The notes: generated by a model not told the origin, from the letters alone. Shown: positions 1-64,000, counted from the stretch's first letter. The stretch is DNA of 64,000 nt from Campylobacterota bacterium (GCA_039714575.1 JBDLJE010000003.1:294-64293); one strand, 5' to 3'. A program made the numbers and translations.

Positions 1-3000
1 TTTGAAACTACTGTTGAGAGTGGCAGTTCAAGTTCTGGAGGTAGCAGTAGTAGTGGGGGAAACAGTACCGTTACAGATCGCTATACCCTACCGACCTCTA
101 GTGGTTGTTCCCCTGCAATGAGCTGTGGTTGTATGGAGTGTGAATACTTTATTGTTCCATATCTTGGGCAAGTTATTAAGGGGCCGCTTAGCGGAGCAGA
201 TATCTCACTTTTCAGTGCAGAGGGTTATCGTTTAAGCAGTGCTTTGTACAGTGGTAAAACAAGCGAGGGTACTGAGTTGTACACCGCCGGACTGCTTAAT
301 ATCCCTGACACACTTGTTGAAACACTAATTGATGATGAACTTTACATTCTTGAAGTCAGTGGAGGAATAGATATCGATCGTGATGACGACATGCTTGTTG
401 ATAGTACGTTCACGCAAAACAATTCGACCCTTCATGCCGTGTTAAGTGGAGCAGACCTCAAGGCTGTTAAGCCAAAAGTCTCAATTTTAACGGAAATAGC
501 GTATCAGATCGTACATGATGCTTTAATGGATGGAGATGATGCACAGAGTATTTTTACAACTTTGGATGATGTTGCAACACGGTTACTGATAACTAAAATA
601 TACCCTAGCTCTCCCGACCCCTTGAATCATGTTGACTTAGTTCATTGGTTACCGACGATAGATAAAGAGATCCTCTTTACCGATTACAATACAAAAATTC
701 TGCCGATCATTGACAAACTCCAACAAAATATACCGATCTATCAAGATGCATACGATGTTGTCTATTATCCTGATGGCGTTACACCAGTATTGCAAAGTGC
801 TCTATTTAATGTTCCGGAAAATGCTGCTGTCGGAACAACAATAGGACAGGTAGCAGTACTTAATGAAGGGGCATCATCAGTGGTTAACATGACACTGTTT
901 GGTGAAGGAAGTGAAGCTTTTAGTATAGATAGTAATGGGCTCATAAAAAGTGTCCTTCAGCTTGATTATGAAACAAAACAGCTTTATTCACTTTATGTAC
1001 GTGCTCAAAACGCTAATGGCTACAGCCGTTATACTGCCTTGTACATAGAAGTTGATGATGTGGTTGATGCACCGTATGCCGTCTCTTTTGTACCTGAGAT
1101 ACTTTATTCAAATGCAGCCGTCGGCTCAAAAGCAGCTCAAGTTGTTTTTGATCAAGGCTCAAGTGCCATTACTTCCATAGAACTAATCGGAACAGAGGGT
1201 GAATACTTTAGTATTGACAATAACGGTAACATCATGACTGCAAAACTCTTAGAAGACTTTTTTGTAAAAAAAGCTTATCGTTTTGACGTGGTTGCTACAA
1301 ACAGTTCGGGTAATAGCAAACCTATTACAGTGATTATCAACGTTGCTGACAGACGTGACATTCCGCAGCTTAGTCCTTTGTCGGCTAATGTCGATGAGAA
1401 TGCATTAGCAGATACTGTTGTTGCAAAAGTACCGATTATCAGTGATGGCGATAGTCCTATCATCTCCTATGCCCTGAGTGATAATTTGCAATTTGTGATC
1501 GATAACAACGGAACTATTCGTGTCGCACCGGATGCAGGTCTGGACTATGAGTCACAACAGCAGTGGAACCTTAGTGTTACAGCGTCAAATATAATTGGCG
1601 ATAGCCATCCACAGAACGTAACGATAACTATAAATAATGTTCCCGATGTTCTACCTACCTTACATGACGTCAATGTCAGTATAAACAAAGAGACAGCTGT
1701 GGGTACTGTTGTTGCCAATGTTCTTCAACACAAAGGCGATAGCTCAATTACTTCATTTACACTTTCACCAGGTTCGCTGTTTAACATTGATTTGTTAGGT
1801 GATATACGTCTGGAAAGTTCTTTAATGGAACAGGGTGAAGAACATTTTACACTACAAGCCAGTGCAACGAACAGTTTTGGCGAGAGCGAAAGTGTAGATG
1901 TAAATATAACACTTATCGTCGTTCCGGTAGTAAGTGACTTCTCAGCAACAACGTTTGATAACACGTCGGCTGGAACAATAATTGGTAAGATCAGCATAGT
2001 CGGTAATGGGAATCCTATCGAGTCTGTTACACTTAGTGGTGATGGCAGTAGTGATTTTTATGTGGATCTCAATGGTACGCTAAAAGTTGCAGACGGTGTG
2101 ACTATAACTGCAGCTAAACAAGAATTTTATCAGATGCTTGTAACGGTTAATAGTTCGTATGATGCAAGTGTGCAAATTGATGTTTTAGATCGGATAATTG
2201 GGTCGGTTGATACACCAAGTATTGCATGGGATGTGACCCTTTCATTTGATGGTACCAAGGCCTTTGTGGCTGATTCCTCTTCAGGCTTACAGATCATAGA
2301 TGTCAATGATCCAAAGGTGCCTATACTCATTAGTTCAGTTGATACACCTGGTACCGCATGTTCTGTAATCCTTTCTACCGACGGTACTAAGGCCTTTGTG
2401 GCTGACTACTCTTCAGGCTTACAGATCATAGATATCAGTGTTCCAACAGCACCTTTGATTATCGGTTCGGTTGATACACCAAGTATTGCATGGGATGTGA
2501 CCCTTTCATTTGATGGTACCAAGGCCTTTGTGGCTGATGGTTATTCAGGTTTGCAGATCATAGACGTCAGTGATCTAACAGCCCCTTTGATTATCGGTTC
2601 GGTTGATACACCAAGTATTGCATTGGATGTGACCCTTTCATTTGATGGTACCAAGGCCTTTGTAGCTGATTCCTCTTCAGGCTTACAGATCATAGATATC
2701 AGTGATCCAACAGCCCCTTTGATTATTGGTTCGGTTGATACACCAAGTTATGCATGGGATGTGACCTTATCTGCCGATGGTATCAAAGCCTTTGTGGCTG
2801 ACGGTTATTCAGGTTTGCAGATCATAGATGTTAGTGATCCAATTGCTCCAGCGATTATTGGTTCAGTCGATACGCCGGATCAGGCAAGAGCTGTTACTCT
2901 TTCTACAGATGGGACAAAGGCGTTTATGGCTGACTATTATTCAGGTTTGCAGATAATAGATGTTAGTGATCCAACACTGCCTATGATCATTAGTTCAGTG

Positions 3001-4602
3001 AATACACCGAGTACTGCTGCTGGTGGTGTCATTCTTTCTGATGATGGGACAACGGCGTTTGTGGCTGACGGGAACTCAGGCTTACAGATCATAAATGTTG
3101 ATGGTATAGAGGTTATGGAAAAAGTGCCTGGAATTTTAGGGTTCTCTACAGTTATGGAAGAAAACAGTACGATAGGGATGATGGTAGGACATGTGAAAAT
3201 TTACTATACTGGAAAGAATGGTATTACCTCCTTTAAGCTTTTAGGAGAGGGTGCGGATGATTTTTCTATAGATGAAAATGGTATTGTCATACTCCAGCAT
3301 GAACTTAATTATAGTTCACAAAGTCTTTATCAACTTAAAGCTATTGCAACAAACAGTATTGGCGATAGAGAAGTTGATGTCGTTATTCGTATTCACTCTA
3401 TTCCAGAGTTACAAGATTTTGTAGGTGAAGTCAATAGTATGGCTGTAGAAGGAACTTATGTTGGGCAAATAGATATGTGGATAGATGATAATACTACTAT
3501 CACAGATATTGCATTAATAGATGAAGGGTCAGAGAACTTTGTATTAAATAACGATGGAAAAATCTATATAGATACTGGAGCTGATTTACATCATTTTGTT
3601 ACACCCCAATTTAACCTAACTGCTATTGCAACCAATCAATATGGTAGTAGTAATGAAGTGAATGTGACAATTATTGTTTTGGAAAGAATTAGTTCTTTTA
3701 AAATAGATGGCATCGATGCAGGTAGTATTGCCCTTTGTAAAAATAGCTCTAGATTACTTGTCTCTGATTTTGGAGTAGGCTTTATGAGTGTTGATTTCAC
3801 TGATCTCACCACTCCATACTTGATGAAATTAGTAAATTCACCACGTTATATTACTGATATTATTCTATCTGCTGATGAAACAAAAGCATTTTTAACTGAT
3901 CAAAAATCTGGTTTACAGATTGTCGATATCAGTAACCCATGGTTACCATTTGTTATCGGCTCAGTCAATACTCCAAATTATACATTTGGTGTTACTCTTT
4001 CAGCAGACGAAACTAAAGCATTTGTTGCTGATGGTGATTCGGGATTACTAATTATTGATGTCAGTGATCCAACTGCTTCTTATATAATCGGCTCAGTCGA
4101 CACTCCTGGTGTAGCAAGCGATATTACCCTTTCTCTTGATGAGACGAAAGCCTTTATTGCTGATGGAAAGTCAGGTTTAGTAATCATCGATATCAGTGAT
4201 CCAACTGTTCCAGTTATCATCGGCTTAGTCGATACACCTGGTTATGCAAGGGATGTTGCCCTTTCCATCGATGAGACAAAGGCATTTGTCGCTGATTATG
4301 ATTCAGGACTACAAATTATTGATATTAGTAATCTAGCCAACTTTACAATTGTTGGCTCGATTAATACGCCAGGTTATGCAGTTGATGTTATTGTATCAAT
4401 AGGTGGTGGAAAGGTATTTCTTGCCGATAATCAATCAGGATTACAGATTATTAATATTAGTAATCCAACTGTTCCAGTTATCATCGGCTTAGTCGATACA
4501 CCTGGTTATGCAAGGGATGTTGCCCTTTCCATCGATGAGACAAAGGCATTTGTCGCTGATGCTAATTCAGGTTTACAGATTATTGATTTAACTGGGCTAT
4601 AG
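1..4602 (+). CDS. Giant secreted/surface protein with cadherin-like repeats and two LVIVD beta-propeller repeat blocks; the 5' end runs off the window
   Basis: Frame 1 is open from nt 1 (FETTVESGSSSSGGSSSSGG...), so the ATG at 118 is probably internal. There are at least 7 modules of about 100 aa with a cadherin-like pattern (VPENAAVGTTIGQV ... FSIDSNG ... LDYE ... Y.L.V.A.N..G.S). Two runs of 44-aa units match the LVIVD repeat pattern (DVTLS.DGTKAFVAD..SGLQIIDVSDP..P.IIGSVDTP), at roughly nt 2200-3100 and 3790-4602. Confidence 0.8.
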   Translation, partial: FETTVESGSSSSGGSSSSGGNSTVTDRYTLPTSSGCSPAMSCGCMECEYFIVPYLGQVIKGPLSGADISLFSAEGYRLSSALYSGKTSEGTELYTAGLLNIPDTLVETLIDDELYILEVSGGIDIDRDDDMLVDSTFTQNNSTLHAVLSGADLKAVKPKVSILTEIAYQIVHDALMDGDDAQSIFTTLDDVATRLLITKIYPSSPDPLNHVDLVHWLPTIDKEILFTDYNTKILPIIDKLQQNIPIYQDAYDVVYYPDGVTPVLQSALFNVPENAAVGTTIGQVAVLNEGASSVVNMTLFGEGSEAFSIDSNGLIKSVLQLDYETKQLYSLYVRAQNANGYSRYTALYIEVDDVVDAPYAVSFVPEILYSNAAVGSKAAQVVFDQGSSAITSIELIGTEGEYFSIDNNGNIMTAKLLEDFFVKKAYRFDVVATNSSGNSKPITVIINVADRRDIPQLSPLSANVDENALADTVVAKVPIISDGDSPIISYALSDNLQFVIDNNGTIRVAPDAGLDYESQQQWNLSVTASNIIGDSHPQNVTITINNVPDVLPTLHDVNVSINKETAVGTVVANVLQHKGDSSITSFTLSPGSLFNIDLLGDIRLESSLMEQGEEHFTLQASATNSFGESESVDVNITLIVVPVVSDFSATTFDNTSAGTIIGKISIVGNGNPIESVTLSGDGSSDFYVDLNGTLKVADGVTITAAKQEFYQMLVTVNSSYDASVQIDVLDRIIGSVDTPSIAWDVTLSFDGTKAFVADSSSGLQIIDVNDPKVPILISSVDTPGTACSVILSTDGTKAFVADYSSGLQIIDISVPTAPLIIGSVDTPSIAWDVTLSFDGTKAFVADGYSGLQIIDVSDLTAPLIIGSVDTPSIALDVTLSFDGTKAFVADSSSGLQIIDISDPTAPLIIGSVDTPSYAWDVTLSADGIKAFVADGYSGLQIIDVSDPIAPAIIGSVDTPDQARAVTLSTDGTKAFMADYYSGLQIIDVSDPTLPMIISSVNTPSTAAGGVILSDDGTTAFVADGNSGLQIINVDGIEVMEKVPGILGFSTVMEENSTIGMMVGHVKIYYTGKNGITSFKLLGEGADDFSIDENGIVILQHELNYSSQSLYQLKAIATNSIGDREVDVVIRIHSIPELQDFVGEVNSMAVEGTYVGQIDMWIDDNTTITDIALIDEGSENFVLNNDGKIYIDTGADLHHFVTPQFNLTAIATNQYGSSNEVNVTIIVLERISSFKIDGIDAGSIALCKNSSRLLVSDFGVGFMSVDFTDLTTPYLMKLVNSPRYITDIILSADETKAFLTDQKSGLQIVDISNPWLPFVIGSVNTPNYTFGVTLSADETKAFVADGDSGLLIIDVSDPTASYIIGSVDTPGVASDITLSLDETKAFIADGKSGLVIIDISDPTVPVIIGLVDTPGYARDVALSIDETKAFVADYDSGLQIIDISNLANFTIVGSINTPGYAVDVIVSIGGGKVFLADNQSGLQIINISNPTVPVIIGLVDTPGYARDVALSIDETKAFVADANSGLQIIDLTGL
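2203..2538 (+). repeat. Perfect 72-bp direct repeat pair (2203-2274 and 2467-2538) inside LVIVD block 1
   Basis: A letter-by-letter comparison shows both copies read tcggttgatacaccaagtattgcatgggatgtgaccctttcatttgatggtaccaaggcctttgtggctgat. The offset is 264 bp, which equals two 44-aa units. A third copy with 2 mismatches lies about 132 bp further on. Confidence 0.9.
4201..4560 (+). repeat. Perfect 96-bp direct repeat pair (4201-4296 and 4465-4560) inside LVIVD block 2
   Basis: Both copies read ccaactgttccagttatcatcggcttagtcgatacacctggttatgcaagggatgttgccctttccatcgatgagacaaaggcatttgtcgctgat. The offset is again 264 bp. Both encode PTVPVIIGLVDTPGYARDVALSIDETKAFVAD. Confidence 0.9.
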
Positions 4603-4610
4603 TAGATCAA

Positions 4611-4629
4611 AATATGATTATTTCATATT
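4611..4629 (+). terminator. Weak AT-only hairpin downstream of the adhesin gene
   Basis: The stem is aatatga/tcatatt with loop ttatt, followed by aattttatt. There is no GC in the stem, so this is tentative. Confidence 0.25.
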
Positions 4630-4797
4630 AATTTTATTAAAGAATATTAATATGTTAAAGTTCTGTTATATTAAAGAAATGTTATGAATGATGTAAGTGC
4701 AAAAATGATTTAAAATTGACTATGTCAAGTATAATACATCAACGTGTTCATAAAGTATGTTTAGGCATAATTACGCCACTAAAAATAGGGTTAGAGC

Positions 4798-5907
4798 ATG
4801 GAATGTAAACACTTTGGTCAATGTGGCAGCTGCCGTCTTTATGAGGGCGGTTATGAGACTCAGCATAAAACGAAAACAGAGGACATTGTCTCACTGTTTG
4901 ATGAGCTTTACGGTGATGATATAACACCGTTTTACTCATCTGACAGCCATTACAGAGCCCGCGCCGAATTTAAGATCTGGCATATCGGTGATGAGATCCA
5001 TTATGCGATGAACCCGATGGAACGCGGGGCGAAGATGGTGTTGATCGAAGAGTGTCCGATGGTGACCCGGCCGATCGAAAAACTGATGTGGCCGCTGATC
5101 GTTAGTATTAAAGAACTTGCAATGGACTTTAAACTGTTTGGTCTTGATTTTTTAAGCAGTTTTGATGGAGAGATCGCTATCTCTATGCTCTATCACCGAA
5201 AACTGGACGAAGCGTGGCAAGTTCAGGCAAATGCACTGGCAGAGAAACATAACATCAAGGTCATCGGCCGTTCACGCAAGCAGAAGGTGGTCCTGGGTGA
5301 GGACTTTGTCACTGAGACCTTGAACATCAATGACAAGACCTATAAGTTCAGACACATCGAGAACAGCTTTACGCAGCCCAACCCGCGTGTCAATGAGAAG
5401 ATGGTGGGCTGGTCTCTTGAGCAGTTCAAGGGCATTACGGGCGACCTGCTCGAACTCTACTGCGGGGCAGGTAACTTCACCATCCCCTTTGCAACACAGT
5501 TCCATAAGGTCCTGGCAACCGAGATCTCAAAGTCCTCTATCAATGCGGCGAAGAAAAACATGGAGCTCAACGGTGTAGAGAACATCGAGTTCGTTCGCAT
5601 GAGCGCCGAAGAGTTCGTACAGGCGCTTGACGGCGTGCGTGAGTTTAGACGTATGAAAGAGATCGACCTTAAAAGTTATGAACTGACTACCATCTTTGTC
5701 GATCCGCCGCGTGCGGGAATGGATGAGGAGTCCTGCGGTTTTGCCTCACGCTTTGAACATATACTCTATATATCATGCAACCCTGAGACCCTCAAACGCG
5801 ACCTGGAACACCTGACTAAAACACATACTATAGAGACCATGGCGACCTTCGATCAGTTTCCCTATACAACACATATGGAGATGGGTGTTAAACTGATTAG
5901 GCGTTAG
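4798..5907 (+). CDS. trmA: tRNA (uracil54-C5)-methyltransferase, TrmA type
   Basis: The N-terminus is MECKHFGQCGSC. It carries a SAM-binding LELYCGAGNFT motif, DPPRAG, and the nucleophile motif YISCNP. It is 369 aa. Confidence 0.85.
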   Translation: MECKHFGQCGSCRLYEGGYETQHKTKTEDIVSLFDELYGDDITPFYSSDSHYRARAEFKIWHIGDEIHYAMNPMERGAKMVLIEECPMVTRPIEKLMWPLIVSIKELAMDFKLFGLDFLSSFDGEIAISMLYHRKLDEAWQVQANALAEKHNIKVIGRSRKQKVVLGEDFVTETLNINDKTYKFRHIENSFTQPNPRVNEKMVGWSLEQFKGITGDLLELYCGAGNFTIPFATQFHKVLATEISKSSINAAKKNMELNGVENIEFVRMSAEEFVQALDGVREFRRMKEIDLKSYELTTIFVDPPRAGMDEESCGFASRFEHILYISCNPETLKRDLEHLTKTHTIETMATFDQFPYTTHMEMGVKLIRR

Positions 5908-5915
5908 TGTAACAG

Positions 5916-5948
5916 AAGAGAGGTCAGATTGAAATGGACCTCTTTTTC
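5916..5948 (+). terminator. Rho-independent terminator of trmA
   Basis: The stem agaggtc (5919-5925) pairs with gacctct (5937-5943), with an 11-nt loop followed by a TTTTT run. It lies about 10 nt after the trmA stop. Confidence 0.65.
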
Positions 5949-6047
5949 TCATCTTTTTTATTAATATAAATTGTTGCTTTTTAAATCCTATCTCGCTATA
6001 CTAATTATGTAATCAATGTTTTTACGAGTATTAGAAAGGGAGTATCT

Positions 6048-7808
6048 GTGTCCAGTTTTTTGATCAAACAGTTAATGTCCCTGCCTCCCCGACAATTTTT
6101 AGATATCTTTGACTCTCTTTTTAATGAGGCGACGGAAGGTATTATGATCGAAGATGCCGATCGAACCGTTATTGCCGTCAACCGGAACATGCTCCGTTTT
6201 TTGGGGATGGATGAAGAAGACGTTATCGGACAGAACTCGTCAACTCTGGCTTATTCCATTGGTGAAAGCTGCTATGCGACCATTGACAACGGTATTCGCA
6301 GCGAGGGTGCTTGGCGCGGCGAACTTGAGATCATGGCAAAAGAGGGCGGAAATAAACTTGCCTGGGTTTCAGTGGATGCTATTGTGCAAGACGGTGCACT
6401 GATAAACAATGTCATCATGGTGACGGACATCTCGGAGATCAAACAATCACGTCAACAGCTTGAACACATTGCAACACATGACACATTGACCGACTTGCCT
6501 AACCGTGTTCTGCTTTATGATCGGCTTGACGTCTCAATAAAACGGGTTCAACGTTCTGACTCCTTAGGTGCCGTGATCTTTCTGAACATAGACAATTTTA
6601 AAGACGTCAATGACAATTTTGGCCATGCTTACGGGGATGAACTGCTGAAGATCTGTGCCGATATGCTGACGTTGACCCTGCGTTCCAAAGACACGGTCGG
6701 TCGTCTTGGCGGGGATGAGTTTTTGATCATCATCGATGAGTTTTACGCGCTCGAGGATATTGAAGGGGTGGCAAAAAAGTTACTGGCACTGTTCGATCAG
6801 CTTATTAAAGTACGTGATGTAGAGTTTGATCTATCGGTAAGTATGGGTATCTCTGTCTATCCCTATAGCGGGACTGAAGTCGAAAAACTGATCAACGAAG
6901 CGGATATTGCGATGTCCCATGTTAAACAGATGGGTCGCAACAACTACGGGTTCTATTCGCCTGAACTTTCTGAACAGTCGCATGAGATCTTTCGTGTGGG
7001 AAGAGGCATCAAACAGGCGCTTCGCAATGACAGCTTTTATATGGTCTATCAGCCTCAACTCTCGCTAAGCAGTGGAAACCTTATGGGTGTCGAGGCACTT
7101 TTGCGCTGCAGAGAGAGTTGTCTGGAAGAGACCAGTATTGAAGGTCTCATCGAGGTTGCAGAGAAAAGTTCGATGATCATAGAGATGGGTAAACGCATAT
7201 TTGAACTGGTCTGCGAACAGATCAGCATTTGGAACAGGCAAGGGTATCCCTCCTGTCTTGTTGCCGTTAACCTTTCGCGTCGCCAGTTAAGTGACAGAAG
7301 GCTGGTAGAGATGGTGCAAGAGACGGTTGAACGTTACGGTGTTACCGTTGATCAGATAGAGTTTGAGATCACGGAGAGTTCCCTGATCCAGAGTCACGTC
7401 CTTGCGCAGGAGAATATGCAGAGACTTCGCGAGCTTGGCTTCTGTTTTTCTATAGATGATTTTGGAACAGGTTATTCGTCACTTTCTAACCTGAGAAACT
7501 TCTCTCTTGACAAACTGAAGATCGATCGAAGTTTTATAAGTGAACTGGAAAAGAACCGGCATGACCGGATCATCGTCGAAGCGACGATCAACATGGCTAA
7601 GAGCCTTGGGCTTGTTGTTTTGGCTGAGGGTGTGGAGACGGAAGCTCAAGCCGAGATACTGCGCTCTTTTGGCTGTGATCAGATGCAGGGGTATCTCTTC
7701 AGCAAACCCATATCGGCCAAAGCCTTTGAGACCTTGAAGGTCCATGAGCGTTCTCCATCACGTGTTCAGAACGTCAGAGAACAAGAAGCCGTTAACTACG
7801 CACCGTAG
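6048..7808 (+). CDS. PAS-GGDEF-EAL c-di-GMP signalling protein
   Basis: It has a GTG start with an aagggag SD. The PAS-like N-terminus reads GIMIEDADRTVIAVNRNMLRFLGMDEEDVIGQ. The GGDEF motif is RLGGDEFLII. EAL-domain motifs are EFEITES, DDFGTGYSSL and QGYLFSKP. Confidence 0.9.
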   Translation: MSSFLIKQLMSLPPRQFLDIFDSLFNEATEGIMIEDADRTVIAVNRNMLRFLGMDEEDVIGQNSSTLAYSIGESCYATIDNGIRSEGAWRGELEIMAKEGGNKLAWVSVDAIVQDGALINNVIMVTDISEIKQSRQQLEHIATHDTLTDLPNRVLLYDRLDVSIKRVQRSDSLGAVIFLNIDNFKDVNDNFGHAYGDELLKICADMLTLTLRSKDTVGRLGGDEFLIIIDEFYALEDIEGVAKKLLALFDQLIKVRDVEFDLSVSMGISVYPYSGTEVEKLINEADIAMSHVKQMGRNNYGFYSPELSEQSHEIFRVGRGIKQALRNDSFYMVYQPQLSLSSGNLMGVEALLRCRESCLEETSIEGLIEVAEKSSMIIEMGKRIFELVCEQISIWNRQGYPSCLVAVNLSRRQLSDRRLVEMVQETVERYGVTVDQIEFEITESSLIQSHVLAQENMQRLRELGFCFSIDDFGTGYSSLSNLRNFSLDKLKIDRSFISELEKNRHDRIIVEATINMAKSLGLVVLAEGVETEAQAEILRSFGCDQMQGYLFSKPISAKAFETLKVHERSPSRVQNVREQEAVNYAP

Positions 7809-8695
7809 ACCAAGGCTTTATCATCCTCTTTTAGATATTCGCTCTGCAGGGTGACATGGGTAATAGCATAGTTGTTTTTGATCTTCTCTTCGATCGTTTC
7901 ACAAACGCGTGTCACCTCTTCAAGCGGCAAGTTCTCTCTAAAGTCAAGATGGGCTTCAAAAAAGACTTCATGGTCGTTCAGCTGCCAGATATGAATATGG
8001 TGGATGTTGCTTAACTCTGCATGCCCCCTCGCCAGGTTTTCAATGCTTTCAAGATCTATATGCGGCGGAGAAAACTGCATTAAGATACCGGTCGACTCTT
8101 TCAAGATCGCAAAAGCGGCATAGATCAGATAGAACGCGATCAACATCGATACGAGCGGATCGATCCAGAAGAGCTCATAGTAGTACATCGCAAGGCCTCC
8201 GATCAAAACGGCGACAGAGGTCATGACGTCGGTAAGCAGGTGGAGATAGGCAGAACGGACGTTTATGTTGTGCTCAGAATCCTCTTTAATCAGCAGTACA
8301 CTGGCTGCGTTGAGAACAATACTCAAGAGGGCAAGACCGATGACAATGAGGCTGCCCACCGGTTCAGGTGTGAAAAAACGCTCGACAGCTTCGACGATAA
8401 GGAAAAAGCCGATACCGATCAGTACGGCAGCGTCAAAAAATGCAGCTAATATCTCTGCACGTTTATAGCCAAAGGTCTTTGTGCGCGTCGGCGAACGTCG
8501 TGCCATGCGGTTGGTCACATAGGTAACAATAAGCGTAATGACATCACTGAAGTTGTGCAGCGCGTCACTTAAGAGCGCAAGCGAGCCGGAGTAGATACCG
8601 CCGATGATCTGTGCGAGGGTGATGATGATGTTTAAGATGATCGTGATAAAGAGCCGTCCGCCTTTGACTTCGTGGTGATGATGATGTCCGCTCAC
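7796..8695 (-). CDS. Cation diffusion facilitator (CzcD/ZitB-like) metal efflux protein
   Basis: It has a His-rich N-terminus (MSGHHHHHE), six hydrophobic helices, the motifs LLSDALHNFSD and HLLTDV, and a cytoplasmic C-terminal domain with HHIHIWQL. Its 3' end overlaps the convergent GGDEF-EAL gene by 13 nt. Confidence 0.85.
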   Translation of the reverse strand: MSGHHHHHEVKGGRLFITIILNIIITLAQIIGGIYSGSLALLSDALHNFSDVITLIVTYVTNRMARRSPTRTKTFGYKRAEILAAFFDAAVLIGIGFFLIVEAVERFFTPEPVGSLIVIGLALLSIVLNAASVLLIKEDSEHNINVRSAYLHLLTDVMTSVAVLIGGLAMYYYELFWIDPLVSMLIAFYLIYAAFAILKESTGILMQFSPPHIDLESIENLARGHAELSNIHHIHIWQLNDHEVFFEAHLDFRENLPLEEVTRVCETIEEKIKNNYAITHVTLQSEYLKEDDKALVYGA

Positions 8696-8797
8696 GCCAT
8701 ATCCTTATATTTTATTATTATTGATCTAAATTAGGGTGACATTTTAGATTATTCTATATAATAACTAGAATGCGTTGAAAAATCGACTAAAAGGGCA

Positions 8798-9487
8798 GTG
8801 ATGTTAAAAAATGAGAATGTATCTAAAGTCTATAAGATGGGCGAGGTCGATCTGACCGTCATTAAAGATCTAAGCCTGAGTATCGACGACGGTGAATTTG
8901 TTGCCATCGTCGGGCCCAGCGGAAGCGGAAAGAGCACCGTCCTCAATATCCTCGGCTGTCTTGACAAGCCGACAGAGGGGAAGGTCACTGTCGAAGATAT
9001 TGATGTGACAGAGCTTAACCGAACCGAGCTGGCACACTTCAGGGGTGAGAAGATCGGGTTTATCTTTCAGAGCTTCAACCTTATTCCCGTGCTCTCTGTC
9101 TATGAGAACATCGAGTACCCGCTTATTATGATCCAAAACCTCCCGCAGGCAGAACGCCATGAACGGATCATGCAGCTGCTTGAAGATGTCGATATGCTTG
9201 ACCAGAAAGATAAGTTTCCTGACCAGCTCTCCGGCGGTCAGCGTCAGCGCGTCGCTATAGCGAGAGCCTTGGTCACAAAACCGAAGATCGTCTTTGCGGA
9301 CGAACCGACAGCAAACCTTGACACCAAGACATCACAGCAGATCATCGAGTTGATGCGCAGTATTCAACAAGAGTTCAACACCACCTTTATCTTTGCGACC
9401 CATGACGAGAAGATCGTTACGGCGGTTGACCGCATCATCACCCTGGTCGATGGTGAGATCACTGATGACAGGAGGGTGGCGTCATGA
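8798..9487 (+). CDS. ABC transporter ATP-binding protein (LolD/MacB family)
   Basis: Walker A is GPSGSGKST, the signature motif is LSGGQRQR, and Walker B is IVFADEPT. Confidence 0.9.
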   Translation: MMLKNENVSKVYKMGEVDLTVIKDLSLSIDDGEFVAIVGPSGSGKSTVLNILGCLDKPTEGKVTVEDIDVTELNRTELAHFRGEKIGFIFQSFNLIPVLSVYENIEYPLIMIQNLPQAERHERIMQLLEDVDMLDQKDKFPDQLSGGQRQRVAIARALVTKPKIVFADEPTANLDTKTSQQIIELMRSIQQEFNTTFIFATHDEKIVTAVDRIITLVDGEITDDRRVAS

Positions 9488-10722
9488 AAAATATTGTCAA
9501 GATCGCCTTTCGTAACTTGGTACGCAGTGGCCGCCGCAGTATCTTAACGGCCTCATTGATCACGGTCGGTGTCATGTTCGTACTTATCTATGCCTCGCTG
9601 GCCGGCAGCTTTAAAGCCTACATGGTCGGGCAGGTCACGGACTCGATGTTAGGACATATACAGATACACCGAAAAGGGTATGTGGCCTCTGTCGACAATC
9701 TGCCGCTGGACAAAAACCTTAACCAAAAACAGCTCGCAAAAGTCACTGAACTGCTTGATGAAAACCCCTATATAGAGAGCTATACGTTTCGTCTGAAACT
9801 AGGAGCCATGTTCTCCAACTATGTCGCTTCGACGAGCTTGAGGCTTACCGGAATCGACCCTGAAAACGAGGCGGCAACCTTGCCTCTCTTTGCCTCACGT
9901 GTTCAAGGCAGCAGTGCCGGAGCGCTGCAGGAGGGGAGCATCTTTGTTCCGGAACTGGTGGCCAAGGGGATGAAAGTGGCCAAAGACGACACCATTGTAC
10001 TGGTTGCTACCAACCTCAAAGGCTCGGTCAACGGGCTTAACTTCAAGGTTGCCGGTATGGTCGAACCGATCTCGGGGCCGGGCGGACGTGACGGTTACAT
10101 CCATATCAACGATGTCAAGAAACTGCTGCGGCTCAACCAGGCTGAGGTGAGCGAAGTGGTGATCCGTCTGAAAGATGTCGCCAACCTGGAAAAAGCGATG
10201 AAGAGTCTGCAGCCGCTGCGCGAGATAAAAAACCAGAAAGATAAGCCGGTTTTTGAACTGCATTCGTGGAAAAAGCTCAGCCCTTTTTACAACATCGTCA
10301 AGATGCTTGACCTTATGGACATCTCCATCAAGATCATTCTGATCTCTATCGTACTTATATCGATCTTGAACGTAATGGTCATGAGTGTCTATGAACGTAT
10401 TAAAGAGATAGGTACGATCGCAGCGATGGGAACCTCTCCGGCGACCATTACCAAGCTCTTTTTGACCGAGGGGTTGATGCTGGGTGTTTTTGGAACGGTT
10501 GTGGGGAGTGTTCTCTCCTGGATCATCGTCATTATCGTCAACACTATAGGTATCAGCTACTCGTTTGGACGACAGAGTGACCTGGTGCTTAACCCTGTAC
10601 TGCATCTTAACGAGGTGCTGCTCATCAGCGGAATCGTCATCTTGATCTCCCTTATCGCCTCGATCTCACCAGCGATGAAAGCGGCCAATCTCAACCCCGT
10701 CGACGCACTTCGACAAAACTAG
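9484..10722 (+). CDS. ABC transporter permease, FtsX/LolCE-like
   Basis: It overlaps the ATPase gene by 4 nt. An N-terminal TM is followed by a large periplasmic loop and a C-terminal 3-TM FtsX-type bundle (ERIKEIGTIAAMG). Confidence 0.85.
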   Translation: MKNIVKIAFRNLVRSGRRSILTASLITVGVMFVLIYASLAGSFKAYMVGQVTDSMLGHIQIHRKGYVASVDNLPLDKNLNQKQLAKVTELLDENPYIESYTFRLKLGAMFSNYVASTSLRLTGIDPENEAATLPLFASRVQGSSAGALQEGSIFVPELVAKGMKVAKDDTIVLVATNLKGSVNGLNFKVAGMVEPISGPGGRDGYIHINDVKKLLRLNQAEVSEVVIRLKDVANLEKAMKSLQPLREIKNQKDKPVFELHSWKKLSPFYNIVKMLDLMDISIKIILISIVLISILNVMVMSVYERIKEIGTIAAMGTSPATITKLFLTEGLMLGVFGTVVGSVLSWIIVIIVNTIGISYSFGRQSDLVLNPVLHLNEVLLISGIVILISLIASISPAMKAANLNPVDALRQN

Positions 10723-10731
10723 GAGTCAGCA

Positions 10732-11445
10732 ATGAAAACAGCAGTAATGATCTTGGCGCTGGGTGTGTCACTTTTGGCAGATAACATCTTGGAACAGATC
10801 GACCGTAACCTCACCCCGGTCTCCGCGCAGATGTATAAAAAACTGATCAACATCGAACCCGACGGCAGTAAAAAGGAGTTCCTTATCTTCCAGGCCAAAA
10901 AAGACAGAGACAAGATGATCTCGCTCTTTTTGGAACCTGACAGCGAGAAGGGACGGGCAACACTGCGTCTGGGTGAGAACATGTGGCTCTACATACCCAA
11001 TGTAGGACGGCCGCTTCGCATCACCTCGATGCAGTCTGTGGTCGGCGGAGTCTTTAACAATGCCGACATCATGCGCCTTGACTTTACGACCGAATATGAT
11101 GTGGCAAAAAATGATAAGAGTGAAGCGGGCTATACTCTGGAGCTAAAAGCTAAGAACGATACCGTCTCTTACGACAGACTGGTGATGCAGGTCGACGGCA
11201 AGAGCATGACACCGATAAGTATAGAGTGTTACACCTCAACGGGAATGTTGATCAAAACACTCTACTATAAAAAACTTCAGGACTTCGGCGACAAGATCGT
11301 CAGGCCGGCAGTGGTAGAGACCGTCTCCCCGATGTACAAAGGCTACAAGTCCATTATGATCTACGGCAAGATCACCCCGAAAAGTTTTGCTGATGAAGCG
11401 TTTACACTGGATAACCTGTCCAAAGCATCTGACCTGAGACGTTAA
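10732..11445 (+). CDS. Outer-membrane lipoprotein-sorting (LolA-like) periplasmic protein
   Basis: It has a signal peptide (MKTAVMILALGVSLLA). The stretch FLEPDSEKGRATLRLGENMWLYIPNVGRPLRI resembles the LolA-like family that usually sits next to FtsX permeases. Confidence 0.6.
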   Translation: MKTAVMILALGVSLLADNILEQIDRNLTPVSAQMYKKLINIEPDGSKKEFLIFQAKKDRDKMISLFLEPDSEKGRATLRLGENMWLYIPNVGRPLRITSMQSVVGGVFNNADIMRLDFTTEYDVAKNDKSEAGYTLELKAKNDTVSYDRLVMQVDGKSMTPISIECYTSTGMLIKTLYYKKLQDFGDKIVRPAVVETVSPMYKGYKSIMIYGKITPKSFADEAFTLDNLSKASDLRR

Positions 11446-11458
11446 GGTATATTAACTT

Positions 11459-12622
11459 ATGAAAACAACGCCCCTTCTGCTACTGTTGATCTCATCATTT
11501 CTACTCGGTGACGAGTATGATTTTGATATGGACGCAATAGAGTCGATAGAGCCGAAGTCTTACGAGTACAACGGCTATCTGCGGGTCGATGACCGTTTCC
11601 AGCGTCTGAATACCGAGTCACCTCTCTACATTCAAAGCGGTGACGACCGCCGTTACCAGAACAATGTACATCTTGAAGGGCTGTTTGAGTTCACCTACTT
11701 TTATGAGATGTTCACCTTTAAGACCTCGTTGATGGGAACGTATGATTATGTCTATGACACTATATCCGAAGACGACTACCCGGTAAACGAACTCTATGTA
11801 GACGCTAAAATAACAGATAACCATGCGCTCCTGGTTGGAAAAGAGAGCCTGAAGTGGGGAAAAGGGTACTACTTTAACCCGGTCGCTTTTTTTGACCGCC
11901 CCAAAGATCCTCAGCAGCCGACCGTTGCCAGAGAGGGGTTCAGCATCCTCAAGTACAGCTACAACAAAAGCTTTCAGGGTGCTCTGAAAAATGTCGCCTT
12001 TGACCTGGTCTACCTGAGAGCCGACGACAAGATCAACAAAGACTTCTACCACATAGCGACAGACTCTAAAATATCGAACAACATAGGTGCAAGGCTCTAC
12101 CTGCTGCTCTTTGATACGGACATCGACATTATCTATGACTATTCCGATGCGGTACATGACAAGATCGGTATTGACTTCTCCAAAAACCTGCAGACCAACT
12201 TTGAGGTCCACGGTGAATTTGCCAAAGAGATCAGTGGATACCACTCGTATCTTTTGGGTCTGCGGTACTTGACCGATTTTGAGCTGACCATTATCAGTGA
12301 GTATGTCTACCGCTCTAACGGCCTCAACGAAGAGGAGATCAAAGAGACAAATACCACTATCCCTTTTATCGCCAAAAACTATGCCATCACCTGGGTCTCA
12401 CAAAAAGAGCCGTTTGATCTTCTCTACGCCAGTCTCTATTTTAAAAACATGTTGAACCTGCAGGACCATAGCCATCAAGACAAACTCGGAGCGACTTACA
12501 GCTTTAGAAACAACATCGAGGTCGATCTCTCTTATAATATTAACAGCGGCAGTGACCTGAGTGAATTTGGGAAAAAGTCGGTGCAGGACTTTGTCTGGCT
12601 GAAGACGATGTGGCATTTTTAA
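11459..12622 (+). CDS. Putative outer-membrane beta-barrel protein
   Basis: It has a signal peptide, alternating aromatic/polar beta-strand-like segments, and a C-terminal aromatic residue (...TMWHF). It is the last gene of the ABC module. Confidence 0.5.
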   Translation: MKTTPLLLLLISSFLLGDEYDFDMDAIESIEPKSYEYNGYLRVDDRFQRLNTESPLYIQSGDDRRYQNNVHLEGLFEFTYFYEMFTFKTSLMGTYDYVYDTISEDDYPVNELYVDAKITDNHALLVGKESLKWGKGYYFNPVAFFDRPKDPQQPTVAREGFSILKYSYNKSFQGALKNVAFDLVYLRADDKINKDFYHIATDSKISNNIGARLYLLLFDTDIDIIYDYSDAVHDKIGIDFSKNLQTNFEVHGEFAKEISGYHSYLLGLRYLTDFELTIISEYVYRSNGLNEEEIKETNTTIPFIAKNYAITWVSQKEPFDLLYASLYFKNMLNLQDHSHQDKLGATYSFRNNIEVDLSYNINSGSDLSEFGKKSVQDFVWLKTMWHF

Positions 12623-12687
12623 GCGTTTGTAATGTGGCTGTGCCACTTGTAAGCTATACTTTCTAAAAAAATTTATGGAAAATATCG

Positions 12688-13095
12688 ATGAAAAAAAATG
12701 TACTTATTCTCTGTACGGGAAACAGCTGCCGCAGTATTATGGCCGAAGCGCTGATCAATGCCAGACTTGGTGATTGTGTAGAAGCCCAGAGCTCCGGTGT
12801 CAAAGCCAGCGGCAGGGTCAACCCGAATGCAGAGGCACTTTTAAAAGAGAAGGGTCTGTGGCGTGAGGATTATCACTCCAAGGTGATCGAGACAGTCATT
12901 GATACACCGTTTGACCTTGTAGTGACGGTTTGCGATCATGCGCATGAGACCTGTCCGACTTTTCCAAAAGTGGTCAAGACCATTCATATGGCCTTTGAAG
13001 ACCCATCCGGTAAAGCAGTCGAAGAGTATGCGATTACCTTGGACTTGATAGAAAAAGAGTTATTGCCTGTAGTTGAAAAAGAGCTTTGTAAATAA
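12688..13095 (+). CDS. arsC: Arsenate reductase / low-molecular-weight phosphotyrosine phosphatase family
   Basis: It has the P-loop CTGNSCRS at the N-terminus and downstream Cys residues (VCDHAHETCP) typical of thioredoxin-coupled ArsC. Confidence 0.75.
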   Translation: MKKNVLILCTGNSCRSIMAEALINARLGDCVEAQSSGVKASGRVNPNAEALLKEKGLWREDYHSKVIETVIDTPFDLVVTVCDHAHETCPTFPKVVKTIHMAFEDPSGKAVEEYAITLDLIEKELLPVVEKELCK

Positions 13096-13149
13096 GTTGG
13101 ACGAAGAAGAACGCTAAAAGCTCTTTAGGCAGTATGTTATAGTGTAAAG

Positions 13150-15135
13150 ATGAAATATCTATTATGTTTACTGCTTTTTACGACACTTATCGCTGAGGTA
13201 AAACAGGCTCCCAATGATCTAATCAATGAGAGCTCCCCCTATCTTCAACAACATGCCTATAATCCTGTTAAGTGGTACCCTTGGGGCACTAAGGCGTTTG
13301 AAAAAGCTAAAAAAGAGCATAAGCCCATCTTCCTCTCTATCGGTTACAGTACCTGCCATTGGTGTCATGTGATGGCACGTGAGTCGTTTGAGAGCGACGA
13401 GGTCGCAGCGCTGCTTAATCGTGACTACATTGCCATCAAAGTTGACCGTGAAGAGCTTCCTCATCTGGACAGTTATTATCAACAACTCCATTTAAAACTC
13501 AATAACCGTGCCGGCGGCTGGCCTCTGAGTGTCATCCTTGATGAAGAACGTAATCCATTTTTTATAGGAACCTATATTCCCCTGCACGATAACTATGGCA
13601 TCGATGGGATGATGACGCTGCTTCCGAAGGTGGCAAAAAGGTATAAAGATGACCCTGCTGGTGTTCAGAGAGAAGTCACAGTTGTTCAAAAGTTGATAGA
13701 TACAAAGGCTGCCGCGAAACCATACCAGAGAGAAAATTTTAATATTGATACTTTGATGCAGTCATACAGTAAACACTACGACTCAATCTATTTTGGTTTT
13801 TCCAAACATCGAAAGTTCCCGGAGGCCTCAAGGATTAGACTTCTGTTTGATCTAGCCACACTGGGTAAACCTGAGGCTAAAACAATGGCGGTAAATACAT
13901 TACGGACAATGGCACTGCATGGCTTATATGACCATATTGACGGTGGTTTTTTCCGTTACAGCACCGATGCTGCCTGGGAGATACCTCATTTTGAGAAGAT
14001 GTTATACAACCAGGCTGAACTCATCCCTCTTTATGCAGAAGCTTACCGCCAGACAAAAGAGCCGCTTTTCAGAGCTGTTGTTGATGAGACGATAGCCATG
14101 ACCTTACAGCGTTTTGGCAGAGATGGGCTCTTCTTTTCAGCATCTAATGCGGACACTGACCATGAAGAGGGGAAATATTTTCTTTTTACAGAAAAAGAGG
14201 TTAGCAATGCACTTAAAAACAATCCTTATAAAAAAGAGTTGGATGCGGCGATGGCGTATGATGGTTTTATGAACTTTGAGGGAAAACTGCATCTCAATTT
14301 TTATACGCAGAGGCGACCTGAAGGTTTTGATGTATTGCAAAGATCGTTGCAAAAGGTGAGAGAGGGACGTAGATATCCGTTTATTGACACAAAGATCATA
14401 ACTGCATGGAACGCTATGATGATAGAAGCACTCTACAGTGCGAAGACAGTTGACAAAAAATATATCACTGTTGCAAATGAACATCTTGATCAATTACTTA
14501 AACTGATGTATCCTAAAAACAGATTATTCCACCAGACTCTATATGGAAACAGACCTAAACAAGAGGGGTTGTTGGAAGATTATGCCTTTTTGATCTCTGC
14601 TTTGATCGCAGGGTATGAGGCTGATTATGATAAACAAAAACTTGCTCTGGCAAACCGTCTGACGGAGCAGGCGATCTTTCTCTTTTACAGAGAGGGTAGA
14701 TGGGTTCAGGCCGATGATGGACTTAACATCGATGTCGATCTGAATGACAAATACTACACCTCGAGTTATGGAAGGATGATGCAGAATCTTTTCAAACTTG
14801 CCGCTTTGAGTGAAAATTTTGGCCTTGAGAACATTGCCAAGCGTTCTTTAGAGATCAAGATGTCTGAGATCGAAGCGAAGCAGGACCTTGTTCCCTCCAG
14901 TGCGATTGCACTGTTGATGCAGGAGTATGGCGTTGTCATCCTTAAACATAAAAAAGAGAAACTGAATGCAAAGCAAAAAGAGATCTTCTCAATACGCTAT
15001 CCTTACTTAGTCACTAAGGTCAAAGAAGATGCTAATAACTTTTTAGCGTGTAAGGTTGACCGCTGTTTCGCTTACGATAAAGCATTAACCCAGGTGACTG
15101 AAAAAATAGAGGGGTTGGTACGCACTAGTCAATAA
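13150..15135 (+). CDS. Thioredoxin-domain (DUF255/YyaL-like) protein with an N-terminal signal peptide
   Basis: The N-terminal region reads [18 protein letters not shown]...[18 protein letters not shown], followed by a long alpha/alpha-toroid-like C-terminal region. It is 661 aa. Confidence 0.8.
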
Positions 15136-15754
15136 ACTCCACAACCTTGTCAAAAGGCAGTCGTAACTGTTTGGACTGTTTATTGGTCCTGTAGCCAAAC
15201 GGCAAGAGCATAGCCACTTGGTATTTGCTGGTGTCGAGTTCTAAGATCGTTTCGACTTGCTCTTTTGTAAACCCTTCTATAGGACAAGAGTCAATACCGA
15301 CAAAGGCAGCAGCCGTCATCATATTTCCTGCAGCGATGTATGTTTGTTTGGCTGTCCAGTCGTAAATGTTGTCATCGGAACTTAAGGTCGCTTGCAGATG
15401 ATCTGCATAAAGCTGCAGATAGAAGTCAAGGTTTTCTTGCGGCATCTCTCTTCGTGCAAACCTTTTTTCAGGAAGGCCGCTCTCGACTTTAACACTGTCA
15501 ATCCCCGCTAAAACAATAACCAGATGTGAACATGTCGTGATCTGCTCTTGATTCCAGCACGCCGGTTTCAGTTTTTCTTTTAGCGATTCATTGGTGATCA
15601 CCAGAAACTTCCATGCTTCCATACCAAAAGAAGATGGTGATTTTCGTCCCGTCTCTAAAATATAGCGCATCTCTTCGTCAGGTATTTTTTTAGTTGTATC
15701 AAATACCTTGCAGGCATGTCTAAAGTCCATTGCACTTAAAAATTCATTGTTCAT
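15125..15754 (-). CDS. NAD(P)H nitroreductase family oxidoreductase
   Basis: It is 209 aa, with RHACKVF...[27 protein letters not shown] typical of NfsB/RdxA-like nitroreductases. Confidence 0.75.
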
Positions 15755-15882
15755 TTTGCGCCCTTTTATAATTATCGATTATTTTAAGGATACTACCTTT
15801 AAAAAAATAATCAAATGTGACAAAAAAGGAGCTGTTTGATTTTATTCATGATCTATATACCAGACTAAACAAGTAAGGATGC

Positions 15883-15911
15883 TTGACTTTGAGAGTGGAT
15901 AGCTATATTAT
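15883..15911 (+). promoter_or_regulatory. Sigma70-like promoter for the DUF4395-Rrf2 operon
   Basis: TTGACT (15883-15888) is followed by a 17-nt spacer and TATTAT (15906-15911), about 45 nt upstream of the ATG at 15957. Confidence 0.4.
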
Positions 15912-15956
15912 TTCATAAAACTATTAGATAATATAATTTTATGTCAAGGAATAATT

Positions 15957-16397
15957 ATGGCTCAATCCTGCCCGCTTGTGTTTCGTCAGATCGATGGGAC
16001 GATAGCACGACTGAACGCGCTTTCAGTGTTTCTGTTGTTGTCACTGTTCGTGTTTGTCCCTAGCCCGTTGATACTGCTTTTTTTAGGAGTTGACTTTATG
16101 GTCCGTCTTTATGGCAATAAAGATTTCAGCCCGATATTCCAAGTCTCAAAAGCATTGAAAAAGGTCTTTGGATTTAAAGAGGCGATGACGGATGCGGGTG
16201 CAAAACGTTTGGCGGCACATTTCGGACTTCTCTTTGTACTTCTTACACTGGCCGCTTACTTGGCAGGGTTAACGGTTGTGATGTACTCTGTGATAGCGAT
16301 CTTTCTTTTTTGTCTTGTACTCGAGTTGCTGTTTGCCTACTGCGTTGGATGCAAGATCTACTTTATCTACCGCCGATTTGTCCCGGAGCGTCTATAA
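15957..16397 (+). CDS. DUF4395-like small membrane protein
   Basis: It is 146 aa with four hydrophobic helices and a C-terminal CVGCKIY motif. Its stop overlaps the next start (TAATG). Confidence 0.6.
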   Translation: MAQSCPLVFRQIDGTIARLNALSVFLLLSLFVFVPSPLILLFLGVDFMVRLYGNKDFSPIFQVSKALKKVFGFKEAMTDAGAKRLAAHFGLLFVLLTLAAYLAGLTVVMYSVIAIFLFCLVLELLFAYCVGCKIYFIYRRFVPERL

Positions 16398-16801
16398 TGA
16401 CCGGCGTCTCAACACGGGGTATCTACGGATTGGCTGCGATGCATGTGCTTTCACATGCACCGCGTGAGCGTACGATGCAGATAAAAGAGATAGCAGCCAT
16501 GACACAGGTCTCACACTCCTACCTCGAACAACTTCTTTCGGCACTTCGCAAAGGCGGACTGGTAACGAGTATCCGTGGTGCCAACGGCGGGTATAAACTG
16601 GCCCATGCTGCTCATGAGATCACTGTTCTAGAGATCATTGAAGTACTCGAAGGCACGCTTTGTAAAAAAGAGGGGAATGTCGGTGCCAGTGTCATACTGG
16701 AATACTTCTGGGCAGATATACATGAAAAGGTCAAAGAACTTTTTATGTTAAAACTCTCAGAACTGGACCAGGCTTTTCAGCCTTATTACTACGATATATA
16801 A
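16397..16801 (+). CDS. Rrf2 family transcriptional regulator
   Basis: The internal ATG at 16397 gives MTGVSTRGIYGLAAMHVL...IKEIAAMTQVSHSYLEQLLSALRKGGLVTSIRGANGGYKLA, a winged-helix Rrf2 signature. The track ORF start at 16310 lies inside the upstream gene. Confidence 0.85.
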   Translation: MTGVSTRGIYGLAAMHVLSHAPRERTMQIKEIAAMTQVSHSYLEQLLSALRKGGLVTSIRGANGGYKLAHAAHEITVLEIIEVLEGTLCKKEGNVGASVILEYFWADIHEKVKELFMLKLSELDQAFQPYYYDI

Positions 16802-16896
16802 ACAAAAACGTATTTTTCAACCAATTGGCTTTCAATTTCAATTCCTATTTAGTTTTCTTATAGTAACTTAAGGCCATCAAGTATGAAAGTGAAGTT

Positions 16897-17451
16897 ATGA
16901 ATAATTCTGAAGCTGTTCTTCTCGCGCTGGCTATAGCAATATTAGCAGGACTGATATTCTACTCAATCTATCTGAAATACCGCAGTTCAAAAGTACAATC
17001 TGCATCGTCACAGGCAGAGTCCCTTAAAAACATGCTCGATGAATATGCTCAAAAAGTACAAGAAGATGAAGATACAATTGATGCGAAATTCAACACAGAG
17101 GGTATTGAGATCCCGACTAAAAAGTATCCGAAATACGACAATACGAGAGCCGTTAATGAGATGGGTCTGACACAAGAAGAGGCGGACAGTTTTGTCCATG
17201 ACCTTGTTGAGGCGATAGGATCAGAGATACCGCGTATAGAAGAGGCGATCATAGGGTCTGATTATAAGACAATCGAAGAGATCGTTCATACGATCACCGG
17301 TTCTTCTTCGACCCTTGGAACCGGAGGTATCTCATTGGCACTTATCAGTTTTTATACATCGGTCCAACATCGGGACACTTTTCAAAAACTGTATGTCCAT
17401 TTACAAAACGTAAAGTACTATCTGAATGAACTGAAAGATCAGGCAAAGTAG
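16897..17451 (+). CDS. Membrane-anchored protein with an HPt-like (histidine phosphotransfer) domain
   Basis: It has an N-terminal TM (AVLLALAIAILAGLIFYSIYL). The C-terminal four-helix-like region contains IVHTITGSSSTLGTGGISLAL, matching the HPt H-x-[LI]-x-G-S-[SA]-x-x-[LI]-G pattern. Confidence 0.5.
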   Translation: MNNSEAVLLALAIAILAGLIFYSIYLKYRSSKVQSASSQAESLKNMLDEYAQKVQEDEDTIDAKFNTEGIEIPTKKYPKYDNTRAVNEMGLTQEEADSFVHDLVEAIGSEIPRIEEAIIGSDYKTIEEIVHTITGSSSTLGTGGISLALISFYTSVQHRDTFQKLYVHLQNVKYYLNELKDQAK

Positions 17452-17629
17452 TCTAAATAGGGGTTTTTAACGGACAAATGGCATGATGTGCCCGTTCAGA
17501 CAGCTGTATTTAAATAAACATAAATATAAACAGTGTAAAATGTACTTTATAAGGGCATCTCCAATACCCCTGAAACATATATAAATTAGAAGATATAGAG
17601 CGTATCTACTTCCAAGAACAAGGCAAAAT

Positions 17630-19030
17630 GTGGCAAAAAAAAAGAGACAACTCGACCACGACGATTCACTTTTTGAACAATATGATTTTGATGATCTAAA
17701 AGAAGAACTTAACATCAATGCCCTGGCAAAACTGCAAGCCAGAGAGAACAAACCACCGACCGACAGCCTGTATTTTGACGTAAATGAGCAGAAGATCACG
17801 ACATTTTTTGCAGATAAACTCTCTACGGTCAAACAAGAGATTTATAAAAAAGTCGCATCTTATGACCATATGGCGATGCGCGTCAGTGACATCAGCACGA
17901 TCTTGGCTGAGGCTAAATATGCGAGTGAAGAGTTCATTCAGAACATCACGACCTTTCAAGAGGGGGCAAAACAGCGTATTAAAGATGTCAAGAATGAGTA
18001 TGATGTCCGTAAAAGGGATCTGGAGAAGTTCAAACATAAAAACAGTATTACCAGAGAAGCGTCATACCCGAACTCAAAGATACTTTATATCGGGATCATT
18101 ATGCTTATCTTGCTTAGTGAGACCTCATTAAACGCATACTTCTTTGCCAAAGGCAATGAACTTGGACTTATCGGCGGTGCGGCACAGGCACTGATCATCT
18201 CTCTGATCAACATCACGTTCGCATTTTTTCTTGGCGGGTACCTGGTCAAAAAGCTCAATCTGGTCAGAAAAGCACCTGTGCTGAAGTACGGTGTTCTTAC
18301 AGCTTTGATCGTCGGGTTTATCGCGATTCTCTTTTTTAACCTGCTTGTCGGCCATCTTCGTGTTCAGCTGGGTATCGACCCGGACAACGCCTATGTCAAT
18401 TCGATCATCACCTTTGCCCAAAGCCCTTTTGGTCTCAACGAGTTTGACTCCATCATCCTGGTACTGGTCGGACTTCTCTCGTTTTTGATCGCGTTTACCG
18501 ACTTTTACAAGATGGATGACGAGTACCCGCATTACGGCGATCTTGATCGCAAATATCAAGAGGCATTGATGGACTTTTCTGAACTTAAAGAGGAGCTTCT
18601 GCATGAGATCGAACGCAGTTCATCTTCTATCTTGAACAAACTTGAGACACGGCAGATGACCGCCAAGGTCATCATGCAGGAGTTGATGGAAGTGCCTATC
18701 TTCAGACAAAAACTGCAGGACCATTATAAAGAGTACTATCACTATCTCAACAACACCTATAATGCGATGTTAGGTCTCTATCGTGAGGTCAATAACGACA
18801 ATAGAACCGACGATGCTCCTGCCTACTTCAGAGAGCGTGCAGAGTTGAGTGAAGATCATGTTGTTGTGATCGTCGATGATACGTTCAAAAACGATCTTGT
18901 ACAGTACCAGACGGCCGTGTTGGAGCTGCCGCATATTATCGGTGAACAGAAGCTGAAGATCAACTCAACCCTTAAAGATGTCATAACTGCACTTGAAAAT
19001 GAGTCAGAAACGGATGAAAAAGATGGCTAA
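17630..19030 (+). CDS. Hypothetical 4-TM protein flanked by coiled-coil regions (gene A of the MotAB-like operon)
   Basis: It has a GTG start. About 150 aa of charged helical N-terminus is followed by four hydrophobic helices (ILYIGIIMLILL, AAQALIISLINITFAFFLGGYLV, YGVLTALIVGFIAILFFNLLVG, SIILVLVGLLSFLIAF) and then about 170 aa of helical C-terminus. Confidence 0.7.
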   Translation: MAKKKRQLDHDDSLFEQYDFDDLKEELNINALAKLQARENKPPTDSLYFDVNEQKITTFFADKLSTVKQEIYKKVASYDHMAMRVSDISTILAEAKYASEEFIQNITTFQEGAKQRIKDVKNEYDVRKRDLEKFKHKNSITREASYPNSKILYIGIIMLILLSETSLNAYFFAKGNELGLIGGAAQALIISLINITFAFFLGGYLVKKLNLVRKAPVLKYGVLTALIVGFIAILFFNLLVGHLRVQLGIDPDNAYVNSIITFAQSPFGLNEFDSIILVLVGLLSFLIAFTDFYKMDDEYPHYGDLDRKYQEALMDFSELKEELLHEIERSSSSILNKLETRQMTAKVIMQELMEVPIFRQKLQDHYKEYYHYLNNTYNAMLGLYREVNNDNRTDDAPAYFRERAELSEDHVVVIVDDTFKNDLVQYQTAVLELPHIIGEQKLKINSTLKDVITALENESETDEKDG

Positions 19031-19829
19031 AAAACGCACCAAAAAAGCAAAAAGCGATAAACTCGGTTATATTCTCATTACTGTGGTGGTCGTTGTGCTC
19101 GTTGCGGTAGGTGCTTATGTAGCGATGAATCGCGGTGTTGAAAAAGACAAAGAGACGATGTGCCGTCTCGATGGTGCTTTTGACCGCCAAGTCATCATCT
19201 TGGACATGACAGACAACTATAATGCGATCCAGGTGCAGCAGATCAAACATATTATCAACAACCTGACCGACAACCTAAAACTGCATGAACAGATCCAGCT
19301 CTACTTTATCGATGAAACACCGCCGAGTGAGATGAAAGCGGAGCTTATATTGTGTAATCCAGGCGATGGTGCCGGAAAGAGTGAGATATACTCTAATCCG
19401 AAACTATTCAAGAAACGGTGGGATGAACGTTTTCATCAACCTTTGATGGCGAAGATCCGAGATCTCTCAGGCGACTATACCAGCAGCAGATCGCCGATCC
19501 TTGAGACGATACAGGCCGTTAACAACATGGCTTTTCCCTATGTAAGAGAGGAGGGGCGAAAGTATAAGGTCACCCTTATTTCGGACATGATCCAAAACTC
19601 TGATGAGCTCTCTTTTTTTAAGACAAGAGCCACGTCTCTACTGAATTTTGTTGATTCGCCGGGTTATAACAAGACGCGTACGGATCTTGAAGGTGTTGAT
19701 GTAGACCTCGTTATTGTCAGACGCGACAAGTTTGAGTCATTGCAGTCAAGAGACTATATCGATTTTTGGGTTGAAGTGCTTACCAGTATGAGTGCAAATG
19801 TTGAAAACATTAAGTCAACAGACGGATAA
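18993..19829 (+). CDS. TM-anchored vWA-like protein (gene B)
   Basis: A Lys-rich N-terminus and a TM (YILITVVVVVLVAVGAYVA) precede an alpha/beta domain with vWA-like motif order: VIILDMTDNYN ... SPILETIQ ... VTLISDMIQNS. An alternative start at 19023 would give an 8-nt overlap with gene A. Confidence 0.65.
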   Translation: MKMSQKRMKKMAKKRTKKAKSDKLGYILITVVVVVLVAVGAYVAMNRGVEKDKETMCRLDGAFDRQVIILDMTDNYNAIQVQQIKHIINNLTDNLKLHEQIQLYFIDETPPSEMKAELILCNPGDGAGKSEIYSNPKLFKKRWDERFHQPLMAKIRDLSGDYTSSRSPILETIQAVNNMAFPYVREEGRKYKVTLISDMIQNSDELSFFKTRATSLLNFVDSPGYNKTRTDLEGVDVDLVIVRRDKFESLQSRDYIDFWVEVLTSMSANVENIKSTDG

Positions 19830-19832
19830 TTT

Positions 19833-21335
19833 ATGAAAAATAGAAAATTTAACAGTGGTTTCATGGAAAAGGTACAGATCAAGTACCTCTTTCTCGTCGC
19901 TTTGGTCAGTGGTGTTGTGTTTATTATGCTGGGCGGGTTCACCGATAAGACCTACCTCTCCATAATACTGACCATATCAGTCATGATCGCTTACTTCCTT
20001 ATCGGACAGAAGATCGTTGAGAGAGAGCTGCTGACCAATGAGCAGTTTGCCGACAGTAACTATTACCTCGGGTTTTTGTTTACGCTGATCTCTCTGGCAA
20101 GCTCACTATACATACTCTCTAACGGAAGCATGGAAGGCGGTCTTTTGACCCGTCTTATCGGTCAGTTCGGTATCTCCATCTCGACTACGATCGTGGGTCT
20201 CTCTCTGCGTATCTACCTACTGAGTTTCAGCCCGAACATCGGCTCGAATATTGAAAGTTTCAACCTGATGATCATGGAGAAACTTCAGATGCTGAATGAC
20301 CATATCGGTCACAGTATTGATCAGACAAAGACCTTTTCCAATGTCATTGATGACAAGGTCAACCTCTTTATCGAGCAGACGTTAAAGTCCGTAGAGAAGT
20401 ATAATGAGCGTCTGGTCGAGAGCCTGGATCAACACTCCGTTAACAATATCTTTGCCAAGATCTATGAAGATATGGATGCGCTCCATGCCAAACAAGAAGA
20501 GCGTGTTGATGAGATCTATAAAAACATCACGAACTATCATCTGCGTTATGAAAAACAGAACCAATCCTCGACAAAGGCCTTTCAAGACTCTATTACAGAC
20601 AGTGAAAAGTGGATCCGTGAGTTTAATGACACGATGGGCCAATCGGCAGGAAGCATCGCAAACTCCAACACAGAGATGCGAAAGGTCATCCATAACTTCG
20701 ATGACTTTGTCCGCGACCTGCCTAAGCTTTTTGCTGACGTCAATACTCTTTTTGAGCAGAGTGCCAAAGCGCTTACTTCTGACCTCAAAGAGAAGAATCG
20801 TGCGCTGATCGAGGACTTTATCGAACAGAAAGATCTTCAAAATAAAATTCTGATAGAGCGTGTTTTGGGCGAAAACCAGAAGGTCGTTACGAGTTTTTTG
20901 AACAACGGTGAGAGTCAAAACAGCGAGATCATCAACAAGTTGAACACTCTAAATGAAGAGGTCGTGGCCAGTTTTATCAAGTCGCGTGAATCCGGCAATG
21001 AGAAGATCATCAACGATATTATGGTCTTGAACAACAAGGTCATACAGTCTGTCGGTTCACGTGCCGAGAGTGCCAATGCCAAGGTTGTGGATGCCATCAT
21101 CACATCATCAACAAAAGTACTGCACTCTTTTGTAAACAACCAAGACCAGAAAAACGAACAGCTTATCCAGAAAATTACCAAAGAGAACAGAAAGCTTCTC
21201 GAAAGTATGGCCAAATTTATAGCTGAGAACAGATCGGGGACTTCGACTCAGCAAGCCCGTTATTCTGTCGCTGACGAGAAACCTGTTAGTGAAAAGATGC
21301 GTGCACACGGCAGTGTCAAACTGCCTAAAAGCTAG
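19833..21335 (+). CDS. MotA/ExbB-like channel protein with a long helical C-terminal tail (gene C, ZorA-like architecture)
   Basis: It has four TM helices. Residues 77-127 (YLGFLFTLISLASSL...LIGQFGISISTTIVGLSLRIYLL) fit the two-helix MotA_ExbB signature. About 370 aa of charged helical sequence follows, including 26-aa repeats. Confidence 0.65.
   Translation: MKNRKFNSGFMEKVQIKYLFLVALVSGVVFIMLGGFTDKTYLSIILTISVMIAYFLIGQKIVERELLTNEQFADSNYYLGFLFTLISLASSLYILSNGSMEGGLLTRLIGQFGISISTTIVGLSLRIYLLSFSPNIGSNIESFNLMIMEKLQMLNDHIGHSIDQTKTFSNVIDDKVNLFIEQTLKSVEKYNERLVESLDQHSVNNIFAKIYEDMDALHAKQEERVDEIYKNITNYHLRYEKQNQSSTKAFQDSITDSEKWIREFNDTMGQSAGSIANSNTEMRKVIHNFDDFVRDLPKLFADVNTLFEQSAKALTSDLKEKNRALIEDFIEQKDLQNKILIERVLGENQKVVTSFLNNGESQNSEIINKLNTLNEEVVASFIKSRESGNEKIINDIMVLNNKVIQSVGSRAESANAKVVDAIITSSTKVLHSFVNNQDQKNEQLIQKITKENRKLLESMAKFIAENRSGTSTQQARYSVADEKPVSEKMRAHGSVKLPKS
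20805..21194 (+). repeat. Five tandem 26-aa repeats in the tail of gene C
   Basis: The units are LIEDFIEQKDLQNKILIERVLGENQK / VVTSFLNNGESQNSEIINKLNTLNEE / VVASFIKSRESGNEKIINDIMVLNNK / VIQSVGSRAESANAKVVDAIITSSTK / VLHSFVNNQDQKNEQLIQKITKENRK (aa 325-454). Confidence 0.75.
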
Positions 21336-21352
21336 AGGGATTACGTTTAGCG

Positions 21353-22378
21353 ATGCAGTTTAATGAGAACGGAAACAACGATTTTTTATTCGGTATTACC
21401 TTAACCGAACTTATTTTAATGCTCTTTTTTCTTCTGTTGCTCATCTCAGCTTTTATGAGTGCTGAAAAGTCCAGTATCATCACTAAAGTCGAACAGGAAA
21501 ATGAACGTATCGTCAAAGAGAACCTGGACCTTCAACTTAAAAACAAGGTGAGCAGGACGCTTTCTGAGGAGATGATCGGCGCACTGTTGCGCTTTAGACT
21601 CGGTGAAGACAAGGAGCAGGAGAAAGCGAAGCAGATCTTTAAAGAGTTAAGCAACCAGACTAAGCTTATTGCAGAGAATGAAAAGTTAAAGGGTCAAGTC
21701 GAAGCGTATGAGATCAATGACAAACTTTTGAAGATGGATGAGGAGTTTAAGGTCCAGCTCTCTCGAAAAGAGTCGATCCTCAATCTGCTCAAAGATATTA
21801 ACTCGACAGAACAGCTTCAGGCGATCTTCAATGATCTTGAAACGCTTGAAAGACTGAACGCAAAGCTGGAAGTCGAAGACAAACGGCTGCGCAGAGAAAA
21901 TGCCATGTTGGAAAAGTCGCTCAAAGAGCTCTCTTCGCTCTCAAAAGAGGAGCTGCTGTATGCGCAAGAGATCCTAAAAGGGCAGGTGAGTTACCTGACA
22001 CGCAGACTCAACATGGGCGGCGGCAGTGAACTTCCGCCTTGCTGGGCCAACAGAAAGAGCGGCAAAGCGGAGTATATCTTTACGGTCATTCTAGGTGAAG
22101 AGGCTCTGCGTGTTGCGCCAAGATGGCCAAAATACAGAGCAAAAGAGCTGCGCAAGTACGGATCGCTGGAGCCGTTGTTTTATCGGGATCTCAATGTTAC
22201 CGAGTTTTTAGCGATCACTAAACCGATCTATAAAGATGCCGACAAAAAAGAGTGTAAACACTATCTCTATATGTTTGACGATGCGATGACAAAAGATGGG
22301 TATAAGACCAAGCGTCTGCATATAGAGAACTACTTTTACAAGTATGAGGATGCCTCAAAGGTGTATGACCGTTTTTAG
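21353..22378 (+). CDS. MotB/ExbD/TolR-like single-TM protein with a coiled coil and an unknown C-terminal domain (gene D)
   Basis: The N-terminus FLFGITLTELILMLFFLLLLISAF resembles the MotB/ExbD/TolR TM helix, with an acidic residue (Glu19, nt 21407-21409) near its cytoplasmic end. About 170 aa of coiled coil follows. The C-terminal domain of about 125 aa (LPPCWANRKSGKAEYIFTV...) has no OmpA-like motif that I can see. Confidence 0.6.
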   Translation: MQFNENGNNDFLFGITLTELILMLFFLLLLISAFMSAEKSSIITKVEQENERIVKENLDLQLKNKVSRTLSEEMIGALLRFRLGEDKEQEKAKQIFKELSNQTKLIAENEKLKGQVEAYEINDKLLKMDEEFKVQLSRKESILNLLKDINSTEQLQAIFNDLETLERLNAKLEVEDKRLRRENAMLEKSLKELSSLSKEELLYAQEILKGQVSYLTRRLNMGGGSELPPCWANRKSGKAEYIFTVILGEEALRVAPRWPKYRAKELRKYGSLEPLFYRDLNVTEFLAITKPIYKDADKKECKHYLYMFDDAMTKDGYKTKRLHIENYFYKYEDASKVYDRF

Positions 22379-22381
22379 GTC

Positions 22382-22873
22382 TTAAATATTTTTTGCAATA
22401 AACGTCAAACACGTTTCAGCACTCTGTGCCACAACGACATCCAGCATCATAAGATTATGGGAGAGACCGAAATCTTCTATGATCTTGCCGTCTTGGCATA
22501 AGGCGGCATCATTCGAAAGCTTTTGCGCTTCATGAACACGTTCTATCATCGGACGGCGGTCCTGAGCATAGGCAAAGACCTTTTTGCCAAGTGCAGCGCC
22601 ATAGCCCACCTCATACACCGTGCCGGAATCAGGCTCCAGGCCGCGAAAAGGGTTTAGGTTAGCCATGACGATGTCGCACTCTTCCAAGAGCTTGACATTG
22701 GCCTCTCTGATCGTTTTAGCGACCTCATAAGGTGTACCGTCGCATACGATCTCATTGTCAAGTGGAAACATCCCTTCAAAACCGTACTGTCGACAGAGCT
22801 CTTTTAAAGCCTTGCCCTGTTCTATCGCATTTTGTTCAAACACATCCGGTCCGGCGAGATATATCTTTAACAT
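22382..22873 (-). CDS. Nucleoside 2-deoxyribosyltransferase family protein
   Basis: It begins MLKIYLAGPDVF, contains ...DSGTVYEVGYGAALGK..., and is 163 aa, typical of the NDT fold. Confidence 0.75.
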   Translation of the reverse strand: MLKIYLAGPDVFEQNAIEQGKALKELCRQYGFEGMFPLDNEIVCDGTPYEVAKTIREANVKLLEECDIVMANLNPFRGLEPDSGTVYEVGYGAALGKKVFAYAQDRRPMIERVHEAQKLSNDAALCQDGKIIEDFGLSHNLMMLDVVVAQSAETCLTFIAKNI

Positions 22874-22932
22874 GGCACTACCTTGCTTTTTGTGAACATT
22901 ATATCTTTTGTTTGCAGGCTTTTGTTAAAATT

Positions 22933-23409
22933 ATGGAAAGTGTCTCATTTGACAGCGCAGTAATGTCAAAATTTGTATATAATTCAGTTAACAAAAAAAG
23001 AGGAAGTCCTATCGTTAAAAAAATTGTAAAATTCAGTTCTGTCGGTGCTTTAGGTTCTGTTACAAATATAACAATATTTTCAGCACTGACATTTTTGAAT
23101 GTCAATTACAATATTTCAGCGGTAGTCGCCTTTTTAGCAGCAGTGACGCAAAATTATCAGCTCAACAAAAAATGGACATTTAAAGACCATAAAACCAAGA
23201 CCAGGAAAAAATTTCCAAAATATCTTGCTCTGAATTTTTCGAGTTTTTTAGTTAACTTGTTGGTACTTAACCTGGTTGTTCTGAATTTTGGAGATGAAAA
23301 ACTGATGCAGATCGCAGGACAGATAGCGGGTATCGGTGCGGCTATGGGTATTAACTTTTTGGGAAGTTATTTAATCATCTTTGCAAAACATAAGGAGAGT
23401 GAGATATGA
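22933..23409 (+). CDS. GtrA family membrane protein
   Basis: Using the internal ATG at 22933 (or 22963) avoids overlap with the convergent NDT gene. It has KFSSVGALGSVTNITIFSAL, four TM helices and a KWTFKD loop, typical of GtrA. Confidence 0.7.
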   Translation: MESVSFDSAVMSKFVYNSVNKKRGSPIVKKIVKFSSVGALGSVTNITIFSALTFLNVNYNISAVVAFLAAVTQNYQLNKKWTFKDHKTKTRKKFPKYLALNFSSFLVNLLVLNLVVLNFGDEKLMQIAGQIAGIGAAMGINFLGSYLIIFAKHKESEI

Positions 23410-24137
23410 GTAGAGGCGTCATCGTTATTCCCACCTATAATGAGATCGAAAACATCGAAGTCATCTTGGAGAAGGTGTTTTCTCTTAAGCTCGATGTAGA
23501 CATCTTGATCGTTGACGACAACTCTCCTGACAAGACCTATGCCAAAGTGCAAGAGCTTATTGATGCAGAGACTTACAGCGGACAGCTCCACCTTCTTATC
23601 AGACAAAACAAAGAGGGACTTGGCAAAGCTTATATAGCAGGTTTTAAGTGGTGTTTAGAACATGACTACACATTTATCATCGAGATGGATGCAGACCTGT
23701 CGCATGACCCGAAATACCTGCCGTCGTTCATAGAGAACATCAAAGAGTATGACCTTGTCATCGGTTCGCGCTACGTCAAAGGCGGCGGTGTCGTCAACTG
23801 GTCACTGCTGCGCAAGTTCATCAGTTTTGGAGGAAGTACCTATGCGCGCACTATCCTCGGCATCTCTGTCAAAGATGTGACGGGCGGATTCAAGTGTTTC
23901 AGACGAGAGGTGCTCGAAGCGATCGACCTCGACAACATCCTGAGTGCTGGCTACGCTTTTCAGATCGAGATGACCTACAGAACGATCTTGAAAGGCTTTC
24001 GTGTCAAAGAGGTGCCTATTGTCTTTGAGGACAGAGTCGCCGGCAAGTCAAAGATGTCCAAGAAGATATTCATAGAAGCGCTTTTAAACGTGGTGACGCT
24101 CCGTATGCATAAAAAAGATATTGTAGAGGGCAGATAA
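23406..24137 (+). CDS. Polyprenol-phosphate glycosyltransferase (GT2, Dpm1/ArnC-like)
   Basis: Motifs are VIVIPTYNEIENI, VDDNSPD and EMDADLSHDP. It overlaps the GtrA gene by 4 nt. Confidence 0.85.
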   Translation: MSRGVIVIPTYNEIENIEVILEKVFSLKLDVDILIVDDNSPDKTYAKVQELIDAETYSGQLHLLIRQNKEGLGKAYIAGFKWCLEHDYTFIIEMDADLSHDPKYLPSFIENIKEYDLVIGSRYVKGGGVVNWSLLRKFISFGGSTYARTILGISVKDVTGGFKCFRREVLEAIDLDNILSAGYAFQIEMTYRTILKGFRVKEVPIVFEDRVAGKSKMSKKIFIEALLNVVTLRMHKKDIVEGR

Positions 24138-25552
24138 TGGGTTATAGAGAAAAAGTCGTTCTCTTCTTTTACACACTGTTTAATGCGATAGCCAACCAGT
24201 TTATCAAACTCTATTCGGATGAGACCTATTACTGGGTCTGGTCACAAAAGCTGAGTCTCTCCTATTTTGACCATCCGCCTATGGTGGCCTATATGATCAA
24301 GATGACCACACTCTTCAGTGATGAACCTTTTTTCGTTCGACTGCCGGCAGTCCTGCTCGTCTCTGCAACGGCCTATATACTCTATACGTTAGCGCGTAAA
24401 ATGTTTGATGAAAAAACTGCGATCTATACCTTCTATATCTTTTTGAGTACAGTCTTTGTTTTAGCTGCCTCGACGGTTATCGCACCGGATATACCGTTGG
24501 TGTTTTTCTGGGCACTGACACTTTACAGCGGATATATGTATGTTGAAGAGGACCATAAAAAGTATGCGCTGTTGACGGGTCTTTCAGCGGGCGGAATGCT
24601 GCTTTCAAAGTATCCGGGGGTACTGCCGCTCTTAACTCTTATTGTATTTGTTCTTATCTACCGGCGCGACCTTTTGAAAGATATCTATTTCTATCTGGCA
24701 CTCTTTATCGCAACAGTGGTTTTTATGCCCGTACTGTTGTGGAACTATCAATACGATTTCATCTCATTTGCTTTCCAGTTCAGTCATGGTATTGCAGAAG
24801 AGAAGGTGTTCCAGGGCAAATATTTTTATGGATTTGTCGCCTCGCAATTCGCTCTTTTTCACCCGCTGTATCTTCTGCCGCTCTTCTATTTTATCATACG
24901 CGACAAAGAGCGCTTTGAGCGAAAGAAAGTCTATCTTCTGCTGCCGTTTCTGCCTGTTGTAGGCTTTTTTACCTACAACTCGGTCTATACAGAGGCAAAC
25001 CCTCAGTGGGCAGCAGGTGCATACCTCAGTGCGTCTGTGCTCTTGGGCTATTACTTCGCCAAGCACAATATGCGTAAGCTCATGGCAACTGCTCTTGTTA
25101 GCAGTCTTGTTGTCTTGGTTGCATTGAAAACGCCGTTAAATGACTATATCCCGCCATTGAAACGCTTTCATGACAAACTGGGCATTGTTGATAACTTTGA
25201 TGCAGAGATAAAAGGTCTTAAATTGGATGTAGACAGTTATGATTATCTATTGATTGACGACTATCACGGCTCAGACGTTGCCTATTATCTACGCAGAAGT
25301 GACAATTTACTGTTGTTGAGCTCAGCACGTTTTTCTCAATACAACGTATGGCGTCATGAAGAACTTGGGATCACGATGGACAGGGATATCACAACAATAC
25401 CTAAACTGGGTAAGGTACTCTATATCAGTAACAACCCAGGACATGTAGCCGACATTCGGAAGCTTTTTAAGACATATAAAGAGATGGGTCACTATAAGAA
25501 AAAAGTAGGACGTAAAGATTACCAATATATTGTTGCAGAGTTAGAAAACTAA
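24137..25552 (+). CDS. GT39/ArnT-like membrane glycosyltransferase
   Basis: The N-terminal loop reads SDETYYWVWSQKLSLSYFDHPPM, followed by 10 or more TM helices and a soluble C-terminus. Its start overlaps the GT2 stop by 1 nt. Confidence 0.75.
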   Translation: MGYREKVVLFFYTLFNAIANQFIKLYSDETYYWVWSQKLSLSYFDHPPMVAYMIKMTTLFSDEPFFVRLPAVLLVSATAYILYTLARKMFDEKTAIYTFYIFLSTVFVLAASTVIAPDIPLVFFWALTLYSGYMYVEEDHKKYALLTGLSAGGMLLSKYPGVLPLLTLIVFVLIYRRDLLKDIYFYLALFIATVVFMPVLLWNYQYDFISFAFQFSHGIAEEKVFQGKYFYGFVASQFALFHPLYLLPLFYFIIRDKERFERKKVYLLLPFLPVVGFFTYNSVYTEANPQWAAGAYLSASVLLGYYFAKHNMRKLMATALVSSLVVLVALKTPLNDYIPPLKRFHDKLGIVDNFDAEIKGLKLDVDSYDYLLIDDYHGSDVAYYLRRSDNLLLLSSARFSQYNVWRHEELGITMDRDITTIPKLGKVLYISNNPGHVADIRKLFKTYKEMGHYKKKVGRKDYQYIVAELEN

Positions 25553-25676
25553 AAAACTGAGTTTATCAAACAGGGTTTTTAAGCCATAGTTGAGAACTGA
25601 GGAGAAGGGACTACTCCCAATCTCTCACCATGTTTTTGGATATTGGCAAATGCTTTTTGCGATCTGTTCTGACGAT

Positions 25677-26294
25677 CTATATTCCCTCCAGTAGTACCAG
25701 CCATAAACGGTCTATCTCTTTGTCACTGAGAAAGAGACTTGAATGGTTTTCAAACAGTTCCATCAAACCCTCATGTCTGATGCTGAGTGTATGGGCGCAA
25801 TTCGGATGTGCCGGGAGGTAAGAACGAATGACCGAGACCTCTTCTGTAATAGAGTCATCGCAGAAAAAGCAGTGCAGCTCTCTGTGCAGACGCCCTTCAT
25901 GCTCAAGCAGTTTTACATACGACTCAACGGCAACACGTTTAGGATTCTGTTTAGCCCAGGCTTCAGCCGCTCTGTCTAAGAGTTCAAAGTAAAAATGACC
26001 GGTCTCTTCAGACTCTTTAAGATGTGGGTAGAAGAGGGTGACAAACTGCTGCCATATACGGAGTTTGTGGTGATCTGTCAGCCAAGGGTAGCCAAGGTGC
26101 ACGACATCTCGAAGCTGTCCGATAGTCGACTTGACATTGGTGATGACCTCAAAATCGATCTTAAAGCCGAGATTGACCACGCCATGCCTTGCGCCATAGA
26201 AACGATAAAGTGTATCTAAGCCGCGATCCGATAAAATTGTAACAACAAGATCTTCGTCTCTGGCGCGATTGAGACTGATGATAAAGCCCTGCAT
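25677..26294 (-). CDS. recO: DNA repair protein RecO (epsilonproteobacterial type)
   Basis: The N-terminal OB-like region MQGFIISLNRARDEDLVVTILSDRGLDTLYRFYGARH and the C-terminal Cys/His cluster CFFCDD...HPNCAH match the short RecO proteins of Campylobacter/Helicobacter. Confidence 0.6.
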   Translation of the reverse strand: MQGFIISLNRARDEDLVVTILSDRGLDTLYRFYGARHGVVNLGFKIDFEVITNVKSTIGQLRDVVHLGYPWLTDHHKLRIWQQFVTLFYPHLKESEETGHFYFELLDRAAEAWAKQNPKRVAVESYVKLLEHEGRLHRELHCFFCDDSITEEVSVIRSYLPAHPNCAHTLSIRHEGLMELFENHSSLFLSDKEIDRLWLVLLEGI

Positions 26295-26474
26295 TCCTGT
26301 TTCTTACCTACACATTCATAATATTTATTTCTTGTAATTATAGCTCCTAAATAGAAGTTTAACCTGATGGCCTGTATACTATTAGGAATTTTAGAATTTC
26401 TAAATATATCTAAGTTGCTTAAAAAATGCTTAAATTTAGAAAATTCGTAAAAATTTCTTATTAAGGAATCTTAT

Positions 26475-29400
26475 ATGATGGAACATCACGATCTCTTACG
26501 ATCATTTAAAGACAACTGTGGTTTTGGACTGGTTGCGAACATTAAAAACCGCGCCTCACACAAAACACTGGAAGATGCTATTACAGCGCTCGAGCGTATG
26601 ATGCACCGTGGAGCTGTTGCAGCCGACGGTAAAACAGGAGACGGCAGCGGTCTTCTTCTCTCTATGCCTACAACATTTATGCGTCACGCTGCAAAAGAGG
26701 CAGGGCATGAACTTCCTGATCAGTTTGCTATTGCAACGGTCTTTACAAAAGATAAAAAAGAGTTAGACATCTTAGAAGAGGTGTGTGTCTCTAACGATCT
26801 TAAAGTGGTCTACCGTCGTGATGTTCCGGTAGATACCAACGCTCTGGGTGACCAGGCCTTGGCTTCACTGCCTAACATAGTACAGGTCTTTATTACGGCT
26901 AACTCTATTATGGCAAACCAGCGTTTTGATGCGCTGCTTTATCTTTCACGTAAAGAGACAGAGCACAAACTGGTTGATGTAAGAGACTTTTACATTGCCT
27001 CTATGTCATCGAAGGTCCTCTCATATAAAGGTCTTGTTATGCCGACGCATATCAAAGAGTTTTATCAAGATTTCCAGGATGAGCGTTTCAAGATCTCTTT
27101 CTCACTTTTCCACCAGCGTTTCTCGACAAACACACTTCCTGAGTGGCGTTTGGCTCAGCCTTTCCGTGCCGTTGCGCATAATGGTGAGATCAACTCTGTT
27201 GAGGCAAACCGTTTTAACGTTGAAGTCAAATCTGAGTCGATCAAGTCTGAAGTCTTTACCGATGAAGAGATCGCACGTATATTGCCGATCCTTCAGCTTG
27301 GCTCTTCTGACTCTGCTTCGGGTGACAACTTCTTTGAGTTCCTTATTGCGAACGGTATGGACTTCTTTAAGGCGGCACGTGCCGTTATTCCTGCACCGTG
27401 GCAAAATGCACCGCACATGGATCCTGAACTTCGTGCTTTTTATGAGTACCAGTCAACGGTGTTCGAAGCATGGGACGGTCCGGCAGCATTCTCTCTGACT
27501 GATGGTCGTTACATCGGTTGTGTTCTTGACAGAAACGGTCTTCGTCCGTCTAAGTACATCATCACGCATGATGACAACCTTCTGATCGCTTCTGAGTATG
27601 GTGTTGTTGACATCCCTGATGAGCAGATCAAAGAGCGTGGACGTCTTCAGTCCGGTCAGATGATCGGTCTTGACCTCAAGTTCGGAAAAGTGCTTAAAGA
27701 TGACGAGATCAACAACTATTTGAAATCATCTAACCCATATATGAAGTGGTTGAATGAGCGTATGGTCTACCTGCAAGAGCATGTTGAGAACCAGTACACA
27801 ACAAACTGTGAGATCGATGAGAACCTTACTCACCGCCAACGTTTCTTTAATGTGACACATGAGATCGTAGAGCAGGTCATCGAGCCGATGATCACTGACG
27901 GTAAAGAGTCCGTCGGTTCTATGGGTGATGATACACCGCTTGCAGCATTCAGTACAAAACAGCGTAACTTCTCTGACTTCTTCAAGCAGAAGTTCGCACA
28001 GGTAACAAACCCGCCTATCGACCCTATCCGTGAAAAAGTGGTGATGAGTCTTAACACCGGTTTTGGTGAGATCCACAACATCCTTGATGAGATCCCTACA
28101 CACGCACACCGCCTTAAAGCGATCTCCCCGATCATCACATACGAGAAGCTGGAAGTACTGAAATCTTACGGTGATGTGAACTCACCGCGTTATGAAGATT
28201 TCTATAAAAATGAGACATTCTCAGTTACGTATACAGCTGATCTGAAAAAGTCTTTAGATGCACTGGTTGACAAGATCGTTACTGCCGTTAAAGAAGATGG
28301 TGTTCGTATTGTCATCTTGAGTGACAAAGAGTTCTCAAAAGAGATGCGTACTATCCCGATGCTGCTGGCAGTGGGCCGTCTCAGCCGTGAACTGCTTGAG
28401 CGTAAGGTACGTCATCTTGTCTCTATTATTGCAGATACAAGTGAGGTTGTTGACTCTCATGGTGCAGCAACACTGCTCGGTTATGGTGCAAGCGCTGTTT
28501 TCCCCAGCCTTCTTTTTGCGTCGGCTGTTAACCGTGTAAACCAGTCTAAAAACCTTGATATCAGCTGTTCGGAAGCACTTAAAAACGTACACTCATCACT
28601 TAATGCAGGTCTGTTGAAGATCATGTCCAAGATGGGTATTGCAACGATCGCTTCTTACCGCAACTCAGGTCTGTTTGATGTTATGGGTCTTAGCCGTGAG
28701 ATCGTTGCTGACTGTTTCAGTGATTCTCACGCACTCATTCCTGGTATCACGTATGAAGACATTGATGAACGTCTTGCAGACGCGCATCAAAAAGCTTTTT
28801 ATGACCGTGGCTTCAGTACGATCTTCCCGCTTAACATCGGTGGTTTCTACAAGTTCTACAACGGTCAAGAGTATCATGACTTCGGTCCGGATACCATTCA
28901 TGCTATCCACGCCATCAGCAAGTCGGGTGATGAGAAAGATTACATCAAACTTCGTGAGATCATCAACAAGCGCGGTCTAAAGTTCGTTCGTGACTTCTTG
29001 GAGTTCAAATCAGACAGAAAGGCGATCGATATCTCTGAGGTCGAGCCTAAAGAGACGATCTTCAAGCGTTTCGCATCCGCTGCGATGAGTCTTGGTTCTA
29101 TCTCTCCGGAGGCACACGAAGCGATCGCTGTTGCAATGAACACGATCGGCGGTATGTCTAACTCGGGTGAGGGTGGTGAAGATGTTGCCCGTTTCGGCAC
29201 AGACAAACTCTCTAAGATCAAGCAGGTCGCATCAGGCCGTTTCGGTGTGACACCTGCGTACCTGCGCTCTGCAGAAGAGATCCAGATCAAAGTCGCTCAA
29301 GGTGCCAAGCCGGGTGAGGGTGGACAGCTTCCGGGCCACAAAGTAACGGGTCTTATCGCACGTCTTCGTCATACGGTTCCAGGTGTGACACTGATCTCGC

Positions 29401-30911
29401 CTCCGCCGCACCATGATATCTACTCGATCGAAGATCTTGCACAGCTTATCTTCGATCTTAAACAGGTCAACCCTAAAGCGAGGATCGCTGTTAAACTTGT
29501 TTCGACTGCCGGTGTCGGTACGATCGCTGCCGGTGTTGCAAAAGCATACGCTGACAAGATCATCATCTCCGGTGGTGACGGTGGTACTGGTGCTGCTCCG
29601 CTTACGTCTATCAAGTTTGCGGGTAACCCTTGGGAACTTGGTCTGACAGAGGCGCATAATGCACTTAAGGCAAACAGCCTTCGTGGTCTTGTTGAAGTTC
29701 AGACAGACGGTGGTCTTAAGTCTGGTCTGGATGTTGTAAAAGCTGCGCTACTAGGTGCTGAGTCTTATGCATTTGGTACGGGTGTCCTTAGTATTGTCGG
29801 TTGTAAGATGCTCCGTATCTGTCACTTGAACAAATGTTCGGTGGGTATTGCAACACAAAACGAAAGACTGCGTAAAGAGCACTTTACAGGTAATGTTGAG
29901 CAGATCATCAACTACTTTACTTTCTTGGCTGAAGATGTCCGTTCTATCATGGCGGAACTCGGTTTCAAGACGATGGAAGAGATGATCGGACGTTCTGATG
30001 TGCTTAAGGTCGTTGATGATGCCTTTGCTCAGAAGTTTGACTTCTCTGCAGTGCTTCACCAGGAAGAGGGTGTAAACACTTGTCAATCGGAGTTCAATGA
30101 GCCGTTTGACGACAACGCCTTTGAGATCGATGTTCTTGAAGAGACAATGTCTGCGATCAAACATCCAGACCAGCCTATTCGTATAGAGCGTGAGATCACA
30201 AACCTTCACCGTAGTTTCGGTGCACGTATTTCCGGTGAGATCGCACAGTATTATGGTGACAAAGGTCTTAAAGAGGACACGATCAAGATCAACCTTACCG
30301 GTATCGCTGGACAGGCGCTCGGTGCTTTCTTGATCGAAGGTGTCTCGCTTCATTTAGACGGTGTGGCGAATGACTACATCGGTAAAGGGATGAGCGGCGG
30401 TAAGATCATCATCAATCCTGCCCACAAGGGCGAAGAGTATTCATCAGGCGGTAACACATGTCTTTACGGTGCAACAGGCGGTAAACTCTTTATCTCCGGT
30501 TCAGTCGGTGAGCGTTTTGCTGTACGTAACTCAGGTGCCTTGGCCATAGTCGAAGGTACCGGTGACAACGCGTGTGAGTATATGACAGGCGGTATTGTTG
30601 CTATTCTTGGTAAAACAGGCGGTAACTTCGGTGCAGGTATGACAGGCGGTATCGCGTTTGTTTACGACTCTGAGCATGACTTTGTTGAAAACGTCAACCG
30701 TGAGCTTGTTGAAGCGATCCGTATTGACACAGATGATGGTGATGAGGCGAGACACTACCTTAAACGTCTACTGAAAGAGTATGTCGCTGCAACAGGAAGT
30801 CCAAAAGCACAAGAGATCTTAGACGCATTTAGAGTCGAGATCAGAAACTTCTGGTTGGTGCGTCCGAAAAACCTTAAAAAATTACCGTTAAATCAAGAGA
30901 AAGGGGATTAA
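26475..30911 (+). CDS. gltB: Glutamate synthase large subunit
   Basis: It is 1478 aa, with the N-terminal amidotransferase motif CGFGLVANI, an FMN/Fe-S central domain and a C-terminal GXGXG beta-helix (GGKLFISGSVGERF). Confidence 0.95.
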   Translation: MMEHHDLLRSFKDNCGFGLVANIKNRASHKTLEDAITALERMMHRGAVAADGKTGDGSGLLLSMPTTFMRHAAKEAGHELPDQFAIATVFTKDKKELDILEEVCVSNDLKVVYRRDVPVDTNALGDQALASLPNIVQVFITANSIMANQRFDALLYLSRKETEHKLVDVRDFYIASMSSKVLSYKGLVMPTHIKEFYQDFQDERFKISFSLFHQRFSTNTLPEWRLAQPFRAVAHNGEINSVEANRFNVEVKSESIKSEVFTDEEIARILPILQLGSSDSASGDNFFEFLIANGMDFFKAARAVIPAPWQNAPHMDPELRAFYEYQSTVFEAWDGPAAFSLTDGRYIGCVLDRNGLRPSKYIITHDDNLLIASEYGVVDIPDEQIKERGRLQSGQMIGLDLKFGKVLKDDEINNYLKSSNPYMKWLNERMVYLQEHVENQYTTNCEIDENLTHRQRFFNVTHEIVEQVIEPMITDGKESVGSMGDDTPLAAFSTKQRNFSDFFKQKFAQVTNPPIDPIREKVVMSLNTGFGEIHNILDEIPTHAHRLKAISPIITYEKLEVLKSYGDVNSPRYEDFYKNETFSVTYTADLKKSLDALVDKIVTAVKEDGVRIVILSDKEFSKEMRTIPMLLAVGRLSRELLERKVRHLVSIIADTSEVVDSHGAATLLGYGASAVFPSLLFASAVNRVNQSKNLDISCSEALKNVHSSLNAGLLKIMSKMGIATIASYRNSGLFDVMGLSREIVADCFSDSHALIPGITYEDIDERLADAHQKAFYDRGFSTIFPLNIGGFYKFYNGQEYHDFGPDTIHAIHAISKSGDEKDYIKLREIINKRGLKFVRDFLEFKSDRKAIDISEVEPKETIFKRFASAAMSLGSISPEAHEAIAVAMNTIGGMSNSGEGGEDVARFGTDKLSKIKQVASGRFGVTPAYLRSAEEIQIKVAQGAKPGEGGQLPGHKVTGLIARLRHTVPGVTLISPPPHHDIYSIEDLAQLIFDLKQVNPKARIAVKLVSTAGVGTIAAGVAKAYADKIIISGGDGGTGAAPLTSIKFAGNPWELGLTEAHNALKANSLRGLVEVQTDGGLKSGLDVVKAALLGAESYAFGTGVLSIVGCKMLRICHLNKCSVGIATQNERLRKEHFTGNVEQIINYFTFLAEDVRSIMAELGFKTMEEMIGRSDVLKVVDDAFAQKFDFSAVLHQEEGVNTCQSEFNEPFDDNAFEIDVLEETMSAIKHPDQPIRIEREITNLHRSFGARISGEIAQYYGDKGLKEDTIKINLTGIAGQALGAFLIEGVSLHLDGVANDYIGKGMSGGKIIINPAHKGEEYSSGGNTCLYGATGGKLFISGSVGERFAVRNSGALAIVEGTGDNACEYMTGGIVAILGKTGGNFGAGMTGGIAFVYDSEHDFVENVNRELVEAIRIDTDDGDEARHYLKRLLKEYVAATGSPKAQEILDAFRVEIRNFWLVRPKNLKKLPLNQEKGD

Positions 30912-30912
30912 G

Positions 30913-32295
30913 ATGAGAAATTTCCTACAAGTAAGCCGAATCGATCCGACTAAACGTTTAGTTGTTGAGCGTACCAAAGACTTTGGAGAGATCTATGAGG
31001 TCTTCCAAAAAGAGGATGCAGCACTTCAGGGTGAACGCTGTATTCAGTGTGGTGATCCTTTTTGTCTGAACAAGTGTCCGCTTCACAACTACATCCCGCA
31101 GTGGTTGAAGTCGGTTGCAGAGAAAGACCTTGAATTCGCTTTCAACCTCTCTAATGAGCCTTCTCCGTTCCCGGAAGTCATGGGGCGCGTATGTCCTCAT
31201 GACCGTCTGTGCGAAGGTGACTGTACACTCAACGACGGACATGGTGCTATTACGATCGGCTCTATTGAGACCTTTATCAATGAAGAGGGCTTTAAGGCCG
31301 GTCTTACCCCTAAGTTCCCTGGTGTCATAACTGACAAAAAGGTAGCGATCATCGGCTCAGGTCCTGCAGGTCTCTCTGCGGCGACGTACTTGTTACGTGC
31401 AGGTATCGCGGTAACAGTCTATGAGAGAGATGACCGTGCCGGTGGTCTTTTGACCTATGGTATCCCTAACTTTAAACTTGACAAAAAAGTGATCGAGCGC
31501 CGTGTAAAGATCTTGCAAGACGCGGGTATGGAGCTTGTACTCAACTGTGAGGTCGGTAAAGACATCACTTTTGATGAGATGGCAGACAGACATGACGCTA
31601 TCTTTATCGGTGTGGGTGCGACAAAAGCCAAAGGCGCACGTCTTGCCGGCGAAAAAGCCGACAATGTCTACATGTCTATGCAGTACCTTACCGCTATCCA
31701 GCGTAAGAACTTCGGCCTTAAGTATGACAAACAGTTTGACTTTAAAGATCAGGACGTTGTGGTCATCGGTGGTGGCGATACCGCAATGGACTGTGTCCGT
31801 ACTGCTAAACGTGAGGGTGCAAAGTCTGTGACCTGCCTCTACCGTCGTGATGCGCAGAACATGCCGGGTTCAAGAAAAGAGTATAAAAATGCGATGGAAG
31901 AGGGTGTTGACTTTACCTTCTACGCGTCGCCTAAAGAGATCGTTCTCGGTGAAGACGAGAGAGCTGTCAGTGTCGAGATGATCAAGACAGTACTTGGTGC
32001 GAAAGATGAGAGCGGTCGTCAGCGTATGGAAGAGGTTAACGGCAGTGAGTTTAAGGTCAAGGCTGATGTTGTAGTCATGGCCCTTGGTTTTGACCCTGAA
32101 GTACCTTCGTTCCTGGCTGAGAACGGTATTGAGACCAATGAGTGGGGCGGTGTTGTCGTCAATGATGATTATGAGACAACGACGCCTGGTATCTATGCCG
32201 GCGGTGACTGTTTCCGCGGTGCGGACCTTGTTGTAACAGCGGCACTTGACGGTCGTGAAGCAGCACGAAAAATGATAAAGTCCCTGCTTAAATAG
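30913..32295 (+). CDS. gltD: Glutamate synthase small subunit (NADPH)
   Basis: It has the Fe-S Cys clusters CIQCGDPFCLNKCP and the dinucleotide folds VAIIGSGPAGLSAA and VVVIGGGDTAMDC. Confidence 0.95.
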   Translation: MRNFLQVSRIDPTKRLVVERTKDFGEIYEVFQKEDAALQGERCIQCGDPFCLNKCPLHNYIPQWLKSVAEKDLEFAFNLSNEPSPFPEVMGRVCPHDRLCEGDCTLNDGHGAITIGSIETFINEEGFKAGLTPKFPGVITDKKVAIIGSGPAGLSAATYLLRAGIAVTVYERDDRAGGLLTYGIPNFKLDKKVIERRVKILQDAGMELVLNCEVGKDITFDEMADRHDAIFIGVGATKAKGARLAGEKADNVYMSMQYLTAIQRKNFGLKYDKQFDFKDQDVVVIGGGDTAMDCVRTAKREGAKSVTCLYRRDAQNMPGSRKEYKNAMEEGVDFTFYASPKEIVLGEDERAVSVEMIKTVLGAKDESGRQRMEEVNGSEFKVKADVVVMALGFDPEVPSFLAENGIETNEWGGVVVNDDYETTTPGIYAGGDCFRGADLVVTAALDGREAARKMIKSLLK

Positions 32296-32297
32296 GG

Positions 32298-33032
32298 ATG
32301 CAAACATTTATTGGGGCCTGTTTTGATGCGGCCTTGGAGGTTGAATCCCTTATCCGTTCAACACAACACAGTTACGGCTGTGAACCTCAGACAAAAGGTG
32401 CCGGGGGCGATGTCAGCATCGGTTATGATCTTCTTGCTGAAGATTGCTTTGTCAAACACCTCTCACCCTTTGGCCGGATCCTCTCTGAAGAGAGTGGTTA
32501 TATCGGTGAAGGCGACGATCTTATCATCATTGATCCCATTGACGGCAGTGATAACCTAAAATCAAAATTTCCTTATTATGGTGCTTCTATCGCTCTGAAA
32601 CGAGATGACAAAACAGTGGCGGCAATGGTCTGTAATTTTGCGAACGGTGACTGCTTTGTTCGAGTAAACGGCGAACACTATCGCCGCTCTCTTTTTAGAG
32701 AAGAGGAGCGTGAAGATGTGGGTATTAACCGGCATGCAAAAGTTGGTCTGTTTGAAAAAGCAGGACTTCACCTTGACGCAGCAGGTACGCTGATAGAGAG
32801 TGGACTTAAGTTCCGTTCTCCGGGGGCTGTTGCACTCTCTCTGTCGTATGCCCATGCAGCAAAGTACATGATCTTTCTGGGCAGTATGCGCCCCTATGAT
32901 ATTGAAGCGGGGCTCTATCTGTGTGAAGATCTGTATACCTATAAGAGTGAAGATGTCATCATCGTATCGCATAATAAGGATGTCTTCGCTAAAATACTAA
33001 CAATTTTTAATTTAACGGACAGCAGTGCCTAA
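32298..33032 (+). CDS. Inositol monophosphatase family protein
   Basis: It has the ILSEESG and IIIDPIDGSDN metal-binding motifs. Confidence 0.75.
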   Translation: MQTFIGACFDAALEVESLIRSTQHSYGCEPQTKGAGGDVSIGYDLLAEDCFVKHLSPFGRILSEESGYIGEGDDLIIIDPIDGSDNLKSKFPYYGASIALKRDDKTVAAMVCNFANGDCFVRVNGEHYRRSLFREEEREDVGINRHAKVGLFEKAGLHLDAAGTLIESGLKFRSPGAVALSLSYAHAAKYMIFLGSMRPYDIEAGLYLCEDLYTYKSEDVIIVSHNKDVFAKILTIFNLTDSSA

Positions 33033-33066
33033 GTGGTAATGTTTGTACTTTTTTCAAGGCTAGCAT

Positions 33067-33915
33067 ATGAATCTTTTTGACCTTTTCAGCAGTTCTAACT
33101 CATCAAAACAGCAGGCATCTAAAAGCGAAGCACCGTCACACTGGATAAAATGTAAGTCATGTCAATCGTTGATGTACTACAAAGAGGTCGAGAACCAAAA
33201 CCATGTCTGTCCAAAGTGCGGATACCACCTCCGTCTGGGTGTTGATGCCCGTATTAATCTTTTAGCCGATGAAAATACCTTTGAAGAGTTCGATGCAAAC
33301 CTGAAACCGGTCGACCCGCTTAAGTTCGTTGATAAAAAATCGTATGCCAAGCGTGTAGAAGAGGGTGTTAGAAAGACAGGCCGCCACTCTTCAGTGGTGA
33401 GCGGTGAATGTGAGATCAACGGCATCGGGACACAGGTCGTTGTCTTTGATTTTGGTTTTATGGGCGGTTCCCTCGGCTCTGTTGAAGGTGAGAAGATCGT
33501 TCGTGCCATCAACCGCGCGATGGAGAAGCGTCAAGGTCTTATCATCGTCTCTGCTTCCGGCGGTGCACGTATGCAAGAGTCGACCTTCTCGCTGCTTCAG
33601 ATGTCTAAGACATCGGCGGCTCTGGCAAAACTTGCCGAAGCGAAACTGCCGTACATCTCTCTATTGACTGACCCTACTATGGGTGGTGTCAGTGCCTCTT
33701 TTGCAACGTTAGGGGATATCATTATCGCTGAACCGGGTGCCTTGATCGGTTTTGCGGGTCAACGTGTTATCAAACAGACGATCGGTTCAGATCTTCCGGA
33801 CGGTTTCCAGAGAGCTGAGTTCTTATTGGAAAAAGGTTCTATCGATATGGTGGTAAACCGTAACGAGATGAAAGACACGCTCGCCAATCTACTTAAGATG
33901 ATGTTAGGCAGATAA
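33067..33915 (+). CDS. accD: Acetyl-CoA carboxylase carboxyltransferase beta subunit
   Basis: It has the zinc ribbon CKSCQSLMY...[10 protein letters not shown] and the carboxyltransferase core [14 protein letters not shown]. Confidence 0.95.
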
Positions 33916-33942
33916 GCCTTTCATCCCTAAACAACTTCAACA

Positions 33943-34509
33943 ATGCAACTTTACGCACTCTGTGACCAGACAACGCTTGACAAAAAAAACATCTCTTTAG
34001 AGACATTTGTTGAACTCTGCACTAAACACAATGCACAGATCATCCAATACCGCAACAAAAGCCAAGACTTCGACTTTATTACTGCACAGCTTGTTAAATT
34101 GCGGCAGCTTTGGGGTAAGACACTTATCATCAATGACGCCTTTTTACTGCACCCTTTTTGTGATGGCGTCCATCTGGGGCAAGACGATCTTTTAAAGGTC
34201 GATAGAAATCCCTATTTTGCTATAGAGAAGATCCGTAACATTGTCGGTAGTAAAAAGATGATAGGGATATCAACCCATAATCAAGAAGAGATCGAGATGG
34301 CAAATCTGCTGGATCTTGACTACATAGGTTTAGGCGCTTACAGAGCCACAAACACCAAAGAGGATGCTGCACCCTTGAAAGATCAGTTAGATGACCTTGC
34401 AGCACTCTCTAGGCATCCTGTAGCAGCTATCGGCGGTGTCCGTTTTGACGATACCTTTGAAAATGTCGTTTATCATGTGATCAGCAGTGCACTGTATGAG
34501 GAGCTTTAA
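33943..34509 (+). CDS. thiE: Thiamine-phosphate synthase
   Basis: It is 188 aa and TIM-barrel-like, with IQYRNK, GVHLGQDD, IGISTH and DYIGLGAY motifs. Confidence 0.75.
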   Translation: MQLYALCDQTTLDKKNISLETFVELCTKHNAQIIQYRNKSQDFDFITAQLVKLRQLWGKTLIINDAFLLHPFCDGVHLGQDDLLKVDRNPYFAIEKIRNIVGSKKMIGISTHNQEEIEMANLLDLDYIGLGAYRATNTKEDAAPLKDQLDDLAALSRHPVAAIGGVRFDDTFENVVYHVISSALYEEL

Positions 34510-34968
34510 TTGAAAGTCGATATTGTATCTATTGCCAAAAAAGAGCGTTCTTTATACGATCCGCTGAATAAAGAGCTGACGAAGATGTCATCGCGCTTCG
34601 CCAAAATTAACGATATTGAACTTTTTACAAAAGATGTTACTAAAGCACACACGGTCGGATCAGAGGCCGCACAGAGCGCATATACCAAGATATTGGAACC
34701 ACATTTAGACGGCGCATTCACCATTGCATTGCATCCTGATGGAAAAATAATCAATTCCCACGAGTTTAGTAAGCTATTAGCTGATAAAATGGCGGTTAAA
34801 TTTTTTATCGGTGGTGCTTACGGTTTTGAAGAGCCGTTTTTGAAACGCTGTGATAAAGTGATCTCCCTTGGAGAGATCACCATGAGCCATAAGATCGCCA
34901 AGGTGGTTTTACTGGAGCAGATCTATCGCGGCTTTTCAATACTGAGCAACCACCCGTATCATAAATAG
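34510..34968 (+). CDS. rlmH: 23S rRNA (pseudouridine1915-N3)-methyltransferase
   Basis: It has a TTG start and the SPOUT C-terminus [11 protein letters not shown]...[35 protein letters not shown]. Confidence 0.9.
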
Positions 34969-34976
34969 GACGTTAA

Positions 34977-35327
34977 ATGCGTAATAGTGAACTAGAATTC
35001 TTTGTTGAGATGTTAGACTCTCGTAAAGTACAGATCCAAAAGAACATCGCCGGTGTTGAAAAAGAGCTGCAGGAGCTAAACTCTCTTGAGCTGAACGACG
35101 AAGGCGATCATGCTTCAGTCAGTAACGACAACCTGCGCGAAGTCGCTGTTGGTCAACAGCAAGAGTTGGAGTTGATCGAGATTGAAGTTGCTTTGGGTAA
35201 AATAAAAGACAAACAATTCGGCGTCTGCGAGATGTGTGAAGAAGAGATCTCTATTCAACGTCTAAAAGTGAAGCCACATGCAAAATACTGCATCGACTGC
35301 CGGGAGATCGTTGAAAAACAACAGTAA
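34977..35327 (+). CDS. dksA: DksA/TraR family C4-type zinc-finger protein
   Basis: It has a coiled-coil N-terminus and the zinc finger CEMCEEEI...YCIDC. Confidence 0.8.
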   Translation: MRNSELEFFVEMLDSRKVQIQKNIAGVEKELQELNSLELNDEGDHASVSNDNLREVAVGQQQELELIEIEVALGKIKDKQFGVCEMCEEEISIQRLKVKPHAKYCIDCREIVEKQQ

Positions 35328-35339
35328 CAAGGATACGTA

Positions 35340-36371
35340 ATGTATATTAAACGCTACTCAATAGCTGCCTTTATCTTAATGGCTTTGGTCGGCTCATATT
35401 TTTATATCTCTTTTCCAAACGAGAAGCTTGCTGTAGCTGTTGTCGGGATCAACCTTCCGGCATTGCCTCTGGCTGTCTGGATCGTGCTTGCTATGGTGGT
35501 ACTGTACCTAAGCACAGTAGCGCATATGATGTATTACTCTATTGTCGGTTCATTCAAACTTCGTAAGTTCCGTAAAGACTCTGAAACATTTGTCGACTCG
35601 GTTAGCGATGCACTTCTTGGCCGGATCGAACGTCATCACAGTTATAAAACTGAACGTTACGGTGTCTTTGCCAAAGTCGTTGATGCTGCCCGTCTTGATG
35701 TTCTTAAAGAGATCCCTGCAACAGGTGACGAAAAGCTGGACCAGACAATCGCGTTACTGAACAAGATCAAAAACGGTGAACATGTCGATCTCAAAAGGTA
35801 TCGACTTTCACAGAAGAACCCTCTGGTACAGCAAAATGACCTGAATGCCTATAATGCAGGCGTGGTCTCAGAAGAGCAGATCTTGAACGACGCTGACAAG
35901 TACTCTCAAGATCTTGTTGCATTAGCATTTACAAATTACGCTAAGACAGCACCGCTTAACCTGATAGAAAAATATAAAGCATTTTTGACCAAGACCGTAC
36001 TTTTTAATATTGTTGCCCGTGTCAATGCCGATGAAAATATTTTAGATATCTCAACGGAGCATCTGATCTCTCTCTTCGGTGAAGTCGAGTTGAAAGAGGA
36101 AGGGTACATTAACCTTTCGGCAACGCTCTCAAACAACATGCTTCCCGATGAGCGGATCAAACTCTTTAAACAGCTCTCTGATGAGAACGACATTGCAACA
36201 GCAGCCTATATCTATACACTTTTTGATCTTGAGATGATAGCACCTGCTGAAGATATCTTAGAGAACTCTCAACCGGATGAGTTTATCTACTTTAAAGCGT
36301 ATAAGGCACTTAAAGATTGTCATAAAAACTTTGCCATCGATCTGTTTATCCCCCACAAAATCTACAAGTAA
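35340..36371 (+). CDS. Hypothetical membrane protein
   Basis: It has two N-terminal TM helices followed by a soluble helical domain. I recognised no family. Confidence 0.6.
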   Translation: MYIKRYSIAAFILMALVGSYFYISFPNEKLAVAVVGINLPALPLAVWIVLAMVVLYLSTVAHMMYYSIVGSFKLRKFRKDSETFVDSVSDALLGRIERHHSYKTERYGVFAKVVDAARLDVLKEIPATGDEKLDQTIALLNKIKNGEHVDLKRYRLSQKNPLVQQNDLNAYNAGVVSEEQILNDADKYSQDLVALAFTNYAKTAPLNLIEKYKAFLTKTVLFNIVARVNADENILDISTEHLISLFGEVELKEEGYINLSATLSNNMLPDERIKLFKQLSDENDIATAAYIYTLFDLEMIAPAEDILENSQPDEFIYFKAYKALKDCHKNFAIDLFIPHKIYK

Positions 36372-36374
36372 ACT

Positions 36375-36482
36375 AAAAGTTCCAGCTTCGGCGCAATTTG
36401 CACCGGAGTTCACCTCTCAACGTACTTAATGTACGCCTTCGGGTTCACATCCGGCACAACTTACACCAAACCTGGAACTTTT
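36375..36482. other. 108-nt imperfect hairpin element (terminator, REP-like element or small RNA)
   Basis: Perfect 11-bp outer arms aaaagttccag (36375-36385) and ctggaactttt (36472-36482) enclose an inner ccgga/tccgg pairing and a central cgtac-ttaat-gtacg hairpin (36421-36435). A T-run follows. Confidence 0.5.
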
Positions 36483-36557
36483 TGCGACACAAGAACTTTT
36501 TGCGATGAGCTTCGCCATCTTTTCCTATTTCCTATTTCCTATCGTGTAGTGATATTT

Positions 36558-36566
36558 TGCTATAAT
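36558..36566 (+). promoter_or_regulatory. Extended -10 promoter element upstream of dus
   Basis: tgcTATAAT, with TATAAT at 36561-36566, lies 27 nt upstream of the ATG at 36593. Confidence 0.4.
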
Positions 36567-36592
36567 TTCACAATTAATTTTTTAGGCACACT

Positions 36593-37549
36593 ATGACTGA
36601 CAAGATCTCTTTTGACAAACCGCTTTATGTATTGGCACCGCTTGCGGGCTTTACGGACCTGCCGTTTCGCAGTGTTGTAAAGAAGTTTGGTGCTGATCTT
36701 ACGGTGAGTGAGATGGTCAGCTCAAATGCCTTGGCGCATGGTTCGCAAAAGACTTTTAAGATGCTGGAGAAGTCTCTGCTTGAAGATCCTTACTCTGTAC
36801 AGATCTCGGCTTCTGACCCGGAGATCGCAAGACGTGCGATCGAGGTACTCAACGAGCAAGAGGGCATAGATGTGATAGATCTCAACTGCGGTTGTCCTGT
36901 TCCCAAGGTATTCGGTCACGGCTCGGGTTCTGCGCTGCTTGATGACCTGCCGCGGCTGACAGAGATATTGCGTACTATCAAAGCCACTTCCAACAAGTCA
37001 ATGACAACAGCAAAGATCCGTCTGGGTGTCACCGAAAAAAATCATATTCAAATAGCCCAAGAGATAGAGGCGACCGGTGTTGACTTTATAGCCGTCCATG
37101 GACGTACCAGAGCAGGGAAGTTCAAAGCACCTGTCGATTACGACGCCATTGCCGAGATCAAAGAGGCTGTCTCTATTCCGGTCATTGCCAATGGCGACAT
37201 CGACAGTTTTGAGAAAGCGCAGTGGGTGCTTGAGCATACCAAAGCCGACGGAGTGATGATAGGCCGCGGTGCTGTCGGTGCGCCTTGGATCTTCCATCAG
37301 TTAAAGACAGGCTCTTCTGATATCTCTTTATCCCTCAAACATGAGATCATTATGGAACACTATGACAAGATGGTTGATTTTTACGGTCCGCACGGTGTAG
37401 CGATGTTCAGAAAACATACGCATACGTATTCTAAAGGGTATGAAGGGGCTTCCGTTATGCGAGACAAGGTCAACCACATCAGTGATGTACTTGAATACCG
37501 TAAAGTGTTAGATGACTTTTTTGGTACTGCTGCGGTCGCCAACAGGTAG
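36593..37549 (+). CDS. dus: tRNA-dihydrouridine synthase
   Basis: Motifs are LAPLAGFTDLPFR, the catalytic-Cys motif DLNCGCP, HGRT and VIANGDI. Confidence 0.9.
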   Translation: MTDKISFDKPLYVLAPLAGFTDLPFRSVVKKFGADLTVSEMVSSNALAHGSQKTFKMLEKSLLEDPYSVQISASDPEIARRAIEVLNEQEGIDVIDLNCGCPVPKVFGHGSGSALLDDLPRLTEILRTIKATSNKSMTTAKIRLGVTEKNHIQIAQEIEATGVDFIAVHGRTRAGKFKAPVDYDAIAEIKEAVSIPVIANGDIDSFEKAQWVLEHTKADGVMIGRGAVGAPWIFHQLKTGSSDISLSLKHEIIMEHYDKMVDFYGPHGVAMFRKHTHTYSKGYEGASVMRDKVNHISDVLEYRKVLDDFFGTAAVANR

Positions 37550-37666
37550 ACTATAAGAGGTAGAAAATCCTCGATCCAAAAAAATAGGTATCAAATTTTT
37601 CTGTTAATTGTTAGTTGTTGTTTTTAGCATACAATGAAGCATACAAGCAATTAAAAGGAGAAAACA

Positions 37667-37819
37667 ATGAGGCACTTTTACTTAAACAGAGAAAAAATAA
37701 CAGCCGCTTTTTCAGCGCACCAAATTACGGAAAAAGAGAAAGAAGAGTTGTTGGTAAAGATCCGTACTTTTGAAAAGGTTAATAAAATCACCCATAGTAA
37801 GACTGCTAAAGCAAGTTAA
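37667..37819 (+). CDS. Small hypothetical protein (50 aa), below the ORF-track cutoff
   Basis: An ATG lies 7 nt after a strong SD (aaaaggag). The product is MRHFYLNREKITAAFSAHQITEKEKEELLVKIRTFEKVNKITHSKTAKAS. It sits in an otherwise empty 409-nt gap. Confidence 0.4.
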   Translation: MRHFYLNREKITAAFSAHQITEKEKEELLVKIRTFEKVNKITHSKTAKAS

Positions 37820-37958
37820 GGGTACCTGCCTATACTGTTCATTGTGGAGGTTGTCTACAATCTACTAACTTATTTCAGAAAAACAATAAACTTGCCCAAT
37901 ATCAATTTGAGTGAATAATCTGTAAGTTATAATCACAAAAATTTATGATGGATTATTA

Positions 37959-39128
37959 ATGTTCACACCTGAAAAACCTCAAAACTACTTTTTCTCTCAA
38001 GTCCACCAGCCTTTTTTCTTCTCCGGCATAGTCTTTGCTGTTGTTGTGATGCTGATGTTTATGCTCTCTTATAAGGGGATCTTGCCGATGCAGGTCGACA
38101 GTGGCAGTTTCCACAGTTACTCGCTTATCTACATTGTCTTTACACAGTTCTTCACAGGCTTTATCTTTACGACATTCCCCCGCTTTTGTCAGTCAGAAGC
38201 GATAGAGAAAAGCTACTATCTGCGGACATGGGCGCTGCATCAGTTAGGTGCAGTGCTCTTTCTTGCAGGTGCTGTTTTGTCGGTTGAACTGCTCTATATC
38301 GGTATCTCTGTCTTGCTGGTCGCTAACACTGTCATCGTTTATAAACTCGGACAGATCTACGTTAATGCTCCTGAAGCCATGCGACATGATCCAAAATGGA
38401 TACTGGTCGGTTTCTCTATGGGTCTTTTCGCCCATCTCCTTTACTTCCTGGTCTTTGCATGGGTTGATAACAGTGCTGTAGCGATTGCCGTCAACCTCTA
38501 TCTTATCTATGTTACGTTTGCGGTTGGACAGCGTATGGTGCCATTTTTCAGCCACAGCTTCGCCGACAAAAACGAGCGGTTTGCACCGACTGTCTTTGCA
38601 GGGTTTGTATTAAAGACTATTGCGGTCAATTTTGGATTGGACATTATGGAGATCACTGTTGATATCGCCTTAGGACTTTACATTGCATTAGAAGTCAGAC
38701 GTTGGGCACTGCCATGGCAAGGATCTCCTGCCATCTTGAAGATACTTCATGTCTCACTCTATTGGCTAATAGCTTCACTTCTGTTCGGTGGGCTTATTCG
38801 TCTGGTAGAAACAGTCACAGAGATGAATTTCATGCAGATGGATGTTCATATGTTGGCCTTGGGCTTTGTGACAACGATGTTGATAGGTTTTGGAACACGT
38901 GTCACTTTAGGCCACTCTGGGCAGCCGCCTCATGCCGATGCCACAACGTTGAAGGTGTTCTATCTTTTACAGGTCGTAGTCGTTGGACGTGTTCTGTTCT
39001 CTTTGATAATGGGGTTTGACGCAGGACTGTTCTGGATGTTCGATCTTTCGATCACACTTTGGCTGCTGCTGTTTATCTTTTGGGGAGTCCGGTTTGGACC
39101 GGTCTTGGCCGTAGGCAAAAAAATATAA
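37959..39128 (+). CDS. NnrS-like polytopic membrane protein
   Basis: It is 389 aa with about 12 TM helices and conserved His residues in the helices. Its size and N-terminal HQPFFFSGIVFAV fit the NnrS family. Confidence 0.5.
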   Translation: MFTPEKPQNYFFSQVHQPFFFSGIVFAVVVMLMFMLSYKGILPMQVDSGSFHSYSLIYIVFTQFFTGFIFTTFPRFCQSEAIEKSYYLRTWALHQLGAVLFLAGAVLSVELLYIGISVLLVANTVIVYKLGQIYVNAPEAMRHDPKWILVGFSMGLFAHLLYFLVFAWVDNSAVAIAVNLYLIYVTFAVGQRMVPFFSHSFADKNERFAPTVFAGFVLKTIAVNFGLDIMEITVDIALGLYIALEVRRWALPWQGSPAILKILHVSLYWLIASLLFGGLIRLVETVTEMNFMQMDVHMLALGFVTTMLIGFGTRVTLGHSGQPPHADATTLKVFYLLQVVVVGRVLFSLIMGFDAGLFWMFDLSITLWLLLFIFWGVRFGPVLAVGKKI

Positions 39129-39147
39129 GAGCTAAGAGGCGGTTATA

Positions 39148-39483
39148 TTAATCGCAGGCGGGGATGTTACCGCTGTCGCTTGCGAACTCGACAAGAAAAT
39201 CTTTAAGGTGTCTGGCTTTTTTAGGATAGTATTTGCCCTCGAAATACTCCATGGAGTCCTTAGCCGTTTTTGTTGAGCGGTGAACGGTAGCAAGTGCTGC
39301 ACCTTTGTTGTCCAGCAAGTCTGTCCACTCGTCCTGGGTCTTGGAGGTAGAGAGTTCATCTCCCATACTATGGCAAGGACGACAATCCGCTTTATAGTAC
39401 TTCCGCCCTTTATAAACAGCAGCATCCAGTGCTGATCCAAGCAGTATAGTTACCCCTAAAAACAGATATATTTGTTTACGCAT
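39148..39483 (-). CDS. Periplasmic monohaem cytochrome c
   Basis: It has a signal peptide (MRKQIYLFLGVTILLGSA) and a single CRPCH haem-binding motif. Confidence 0.75.
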   Translation of the reverse strand: MRKQIYLFLGVTILLGSALDAAVYKGRKYYKADCRPCHSMGDELSTSKTQDEWTDLLDNKGAALATVHRSTKTAKDSMEYFEGKYYPKKARHLKDFLVEFASDSGNIPACD

Positions 39484-39648
39484 GTCTAGCCTTTTTAAAA
39501 ATAATTATTAACAAAATATCAAGATTTGTTATAGATGGAGGTATCATAACATGAAAAAAAGGTAATGCCAGTGAATTAAGGTAATTTCTTTAAAGCAGTG
39601 ATAATCGTGTGATGTAATATCATCTGCTTTATTCATCAGGGAGAAGAA

Positions 39649-39672
39649 AGAGTCTCTAATAGGTTAGACTCT
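39649..39672 (-). terminator. Hairpin terminator downstream of the GGDEF gene
   Basis: The stem agagtct/agactct is 7 bp with a 10-nt loop. It sits immediately after the stop at 39675 and is followed on the minus strand by ttcttct. Confidence 0.45.
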
Positions 39673-39674
39673 GT

Positions 39675-40823
39675 CTATTCATGCTGCAGTGTACTATGAC
39701 ACCGGTTCTTGCCGTTTCCTTTTGCTATGTAGAGGTTTTTGTCCGCATCTCTGTAAAGGTCTTCGACTGTGTAATCCAGGCTGGGATGGACGGTAGTAAT
39801 ACCGATACTTGTCGTGATCGAGTCAGAGACTGATGAGTATTGATGTTCGATCTTCAGCTCCTCAACTATTTTGCAGATAGACTCTATATGCTGATGCGTT
39901 GCATGGGGGTCGTCTGAGAGTGTAATACCGGCAAATTCATCACCGCCAAGTCTAAAAACAAAGTCATCATCACGCTGTATCTGGTGTTTAACGACACCGG
40001 CCACCTCTGCCAACGCTTTATCTCCTGCCTGGTGGCCATAGTTATCGTTATATGGTTTAAAATAGTCTACATCGATGATGAAAAAAGTGACATAGAGATG
40101 CTTGCGCTTTGCAATAGAGAGCAGTTTCGGTGCCAGTTCATTGAAGTGTCTTCGGTTGTAAAGTGTCGTGAGTTCATCTGTAACGGAAAGCTCTTTGAGC
40201 TGTCTCATATGTTCCTTCTCGCTTGCTCTGACCTCGCAGAGTTTATCATCGGACTTCTCAAGTGCAAACTCATTCACGTACATAATATAGGTCAAGATGA
40301 CCGAGGAGAAAAAGAGACGCAGAAAGTCAGTGTTCTGCCACTGTCCATCGGCCCAAACACCTATTGCATTGTAGGCCATGTAGTAGATAAAGAGATAAAA
40401 GAGAATTGAAAAATAGAGCCCGACACGTCTGCCATTGACCAAAATAGCAAAGATCGGTAGAAAGATCGTCCATATCATTCCAAAGTGGTCACCGCCGTTG
40501 GTATAGATAAAGAGTAAAAAAAACAGTGCAAGGTTTGCTGTGGCTATCTTGGCGGCTATATTGATGTTTTTATAGATACGAAGGTAAATAAGGGTGAAAA
40601 AAGAGACAGAGGCCGCCGTGGCGTCAAGTGCCGCGACGATGTAGTGCTGAACAAAGAAATTATAAAAAGTAAAAAATACAAATGTAAATACCGTCAACAG
40701 CAAAATGGCATTAACTAGGATAACTCTTCTGTAAGCGTTGTTATCATTAAATTCCATATCCGAAGTAACTATTTTGTGCCATATATCTTTAAACATACTC
40801 AATTCTATCATAGAGGTGTCCAT
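39675..40823 (-). CDS. Membrane-bound diguanylate cyclase (GGDEF)
   Basis: About 6 N-terminal TM helices are followed by DELTTLYNRRHF, RLGGDEFAGI and ADKNLYIAKGNGKNR. Confidence 0.9.
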   Translation of the reverse strand: MDTSMIELSMFKDIWHKIVTSDMEFNDNNAYRRVILVNAILLLTVFTFVFFTFYNFFVQHYIVAALDATAASVSFFTLIYLRIYKNINIAAKIATANLALFFLLFIYTNGGDHFGMIWTIFLPIFAILVNGRRVGLYFSILFYLFIYYMAYNAIGVWADGQWQNTDFLRLFFSSVILTYIMYVNEFALEKSDDKLCEVRASEKEHMRQLKELSVTDELTTLYNRRHFNELAPKLLSIAKRKHLYVTFFIIDVDYFKPYNDNYGHQAGDKALAEVAGVVKHQIQRDDDFVFRLGGDEFAGITLSDDPHATHQHIESICKIVEELKIEHQYSSVSDSITTSIGITTVHPSLDYTVEDLYRDADKNLYIAKGNGKNRCHSTLQHE

Positions 40824-40973
40824 AAAAGTTTAAATTTTTGGATTAAGTAGGTTGACCCCGTTTAGAAGTCTTGATCAGCTTTTTCCTTAAGTCTGTAAAG
40901 TGTATGCCAAACACTACCCCCCTTCAAAGCCACTATCGGGTATAATCGCGCGCAAATAGACGTAAGGGCGGGA

Positions 40974-41723
40974 ATGCTGGAGATCATCGAACTTCTTTTT
41001 CTTGGTGCCGCAGTGGGAACACTGTCGGGCTTTTTCGGTATCGGCGGGGGCACTATTTTAGTGCCTGCACTGCTTATGATGGGGTATGACATGAAAGTGG
41101 CTATCGGCATCTCCATCATCCAGATGGTCTTTAGTTCTATTTATGGCTCGTATTTGAACCTTAAAAAAGGGACACTTGACATTAAAATGGTCGGCACGAT
41201 CGGTGCGGGCGGTTTTGTCGGTGCGCTTCTCAGCCCCTATATCATTCAGACGCTTTCAGCGACGACCTTAGAGTGGATCTTCCTCTCTTTTGTTCTTTTC
41301 GCGCTGACTAGAATGTTCATTAAGACAAAAGAGCATGCAAACGGACGCAGCGTTCACCCGGTTATCCTCTTTGTGATCGGTGTTGTACTGGGCGCCTTCG
41401 CCATCTCTATCGGTGTCGGCGGCTCTATCTTACTGGTTCCGATACTGGTCGGCTTTTTACATGTTCCGCTGAAAAACGCGGTCTCTGCAGGGCTCTTTTT
41501 TGTCGTCTTCTCTTCACTCTCAGGTGTTATCGGGTTAAGCTATACAGGTAGCATTGATTATGAGAGCGGTATTATCATCGGGTTTGCTTCCCTTGTCGGT
41601 GTTGCCGGAGGAGTCTGGTTGAAACACAGAGCTAAAGATGCTCATCACAAACTGGCATTGATACTTTTTTATGTCGGTGTCGCACTATATTTACTTTACA
41701 GATTGGTAGGTCAAAATGGATAA
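40974..41723 (+). CDS. TauE/SafE family sulfite/anion exporter
   Basis: It has 7-8 TM helices with duplicated G-rich motifs (FFGIGGGTILVPALL and ISIGVGGSILLVPIL). Confidence 0.8.
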   Translation: MLEIIELLFLGAAVGTLSGFFGIGGGTILVPALLMMGYDMKVAIGISIIQMVFSSIYGSYLNLKKGTLDIKMVGTIGAGGFVGALLSPYIIQTLSATTLEWIFLSFVLFALTRMFIKTKEHANGRSVHPVILFVIGVVLGAFAISIGVGGSILLVPILVGFLHVPLKNAVSAGLFFVVFSSLSGVIGLSYTGSIDYESGIIIGFASLVGVAGGVWLKHRAKDAHHKLALILFYVGVALYLLYRLVGQNG

Positions 41724-44538
41724 GATCAAGATCACAGGCGCGCGTGAAAACAACTTAAAAAATATCTCGTTAGAGGTTCCGAAAAACAAGCTGGTCGTCT
41801 GCACCGGCCTGAGCGGCAGCGGCAAGTCAACACTGGCATTCGGCACGTTGTATGCCGAGGGACAGCGCCGTTACCTTGAGAGTCTTTCAAGCTATGCACG
41901 CCAGTTCCTTGACCGTATCGGTCAGCCCGATGTCGACAAGATCGAAGGGTTGACGCCTGCTATCGCGATCGACCAGAAGACCACCTCTAAAAACCCGCGT
42001 TCAACCGTAGGAACGATTACCGAGATATACGACTATCTACGTCTTCTTTATGCGCGCATCGGGGTACAGCACTGCCACCAGTGCGGCAAAGAGATCTCTC
42101 AGATGTCGGCGTCCGACATCATCGATCAGGTTAAAAAACTCCCTGTGGGTGCGAAGATCGTTATCTTGGCACCGCTGATCCGCGAGAAGAAGGGGACTTT
42201 TCATGATCTTTTTGAGTCACTGCGTCACAAAGGGTATGTCCGCGCGATGATCAATGGGGTGATGACCCGTCTGGATGAAGAGATCGAACTCTCCAAGACC
42301 AAAAAACACACCATCAAAGTGGTGATCGACCGTATCGTCATTAAAGAGGACAACCAGGAGCGTATTGCCCAGGATGTCGAGAAGGCGCTCAAAGAGAGTT
42401 ACGGCGAGGTCGAGTTGGAGTTTCTCAACAATGAGGAGATGGGCTATAGAGAGCGTATTATCCACTACTCGGAGCACAACGCCTGTTTTGATTGTAAGCT
42501 CAGCTTTGAGCCGCTTGAGCCGCTGACATTCTCGTTTAACTCGCCGAAGGGCGCCTGTCCGGAGTGTGACGGTCTGGGTCTGCGTTACGCCCTTGACCAG
42601 GAGAAGATCGTTGATGCTGACCTGCCTATCGAGAAGGGTGGGGTGAAGATCATCTACGGTTTCAACAAAGGCTACTACTTCACTTTTCTGAAAGGGATGT
42701 GTGCCCACAACAAGATCGACATCACCGTACCGTTCGGCGAGCTGGAAGAGCATGAGAAAAAAGCTATCCTTCACGGCGGTATTGATGAGATCGAGTTTGA
42801 GTGGAAGAGCCACCCTATCAAACGTGTGTGGCCGGGTATTATCCGTATCGCTTACGATATGTTCAAAGATGAGAAAGAGCTGCAGGACTACATGAGCGAG
42901 AAGACCTGCAGTGTCTGTAACGGGAACCGTCTGCGCCGTGAATCACTGGCGGTCGATGTCGCCGGTAAAAAGATCTTTGAGGTCATTGAACTGCCTATCG
43001 AGAAGAGTTACAAATGGTTTGAAGAGGAGAAGAACTTTGACTTTTTGAGTGACCAGGACCAGATGATCGCGATGCCGATCCTCAATGAGATCCGTGAACG
43101 TCTCTACTTTTTATATGACGTAGGTCTGGGCTACATCACTCTTGATCGTGACGCACGCTCTATCAGCGGAGGAGAGGCGCAGCGTATTCGTATCGCTTCG
43201 CAGATCGGTTCGGGTCTGACAGGGGTGATGTATGTTCTTGACGAGCCGAGTATCGGTCTGCATGAACGCGACACACTGAAGCTCATTAGAACGCTTCGTT
43301 CTCTTCAAGAGAAGGGCAACTCCGTCATCGTCGTTGAACACGATAAAGAGACCATAGACAATGCCGACTACATCATCGACATCGGCCCGGGTGCCGGTAA
43401 GTTAGGCGGCGAAGTCGTCTTTGCCGGAACACGCAAACAGCTTGAAAAAGCGAAGACTATTACAGCTGATTACCTCTCCGGCCGCAAGATGATCGAGTAC
43501 TTTCACCGACGTCCGCAAGAGAACTGGCTTGAGATCAAAAATGTAAATGTAAACAACATTGTAGACCTGTCAACACGTCTTCCTCTGCAGAACTTTGTCT
43601 GTGTAACGGGTGTCAGCGGCAGCGGTAAAAGTTCACTTATCTTGCAGACGCTTCTGCCGACGGCACGTGAGCTTCTTAACCATGCCCGTAAGGTCAACAA
43701 GGTGGCAGGTGTTGAGATCAACGGTCTCGAGCAGCTGGACAAGGTCATTTATCTTGACCAGAGCCCGATTGGCCGTACACCGCGTTCCAACCCGGCAACC
43801 TACACGGGTGTCATGGATGAGATCCGTAACCTCTTTGCCAAGACAAAAGAGTCGAACATTCGCGGGTACACTACGTCACGCTATAGCTTTAATGTCAAAG
43901 GCGGGCGTTGTGAGAAGTGTCAAGGCGAGGGTGAGATCAAGATCGAGATGCACTTCCTGCCGGACGTTCAGGTCAAGTGTGATGCCTGTCATGGAACGCG
44001 TTATAATGCCCAGACTTTGGAGATCCTGTACAAAGGCAAAAGCATCTCTGATGTCTTGGCCATGAGCGTTGAAGAGGCCTTTGCCTTCTTCGAACCGATC
44101 CCCAAGATCCATATCAAACTCAAGACACTTGTTGATGTCGGACTGGGTTATATCTCACTGGGACAAAATGCCGTTACGCTCTCAGGTGGTGAAGCGCAGC
44201 GTATTAAACTCGGAAAAGAGCTCAGCCGAAAAGATACGGGTAGAACACTCTACATTCTGGACGAGCCGACAACAGGACTGCACTTTGCCGATGTTGACCG
44301 TCTGACAGATGTGTTGCATCACTTTGTCGAACTTGGTAACTCTGTTTTGGTCATCGAACACAACCTTGACATGATCAAAAATGCCGACTATGTCATCGAC
44401 ATGGGTCCAGAGGGCGGTTCAGGCGGTGGTGACATCATCGATGAAGGTTCTCCGGAGTCGATGGCTGTGACTTACAAAAAGAGCGGCTCATATACAGGTG
44501 AGTATCTTGCAAAAGAGTTGGCTCTGCACAAAAAATAG
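41716..44538 (+). CDS. uvrA: Excinuclease ABC subunit A
   Basis: It is 940 aa with two Walker A motifs (GLSGSGKST, GVSGSGKSS), zinc modules (CHQCG, CPECDG, CEKCQGEG) and LSGGEAQR twice. Confidence 0.97.
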   Translation: MDKIKITGARENNLKNISLEVPKNKLVVCTGLSGSGKSTLAFGTLYAEGQRRYLESLSSYARQFLDRIGQPDVDKIEGLTPAIAIDQKTTSKNPRSTVGTITEIYDYLRLLYARIGVQHCHQCGKEISQMSASDIIDQVKKLPVGAKIVILAPLIREKKGTFHDLFESLRHKGYVRAMINGVMTRLDEEIELSKTKKHTIKVVIDRIVIKEDNQERIAQDVEKALKESYGEVELEFLNNEEMGYRERIIHYSEHNACFDCKLSFEPLEPLTFSFNSPKGACPECDGLGLRYALDQEKIVDADLPIEKGGVKIIYGFNKGYYFTFLKGMCAHNKIDITVPFGELEEHEKKAILHGGIDEIEFEWKSHPIKRVWPGIIRIAYDMFKDEKELQDYMSEKTCSVCNGNRLRRESLAVDVAGKKIFEVIELPIEKSYKWFEEEKNFDFLSDQDQMIAMPILNEIRERLYFLYDVGLGYITLDRDARSISGGEAQRIRIASQIGSGLTGVMYVLDEPSIGLHERDTLKLIRTLRSLQEKGNSVIVVEHDKETIDNADYIIDIGPGAGKLGGEVVFAGTRKQLEKAKTITADYLSGRKMIEYFHRRPQENWLEIKNVNVNNIVDLSTRLPLQNFVCVTGVSGSGKSSLILQTLLPTARELLNHARKVNKVAGVEINGLEQLDKVIYLDQSPIGRTPRSNPATYTGVMDEIRNLFAKTKESNIRGYTTSRYSFNVKGGRCEKCQGEGEIKIEMHFLPDVQVKCDACHGTRYNAQTLEILYKGKSISDVLAMSVEEAFAFFEPIPKIHIKLKTLVDVGLGYISLGQNAVTLSGGEAQRIKLGKELSRKDTGRTLYILDEPTTGLHFADVDRLTDVLHHFVELGNSVLVIEHNLDMIKNADYVIDMGPEGGSGGGDIIDEGSPESMAVTYKKSGSYTGEYLAKELALHKK

Positions 44539-44552
44539 GTAAAGGTTGGTTC

Positions 44553-47500
44553 TTGATCTCATTTGCTATCTCTGATGTTGTCCGTATTGCCGCACAGAGT
44601 GATTTTAATGAGGGGATGGACTATTACCGCCAATCACGAAGCATTGTTAAATCTTTCGAGACGGTCGCTGAAGGGCACATGGTCGTTACCGCCTTTACCA
44701 AAGGCAGTGCCAACTATGTCCAGTCCATCAGTGTCAGGGTAGACGGTAACAGCGTGAGTCTAAGCGGACGCTGTTCGTGTGAGAGTGCCCAAGACTGTAA
44801 ACACGTAGTCTCTGCTGCACTGACCTTTATAGACCAAAACAGCACAGCGCCAAGCAGAACAACAGAGAAAAAAAGTGACGCCCAAAAGTGGCTGGAACGT
44901 TTGGAAAAGTCACTTACGCCCGAAGCCGTTAAAAAATCCATTCTTATCTACCGCATCAGCCCCTCGCCGACCAAAGGCAAGCTGCAGCTGGTCTTCTACC
45001 GAGCCCGTCTGCTCAAAGAGGGCGGTTACGGCAAGCAGAAGCGTATTGAGTTCCATCAACTGCGTTCAAGCTTTATGCAGCGTGACTTTCTGACGGACAG
45101 TGACAGAGACATCCTGGAGCTGTTCGGTGCTTTAGAGTCCAAAGTGGAACGCAATGCACACATAGAGGGTGAACTTGGCGGTCTGCTTTTGGAGAAGATG
45201 GTACGAAGCGGCAACTGTTACTGGCACGGCAACCGCAACCGTGCTCTGCAGTGGGGTGAGACACTCTCAGCATCCTTGCTCTACAAAGAGGAGGGCAAAG
45301 GTCAGTTTCGTCTCTCTTTCGATTTGAACAAGCACTGTGAACCTCTTGTCACAACACCTTTCTCTTATGTCGATACCAAAAACCATGTAGTCGGTCATCT
45401 GAGAGTAGACGGTATTGAACCGCAACAGCTCGGTCTGTTGTTGCAGGCACCGCTTTTGACACAAGAGGAGTTAGAGACATTTTCTATCAAAGCTATTCAG
45501 ACCCTGCCTTCATTGCCTCTGCCTGACACCTTGGATGTGAAAGAGTTGAAAGTAGAACCAAAAGCCAAAATAAAACTGTTTGCAGCGGATGCTCAACACC
45601 AACTGAAACTTGGTTTTCTTTATGACGAATATGAGTTGAACGGCTGCAGTTCTCAGAAGAGTAAAATAGTCAAAGAGGATGATGAGTATCTGAAGATCAT
45701 TCGTGATATTGGCTTTGAAAAAAGTGCTAAAGAGCAGCTGGAGTCGGCAGGATTTTTGGCTGACGGATCATGCACTTTCAGAGCGGATGGAGACAGTGAT
45801 AACACCATAGATACCTGGCGGCGATTTATACAGGTTCACCTTCCTGTTTTAGAAGAGAACGGCTATGAGGTCGAGGTCGAAAAAAGCTTCCTTTTTCGCT
45901 TTGAAAAGGGCGGTGAGATCACCCTGAATGTTGAGCAGAAAAAGAGCTGGTTTGATGTAGGGATGGAGGTCGATTTTGAAGGTTCCAAACTCAACATCCT
46001 GTCTCTTGTCAGTTCACTGCTGGAACAGAACGTTGACATTGAAAACCTGCCTGAAACGATCTCTATTGAGGTCGAAGAGAACCATTTCATCACATTAGAC
46101 TCTGTACAGTTCAGACCTATACTCAAGACTTTGGTGGCACTCTACAAAGGGGAGCGGGTAGAGCAGCTGCATATTGATCAATATGCAGCGCATCTGCTCC
46201 CTAAAGCAGGGAATTCTGTAAAAATATCTGGAAGTGGACAAAAAGCGATAAAAAGGCTTAGAAAAGAGCTTGAAAGCTTTGAGGGCATCGAAAAACTGGA
46301 GCAGGCACAAGGTCTGAAAGCAACACTTCGCGGGTACCAGCAAGAGGGGCTGAACTGGCTCGGCTTTTTAGAGCGTTTCGGTTTTGGCGGTATTCTGGCA
46401 GATGATATGGGGCTGGGAAAGACTTTGCAGTCCCTTGCCTTTTTACAGCGTCTCAAAGAGCAAGAGAAGTTGACTCTTCCAGTGCTGATCGTAGCACCGA
46501 CTTCACTGCTTGGAAACTGGAGAAACGAGGCGAAAAAATTCACGCCTGATCTGAGTTTGGAGATCCATCACGGACTCAAACGAAACAAGAAAATACATCT
46601 CGGTTTTCAGAGCGATATTGTCATCACGACCTACGCACTTTTAAGTCGTGATCTTGCTCTTTTTGAGAAGATGAACTTCAGCTATTTTATTCTCGATGAG
46701 GCGCAAAATATCAAGAACCAAAAATCCAAAGTCCACAGTGCCGCTAAAAAGATAAATGCGCGAAACTCGGTTGCACTGACAGGTACCCCGATGGAGAACC
46801 ATCTAGGTGAATTGTGGGCGATCTTCGATGTGGTGATGCCGAACTTTTTAGGGGACTATAAGACTTTTAAGACCTTCTATCAGACACCGATAGAACAAGA
46901 ACACTCACAAGAGCGTCAAGAGAGTCTGCGTGACAAACTGGCGCCGTTTATGCTGCGCCGTACCAAAGAGAAGGTGGCGACAGAACTGCCGCCTAAGACT
47001 ATTATGACCCGTTCAGTCGCTTTCGAGGGCGACCAGGCGAAGCTCTATGAAGGTATCCGCATATCGATGGAGAAGAAGGTGCGCGAGGTCATTGCCGAGA
47101 AGGGTCTGGGTCGAAGCCACATCACGATCCTGGATGCTTTGTTAAAACTGCGTCAGGTCTGCTGTGATCCGCGTCTGGTACCGCTGGCAGAGGCACAGAA
47201 GGTCAAACACTCTGCCAAGCTTGAGATGTTGCTGGAACTGGTAGAGGAGCTTTTGGAAGAGGGCAGACGTATCCTCATCTTCTCGCAGTTCACCTCCATG
47301 CTCTCTATCATCGAAGAGCAGCTTATGCAGAGAGAGGTCTCTCTTACCAAATTGACAGGCAGCACCCAAAACCGAGAGAAGGTCATCGACAAGTTCACAA
47401 GCGGCGAAGCCTCGGTATTTCTCATCTCCCTAAAAGCCGGAGGCGTAGGTCTAAACCTCACCCAAGCCGACACCGTCATCCACTACGACCCATGGTGGAA

Positions 47501-47714
47501 CCCTGCCGCCGAAGACCAAGCCACCGACAGAGCTTACCGCATAGGACAGGAGAAACCGGTCTTTGTCTACAAACTGATCATCGAAGATTCTGTCGAAGAG
47601 AAGATCTTGGCCTTGCAAGAGCAGAAAAAACAGCTGACATCAGGGCTTTACAGTGATGAAAAAGATGATGTCCCAATATTGAATGCTGAGAGTTTGTTGG
47701 AGTTGTTTAGTTAG
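44553..47714 (+). CDS. SWIM zinc-finger / SNF2-family helicase
   Basis: It has a TTG start. The SWIM motif is CSCESAQDCKHVVSAAL. SNF2 motifs are ILADDMGLGKT, ILDEAQNIKN, ALTGTPMEN, LIFSQFT, GGVGLNLT and DRAYRIGQ. Confidence 0.9.
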   Translation: MISFAISDVVRIAAQSDFNEGMDYYRQSRSIVKSFETVAEGHMVVTAFTKGSANYVQSISVRVDGNSVSLSGRCSCESAQDCKHVVSAALTFIDQNSTAPSRTTEKKSDAQKWLERLEKSLTPEAVKKSILIYRISPSPTKGKLQLVFYRARLLKEGGYGKQKRIEFHQLRSSFMQRDFLTDSDRDILELFGALESKVERNAHIEGELGGLLLEKMVRSGNCYWHGNRNRALQWGETLSASLLYKEEGKGQFRLSFDLNKHCEPLVTTPFSYVDTKNHVVGHLRVDGIEPQQLGLLLQAPLLTQEELETFSIKAIQTLPSLPLPDTLDVKELKVEPKAKIKLFAADAQHQLKLGFLYDEYELNGCSSQKSKIVKEDDEYLKIIRDIGFEKSAKEQLESAGFLADGSCTFRADGDSDNTIDTWRRFIQVHLPVLEENGYEVEVEKSFLFRFEKGGEITLNVEQKKSWFDVGMEVDFEGSKLNILSLVSSLLEQNVDIENLPETISIEVEENHFITLDSVQFRPILKTLVALYKGERVEQLHIDQYAAHLLPKAGNSVKISGSGQKAIKRLRKELESFEGIEKLEQAQGLKATLRGYQQEGLNWLGFLERFGFGGILADDMGLGKTLQSLAFLQRLKEQEKLTLPVLIVAPTSLLGNWRNEAKKFTPDLSLEIHHGLKRNKKIHLGFQSDIVITTYALLSRDLALFEKMNFSYFILDEAQNIKNQKSKVHSAAKKINARNSVALTGTPMENHLGELWAIFDVVMPNFLGDYKTFKTFYQTPIEQEHSQERQESLRDKLAPFMLRRTKEKVATELPPKTIMTRSVAFEGDQAKLYEGIRISMEKKVREVIAEKGLGRSHITILDALLKLRQVCCDPRLVPLAEAQKVKHSAKLEMLLELVEELLEEGRRILIFSQFTSMLSIIEEQLMQREVSLTKLTGSTQNREKVIDKFTSGEASVFLISLKAGGVGLNLTQADTVIHYDPWWNPAAEDQATDRAYRIGQEKPVFVYKLIIEDSVEEKILALQEQKKQLTSGLYSDEKDDVPILNAESLLELFS

Positions 47715-47803
47715 CTTTAATACTTTTATTCACTATATTAGGTACATTTGAATTCTATATATAATAAAACATGTTAATATATATTTTTTAATAGGAGTTT
47801 AAA

Positions 47804-48778
47804 TTGAAATCAATCTATTTGTTTTTGTTAATACCTTGTGCAATACTTTTTGCTTCAGAGAACTATCCGCAAATTTTTGAACAGCAGGGAACACCATTGT
47901 TTGAAGCGGTTCATAAATTTCAAAAATTAAAGCATATCCCTGTAATGGAAAAAGCTGTTGAACGTTATGTAGCAGAAGCAGGTGAAGCTTTACAATTTGG
48001 CAAAATAGCCGATGCTGCTGTAGAGAAGAAAGAAAAAGTAGCATACTTGAAAGTATTACGCTCTTTACAGAAAAATTACAATAAAACAATAAGCTTAGTA
48101 AAGAAACATCTTGTAGATGCAATGAAGCAAAACGATAAGGATATGTTTCTAACACTTGTTGAATCAGATCTTGATTTTGGCAATAGTCATTTGAATGAGA
48201 AGATGATTGTATTTTATCAGCAACACAGTAAAGTATTACATAGTGAAAGTATGGACAAACGAGTCCTGGATCAAAAAGCTGCTGATACTTCTGCTGCTGA
48301 GTTTGCAGGTGATGGAATGAGTCATGAAGACGAATGTAATATTGGCCCCTTACAACACAATCTAAAAAACATCATTAATAAACCTGCAACTTTTTATGCG
48401 ATGGTATTAGTGTCTGGTAAAGATGATTGGTTACAAATTAATGATCAGTACTATTCTATTATTAAAGATACGCAATACACTATTGCATGTAAATATTACG
48501 AAGAGACTGGTATCGCCAGAACATATTTGTTCCCTCTAAAAAAACCATTTACTATAGAAGCCTACATTACACGATTAGAAGCGGAAAAATTTGCAGCAAT
48601 GATTTTTATGAGACCTGACATCACAGCTAAATACCGTCAAGCTGCTTCGCTGAAAGATACTGATCTGTATCTCAAAAAGCTTACATATGTTATGCAAAGA
48701 CACAGTAAATACATTATAGCAGGTCCTGAGATAAAGCCGTATGTAGAAAGTTCAGATGAACTTTTATCCGGACCATAA
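47804..48778 (+). CDS. Hypothetical secreted protein (islet cargo)
   Basis: It has a TTG start 6 nt after an aggag SD and a signal peptide (MKSIYLFLLIPCAILFASE). I recognised no family. Confidence 0.65.
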   Translation: MKSIYLFLLIPCAILFASENYPQIFEQQGTPLFEAVHKFQKLKHIPVMEKAVERYVAEAGEALQFGKIADAAVEKKEKVAYLKVLRSLQKNYNKTISLVKKHLVDAMKQNDKDMFLTLVESDLDFGNSHLNEKMIVFYQQHSKVLHSESMDKRVLDQKAADTSAAEFAGDGMSHEDECNIGPLQHNLKNIINKPATFYAMVLVSGKDDWLQINDQYYSIIKDTQYTIACKYYEETGIARTYLFPLKKPFTIEAYITRLEAEKFAAMIFMRPDITAKYRQAASLKDTDLYLKKLTYVMQRHSKYIIAGPEIKPYVESSDELLSGP

Positions 48779-48825
48779 TAATGGAAATATTGTGTAGAAA
48801 TTTTCAGTTATTGAAGGCTTAAATA

Positions 48826-51492
48826 ATGAAACATCTGTTTATTCTAATTTTTTTTACTACATCACTTTTTTCTTTTTATCTATCAGACCGCCTGCCAAAA
48901 GAGGCTGTCCAGTTAGTTGATTCATTTGACTGTTTTTCTAAAGATGACAAAACTGTAATGTACACTTATTTACTGGCACTGAAATATCGAATGGAACATG
49001 TTAATGACAGAGATGCTTTAGTTAAAAGTGATTTAGATTACTGGAGATTATGGCATTTAGTCAGTGATATTGAACATGACTGCTCTCTTTACTATAAATT
49101 CAGTTATATATTAGAGGAGACGATCACTTCTTCACCAGAGGATAAAACAACTCTAAAAAAACTACGGCGAGTTGAGGGCCGCATACGTACTGACGGTTCT
49201 TCTGAATCCTCCGCACGTATGAGTAAATACGATGCAGGTCTACGAAAAAAGCTATTACAGGACCCTCCAAAGTTTAAAGTGTCGGCTAAAAACCAATTAC
49301 TGAATGATTATAATTTGACATCTATCAAACACTATCCAAAATTGAGTATTCCCCAAAATATTTATGACGCTATCAAAAAGCAAAATATTTCAGGTAAGAA
49401 AGAAGATATACTTTTTCGTTACGCTTTTTTGAAAGAAGAGATGTTAAGGAACTATGATCAACCAAAGAAGAGACATGAGATAAAGCAGGAGCTATTGTAT
49501 ATTCAAGAGTGTCAGAAATATCACAAGATCTATCTGAAAGGTGAGTTTTACCATAATTTTAAACGTAAACTTGCCAACAGAAGTTCTCAATATAGTAATT
49601 ATTATCCAATTAAAAATGAGTTTTTACCTAAAGAGGTGGAAGCATATTGTGAACACAATATTACTAAAACAGAAGTAACCACTTTCTATCCTAAACAAGA
49701 AAAGAAAATACCCAAAGTAAAAAAAATCATTAAACTCGAAAACTTAAAAGCATTTTTAGAGCAATACAATGATGATGCAACTAAAAAGAAATATGCTGAA
49801 CAATATTTTAATTTGATGAAAGAGCAATTGGAAAAGTCTTCAACACCAACACCCAGCTTAGAATCATTGAAATTAATAAGATTAAAAAACTGTTTAGTTG
49901 CAGGAGACGATAAAGAAGATTTTAAATTAATTATGTCTCGTGTCAAAGATTTTCGTTTGGAAGGTATAAAAGAAATATTTTATTCAAATATTTTCAATAG
50001 CCAAATGTGGTGGATGACGACAATAAGAATGAAGATAGATCAAGAGGGAGAAAGCGAAGAGTTAAAACATTTTTTTGATTGTAATCAGACATCAGTCACT
50101 ACTAGACCTGCTGCCTTAATACAAACTAAGACATCAAACTCAAAAGACAAATCCCGTTTTTCCGCATCCAACATGAGAAATGCATCTTTCCAAAGAGATG
50201 AGATATTTAAATATTATGCGGGAACATTTGAAAATAAGCCTACTCCTGAAATGAATAATGAAAAGGCGATTAAAGCAGGTTTGCTTTCAAAGAAAATGCT
50301 TGACGCTTATGGGAAAATCAAAGTGCCTTTTGGGGATAAAATAGTTATCAAAGGGATGCCAAAAGGCGGTCTCAGCTTGACATATTATGGTATCCCAAAA
50401 GGTAAGTTGTGCTCTGATTTTATTATGTTTGGTAAAACAGGAAATGAAACTATATTTTATAATAGCAAGGCTTATGATGGGTTGGATTATATACTTCTCA
50501 ATGGACATAAGATCAAAGTCAAGCATTATGTCAGAAAACATGTAGAAAGGCTCTGTTCAAAAGAGGACAATAATATAATTAGTTTTGTCAAAGAACAGAC
50601 TATAACTAAAAAAGAGTACAAGGGTAGTAGAAAACTTGATAGTGCTTTTGGAAATGTAAAAAAAATAAATTATGAATATAGTCTGGATGATAAGATAAAA
50701 ATGTACGTAAAAAAACTGCCGCGCAAATATAAACATAGTCACAACAAAATACTTTCTCCTAGTGGAAAATATTTAGCAATAGGATATCAGGGTAAAGAGA
50801 TCTGTATTTGGGACGTAATAGAAAACCAATTCGTAAAAATAATAAAAATATCGTACAAAGAATTTGGTGGTCTTGACACGTTTTTATCAGACAATAAAAC
50901 TATTATGTTGGTCGGTAAAAAAATACATTTTCTAGATACAGATACAAACAAAATAAGTGGTGAGATAGAGCCTAGATTTACGAAGTCCAAAAAATCATTT
51001 AGTAGGCCGCGCATTACCTCATGGATTGAGTCCCCTGATGGGAGTACACTCTATATTGCTGGCAATAAAAATACAATAGAGCGTTGGAATATAAAGAAAA
51101 GTAAGCTAGGTTCACGCGAGATTAGCTACATAGACCAAATTGAAGATAAGGAAGTAAAAGAAGTAGGGGTACTTGTTTTTGATCCAAGGGATAGAAATAT
51201 ATTAATTATAGGTTCTACATTTAATAAAATTAAATTTTTGGATATTAAACATAAAAAGGTAGTTAAGACATTAATTGCAGACAAGCAAATGAGTTGTAAA
51301 AATATCACGTTGAGTGATGACCATAAATATATTCTTGCTGTTGGATGGGGTGCATTTTTATGGCGCTTAGAAGATGGAGAACAGCTTGATATTATTTCGG
51401 GAAATAGAATATCAAAAGGTGTGTTTTTACCAAATTCATCTAACTTTGCTACTATTGGTGAAGAAGTCAGTGTTTGGGAAATTAAAAAATAG
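48826..51492 (+). CDS. Hypothetical 888-aa secreted protein with a C-terminal WD40-like beta-propeller (islet cargo)
   Basis: It has a signal peptide ([17 protein letters not shown]) and a Lys-rich helical N-terminal half. From about aa 640 on there are repeated strand patterns ending in W-D/N/E dipeptides ([31 protein letters not shown]). Confidence 0.65.
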
Positions 51493-51515
51493 ATATATTC
51501 GCACGTGTTAGATCT

Positions 51516-51761
51516 GACACCGTCATCCACTACGACCCATGGTGGAACCCCGCCGCCGAAGACCAAGCCACCGACAGAGCCTACCGCATAGGACAAGACA
51601 AACCTGTCTTTGTCTACAAACTGATCATCGAAGATTCTGTTGAAGAGAAGATACTTGCTTTGCAAGCACAGAAAAAGCAGTTGACTTTAGGGCTTTACAG
51701 TGATGAAAAAGATGATGTCTCAACATTAAATGCTGAGAGTTTGTTGGAACTGTTTAGCTAA
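51516..51761 (+). pseudogene. Displaced 3' fragment of a SWIM-SNF2 helicase gene (last 81 codons plus stop)
   Basis: It translates to [81 protein letters not shown]. Only 5 aa differ from the C-terminus of the intact gene. There is no start codon and no upstream homology. Confidence 0.85.
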
Positions 51762-51770
51762 ACGCTGACA

Positions 51771-51823
51771 GAACACTTTGTATACTATTGCCTTACTCGC
51801 CAAAATAGTCATACAAAGTGTTC
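51771..51823 (+). terminator. Strong hairpin just downstream of the displaced SNF2 3' fragment (possibly the ancestral terminator)
   Basis: Perfect 13-bp arms gaacactttgtat (51771-51783) and atacaaagtgttc (51811-51823) are extended by actatt/aatagt. No clear T-run follows. Confidence 0.4.
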
Positions 51824-52013
51824 AGACATTGGCAATTTCCTTCTAAACTACACATCAATGTAAGAACTATTTTCATACTTTTTTAAAATTTAGGACAATC
51901 TTCTTTTAGCTTGATATATTTTGTTGAATAGTAATTTAAAAAATGTGTTCAACTATTATACTGATTAAGGGTAATGACTATAGAATGTGTACTAATGAAT
52001 AGTTAGGTAAAGC

Positions 52014-52718
52014 ATGAAAATCAAATATCTTTTCTTTGTACTTGTATTTATAATTGTCACTGGTGTTGGCTACGGCTATTTTTACATAGATAGAATATTT
52101 TCAATCTTCATAGGCACTGAAACACCTCCTTTGGCCAAAAAAGGCTTCAAAGGAAAATTGCTTCCAAGAACGGACGATGAATTTCGCCGTGGCGTTTTTT
52201 ATTCAAAACTTTACCGGGATACCAACGGCTCAATAAACAATGAATACTTTGAAGATTTGTTGGAGCGTAAAAAATGGGATCAAAGGCATAGTCTAAGTAA
52301 AAAGAGCGATGATCAATTAAGGCAAGAAATCATGGATACAATGTTGCAATACAAGGACTATTATAAAATGAATGCAGTTGATGAAATAAACTTCGTTTTT
52401 CAGTCAAATAATTGTAGGTTCGACACTTATTATCAGAATAATCTTATCGTTAATACCGGTGGAGCAGGTTTAACAGAATATCCAAAAGACTATAAATATG
52501 AACGCTACACTATAGATATAAATGATCCAAGTCCCTTTAGAATCAAAATGGATGAAAGTACAGCAAATAATTACATCCAAAACGGAGCGTGTGTAGTAGC
52601 AACTCATTTCAAATTAAATAAGGACTTCAGTACAAATATTACCAAAGCAGTAGTCTTGGATATGGACACAAATGAATCAATATTTGTGTATACACCGCAA
52701 GATAATGAGACAGATTAA
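52014..52718 (+). CDS. Hypothetical protein with an N-terminal TM anchor
   Basis: It is AT-rich, has the TM helix YLFFVLVFIIVTGVGYGYFYI, and matches no family I recognise. Confidence 0.55.
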   Translation: MKIKYLFFVLVFIIVTGVGYGYFYIDRIFSIFIGTETPPLAKKGFKGKLLPRTDDEFRRGVFYSKLYRDTNGSINNEYFEDLLERKKWDQRHSLSKKSDDQLRQEIMDTMLQYKDYYKMNAVDEINFVFQSNNCRFDTYYQNNLIVNTGGAGLTEYPKDYKYERYTIDINDPSPFRIKMDESTANNYIQNGACVVATHFKLNKDFSTNITKAVVLDMDTNESIFVYTPQDNETD

Positions 52719-52738
52719 ACCTAACAACTCAGTCGAGC

Positions 52739-52770
52739 CAATCAAAAACCCGCGAGCGGCTTTTTGATTG
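52739..52770. terminator. Bidirectional hairpin terminator between convergent genes
   Basis: The arm caatcaaaaa(cc) pairs with (gg)c-tttttgattg. The A-run and T-run flanks allow termination in both directions. Confidence 0.55.
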
Positions 52771-52927
52771 CTCATTTTAGCTGTTTCCCAAGGTCCTCGT
52801 TGGTAACCCATATATGAGATTATGTAAAGAGTCAGTCTGTGTTTAGTCGATTAAATACTTGTATGCATCCCAAACAAGGACGTTGGGGACGAGAAAAGTC
52901 AGGATAAAAAAGAAGAGCATCCTCTCC

Positions 52928-54301
52928 TTATTTGTAACGCCAGATAGCCATATCTTCATTAACAGCATTATCACTGATACCTGTTGTAACTAGGTTGCCT
53001 TTAGCGTCAATGACTACAGCGTATCCCATGTCATCACGATCGCCTCCTGAAGCATTATGGTCTGTAACATACCCGACACCGTTGAAAGTGGTGTCCAGGG
53101 TTCCGTCACTCCTGTAGCGCCAGATAGCCAAGTCGTAATCATTGCTGTTTTGACTTGTTCCTGCCACTACGATCTTGCCGTTAGCATCTATGGTTACAGA
53201 GTACCCAATATCAAAACCGGCACCTCCGGCAGCCCCGTTATGCATCACATATCCGACACCGTTAAACGTAGTGTCCAGACTTCCATTGCTGTCATAACGC
53301 CAGATAACCATGTCGTAGGTGTTAATAAGGTTTGTACTATAGCCGGCCACTATGATCTTTCCATCAGCATCTATGGCTATAGCGTATCCACCATCATTAC
53401 TGGAGCCTCCGGAAGCATTATTGTCCGTGACGTAACCGACACCGTTAAAAGTACTGTCCAGACTTCCATTGCTGTCATAACGCCAGAGAGTCATAGCAAG
53501 ATTGTTGATATTTTCGCTGGCTCCTGCTACAAGAACCTTACTGTCCGCATCAGTCGTTATGGCGTTTCCATAATCATGACCGGAACCTCCGGCAGCACCG
53601 CTATGTACCGCAAAACCGACACCGTTAAAAGTACTGTCCAGACTTCCACTGCTGTTATAGCGCCAGATGACCATGTCATATTTGCCACTGCTGTTTCTGC
53701 TAGACCCGGTTACCAGGATCTTACCGTTGGCATCAATGGTTACAGCCTTTCCATAATCATAAGTACCGCCTCCGGCAGCATCATGATGTGTTACGTATCC
53801 GATGCCATTAAAAGTTGTATCTATATCTCCATCACTGTTATAACGCCAGATGATCATGTCCAGCGTTGCACTGTACCCTGCTACTACGATCTTGCCGTCA
53901 GCGTCAAGCACCACAGAATTCCCGTTGTCGTTACCGCCGTTGTTTCCGGCACTGCTGTCATCCGTAACATAGCCGGTACCGTTAAAGGTAGTATCCGGGG
54001 TACCGTCACAGTTGTAGCGCCAAATGACCATGTCATCATACAAAAGAGTATCGGAAAAACTGCTTCCGGCCACTACGATCTTGCCGTCAGCATCGATGAC
54101 CAGGCTTCGTCCCTCATCATCACCGGAACCTCCGGAGACATTGTCGTCTGTGACATACCCGACACCATTAAACGAGGGGTCCAGCTCTCCTATGGCACTG
54201 TTTGTGCCGCCTGCATCACTGCTGTCACTACTGCACGCTGTCATCACAACCACTGCCGAAACCGGTGCCAATATTGTCAATATATTCTTCATAATCTTCA
54301 T
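52928..54301 (-). CDS. Lipoprotein built of delta-60 repeats
   Basis: It has a lipobox (VVMTAC). About 8 units of 50-60 aa follow the pattern FNG.GYVT....GG..D.G.A..ID..GKI.VAG.S.....DM.IWRY.S.GSLD.TFNG, characteristic of the delta-60 repeat family. Confidence 0.75.
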   Translation of the reverse strand: MKIMKNILTILAPVSAVVVMTACSSDSSDAGGTNSAIGELDPSFNGVGYVTDDNVSGGSGDDEGRSLVIDADGKIVVAGSSFSDTLLYDDMVIWRYNCDGTPDTTFNGTGYVTDDSSAGNNGGNDNGNSVVLDADGKIVVAGYSATLDMIIWRYNSDGDIDTTFNGIGYVTHHDAAGGGTYDYGKAVTIDANGKILVTGSSRNSSGKYDMVIWRYNSSGSLDSTFNGVGFAVHSGAAGGSGHDYGNAITTDADSKVLVAGASENINNLAMTLWRYDSNGSLDSTFNGVGYVTDNNASGGSSNDGGYAIAIDADGKIIVAGYSTNLINTYDMVIWRYDSNGSLDTTFNGVGYVMHNGAAGGAGFDIGYSVTIDANGKIVVAGTSQNSNDYDLAIWRYRSDGTLDTTFNGVGYVTDHNASGGDRDDMGYAVVIDAKGNLVTTGISDNAVNEDMAIWRYK

Positions 54302-54541
54302 CGGAACTCCTTGTACGTCATAAAAGAGAAACTCTCTCTTTTACCTATTATACAACTTAGTTCCAGAAGTTATTATAAGTGTATGACAAATATAAAAAAA
54401 CATATTGGAGCTGATAGTTAATTTGAAAGAAATAATATTGTAACTTTTTGGCTAGAGCATGCGAGACTTGCTATAAAGGCAGAGGTGAACGTTATTGCTT
54501 TCTATTCTCTTCGAAGGGGATGGAAGACATATAATAATGTC

Positions 54542-54808
54542 TTACGCCGAACGGGCGTTTTCAAACATTCCGCGTGCTTGGTAGTTCTTTATCTTGACCA
54601 AGTGGGGGAAGAACTCTTTTTTGGTGCTGTCGCGCAGTATCTGTATCTTGCAGAACTCTAGTGCTTCATCGATGTCGAATCGTATGGCACTTTCATGCCC
54701 AAGTTCATTTTCATGTGTAACAGGGGTGTGGGCACTGATCCACTGACTTAATCGAACAGCAAGTTCTTGATTCATTATGGCCGCTATTTCATTTGACGAT
54801 ATAAACAT
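54542..54808 (-). CDS. Hypothetical small protein
   Basis: It is an 88-aa ORF with no recognised motif. Confidence 0.4.
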   Translation of the reverse strand: MFISSNEIAAIMNQELAVRLSQWISAHTPVTHENELGHESAIRFDIDEALEFCKIQILRDSTKKEFFPHLVKIKNYQARGMFENARSA

Positions 54809-54964
54809 AAGTTGTCCTCTATTTTTGAGGGTAGTTTATATAACTTGTATTGCGAGAGAGATACTGAAACATAACACTAGCGTTACGAAAGTGGGAGTAA
54901 AAGTTTTAGTAGTTTGAGTTTTGGGTGCGTTCCCATCAAAAACGATGGGAAGGAGTAGGGAAGC

Positions 54965-55354
54965 TTAGTAAGCGAGTGCTGAAAGCCTTAACTGCGTGTA
55001 TTGATGAACGATGTTCTCCATTCTGATGCTTGAAAACACGGCAACGATGAAAGTGAGAACAAAGGCATAACTGTAGTCAAAGTTCAGTACATACGAGATA
55101 GATGAAAATGCAAACAACGGTATGGCTACAAAGAAGACACCCAGCAGAAGCTTGATGTTCAACTTAACGTTTTTCATAAAAGCCGAACAGCTGCCTTCTC
55201 TACAGACAAGAGGATCTTCCTCTAATGTGTTAAGCTCATTTGAGAGGTTGATCTGCAGACCTCTCTTCTTATACTTGTTTTCACTTTTTTCGACTATCGT
55301 CTTCAAACTGTTAAGTAAAAAACTGTCTGTTACGTTTAAAAATAGATTTTTCAT
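54965..55354 (-). CDS. Hypothetical membrane protein
   Basis: I prefer the internal ATG at 55354, which is preceded by an aaggtg SD, over the track start at 55420. It has two C-terminal TM helices. Confidence 0.45.
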   Translation of the reverse strand: MKNLFLNVTDSFLLNSLKTIVEKSENKYKKRGLQINLSNELNTLEEDPLVCREGSCSAFMKNVKLNIKLLLGVFFVAIPLFAFSSISYVLNFDYSYAFVLTFIVAVFSSIRMENIVHQYTQLRLSALAY

Positions 55355-55649
55355 AACATTCACCTTTATCCTCTTCGAAGTGTATCTTATATTATAGCAT
55401 TTAATAAGTAAAAACACCATACATACAGGGTAATTAAGAGAGCCGCTCAGCGTTTAAACGGCGTTCGTACGATTTTCGTTATGCAGAACAAAATATTACA
55501 ATTGGAGTCTCTGAGAATGTACCGTCTCGGTATTTTTTGAACATCGTTTTCGCTGCAACGCTGATCCATGAACTTGTCGGAGCGTTATATTTTGCAAATG
55601 TCAAAGGAAGCTTGATAAGCGGGGGACAGATCTCTCTTTCAGGGCTGTT

Positions 55650-56213
55650 TTATAACCTGTTTTTTACTACCTGGGCTGTTGCAGTATCTGCAGTACAAAC
55701 CTGAGAAGTCAACGGCTCGATCAACTCAACGTGAAAAGATTGGCCTAACAGCAGTTTTTTTAATGCCAACTGGCGGGCATTTATAAACGCTACATCATCT
55801 GTGTGTTCGATTTCGGACAGGTTTGTGTTGTAGCCATCTGGTATAAAAATGTTGCCTATAGAGAGTTTTTTTACGCTGTTTGAGGGGCTGATCTTAATGC
55901 GGCCGCTAACGCTGGCTTCGTAGAAATGTATCATAAACCCGCTATGATAAGCAATTTTGGTTGTCCATGCAGCCTTCTTATCATTTAGATGATGGTCCTG
56001 ACTGCTAACGGTGTTGTAGACCTTTCCGTTGATCAGCAGGGTCGTGTCTTCAATAATATGGCCTTTGCCGCATCGTATTGCTTTTTCTGTGATGCTTTCA
56101 GTCGTGTCGTGCAGACAGAGCTTTTCATCAAACCCACTTACCAGTGTGACTGTGTTGCCAAGTATAGATTTATAGTCTTTTATTCTTGCCGGATTGGTTA
56201 TTTTTACAGTCAT
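55650..56213 (-). CDS. Hypothetical protein
   Basis: It is a 187-aa ORF with no recognised motif. Confidence 0.5.
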   Translation of the reverse strand: MTVKITNPARIKDYKSILGNTVTLVSGFDEKLCLHDTTESITEKAIRCGKGHIIEDTTLLINGKVYNTVSSQDHHLNDKKAAWTTKIAYHSGFMIHFYEASVSGRIKISPSNSVKKLSIGNIFIPDGYNTNLSEIEHTDDVAFINARQLALKKLLLGQSFHVELIEPLTSQVCTADTATAQVVKNRL

Positions 56214-56465
56214 CAGCCTTCTTTCGAAAATTACCCATATTATAATGGAGTTTTTGAAAAAACCATAATATTGATGAATTTAATGTGAATTTTTACAGCA
56301 AATGATAGTTATTGAGTAGTATTTTGACATTATTGCTTCAGCAGTGGGTTTTTTTACGATGTTAAATTTCTGATATGAAGATAAAATAAAAGAGCCTCAT
56401 GAAAAGAGAGCGTTTAAACTAGGTATAATTCCAAACATTATTCCAAACTCTATAAGGCTATTGCT

Positions 56466-57383
56466 ATGTCAACATATATCTTCGGACACACTAATCCGGA
56501 CTCTGACTCTATTGTCGGGGCTATCTCGCTTTCATACTTGAAAAACCAGCTTGGTGAAGAGTGTGTTCCTACACGTCAGGGCAAGATCTCTGCTGAGACA
56601 GAGTTCATCTTAAACAAGTTCGGCGGCGAGGTTCCTGAGCTTAAGACCTCGTATGCAGGCGAAGAGGTCTACATCATAGACTTCTCTGACTATGGTCAGG
56701 CACCCGATGACATTAAAGAAGCGACGATCCTGGGTATTGTAGACCACCATAAACTGGGCGACATCATCACGTCAACACCGTTGGAGTGCTGGATCAGACC
56801 GATAGGCTGTTCAAACACGGTGGTCTATGAGATGTACAAGTCATTTGATGTTGAGATCCCTAAGAACATTGCCGGGATGATGATGTGTGCGATCCTCAGC
56901 GATACGGTGATCTTTAAGTCACCGACCTGTACGAAGGTCGATACCAAAGCGGTCAAAGAGCTTGCCAAGATAGCGGGTGTCGAGGACTACAAAGCAGTGG
57001 GTATGGAGATGTTCATTGTCAAGTCGGCAGTTGAGGGTGCGACAGGCAGAGAGCTTAATACACGTGACTACAAGCCGTTTGACATGAACGGCAACAAGAT
57101 CGGTGTAAACCAGCTTGAGATGATAGACATCAGCGCCCTTGACGACAAAAAAGAGATGATCTTCGAAGATATGCAGAAGATGAAAGAAGAGGAGGGGCTT
57201 CATACGATGATGGTTCTTCTGACAGACATTATGAAAGAGGGCTCTCAGATACTTGTTCTCAGTGACGATGCCAGTAAAATAGAGAGTGGACTTAATGTAA
57301 AACTGGAGAACAACGAAGCGTGGCTTGACGGTGTACTCAGCCGTAAAAAACAGATCATCCCTTTTATCCAACCGCAGTTTTAA
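56466..57383 (+). CDS. ppaC: Manganese-dependent inorganic pyrophosphatase (family II, DHH)
   Basis: Motifs are IFGHTNPDSDSI, VDHHK and DHHA2-like SDT/GVNQLE. It is 305 aa. Confidence 0.9.
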   Translation: MSTYIFGHTNPDSDSIVGAISLSYLKNQLGEECVPTRQGKISAETEFILNKFGGEVPELKTSYAGEEVYIIDFSDYGQAPDDIKEATILGIVDHHKLGDIITSTPLECWIRPIGCSNTVVYEMYKSFDVEIPKNIAGMMMCAILSDTVIFKSPTCTKVDTKAVKELAKIAGVEDYKAVGMEMFIVKSAVEGATGRELNTRDYKPFDMNGNKIGVNQLEMIDISALDDKKEMIFEDMQKMKEEEGLHTMMVLLTDIMKEGSQILVLSDDASKIESGLNVKLENNEAWLDGVLSRKKQIIPFIQPQF

Positions 57384-57452
57384 CCACCTTTTATCTCGGA
57401 GCTTCCGAGGTAACCTTCTTCTAAAAAGATCACAATAACGCAAAGGACACAT

Positions 57453-59204
57453 ATGTCAGAACAGACATTTATCAAAGGTAAAGACCGCGACTTAGAGTCC
57501 ACAATAGAGACGATGCATGCCAAGCTGCAGGCCTGGGACATTCATGTCGAAGAGGCCTCTTGGTTGAACCCCGTCCCTTATGTCCACTCTCTGCATATCC
57601 GTGACAAAGAGTGCGCCCTCATGTTTACCAACGGCAAGGGTGCTGCTCAAAAGTCTTGTCTCGCCAGTGCCCTGGGTGAGTTCTTTGAGCGTATGAGCTG
57701 TAACTACTTTTTTGCCGACTACTATCTGGGCGAAGAGATCAGTAACGGGGACTTTGTCCATTACCCTAATGAGAAGTGGTTTATTGATGAAGATGAAGAA
57801 GATGAGATGCCGGAGGGTCTTTTAGACGACGATCTTTGGGAATTCTACGACCCCGAAGATGACCTTGAACCTGAAAACATCTTCGACTTTAACTCAGGTG
57901 CAGGTGAACGCGGCATCTGTGCGCTCCCGTTTACACGCCAAAGCGATGAAGAGACGATCTACTTTCCCGTTAACATCATCGGCAACCTCTATGTCAGCAA
58001 CGGTATGTCTGCCGGAAACAGTGTCAACGAGGCGAGAGTACAGGCACTTTCAGAGATCTGCGAACGTTATGTAAAAAACAAGATCATTGCCGAGGGGATC
58101 AGCCTGCCGGAGATCCCGCAAGAGGTCATTGCCCGTTTCCCGCACATCGAAGAGTCGATAGAGCAGCTGAAAACGCACGGCTTTAACCTGCGCATATCAG
58201 ATGCGTCAATGGGCGGTGTCTTCCCGGTCATCAGTGTCACCCTTATGAACCCTGCAGACGGTTCTGTTCTGGCCTCGTTCGGTGCGCACCCCTGTTTTGA
58301 GGTGGCATTGGAGAGAACTGTGACAGAACTGCTGCAAGGACGGGGGCTAGAGCAGGTCGATGACTTTACCGTTCCCTCTTTCAACAGAACAGAAGTGGCG
58401 GACAACCATAACCTCGTCGAACATTTCATCAACTCGACCGGACTCATCTCTTATGACTTTTTCAGAAAAGAGAAAGATTATGAGTTTGTAGACTGGAACC
58501 ACGACTCCGACACCCACACTGAGTTTGACTACCTCTGCGAGATCATCCATGAGAGAGACCTGGAGATCTACATCGCGGACTATCAGCACCTTGATGTCTA
58601 TACCTGCCGCATCATCGTACCGGGGATGTCGGAGATCTATCCGGTGGAAGACCTGATATGGAGCAACAACAACGAAGGTGCTCACTACAGAGAGTACCTG
58701 CTCTCTTTGGACACGCTTGGCGAAGAGGGGTGGGAGAGCGTCCTCGAAAACCTTGAAGACGAAGACCTGCAAGACGTTCAAAAAGTTGCGGAGTTCATCG
58801 GTGTTGCCGCCGACGCAGGTACCGGGTGGGCCTCTCTGCAGGTCGGTACACTTAAGGGAATGCTGGCACTGGCGCTCGAAGATTATGAGAAAGCACTTGA
58901 ATGGAACAGCTGGTCTCTGCATATCGGTGAGCTGAGCCGGGAGGAGAAGCAGCACCATCAATGTGTCAATGCGCTCCTGAAGATCGTGTTGGACGATGAG
59001 AAGAGCTATGGTAGCTACAGAGAGAGTCTAGAGCTTCTCTACGGTGCGAAGATGCTTCAGACCTGTGTTGACCTTGTTCAGAGCAAAACACAGTTCTACG
59101 GCCTCCATTTCCCTGGTCTGAGTCTGGAAGGGTTCACGACACATCAGGCGCTTCTTGGTGGTTATAAAAAACTGCATAAAGCAAAACAAGAGAATTGGAG
59201 TTAA
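57453..59204 (+). CDS. ycaO: YcaO-domain protein, E. coli YcaO type
   Basis: It is 583 aa. The N-terminus [25 protein letters not shown] parallels E. coli YcaO. It has the [23 protein letters not shown]-binding core and a TPR-like C-terminus. Confidence 0.8.
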
Positions 59205-59205
59205 G

Positions 59206-59439
59206 ATGAGCGATGAGCACAAAAACAACCCGCTTCACGGCATAACACTTAAGATGATACTGACTGACCTGGTTGAGCATTACGGCTGGAAAGAGTTGTC
59301 CAACTATGTCGAGATACGCTGTTTTTACAACGACCCCTCTATAAACTCAAGCCTGAAGTTCTTACGAAAGACACCCTGGGCAAGAAAGAAGGTCGAGGAG
59401 CTCTATATCGACATGCTCAAAGATAACGCCAAAAGATAA
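59206..59439 (+). CDS. VF530/DUF2132 family small protein
   Basis: The ATG at 59206 lies 1 nt after the ycaO stop. [60 protein letters not shown] matches the family signature. Confidence 0.75.
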
Positions 59440-59508
59440 GCACTTTCGTGTTGTAACATGCAGACGTAAATGATACAATGCATTTTGAATTTACATTAGG
59501 AATCATCA

Positions 59509-60723
59509 TTGATACATAAAGTCAAAAAATATGCCACGACCAACACCTTAGTCCTGCTGGGAATAGGGTTTGGTGTTCTCTTTGGGATCTACTTCCCCGA
59601 ACTTGCGCTGCAGCAAAAAGTCATCGGTTCAGCCTTTATCGCTTTTTTAAAGATGCTGGTAGTGCCGCTTGTCTTTGCAAGCATCTACACGGCCATTTTG
59701 GGTCTGGGGTCGCTTCACCACCTTAAGACCATCGGCGGGCGTACCATAGGGTTTTACGTTCTGACAACAGCCTTGGCCGTCGTCTTGGCGATCGTTGCGA
59801 TGAACATCTTTACGATCGGCGCACCGGTCAGCAGCGAGGGACTTGAGTTTGAAAAGGCTGCGACGATAGCACCGTTCTCTTTTCAGGCGATGATACTCAG
59901 TTTTATCCCGACGAATGTCTTTGGCTCACTGGCAAACGGTGCGATGATGCAGATCATTGTCTTTGCCATTCTTTTCGGTGTGGCGTCTCTCTATCTTAAA
60001 AAAGAGGAGCAGGACTCTATGAACCTCTTCTTTACAGCGGTGAGCAATGTCATGTTGAAGATGGCCGAGTGGGTTATCTTGATGACGCCGATCGGTGTGT
60101 TCAGTCTTATCTCTTATGTTATTGCAGAACAGGGCATCGATGTTATCTTGGATCTATGGTCATATATACTGCTTGTGGTAGGGGTTGTCCTCTTTCACGG
60201 CATCATCACACTGCCTGCAGTGTTGGCCTTTTTCGGCCGTGTTAACCCTTACCAATACCTCTCTGATGTCCGAGAAGCACCGATCATGGCCTTCTCTACA
60301 GCCTCATCTGCTGCGACGCTGCCGGTCTCCATGCGTGTTGTTGAAGAGATGGGTGAGGTCGATACGAAAACAGCCTCTTTTGTTCTGCCGCTTGGTGCAA
60401 CGGTCTCTATGGACGGTACGGCTGCATACCTGACGGTTGCGGTGCTCTACATCGCCAACCTTGCCGGCGTAGACCTTAGTTTTGGCGACCAGGTCCTTTT
60501 GGGTGTGACCGTTGTGGCCTTGAGTGTCGGTGTTGCGGCACTGCCGAGTGCCTCGCTGGTGATGATGGTCGTCATCTTAAACCAGATAGGCCTGCCTGTT
60601 GAGTACATCGCACTGATCGTTGCAGTTGACCGCATCTTGGATATGTGCCGTACCTCGCTTAACGTCACCTCCGACCTGGTGGTGACCAAGATCGTCGACC
60701 AGTATGAAAAGAGACGTGTTTAA
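59509..60723 (+). CDS. Dicarboxylate/amino acid:cation symporter (DAACS family)
   Basis: It is 404 aa and polytopic, with FSTASSAATLP and DGTA motifs typical of GltP/DctA/SstT-type carriers. Confidence 0.85.
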   Translation: MIHKVKKYATTNTLVLLGIGFGVLFGIYFPELALQQKVIGSAFIAFLKMLVVPLVFASIYTAILGLGSLHHLKTIGGRTIGFYVLTTALAVVLAIVAMNIFTIGAPVSSEGLEFEKAATIAPFSFQAMILSFIPTNVFGSLANGAMMQIIVFAILFGVASLYLKKEEQDSMNLFFTAVSNVMLKMAEWVILMTPIGVFSLISYVIAEQGIDVILDLWSYILLVVGVVLFHGIITLPAVLAFFGRVNPYQYLSDVREAPIMAFSTASSAATLPVSMRVVEEMGEVDTKTASFVLPLGATVSMDGTAAYLTVAVLYIANLAGVDLSFGDQVLLGVTVVALSVGVAALPSASLVMMVVILNQIGLPVEYIALIVAVDRILDMCRTSLNVTSDLVVTKIVDQYEKRRV

Positions 60724-60728
60724 GCTGC

Positions 60729-61412
60729 ATGCTGTCAATAGAGCTTCTTTATGAAAACAGTGCCTTTGTCCTTATAGACAAGCCTGCAGGCCTCAATTTT
60801 CACAGTGAAGAGGAGGCGGGGCTTGTCGTTCAGACAAAAGAGCTGCTGGAACTCGAAGAGCTTTACCCTGTTCACCGTCTGGACAAGATGACCTCGGGTC
60901 TGGTGCTTTTTGCCAAGACGAAAGAGGCGGCGCGTGAGTTTGGCAGGATGTTTGAAGCACGTGAGGTCGAGAAGTATTATCTGGCGCTCTCGCTGCGCAA
61001 GCCTAAGAAGAAGCAGGGGTGGATAAAAGGGGACATGCAGAGCGCGCGCCGCGGCAGCTGGATGTTTGCCAAGACCAATGATAACCCCGCTGTTACCCAG
61101 TTCCACTCAACAGCACTTCGAGAAGGCGAAAGAGGCTTTTTGGTCAAACCGCATACGGGAAAGACCCACCAGATCAGAGTCGCTCTTAAAAGCATCGGCT
61201 CGCCGATCGCCGGCGACATCCGTTATGCGCAGAGTGATGAGGCCAAAAAAGAGGAGAGAGGCTACCTGCATGCCTATGCGCTGCGTTTTACCTTTGAGAA
61301 TGAAGAGTATGCTTTTGTTCAAGCGCCGAAAGAGGGTGCACGTTTTTTAAGTGGAGAGTTTCGCGAGACACTCTCTTCAGTCTGGGCAAAACCGTGGGAG
61401 CTTTTTAGATGA
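60729..61412 (+). CDS. RluA-family pseudouridine synthase
   Basis: It has the catalytic motif HRLDKMTSGLVLFAKT and KTHQIRV. Confidence 0.85.
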   Translation: MLSIELLYENSAFVLIDKPAGLNFHSEEEAGLVVQTKELLELEELYPVHRLDKMTSGLVLFAKTKEAAREFGRMFEAREVEKYYLALSLRKPKKKQGWIKGDMQSARRGSWMFAKTNDNPAVTQFHSTALREGERGFLVKPHTGKTHQIRVALKSIGSPIAGDIRYAQSDEAKKEERGYLHAYALRFTFENEEYAFVQAPKEGARFLSGEFRETLSSVWAKPWELFR

Positions 61413-61915
61413 AAGAGATAGAGAATATCCTGCATGAAGGCGAAAGTGTCTTGGTCGATGCCAGTCTCTCAAAGACATTTTACAGTAGTATTATCTCTCT
61501 CTATCTTCTTGGTATTATTCTGTTTATGATCGGGTATGAGTATGAGATCGGTATCATCGGTGTGGTGCTCATCTTGCGAACGGCCTACATTCACTACTAC
61601 GAGGTCAAAGAGAAGGCCTCTTACCACTGTGTGTTGACACAAGAGCGCCTCATTATCCACAAAGGGTATAAAAAACGTGAGATCTTCCCCATCCCTCTTG
61701 AAGAGATCAGAACTATCTATGTCAAACCACTGAATGAACGTCTTAAAAATGTACTTGATGTGGGAACAATAGAGGTTCTTACAACCGATGGCGGCCGCTA
61801 CGTCATCAGCCATATCAAAGAGCCGTATGTCTATCATAAAGCGATCATCGGGGATGTTGTGAGTGCTACGAGTTATGCGAGTAAGAAGAAAAAAAGAGGG
61901 AAAGGTAGAGGCTAG
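61409..61915 (+). CDS. Bacterial PH-domain (YdbS-like) membrane protein
   Basis: Two TM helices are followed by ERLIIHKGYKKREIFPIPLEEIRTI. It has a Lys/Gly-rich tail and overlaps the upstream gene by 4 nt. Confidence 0.5.
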   Translation: MKEIENILHEGESVLVDASLSKTFYSSIISLYLLGIILFMIGYEYEIGIIGVVLILRTAYIHYYEVKEKASYHCVLTQERLIIHKGYKKREIFPIPLEEIRTIYVKPLNERLKNVLDVGTIEVLTTDGGRYVISHIKEPYVYHKAIIGDVVSATSYASKKKKRGKGRG

Positions 61916-61926
61916 ATAATATTCTA

Positions 61927-62478
61927 TTAATCAAAAAAGAGCATGTTGATAAACCCAAAAATTCCGATCGACAAGAAGAAATAACCAGCAATTGGAAAAT
62001 ACTTTTCATAATATTTATAAAATGCTTCGCCACCACTTTGCTTATATGTCAATTCTGTTACTCTTTGATAATCATCTTTAAACAACCATTTATTAATTTT
62101 GTCAGATTTAATACCATATAAACCTAATGTTATAATACTAATAGTGGCAAATTTAGCAAATGTTTCTTTGATAGATTGTGGTTTAAGTTCTGCTCCTATC
62201 AAAAAATTGTATGCAATGTAAATAGCAAATAACAAAAGGGTTGGCCCAAATATAAATAGTCCTATCTTCAAATTCGCTTTATTATATAATTTTTTATCCT
62301 CTTTATTGTTTTGCAACTCTTTAATGAAATTTTCAGATTCTTCCACAGCTTTTTTATGTGATTCAGAATAAAATCGTCTTATAAATTTAAGAATAGGTTC
62401 TATTGCTAATGTTATTAAGAATAAGCCAATAAAATATGGATTCGTTATTAGCAAAATAAAATCTTCCCAACTGTTCAT
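61927..62478 (-). CDS. Hypothetical membrane protein (AT-rich islet)
   Basis: It is 183 aa with about 4 TM helices and no recognised family. Confidence 0.55.
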   Translation of the reverse strand: MNSWEDFILLITNPYFIGLFLITLAIEPILKFIRRFYSESHKKAVEESENFIKELQNNKEDKKLYNKANLKIGLFIFGPTLLLFAIYIAYNFLIGAELKPQSIKETFAKFATISIITLGLYGIKSDKINKWLFKDDYQRVTELTYKQSGGEAFYKYYEKYFPIAGYFFLSIGIFGFINMLFFD

Positions 62479-62588
62479 ATCAAATACCTTTTAGATTGTA
62501 TAACGTTTGTCGTGACCGATAGTTTTCCGGTAAACTATTGCGTTCCACGTATTTATTATATATTTTGATATAAAAACACTTCAATTAA

Positions 62589-63107
62589 CTATTTATTATA
62601 TTTGTCTAATTCAAACTGTTTCCATAGCGAATATAAATCCAGACCATTATTCATAGATTTTTTAGCCCAATAAGCACATTGCTTTAAATCTTTAGGTACA
62701 CCTTGCCCTAAACAATATGCCTTAGCTAAATTATGCTGAGCTAAACCATCATCTAATTTAGCTGCCTTTTTGTACCATTCCACAGCTTTTTTCTCATTTT
62801 TTGATACTCCTATACCATGAGCATACATGTATCCAATATTTATTTGTGATGATGTGTTCCCTTGTTTAGCTGCCTTTTTATACCATTCAATTGCTTTCTT
62901 TGTATCTACCGGCATTCCTTCACCCTTAGCATACATGTAACCCAATAAATGTTGTATTGAAGAGTCGCCTTGCTTAGCTAAAGGTTTGATGTATTGTAAT
63001 GCTTTTTTATAATTTGCTTGTTTATATAATTTAATGGCATGCTGAGGATCATTTGCGTTAAGATATGAAAAAAATGATATAGCTAACAGTAAAAATAATT
63101 TATTCAA
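62589..63107 (-). CDS. Sel1-repeat (Hcp-like) secreted protein
   Basis: It has a TTG start and a signal peptide. Three or four Sel1 units are visible (GEGMPVDTKKAIEWYKKAAKQG, GIGVSKNEKKAVEWYKKAAKLD, GQGVPKDLKQCAYWAKKS). Confidence 0.8.
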   Translation of the reverse strand: MNKLFLLLAISFFSYLNANDPQHAIKLYKQANYKKALQYIKPLAKQGDSSIQHLLGYMYAKGEGMPVDTKKAIEWYKKAAKQGNTSSQINIGYMYAHGIGVSKNEKKAVEWYKKAAKLDDGLAQHNLAKAYCLGQGVPKDLKQCAYWAKKSMNNGLDLYSLWKQFELDKYNK

Positions 63108-63143
63108 GATATAGTTTCCTTTTTAATATATAACGTTCGACTT

Positions 63144-63179
63144 GAGAAATAGTTGCACTCTCAGGGTCAACTATTTCTC
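63144..63179 (-). terminator. 12-bp perfect hairpin overlapping the stop of the 63167..63553 gene
   Basis: gagaaatagttg (63144-63155) pairs with caactatttctc (63168-63179), with a 12-nt loop. No T-run follows. Confidence 0.35.
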
Positions 63180-63553
63180 ACCAAAGTTTTGTTAGTTAAC
63201 TCAATAGGCTGCTCTGGCCATCCTTTTGTCATACCGTAGATAAATAATACTCCTACTGCAGTTCCAATTGGAAATCCAAATAGCATTAAAATTCCAATTA
63301 TAATAGTAGTATATTTAGCCCATTCCTTTTGTAATAAAAGACCTTTAGCGGTTATATAAAATAAGATTGCTGTAATCAAGGCGGTAATTGCTGAGGGGAT
63401 TGAGAGTATAGATAAAACTGTAAAAACAGCATCTTCAGTTTGTGCAAAACTACCATACAAAAACATACCAAGTAAAATTACAAAACCGATAATGTTAAGC
63501 CATGCTAAAAACTGTAGTATACCTATCGACCATGTGAATGACGTAAATTTCAT
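63167..63553 (-). CDS. Hypothetical 4-TM membrane protein
   Basis: It is 128 aa and almost entirely hydrophobic helices. Confidence 0.55.
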   Translation of the reverse strand: MKFTSFTWSIGILQFLAWLNIIGFVILLGMFLYGSFAQTEDAVFTVLSILSIPSAITALITAILFYITAKGLLLQKEWAKYTTIIIGILMLFGFPIGTAVGVLFIYGMTKGWPEQPIELTNKTLVRNS

Positions 63554-63717
63554 TTGTTTCCTTTAACTAACTATTTATTCAACGAACATATTATCATTTT
63601 ATATCTTCATATCAATATTAAACAACATAAAAAGTTAGTATTTATTTGCATATTTATTGCATTTTGTCATGGTTCTGAGAGTTTTTCTTATATTATCACT
63701 ATAATAGATAGGGTTTT

Positions 63718-64000
63718 TTAACTCTTACCCCGTTGTGAACGGTTTATGAGATAGACCCCAAAGAGCGTCACCGCCCCTCCGATGACGATATGCAGCTCTA
63801 CGCTCTCTCCCAAAAGAAAATAACTGGTGATCAAAGCAAAGATAGGCACCAAGAACATGTAGGAGCTGGCGTGGGCTGAGCCGAGTTTTCCTGAGGCTAT
63901 GAAGTAGATGGTGGTTGCCACGGTCTGTCCAAAAACGGCTAAGTAGAGCAGAGCTGACCAGAAGGCCAACCCTTCGTCTGCTACCGCCATCACCTCATAG
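63718..64000 (-). CDS. EamA/DMT-family transporter, C-terminal part (5' end beyond the window)
   Basis: The frame stays open to nt 64000. ALLYLAVFGQTVATTIYFIASGKLGSAHASSYMFLVPIFALITSYFLLGE is a typical EamA repeat. Confidence 0.75.
   Translation of the reverse strand, partial: YEVMAVADEGLAFWSALLYLAVFGQTVATTIYFIASGKLGSAHASSYMFLVPIFALITSYFLLGESVELHIVIGGAVTLFGVYLINRSQRGKS

What the first reader, a model, noticed from the sequence alone, without database searches (positions are those of the whole stretch)
17630..22378. Four-gene membrane operon pairing a ZorA-like MotA/ExbB channel and a MotB/ExbD-like partner with a vWA-like anchor and a 4-TM coiled-coil protein
Four same-strand ORFs are packed with an 8- or 38-nt overlap, a 3-nt gap and a 17-nt gap, so they look like one operon. 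Gene C carries the two-helix MotA_ExbB-like signature (YLGFLFTLISL ... IGQFGISISTTIVGLSLRIYLL) followed by about 370 aa of helical tail; that architecture is otherwise known from ZorA of Zorya. Gene D starts with a MotB/ExbD/TolR-like TM helix bearing an acidic residue (TLTELILMLFFLLLL), but I see no OmpA/peptidoglycan-binding motif. Gene B is a TM-anchored vWA-like domain, and gene A is a 4-TM protein flanked by coiled coils. The neighbourhood has no flagellar, Tol-Pal, TonB or gliding genes. It also lacks a ZorC/ZorD/ZorE-type nuclease or helicase, and the gene order (accessory genes first, stator pair last) differs from Zorya. This fits no characterised stator-driven system that I know of. 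It may be a new ion-motive-force-powered membrane machine for defence, envelope sensing or transport.
Basis: partly seen in the sequence, partly recalled or inferred. Interest (0 to 1): 0.85.

Follow-up and report, generated by a model that had tools for sequence, protein, structure and literature searches.

The report
Undescribed stator-like four-gene membrane system
Four tightly packed genes encode a membrane machine built around a very divergent relative of the ion-driven MotAB/ExbBD/ZorAB motors; the same cassette recurs across several bacterial phyla, often with a secreted nuclease attached, and I found no description of it in the databases and papers I could search.

Summary
The four ORFs exist exactly as described: A 17630-19030, B 18993-19829, C 19833-21335, D 21353-22378. 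They are real genes. The same A-B-C-D order recurs in more than 60 loci, mainly Campylobacterota, Alpha- and Gammaproteobacteria, with single loci from three other phyla.

C is a 4-TM protein with a 368-aa helical tail. Its last two helices belong to the MotA_ExbB family, shown through its homologues and by profile alignment to TolQ/ExbB, with the two functional threonines kept. D has a MotB-like layout: one N-terminal TM helix with a near-universal Glu (not Asp) and a long periplasmic helix. Its C-terminal domain is OmpA-like in 22 of 38 relatives. In the window it is a different two-cysteine domain with no detectable relative.

In relatives, secreted nucleases of three unrelated families are fused to D or encoded beside the cassette. 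The window has none. B's vWA label was not supported (0 of 45 homologues hit any vWA model). Nothing matches Zorya I-III, Tol, Ton or flagellar partners.

Best reading: a new Zorya-like, ion-powered envelope system, probably acting against incoming DNA. The motor identity is likely (about 0.85). The function is a guess (about 0.4).

The parts
17630..19030 (+). Gene A, 466 aa. It has an N-terminal cytoplasmic coiled-coil region, four TM helices (aa 149-290, nt 18074-18499) and a C-terminal helical region. Invariant residues across 22 homologues: P42, F134, E164, N168, G179, G183, N194, R244, D297, N388, R392, P397, F400.
   Evidence: No significant Pfam, NCBIfam, PADLOC or PDB match. It sits first in the cassette in nearly all loci.
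18993..19829 (+). Gene B, 278 aa from the TTG; the likely start is the ATG at 19023, giving 268 aa. It has a K/R-rich N-terminus, one TM helix (aa 27-45, nt 19071-19127) and a periplasmic domain (aa 52-278, nt 19146-19826). Invariant residues: C57, D71, C121, P123, S167, P168, D198, F258, W259.
   Evidence: No vWA or other family hit in 45 homologues. No PDB profile hit.
19833..21335 (+). Gene C, 500 aa: the putative pentameric 'A subunit' of the motor. It combines a 4-TM core with a long cytoplasmic helical tail.
   Evidence: A profile of the N-terminal region finds 2089 cluster representatives at E<=1e-10.
20037..20228 (+). MotA_ExbB-like two-helix hairpin of C (aa 69-132). Invariant residues: D74, S75, Y77, Y78, G80, F81, T84, L85, L88, T118, T119, G122, L123, F132. 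T84 aligns with TolQ T145 and PomA T158. T119 aligns with TolQ T178 and PomA T186.
20229..21332 (+). Helical tail of C (aa 133-500). It includes five 26-residue repeats at aa 331-460 (nt 20823-21212).
   Evidence: AF2 helices 136-196, 200-357 and 360-476. The PADLOC ZorA3 hit (E 2e-6) lies only here. Repeats.
21353..22378 (+). Gene D, 341 aa: the putative dimeric 'B subunit'. It has an N-terminal TM helix (aa 13-37, nt 21389-21463) carrying Glu19 (nt 21407-21409), then a periplasmic helical stalk (to about aa 220).
   Evidence: Orthologues carry OmpA, with or without a nuclease.
22028..22351 (+). C-terminal 'PPCW' alpha/beta domain of D (aa 226-333). Invariant residues: P228, P229, C230, W231, E240, P259, R262, C301, K318, E325, Y329, K330. 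It replaces the OmpA-like domain found in other lineages.
   Evidence: AF2 pLDDT 80-91. No Foldseek hit at E<0.001 in PDB or BFVD. No profile similarity to the OmpA-type or TolR/ExbD domains. Alignments.

Best explanation
The four genes encode one self-contained inner-membrane system. Its core, C plus D, is a very divergent member of the ion-driven 5:2 motor class (MotAB/PomAB, ExbBD, TolQR, ZorAB).

Inferred working model:
- Five C subunits surround two D helices.
- Ions pass between D-Glu19 and the C threonines T84 and T119, and this turns C around D.
- D is held to the cell wall or envelope by its periplasmic domain. That domain is OmpA-like in most relatives and the two-cysteine 'PPCW' domain here.
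- As in ZorA, the long cytoplasmic tail of C carries the movement or signal into the cell.
- A (4-TM with cytoplasmic coiled coils) and B (single TM with a periplasmic domain) are obligatory partners of unknown role. B has the topology of a TonB/TolA-type partner.

Relatives repeatedly carry secreted nucleases fused to D or encoded next to the cassette. The cassette is patchily spread across phyla and occurs on plasmids. The most likely job is therefore Zorya-like surveillance or defence at the envelope against incoming DNA. The window's version has no recognisable nuclease.

Shown computationally: gene structure, co-conservation, MotA_ExbB membership of C's hairpin, the D architecture and the nuclease association. 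Inferred: stoichiometry, ion flow, rotation, anchoring, and the defence role.
For: Co-conservation. A-B-C-D occur in the same order in six unrelated metagenomic contexts and in almost all of 80 genome loci. The loci come mainly from Campylobacterota, Alpha- and Gammaproteobacteria, with single loci from Thermodesulfobacteriota, Nitrospirota and Obscuribacterales. No other gene is conserved beside the cassette across lineages.

C as a motor subunit.
- PF01618 hits 10 of 16 homologue N-termini.
- Three hits exceed the gathering score (24.8, 23.4 and 23.3 against 22.9 bits) and map to TM3-TM4.
- hhalign of a 125-sequence profile against TolQ/ExbB aligns both helices, with T84 on T145 and T119 on T178 (pairwise E 0.004).
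- The HMMER alignment to PomA gives the same register (D74/D148, T84/T158, TT118-119/T185-186), although it is not significant in itself (E 2.8).

D as the partner subunit.
- The motif G[LI]T-x-x-E is found across the family.
- OmpA appears in 22 of 38 relatives and in the A. butzleri orthologue at E 1.4e-9.
- C and D are adjacent and tightly spaced.

Tail. C has 368 aa of helix and a ZorA3 tail hit.

Nuclease link.
- SNase is fused to D in 15 loci and GmrSD_C/HNH in 5.
- Separate thermonuclease genes abut the cassette in Rhizobium pRL11, Sinorhizobium, Microvirga and at least six other loci.
- A signal-peptide Endonuclease_1 lies two genes downstream in A. butzleri.

Mobility. The cassette is on 24 plasmids, 11 of them conjugative, and sits in variable contexts.

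Precedent. Zorya needs ZorB Asp26, PG binding and the tail, and Zorya III works without a nuclease (PMC11946911, PMC8565338).
Against: - The window's own C protein does not reach significance against PF01618 or any ZorA model over its TM region. The assignment is transitive.
- Foldseek on the C monomer model (pLDDT 69) gives only non-significant TolQ, ExbB and PomA hits at E 1-5.
- D matches no MotB_plug, ExbD or ZorB model. It carries Glu where all characterised B subunits carry Asp.
- In Sulfurimonadaceae the cassette sits in a conserved housekeeping neighbourhood, fully syntenic down to about 60% protein identity. That looks unlike a typical defence island.
- No defence genes flank it in the window.
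- The nucleases would be periplasmic. No known defence system is established to work there.
- There are no phage-borne copies and no experimental data.
Confidence: 0.45

Rival explanations
1. The motor is the same, but the role is housekeeping or physiological. The C-D complex would energise a periplasmic process, for example uptake, processing or scavenging of extracellular DNA, or envelope maintenance. It would work in the manner of ExbBD-TonB or TolQRA, with B as the TonB/TolA-like transducer and the nucleases serving nutrition or DNA processing.
For: - The cassette shows stable, vertically inherited synteny among housekeeping genes across Sulfurimonadaceae.
- Flanks are ordinary metabolic or transport genes in Paracoccus plasmids and metagenomic contigs.
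- SNase and Endonuclease I are classic secreted bulk nucleases, and an Excalibur Ca-binding gene lies beside one of them.
- B has TonB/TolA-like topology.
- A nucleoside 2-deoxyribosyltransferase (a salvage enzyme) abuts D in this clade.
Against: - The distribution is patchy: only 146 of about 185,000 species genomes carry the exact C motif, a lower bound.
- The cassette occurs on conjugative plasmids.
- Unrelated nuclease families are swapped in and out, which is typical of conflict systems.
- The long ZorA-like cytoplasmic tail has no role in Ton/Tol-type transduction.
- No outer-membrane receptor or transporter is conserved beside the cassette.
Confidence: 0.25
2. An abortive-infection variant of the defence idea. 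The C-D complex senses envelope damage and activates A, whose four TM helices with invariant E164, N168 and N194 form a pore or ion leak. The leak depolarises the cell. The nucleases seen in relatives would be optional extras.
For: - A is strictly co-conserved and has conserved polar residues inside its TM helices.
- The window's system has no nuclease.
- A has weak hits to 2TM/SLATT-type effector models (E 0.03-0.5).
- Zorya was originally proposed to act by depolarisation (PMC8565338).
Against: - The effector-model hits are not significant.
- Acetobacteraceae keep C-D without a detectable A or B, so A is not universally required.
- Zorya I was since shown to act directly rather than by abortive infection (PMC11946911).
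Confidence: 0.1
3. C and D are not an ion-driven motor at all. They would be coiled-coil membrane scaffold or signalling proteins, and the MotA_ExbB resemblance would come from convergent composition of two glycine- and threonine-rich TM helices.
For: - All direct matches are weak: the best Pfam hit is E 1.9e-5 in a distant homologue, the PDB profile search is not significant, and Foldseek is not significant.
- C lacks both conserved prolines of MotA/ExbB/TolQ, with Y77 and Y128 in those positions.
- D has Glu rather than Asp and hits no MotB_plug or ExbD model.
- RefSeq sometimes labels C as a chemoreceptor.
Against: - The same family is hit consistently by 10 of 16 members, always on the same two helices and in the same register, with both functional Thr positions invariant.
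- The adjacent gene has the full MotB layout, including OmpA, in most lineages.
- An invariant acidic residue sits in the partner's single TM helix.
Confidence: 0.1
4. It is a member of an already named system: Zorya type I, II or III, Tol-Pal, Ton, AglRQS or a flagellar stator.
For: PADLOC ZorA3 hit at E 2e-6. It is a four-gene unit, as Zorya III is (PMC8565338).
Against: - The ZorA3 hit covers tail residues 140-380 only.
- There is no hit to ZorB, C, D, E, F (DUF3348) or G (DUF2894), nor to the NCBIfam ZorA models, ExbD, MotB_plug, TolA, TonB or Pal.
- The gene order differs from Zorya.
- C has no cytoplasmic loop between TM2 and TM3, which a flagellar stator needs.
Confidence: 0.03

Closest known systems
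ZorAB core of Zorya anti-phage systems (types I-III)
   Same: - An adjacent MotA_ExbB-type subunit and a single-TM partner with an essential acidic residue.
- A periplasmic anchoring domain containing disulfide cysteines.
- A very long C-terminal cytoplasmic helical tail on the A subunit.
- A multi-gene cassette with extra partners.
- Nuclease effectors in some versions (ZorD and ZorE in Zorya; SNase, HNH or EndoI here).
- A patchy, mobile distribution.
   Different: - No ZorA or ZorB profile match over the motor region, and no ZorC-G.
- C has a compact 4-TM core. From my recollection (not checked here), ZorA has three TM helices plus a membrane-proximal cytoplasmic domain.
- D has Glu, not Asp.
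- The accessory genes come first and are membrane proteins.
- The associated nucleases are extracytoplasmic (fused after OmpA, or carrying signal peptides), not cytoplasmic.
- The window's D has a novel domain in place of the PG-binding domain.
ExbBD-TonB and TolQR-TolA energy transducers
   Same: - C's two-helix hairpin aligns best with TolQ/ExbB, with both key threonines kept (T145 and T178 in TolQ).
- The small partner has a TM carboxylate.
- A third single-TM protein with a periplasmic domain (B) is topologically like TonB or TolA.
   Different: - No ExbD/TolR periplasmic-domain homology.
- No TonB, TolA, Pal or TolB, and no outer-membrane receptors nearby.
- C has four TM helices and a 368-aa tail.
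- Both conserved prolines of ExbB/TolQ are replaced by Tyr.
Flagellar stators MotAB/PomAB
   Same: - A four-TM A subunit.
- A B subunit with an N-terminal TM helix, a periplasmic helix and an OmpA-like PG-binding domain (in most relatives).
- The T / TT pattern in TM3 and TM4, plus an Asp before TM3. From my own knowledge, this resembles the Na+-type PomA residues D148, T158, T185 and T186.
   Different: - No large cytoplasmic loop between TM2 and TM3 (the torque-generating face that contacts FliG).
- No MotB_plug.
- No flagellar genes nearby.
- A tail that stators lack.

Membership tests
Ion-driven 5:2 motors (MotA_ExbB superfamily: MotAB, PomAB, ExbBD, TolQR, ZorAB) | The A subunit carries the MotA_ExbB two-helix hairpin (Pfam PF01618). 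| tested here: met
   Met transitively. The window's C is below threshold. However, 10 of 16 homologue N-termini hit PF01618, three of them above the gathering score, always on TM3-TM4. hhalign to TolQ/ExbB covers both helices at pairwise E 0.004.
Ion-driven 5:2 motors (MotA_ExbB superfamily: MotAB, PomAB, ExbBD, TolQR, ZorAB) | Conserved polar Thr/Ser in both hairpin helices lining the ion path (TolQ T145/T178; ZorA T147/S184). | tested here: met
   T84, T118 and T119 are invariant in 30 homologues. In the hhalign alignment T84 falls on TolQ T145 and T119 on T178.
Ion-driven 5:2 motors (MotA_ExbB superfamily: MotAB, PomAB, ExbBD, TolQR, ZorAB) | The B subunit has a single N-terminal TM helix with the universally conserved Asp. 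| tested here: inconclusive
   The helix and an acidic residue are present and nearly invariant, but the residue is Glu (E19). Among the 30 D sequences matched by a motif regex, 28 have Glu and 2 have Asp; the alphaproteobacterial 'GLTVAE' form, which the regex missed, also has Glu. There is no MotB_plug or ExbD Pfam hit.
Ion-driven 5:2 motors (MotA_ExbB superfamily: MotAB, PomAB, ExbBD, TolQR, ZorAB) | The B subunit has a periplasmic anchoring domain (OmpA-like PG-binding in MotB and ZorB). | tested here: not met
   The window's D has no OmpA domain. Its C-terminal domain shows no similarity to OmpA-type or TolR/ExbD domains. By contrast, 22 of 38 orthologues do carry OmpA, so the feature is met by the family but replaced in this lineage.
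Ion-driven 5:2 motors (MotA_ExbB superfamily: MotAB, PomAB, ExbBD, TolQR, ZorAB) | 5:2 stoichiometry and dependence on the ion gradient. | not testable with these tools
   Only monomer predictions were possible. No multimer modelling or experiment was available.
Zorya (types I-III) | ZorA and ZorB profile matches over the motor region. | tested here: not met
   PADLOC ZorA3 matches tail residues 140-380 only, and there is no ZorB hit. NCBIfam gives no ZorA model hit at E<=1.
Zorya (types I-III) | Type-specific partners: ZorC+ZorD, ZorE, or ZorF (DUF3348)+ZorG (DUF2894). | tested here: not met
   A and B have no PADLOC or Pfam hits to any of these. The definition of type III is taken from PMC8565338.
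Zorya (types I-III) | A long C-terminal helical tail on the A subunit. | tested here: met
   The AF2 model predicts helices from residue 136 to 476. C homologues range from about 340 to 650 aa.
Zorya (types I-III) | Anti-phage activity. | not testable with these tools
   No experiment was possible.
vWA domain (claimed for gene B) | A match to a vWA-clan profile. | tested here: not met
   0 of 7 and 0 of 45 B homologues hit any vWA family at E<=1-5. The PDB profile searches were empty.
vWA domain (claimed for gene B) | MIDAS motif DxSxS...T...D on an alpha/beta fold. | tested here: inconclusive
   The invariant D71-x-T73-D74, S167-P168 and S197-D198 are spaced like MIDAS elements. A Porticoccus B-like ORF has 'DFSNS'.
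Tol-Pal / Ton systems | TolA or TonB, TolB/Pal or TonB-dependent receptors; an ExbD/TolR-type periplasmic domain. | tested here: not met
   None is present within about 4.8-34.5 kb of the window. No neighbour is conserved across lineages. hhalign of the D domain against TolR/ExbD gives E 0.26.
Flagellar stator | A large cytoplasmic TM2-TM3 loop that contacts FliG; a MotB plug; a flagellar gene context. | tested here: not met
   The TM2-TM3 link is about 3 residues between the modelled helices, and fewer than 20 counting the polar start of helix 3. There is no MotB_plug hit and no flagellar genes nearby.

The most novel reading that the evidence does not exclude
This cassette defines a new, widespread class of ion-driven 5:2 motor systems that act on foreign nucleic acid in the periplasm. 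A stator-like subunit uses a TM glutamate, possibly with Na+-type coupling suggested by the T/TT filter. It would carry or recruit extracytoplasmic nucleases, so DNA could be attacked before it reaches the cytoplasm. In the window's lineage the uncharacterised two-cysteine 'PPCW' domain replaces OmpA. That domain could be a new wall-binding module or even a fourth nuclease type, since its weak structural neighbours are enriched in RNase-H-like folds.
Probability: 0.25. Interest if true: 0.9.

Novelty: new variant of a known kind. Interest (0 to 1): 0.78.

Why it matters
Only a handful of uses of the 5:2 ion-driven motor are known: flagellar rotation, Ton and Tol energy transduction, gliding/T9SS, and Zorya defence. 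This cassette would add another.

- It is common. A profile of C's N-terminal region finds about 2,000 clusters (50% identity) at E<=1e-10.
- All four proteins lack any family annotation.
- It departs from the rule of an Asp in the B subunit.
- It links a motor to extracytoplasmic nucleases.

If it is a defence system, it would be a case of immunity organised at the envelope, and it would help test how ZorA-like tails transmit signals. If it is not, it points to an unknown energised periplasmic process involving DNA. Either way the hypothesis can be tested directly with point mutants (D E19; C T84 and T119) and existing assays.

Tried and rejected
Searches that gave nothing:
- Direct Pfam, NCBIfam, PADLOC and PDB searches of the four window proteins gave nothing significant except a tail-only ZorA3 hit.
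- A full-length C profile against the PDB was swamped by coiled-coil noise such as apolipoproteins and haemagglutinin, so I switched to an N-terminal-only profile. That profile was also not significant against the PDB.
- Foldseek of the C monomer model found no significant hit. Foldseek of the D model found none in PDB or BFVD.
- hhalign of D against TolR/ExbD was not informative, whether with the full-length D alignment or with the C-terminal domain alone. hhalign of the PPCW domain against the OmpA-type domain also found nothing. I therefore rejected the idea that PPCW is a diverged OmpA or ExbD domain.
- The vWA idea for B was tested with 7 and with 45 homologues against Pfam and with two profiles against the PDB, all negative.
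- A profile of A against the PDB gave only a chance-level hit to a fumarate reductase cytochrome b subunit.
- The promoter and terminator scan was at background level. No DNA tandem repeats were found.
- No phage copies were found.
- Literature searches on ZorA-like or stator-like defence, Zorya IV and RefSeq accessions found no description.

Approaches abandoned:
- I tried a B+D chimera alignment to get two folds from the last structure job, but MAFFT misaligned it and I dropped it.
- I tested whether tail length varies by repeat number. The clade keeps five repeats.

Full report
**1. The observation**

The window carries four + strand ORFs: A 17630-19030 (466 aa, GTG start), B 18993-19829, C 19833-21335 (500 aa) and D 21353-22378 (341 aa).

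- A and B overlap by 38 nt if B starts at the TTG, or by 8 nt if it starts at the ATG at 19023. The ATG start fits the 267-269 aa B homologues.
- B-C has a 3-nt gap and C-D a 17-nt gap.
- The next gene (22382-22873) is convergent, so the unit ends at D.
- The quoted peptide motifs and D-Glu19 are present.
- Hydropathy and the AF2 models give four TM helices in A, one in B, four in C and one in D.
- The surrounding genes are housekeeping: DUF4395, Rrf2, a weak Hpt-like protein, nucleoside deoxyribosyltransferase, GtrA, GT2, PMT_2, RecO, GltBD, TrmA, a CDF transporter and a GGDEF-EAL protein. There are no flagellar, Tol, Ton or gliding genes.
- The closest homologues come from Sulfurimonadaceae.

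**2. The genes are real and form one conserved unit**

Homologues of C sit in the same A-B-C-D arrangement in six unrelated metagenomic contexts. These include Aliarcobacter butzleri, and the flanks there are entirely different.

A scan of one genome per species found 146 genomes with the invariant C peptide YYLGFLFT. I mapped HMMs of A, B, C and D onto the 80 best loci. The same order and strand appear in essentially every locus with enough flank.

- The loci come mainly from Sulfurimonadaceae and other Campylobacterota, many Paracoccaceae and other Alphaproteobacteria, and Gammaproteobacteria (Methylococcaceae, Pseudomonas, Porticoccus).
- Single loci come from Thermodesulfobacteriota, Thermodesulfovibrionia and Obscuribacterales.
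- Four Acetobacteraceae loci have C-D only. In the one Porticoccus locus that the HMMs also called C-D only, the two upstream ORFs resemble divergent A and B.
- No fifth gene is conserved across lineages.
- A profile of C's N-terminal 145 residues finds 2,979 cluster representatives (50% identity) at E<=1e-3 and 2,089 at E<=1e-10. Most are 380-620 aa.
- The cassette is on 24 plasmids or chromids of Paracoccus, Rhizobium, Sinorhizobium, Microvirga and Tistrella, 11 of them conjugative. It is on no phage record.
- RefSeq calls the genes 'hypothetical protein' and 'OmpA family protein'. It occasionally mislabels A as 'DMT family transporter' and C as 'methyl-accepting chemotaxis protein'.

**3. 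Gene C**

The AF2 model (30 sequences, pLDDT 69) has four N-terminal helices (16-36, 40-65, 69-96, 104-132). Three very long helices follow, running to residue 476.

The window protein itself hits no family. The only PADLOC hit, ZorA3 at E 2e-6, covers tail residues 140-380 and may be compositional. The homologues give a clearer answer:

- 10 of 16 N-terminal fragments hit Pfam MotA_ExbB. Three are above the gathering score, and the hits always fall on helices 3-4.
- A 125-sequence profile aligns both helices to E. coli TolQ/ExbB at pairwise E 0.004. G80/T84 fall on TolQ G141/T145, and T119/G122 on T178/G181.
- The non-significant HMMER alignment to PomA uses the same register: D74/D148, T84/T158 and T118-T119/T185-T186.
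- D74, S75, Y77, Y78, G80, F81, T84, T118, T119, G122 and L123 are invariant.

C departs from the known proteins in several ways:

- Both prolines typical of MotA/ExbB/TolQ are replaced by tyrosines.
- There is almost no cytoplasmic loop between helices 2 and 3.
- There is a 368-aa tail, which contains five 26-residue repeats.

Foldseek on the monomer model was not significant, although TolQ, ExbB and PomA appear at E 1-5. I conclude that C is a highly divergent MotA_ExbB-family subunit with a ZorA-style tail (confidence about 0.85). Specific kinship to ZorA is not shown.

**4. Gene D**

Across the family the N-terminus reads (R/K)RG-x3-G(L/I)T-x-x-E followed by a leucine- and phenylalanine-rich helix. 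The acidic residue is Glu almost everywhere and Asp only rarely. All characterised B subunits use Asp; for example ZorB Asp26 is called 'universally conserved' in PMC11946911.

A long helix follows; it is periplasmic by topology (AF2). The C-terminus falls into two classes:

- OmpA-like domain: 22 of 38 sampled relatives, and the A. butzleri orthologue at E 1.4e-9.
- 'PPCW' domain: about 110 aa, with two invariant cysteines and the pattern PPCW...E-Y-I-F...WP..R...C(K/R)H..V..D...K..YK....E..FYKY. The window carries this one.

The PPCW domain is confidently modelled (pLDDT 80-91), with strand-helix order b-b-a-a-b-a-b. It has no significant structural neighbour in PDB or BFVD. It has no profile similarity to the OmpA-type or the TolR/ExbD domains. 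This is a domain replacement, not divergence.

D is therefore MotB-like in architecture and gene position, though not by any profile of its TM segment.

**5. Nucleases in relatives**

- In relatives, D continues after OmpA into an SNase domain (15 loci) or a GmrSD_C/HNH domain (5 loci), with Pfam E-values down to 1e-14.
- Elsewhere a separate thermonuclease gene abuts the cassette. It lies upstream, downstream or convergent in Rhizobium pRL11, Sinorhizobium, Microvirga and at least six other loci.
- In A. butzleri a signal-peptide Endonuclease I lies two genes downstream.
- By topology all of these nucleases are extracytoplasmic.
- The window, including all 64 kb, has no such domain.

**6. Genes A and B**

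A has invariant polar residues in its TM helices (E164, N168, N194). It also has a conserved DDPYPGYG motif after TM4 and a C-terminal YR..N...R...P.YF motif. It has no detectable relatives.

B has a basic N-terminus, one TM helix and a periplasmic domain with two invariant cysteines. The motifs D71-x-T-D, S167-P and S197-D198 are also invariant. The vWA idea was tested and not supported:

- No vWA Pfam hit in 45 homologues.
- No PDB profile hit.

Only the motif spacing, and a 'DFSNS' motif in a divergent Porticoccus copy, remain as hints.

**7. Mechanism**

The best-supported model has the following parts; items (a) to (c) are inferred by analogy with MotAB/ExbBD/ZorAB.

- (a) C5D2 forms a 5:2 motor.
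- (b) Ion passage between D-E19 and C-T84/T119 turns C around D.
- (c) D is fixed in the envelope by OmpA or by PPCW.
- (d) C's tail couples to the cytoplasm, as in ZorA.
- (e) A and B are obligatory membrane partners. B has TonB/TolA-like topology, and A is a possible effector or track.

The T/TT filter plus an Asp before TM3 resembles Na+-type PomA. This rests on my own knowledge of PomA and is only a hint about the coupling ion.

For function I favour envelope-level defence against incoming DNA (about 0.4), for these reasons:

- nucleases of three unrelated families are swapped in and out;
- the phyletic spread is patchy;
- the cassette is carried on plasmids;
- Zorya provides a precedent.

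The main rival is a physiological energised periplasmic process such as DNA scavenging or uptake, or envelope upkeep (about 0.25). It is favoured by the stable housekeeping synteny across Sulfurimonadaceae and by ordinary flanks elsewhere.

**8. Comparison and novelty**

The cassette is not Zorya I-III: there are no ZorA/B motor-region matches and no ZorC-G, and the gene order differs (PMC8565338). It is not Tol/Ton and not a flagellar stator. Searches of the paper library found no description, and PADLOC-DB v2 has no model for it.

I rate it a new variant of a known kind: a new 5:2-motor-based system. Limits of this rating:

- the motor assignment is transitive;
- the models are monomers;
- newer defence databases and AFDB were not available;
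- function is untested.

Noticed in passing
window 22382-22873 (-): A cytoplasmic nucleoside 2-deoxyribosyltransferase (PF05014) with no signal peptide lies convergent, 3 nt after gene D. It holds the same position in 12 Sulfurimonadaceae loci and in Sulfurimonas sp. HSL3-7, but not in other lineages. It is probably just synteny. It is worth noting because relatives carry nucleases at this position.
   Followed up: partly
window 16897-17451 (+): A 184-aa protein with an N-terminal TM helix and a sub-threshold Hpt hit lies 178 nt upstream of gene A. It is conserved there only within the Sulfurimonadaceae clade and may be a lineage-specific addition or regulator.
   Followed up: partly
window 20823-21212 (gene C aa 331-460): There are five tandem 26-residue repeats in the tail of C, visible only at protein level. 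The number is constant (five) in nearly all close homologues, so repeat number does not explain the length differences.
   Followed up: yes
window 48000-52000 and 62000-64000: These stretches have markedly low GC (0.32-0.34, against about 0.44 elsewhere), suggesting horizontally acquired segments. The 888-aa ORF 48826-51492 has only weak WD40-like PDB hits.
   Followed up: partly
L036, L038 (archaeal-labelled MAG contigs); L095 (Gordonia-labelled): Short contigs binned as Promethearchaeota and Bathyarchaeota carry a cassette nearly identical to the bacterial metagenome contig L007. The 'Gordonia' locus is nearly identical to Pseudomonas L093. These are probably binning or labelling errors, so they should not be counted as evidence of archaeal or actinobacterial spread.
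   Followed up: no
L103 (Sinorhizobium pSS05631d) 1541-5335; plasmid hits H8, H13: RefSeq labels the gene A homologue 'DMT family transporter' and the gene C homologue 'methyl-accepting chemotaxis protein'. These are likely composition-driven misannotations.
   Followed up: no
L001 4349-6251 (Aliarcobacter butzleri): The cassette is followed by a DUF4236 protein and a signal-peptide Endonuclease_1. Further on lie Zn_ribbon_Top1, DnaB-like and integrase fragments, so this is a mobile-element-like setting, unlike the window.
   Followed up: partly
window 22028-22351 (D C-terminal domain): The weak, non-significant Foldseek neighbours of the PPCW domain are repeatedly RNase-H-like-fold proteins: glucokinase, actin-like proteins, Hsp70, uS11, the PolB exonuclease domain and a terminase nuclease. 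This is only a hint that the domain could have that topology.
   Followed up: no
L055, L066, L068, L073 (Acetobacteraceae): These loci keep only C and a PPCW-type D, with no detectable A or B upstream. The motor pair can therefore exist without the two accessory genes.
   Followed up: partly

Follow-up and report, generated by a model that had tools for sequence, protein, structure and literature searches.

Integrase-mediated islands and integrative elements restore the 3′ end of a gene or tRNA, as exemplified by ICESt1 and ICESt3 in fda and by the cis-mobilisable CIME remnants. Another relevant process is homology-facilitated illegitimate recombination (de Vries and Wackernagel, 2002; Prudhomme et al., 2002; Meier and Wackernagel, 2003), on which the sequential-displacement model for T6SS effector–immunity arrays and Rhs/CDI orphan modules was built (Kirchberger et al., 2017; PMC5361080). 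Restriction-modification cargo and near-identical repeats (e.g., 417/423) characterised the described cases of insertion with long target duplication (Nobusato et al., 2000; Furuta et al., 2010; PMC2853133), which were mainly from naturally competent bacteria, including epsilonproteobacteria such as Helicobacter and Campylobacter. Horizontal-transfer hotspots flanked by core genes have also been described (Oliveira et al., 2017; PMC5635113).

Here we analyzed a window, that is, a whole stretch of 64 kb, from a Sulfurimonas-like Sulfurimonadaceae bacterium. In this window, the 3′ end of an SNF2 helicase gene is duplicated around an insert of 3801 bp. The features are as follows.

44553–47714, + strand: SNF2/SWIM-type helicase gene, intact, 1053 aa, with Pfam SNF2-rel_dom and Helicase_C; proposed homology anchor
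47469–47714, + strand: copy A, the working last 81 codons plus TAG; would have arrived with the cargo
47715–47803, + strand: left junction and intergenic region, an AT-rich stretch before cargo gene 1 that is putatively promoter/RBS-like
47804–48778, + strand: cargo gene 1, 324 aa, with a signal-peptide-like N-terminus
48826–51492, + strand: cargo gene 2, 888 aa, with a C-terminal WD40 propeller and an N-terminus resembling a signal peptide
51493–51515, + strand: 23-bp spacer and right junction (…GTTAGATCT/GACACC…), an adjacency unique within the window
51516–51761, + strand: copy B, a displaced, untranslated SNF2 tail of 81 codons plus TAA; putative resident 3′ end
51771–51823, + strand: strong hairpin directly 3′ of copy B, predicted by folding
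52014–52718, + strand: 234-aa membrane-anchored ORF without a family match, in the AT-rich tract past copy B

Copies A and B align without gaps and are identical at 223/246 positions. The 21 differing codons comprise 15 synonymous changes, five replacements (E28D, E51A, S58L, P69S, and I70T), and the stop codon (TAG in A, TAA in B); our recomputation gave exactly the counts of an earlier, sequence-only reading of this DNA. The abrupt end of homology reported there was also evident, as identity beyond the repeat edges was at the chance level (14/60 upstream, 26/80 downstream). The longest exact run common to the two copies is 35 bp, and the pair is the only dispersed direct repeat in the window, the other repeat families being intragenic tandem repeats. 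The duplicated part corresponds to the conserved region from helicase motif VI to the stop codon. Before the repeat, the SNF2 body ends …CTCACCCAAGCC, and its junction with copy A reads …ACCCAAGCC/GACACC…, while cargo gene 2 is joined to copy B at AGATCT/GACACC. Relative to copy A, B-specific variants include C36, C66, A81, C84, and T90 of the repeat. A 36-nt block with 32–36/36 identity across all sampled lineages begins at the left edge of copy B. Copy B had been noted as missing from the ORF track, and indeed no + strand ORF of at least 50 aa covers it; its frame is closed by a stop codon 10 codons upstream and has no start codon after that point. Because they are not ORFs, such gene-end fossils are missed by annotation pipelines.

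The two tails also differ in how they end. Copy A ends AGT TAG, and the tail of the cargo-bearing relative L105 ends GGT TAG. Copy B ends AGC TAA, as in L082 and L084, relatives without this cassette. The hairpin follows copy B and is absent 3′ of copy A. The 81-nt segment 51755–51835 folds at −26 kcal/mol (z = −5.4; as good in 0/200 shuffles), and the hairpin sequence occurs a single time in the window, with no occurrence in the loci compared. It is probably the original terminator of SNF2. A hairpin after the stop codon as the norm in cassette-free relatives was considered and rejected, since it was clearly significant in L083 only and thus gives weak support at best. A promoter/terminator scan of the window remained at the shuffle level.

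Nei-Gojobori analysis of A versus B gave dS of 0.43, dN of 0.032, and dN/dS of 0.07, a signature of purifying selection. When all changes were simulated as neutral, so few replacements were obtained in 0/20000 cases. The model of an in-place duplicate, with B drifting neutrally and A under selection, had P = 2e-4. Neutral decay of copy B was at most about 1.5–3%. The working and dead tails of another relative, L086, behaved similarly (dS 0.62, dN 0.057). Since dN/dS is 0.07, A and B appear to have been working gene ends in different lineages before their juxtaposition, which agrees with the original proposal that both evolved as functional coding sequence. The 9% divergence together with purifying selection indicates that one copy arrived as part of the insert instead of being duplicated from the target.

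The insert had been described as more AT-rich than the helicase gene, and profiles of GC and GC3 were in agreement. GC content is 0.34 and 0.32 in the cargo genes versus 0.48 in SNF2 and 0.435 in the whole window, and GC3 is 0.26–0.28 in the cargo genes versus 0.54–0.61. The AT-rich tract moreover runs beyond copy B to about 52900 (GC 0.34 for 51762–52900), taking in the ORF at 52014–52718. This ORF, which has no family matches, may be an older acquisition, and its membership in this event is uncertain; no further (third) tail fossil was found beyond it within the window.

The cargo consists of two predicted secreted proteins. Cargo gene 1 had no match in Pfam, NCBIfam, PADLOC, or PHROGs, and its homologues formed only four other clusters (five including its own) among 5.8 billion proteins. 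Its AlphaFold model (pLDDT 64, low confidence), a helical/alpha-beta protein, had no fold match in PDB. Cargo gene 2 has a helical N-terminal half and the C-terminal WD40 propeller in the predicted structure, and its family is Campylobacterota-wide, with 32–69% identity and many genomic contexts. It had no match in plasmids, phages, or IMG/VR, and a metagenome scan with the cargo gene 2 alignment yielded 14 loci, with cargo gene 1 or the SNF2 tail in 0/14. The stretch ATGTTAATATATATTTTTTA..GGAG before cargo gene 1 is kept in the window, L086, L105, and L107. As part of the accessory gene pool of the same family, the cargo cannot be called alien, which qualifies the foreign allele plus cargo that had been suggested for this insertion.

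All ORFs from 40974 to 57383 were scanned for recombinases with Pfam, NCBIfam, PADLOC, and PHROGs. The insert and its surroundings yielded no integrase or transposase, as already remarked from the sequence, and no signal of phage, plasmid, or defence genes, and the structure models of the cargo were not recombinase-like. The five fossil-bearing loci, namely, the window and four relatives, gave no recombinase (for L082, by its annotation listing). PADLOC and Pfam gave no restriction-modification system in the cargo, no toxin or immunity families were detected, and no tRNA or Rfam family was detected in the window. A defence island, based on the PADLOC assignments 'mad3' (upstream gene) and DpdE/ZorD (SNF2), was considered and rejected: with 1370 bits in NCBIfam, the upstream gene is a genuine UvrA, and, like SNF2, it is a core gene in conserved synteny.

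The SNF2 relatives in Sulfurimonadaceae are 75–85% identical at the protein level (closest, 84–85%), and an exact look-up of the SNF2 protein of the window matched no record. TauE-UvrA-SNF2 synteny is kept in five relatives. The DNA upstream is syntenic, and the DNA 3′ of SNF2 differs in every relative examined. Tail repeats were present in 5/59 SNF2 loci tested, the window included. This control set was obtained by a scan of genome contigs with the full SNF2 protein; as a finder of relatives, the same scan was dominated by the universal IHYDPWWN motif, and the relatives it gave were all of 33–57% identity. P0010 and P0018, two truncated-looking SNF2 genes considered as insertion variants, proved to be frameshifted calls. 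A sliding profile of nucleotide identity against five relatives, which are too distant (12–25% diverged) to be informative, gave no breakpoint in the SNF2 body.

Displaced 3′ fragments lie 3′ of a gene with a conserved 5′ part in the window (one tail fossil), L084 (two, stacked), and L082 (one or two). A betaproteobacterial locus, L027, also carries a tail fossil, with 137/142 identity running 56 bp past the stop codon. On the left, the fossils are bounded at codons 1, 7, 13, about 24–30, 51, and 54 of the 81-codon tail, and the cargoes at the L084, L082, and L027 loci are unrelated. The variation of the boundaries from codon 1 to codon 54, with no fixed crossover core, argues against site-specific integration.

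The layout of SNF2, cargo gene 1, cargo gene 2, and a dead tail was also found in another lineage, in the independent assemblies L086 (JGI) and L087 (Logan). There, the repeat begins at codon 13 and follows another spacer, and two stop codons are present in the tail. In L086, the spacer is 86 bp versus 23 bp in the window, and the boundary is at codon 13 versus codon 1. L105 has the cassette without a recognisable dead tail in the available 143 bp. The DNA downstream of cargo gene 2 in L086 and L105 is unrelated to the junction sequence of the window. The left junction is conserved in all cargo-bearing lineages and the right junction is different in each, as predicted by joint transfer of the donor tail and cargo with a fresh right join at every event.

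In L084, the second fossil, the following intergenic region, and the 3′ end of TetR are collinear with the corresponding stretch of L082, which runs from its working tail through the intergenic region to TetR. This collinearity indicates that the displaced copy in L084 is the resident one and that L082 represents the empty site; the comparison places both repeats on one single-copy target. Empty sites in related genomes had been named as a check in the sequence-only reading. No exact one was found for the insertion in the window, as no SNF2 body was followed directly by tail B, and the L084/L082 pair provides an analogous case.

We consider it moderately probable that the cassette was imported by homology-anchored, recombinase-free recombination together with a replacement tail, which displaced the resident tail. 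The donor would be a related Sulfurimonadaceae lineage with the two-gene cassette directly 3′ of its SNF2 helicase gene, whose tail differed from the resident tail by about 9% at the nucleotide level. The incoming DNA would consist of the 3′ end of the donor helicase gene plus the cassette. On the left side, homologous recombination would have taken place inside the helicase gene, and on the right side the DNA would have been joined to the resident gene where its last 81 codons begin. This right join may be an illegitimate one, made by homology-facilitated illegitimate recombination that probably followed DNA uptake; if the fragment was circularised, a single crossover would give an equal outcome. 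The imported tail (copy A) would keep the helicase gene intact, and the resident tail (copy B) with its hairpin would have been shifted 4 kb downstream, where it would now be a recently dead fragment.

The assignment of B as resident and A as imported is favored by the AGC TAA end and the retained hairpin of B and by the T TAG end that A has in common with L105. A point against the import is that the left edge of copy B falls at the start of the near-invariant 36-nt block, which a random illegitimate join does not predict. Our literature search gave no data on natural competence in Sulfurimonas. Two mechanisms had been put forward at the outset, an element integrating with its own replacement 3′ end and homology-facilitated recombination. 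The replacement 3′ end is kept in our reading; between the routes, the homology-facilitated one is favored over the element because no recombinase turned up in the five fossil loci and the boundaries differ between events.

A unit of tail A, cargo, and tail B might instead have pre-existed in the donor and entered by an ordinary RecA double crossover, with the left part of A and the right part of B pairing with the single tail of the recipient. The duplicated tail would then be the vehicle of transfer by transformation, and copy B would be renewed at each transfer with functional sequence of the recipient. We regard this as unlikely, although the intact state and very low dN of copy B speak for it, as do the 36-nt block at its left edge, an ideal pairing site for diverged DNAs, and the presence of the cassette with a dead tail in a second lineage. 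The dead tail of L086 also fits, being decayed in its left part (pN 0.144, two stop codons) and resembling a recently functional foreign allele in its right part (pN 0.059, pS 0.52), but this contrast is based on small counts (3 synonymous and 6 replacement changes versus 18 and 7), and lower synonymous divergence in the left part is general in this gene region. Moreover, such a unit predicts an inherited boundary, whereas the boundary and spacer differ between the window and L086, and L105 has no recognisable dead tail in its 143 bp. If true, the cassette would carry both homology arms and could insert into any genome with the intact gene. It would then represent a class of recombinase-free cassettes spread by transformation, with the 3′ end of a core gene as the landing pad and with datable tail fossils.

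Somewhat less probable still is an in-place insertion with long target duplication, in which the copies were identical at birth. Ordinary homologous recombination with a related strain bearing the cargo would later have exchanged the working copy and some of the cargo for the allele of that strain. Such duplications, whose repeats span hundreds of bp and which lack mobility genes, are documented in epsilonproteobacteria and other competent species (PMC2853133), and the fossil of L027, with its high identity past the stop codon, looks like a true target duplication. In the window, however, this explanation needs two events, and dN/dS of 0.07 rejects simple divergence in place. Furthermore, copy A differs from B right up to its last codon and stop codon. 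The replacing DNA would therefore have had to bring the tail plus cargo, and the explanation collapses into the import of cassette and tail described above.

A site-specific integrative element at the 3′ end of SNF2, with a replacement tail in its attP and either mobilised in trans by an integrase gene located elsewhere or decayed with loss of its integrase, is a yet more doubtful explanation. The topology is that of classical attL/attR, with direct repeats, gene restoration, and low-GC cargo, and the tail repeats in 5/59 SNF2 loci indicate that the site is clearly favored. Against it, no recombinase gene was found in the five fossil loci, and the boundaries spread from codon 1 to 54 without a common core. 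In addition, the repeats are 60–246 bp and diverged, unlike short exact att cores, and the cargoes are mutually unrelated. Searches of phage, plasmid, and IMG/VR collections gave no hit.

An assembly artefact, that is, a mis-join or strain-chimeric threading of two tail alleles in a metagenome-assembled contig, is very improbable: although the source contig, apparently of 74.4 kb, has no close sequenced relative and alleles of 91% identity could stem from co-occurring strains, the 35-bp longest exact run is too short to be collapsed or bridged at usual final k-mer sizes, cargo gene 2 and the tail meet in a novel adjacency, which has to be present in the reads, and two other samples (L086 and L087) independently yielded assemblies with the same architecture.

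Under the preferred reading of import with a replacement tail, this locus shows the addition of accessory genes beside a core gene without mobile-element machinery in uncultured sulfur-oxidising Campylobacterota. The fossils can be ordered and roughly dated, and thus they provide a readable record of successive gene gains at one hotspot, as in the stacked fossils of L084. A systematic search for gene-end fossils downstream of conserved genes could gauge how gene gain in competent bacteria divides between homology-anchored import and mobile elements.

Compared with integrative elements, the locus likewise has gene-end direct repeats flanking an insert, a presumably insert-borne copy that restores the gene, and compositionally distinct cargo. 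It is different in that no recombinase was found, and in the variable boundaries, the long diverged repeats, and the unrelated cargoes at the same site. Like the hotspots flanked by core genes, it is an interval next to a core gene that holds different accessory genes in each relative and no recognisable mobile elements; unlike them, its boundary lies inside the last 81 codons of the core gene, and datable gene fossils are left behind.

Insertion with long target duplication is similar in that the insert is <20 kb, a direct repeat of >30 bp of the target is formed, mobility genes are absent, and GC is often lower (here, 3801 bp and 246 bp for insert and repeat). The cargo in the window, however, is two secreted proteins by prediction, and the repeats are 9% different with a signature of purifying selection. 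Target-derived, near-identical repeats are expected from such a duplication; the window does not conform (P = 2e-4), whereas L027 does (137/142).

As in the sequential displacement of T6SS and Rhs arrays, a conserved upstream gene would serve as the anchor, a new 3′ end with downstream genes would enter, and the old 3′ end would be shifted downstream; repeated events stack the old ends (L084 and L082), and no integrase was found. In those arrays, the displaced ends are variable toxin tips with immunity genes, whereas the helicase tails displaced here are conserved and encode nothing new, unrelated accessory genes make up the cargo, and part of the resident gene is duplicated, not deleted. The scar is recurrent in related genomes, and it apparently reflects recombinase-free gene gain and not a new kind of mobile element.

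The 3' end of the SNF2 helicase gene occurs twice in the window, with two cargo genes (the cassette) between the copies.

44553-47714 (+), SNF2 helicase gene
47469-47714, copy A, working SNF2 tail of 81 codons plus TAG
47804-48778, cargo gene 1 (324 aa), signal-peptide-like start (by eye)
48826-51492, cargo gene 2 (888 aa), signal-peptide-like start (by eye)
51516-51761, copy B, displaced untranslated SNF2 tail
51771-51823, hairpin directly after copy B (fold -26 kcal/mol, z = -5.4)

We recomputed the gap-free alignment of 47469-47714 with 51516-51761 and obtained the figures of the sequence-only reading: 223 of 246 positions are identical, and the 21 differing codons comprise 15 synonymous, five amino-acid-changing and one stop codon (TAG versus TAA). 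Homology ends as abruptly as had been claimed, with identity at chance level at once outside the repeat (14/60 upstream, 26/80 downstream), and the pair is the sole dispersed direct repeat within the 64-kb window. No forward-strand ORF of at least 50 aa contains copy B, in line with its reported absence from the ORF track; its frame differs from that of the preceding gene and has a stop 10 codons upstream. Composition profiling likewise bore out an AT-rich insert: GC is 0.32-0.34 and GC3 0.26-0.28 over the 3801 bp that separate the copies, compared with 0.48 and 0.54 in the helicase gene and GC 0.435 in the whole window, and the AT-rich tract runs on beyond copy B to about 52900.

Both tails carry the signature of coding sequence under selection. 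By the Nei-Gojobori method, dS between copies A and B was 0.43 and dN 0.032 (ratio 0.07), and six or fewer replacement changes arose in 0 of 20000 simulations of random substitution. An in-place duplicate in which copy B drifted neutrally while copy A stayed under selection was rejected (P = 2e-4), which upholds the earlier claim that both copies evolved as functional coding sequence in different lineages. The copies share derived residues (16 protein letters) found in no database relative. Identity is 91% between the copies but no more than 75-81% between either copy and the tails of relatives; the two alleles therefore stem from two closely related lineages. Because there are 5-6 replacement changes, some on the branch of copy A, neutral decay of copy B since displacement would be at most about 1.5-3%.

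The same order of parts (SNF2 3' end, cargo 1 homologue, cargo 2 homologue, displaced SNF2 tail) was found in a JGI metagenome contig (L086) and in a Logan assembly of a different sample (L087). Their SNF2 3' end is 87% identical to that of the window over 274 aa, and their cargo homologues are 68.5% (cargo 1) and 65.5% (cargo 2) identical. Their dead tail begins at codon 13 rather than codon 1, after an 86-bp spacer unrelated to the 23 bp of the window; it has two in-frame stop codons and is identical to its own working tail at 171/199 positions (86%), with mostly synonymous differences (dS 0.62, dN 0.057). In the window and in L086/L087 alike, the two tails of one genome resemble each other more than those of the other genome. 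Cargo proteins are about 66% identical between the two lineages, whereas the dead tails have undergone neutral decay of only 3-7%, which indicates that the displacements were independent and much younger than the split of the cassettes. In L105, another Logan contig, the SNF2 stop is followed by cargo 1 and cargo 2, and the 143 bp after cargo 2 contain nothing recognisable as a tail. In a further contig, cargo 1 is followed directly by a short C-terminal remnant of cargo 2 (L107:1030-1119; DIIRGNRISRGLLL); deletions have hollowed out cargo 2 there, which shows that the cassette can decay. The left junction is common to all these lineages (SNF2 stop, then about 80-90 bp with an AT-rich promoter/RBS-like stretch, then cargo 1), whereas the right junction differs in each. 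L105:3930-3968 and L107:1075-1119 share AGTGTAGAACAGAA(G/C)CTGCAACAG after the cargo, one frame of which reads DSVEQKLQQL and recalls part of the tail (17 residues) with a serine codon of the other family; this is either an eroded tail fossil or chance, and both contigs end there.

At 59 loci we searched the DNA downstream of SNF2 for repeats of the gene's last 450 bp; five loci had such tail repeats. Those at relatives without this cassette (L084 and L082, the latter the complete genome of Sulfurimonas sp. HSL3-7) and at a betaproteobacterial locus (L027) are as follows.

L084:12579-12770, fossil of about 58 codons with a frameshift, after an 817-bp insert encoding a 141-aa ORF
L084:20924-21001, fossil of about 27 codons, 9.2 kb downstream, immediately ahead of TetR and a ketoacyl synthase gene
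L082:15353-15445, fossil of 30 codons, after TetR and the ketoacyl synthase gene
about L082:16294-16328, weak 12-codon motif VI fragment, one gene beyond the 30-codon fossil
L027:13354-16280, cassette between repeats of the gene end at an Albidiferax SNF2 orthologue (137/142 identity, reaching 56 bp past the stop)

The second L084 fossil, the intergenic DNA and the TetR 3' end are collinear with the working SNF2 tail, intergenic DNA and TetR of L082, and L082 thus keeps the ancestral arrangement. L084 gained about 9 kb in front of its resident tail, in two or more steps that each brought a new tail; the displaced copy is the resident one there. The two fossils stacked behind a single intact SNF2 gene record two or more insertions in succession, as in a stratigraphy. 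Since a fossil also lies beyond the TetR/ketoacyl synthase pair of L082, that pair may itself be an older insertion. The L027 repeat flanks a TctC-GntR-amidohydrolase cassette of native GC, in which no recombinase was found; its displaced copy has an internal deletion. A search for empty sites, proposed by the sequence-only reading, gave no exact one for the window insertion; for L084, the collinear L082 locus served as an empty-site comparison. We regard these recurrent, stackable fossils as the most useful result.

Upstream of the repeat lie a TauE-family gene, a bona fide uvrA (NCBIfam, 1370 bits) and the 1053-aa SNF2 helicase with its SWIM-like zinc-finger region, whose closest proteins, from Sulfurimonas and other Sulfurimonadaceae, are 75-85% identical. 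Five relatives share the syntenic block Dus, DUF502, TauE, UvrA, SNF2; DUF502 is missing in the window, and its TauE, Dus and adjacent ORF show 75-91% protein identity to theirs. Behind SNF2, each of the five has different DNA (TetR and ketoacyl synthase in L082, a DUF1254 protein in L083, a small ORF and PAS sensor in L084, a cadherin-like giant gene and transposases in L085), and none of the window's downstream genes is present at these loci. The SNF2 3' end is therefore a synteny break and gene-gain hotspot in Sulfurimonadaceae. Two SNF2 orthologues, P0010 (L081) and P0018 (L085), are called truncated, with C-termini out of frame; this looks like assembly frameshift error rather than biology, and the L081 contig also stops inside the gene.

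Other features of the window were noted.

118-4602, 1494-aa ORF with a cadherin domain, LVIVD repeats and 132-nt tandem units in two blocks, GC dropping to about 35-37% in the second; L085 has a similar cadherin/LVIVD giant gene immediately after SNF2
52928-54301 (-), 457-aa delta-60/DUF5122 beta-propeller repeat protein (units about 180 nt), the first normal-GC gene past the AT-rich tract
53057-54421, long antisense ORF overlapping the DUF5122 gene, probably spurious
62000-64000, second strongly AT-rich stretch (GC 0.29-0.35) with a Sel1-repeat gene at 62589-63107 (-), which may be another island

Cargo 1 had no family match in Pfam, NCBIfam, PADLOC or PHROGs. Only four other homologue clusters (five including its own) were found among 5.8 billion proteins, and its structure model (pLDDT 64) matches no solved fold. 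In cargo 2 the N-terminal half is helical and the C-terminal part is a confidently modelled WD40 propeller; the family of ~900-aa proteins to which it belongs extends across Campylobacterota (32-69% identity) in many unrelated genomic contexts. Neither protein resembles a recombinase, and no cargo match was found in PADLOC, PHROGs, plasmids, phages or IMG/VR, consistent with the reported lack of an integrase or transposase in the insert. Our working guess is that the cassette encodes a periplasmic or surface protein pair. Cargo GC3 follows host GC3 yet stays far below it (0.27 versus 0.54 in the window, 0.41 versus 0.80 in L086), which suggests that the cargo has long resided in hosts of similar composition and has not fully ameliorated. 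A cargo 2 homologue (57% identity) without cargo 1 lies between a BrnT/BrnA toxin-antitoxin pair and rve integrase fragments (L088:470-4902); the family is also present in conventionally mobile contexts.

Displaced tails begin at codons 1, 7, 13, about 24-30, 51 and 54, the cargoes at the fossil-bearing loci are unrelated to one another, and a recombinase was found at none of these loci; taken together, these findings speak against an integrase acting site-specifically on a fixed core. The conserved left and variable right junctions fit incoming DNA that would bring the donor's SNF2 tail and the genes downstream of it, recombining homologously within SNF2 on the left and joining wherever possible on the right. 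We therefore favour homology-facilitated illegitimate recombination, which has also been put forward for T6SS and Rhs modules that were displaced (PMC5361080); the outcome would be the same if a circularised fragment had entered by a Campbell-type single crossover. Of the two mechanisms offered by the sequence-only reading, homology-facilitated import is thus favoured over the integrating element. Insertion with a replacement 3' end is supported by the two functional alleles, the recurring layout and the resident displaced tail of L084. If L084 and L082 are a guide, copy B, which ends AGC TAA as theirs do, and the strong hairpin would be the resident end, making copy A and the cargo the probable import; copy A ends ..T TAG, like the cargo-bearing L105. 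Long repeats flanking inserts may be quickly lost by recombination, which may be why only short, diverged tail duplications persist.

ALTERNATIVES Alternatively, the donor may already have had a tail-cargo-tail arrangement that entered by double crossover with both tails as arms. Copy B begins at a block suited to this: the first 36 nt of the repeat (47469-47504; 51516-51551; 12 residues) are 32-36/36 identical in all sampled Sulfurimonadaceae, versus only 75-89% for whole tails, with synonymous sites unusually conserved exactly at the copy B start. The dead tail of L086, decayed on its left and allele-like on its right, points the same way, but the boundaries in the window and L086 differ, against one inherited junction, and we consider this route improbable. 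Long target duplication in place (PMC2853133) fits L027 but in the window needs a second event, equal in effect to the favoured import, and we judge it less probable still. A mis-join in assembly, the case raised against the repeat, is unlikely because the longest exact run shared by the copies is 35 bp and the same architecture was assembled independently in L086 and L087.

Read as homology-anchored import displacing a gene end, the window is a further instance of known processes and is related to insertion with long target duplication. In this case the gene is a conserved helicase of Sulfurimonadaceae and the cargo is novel.
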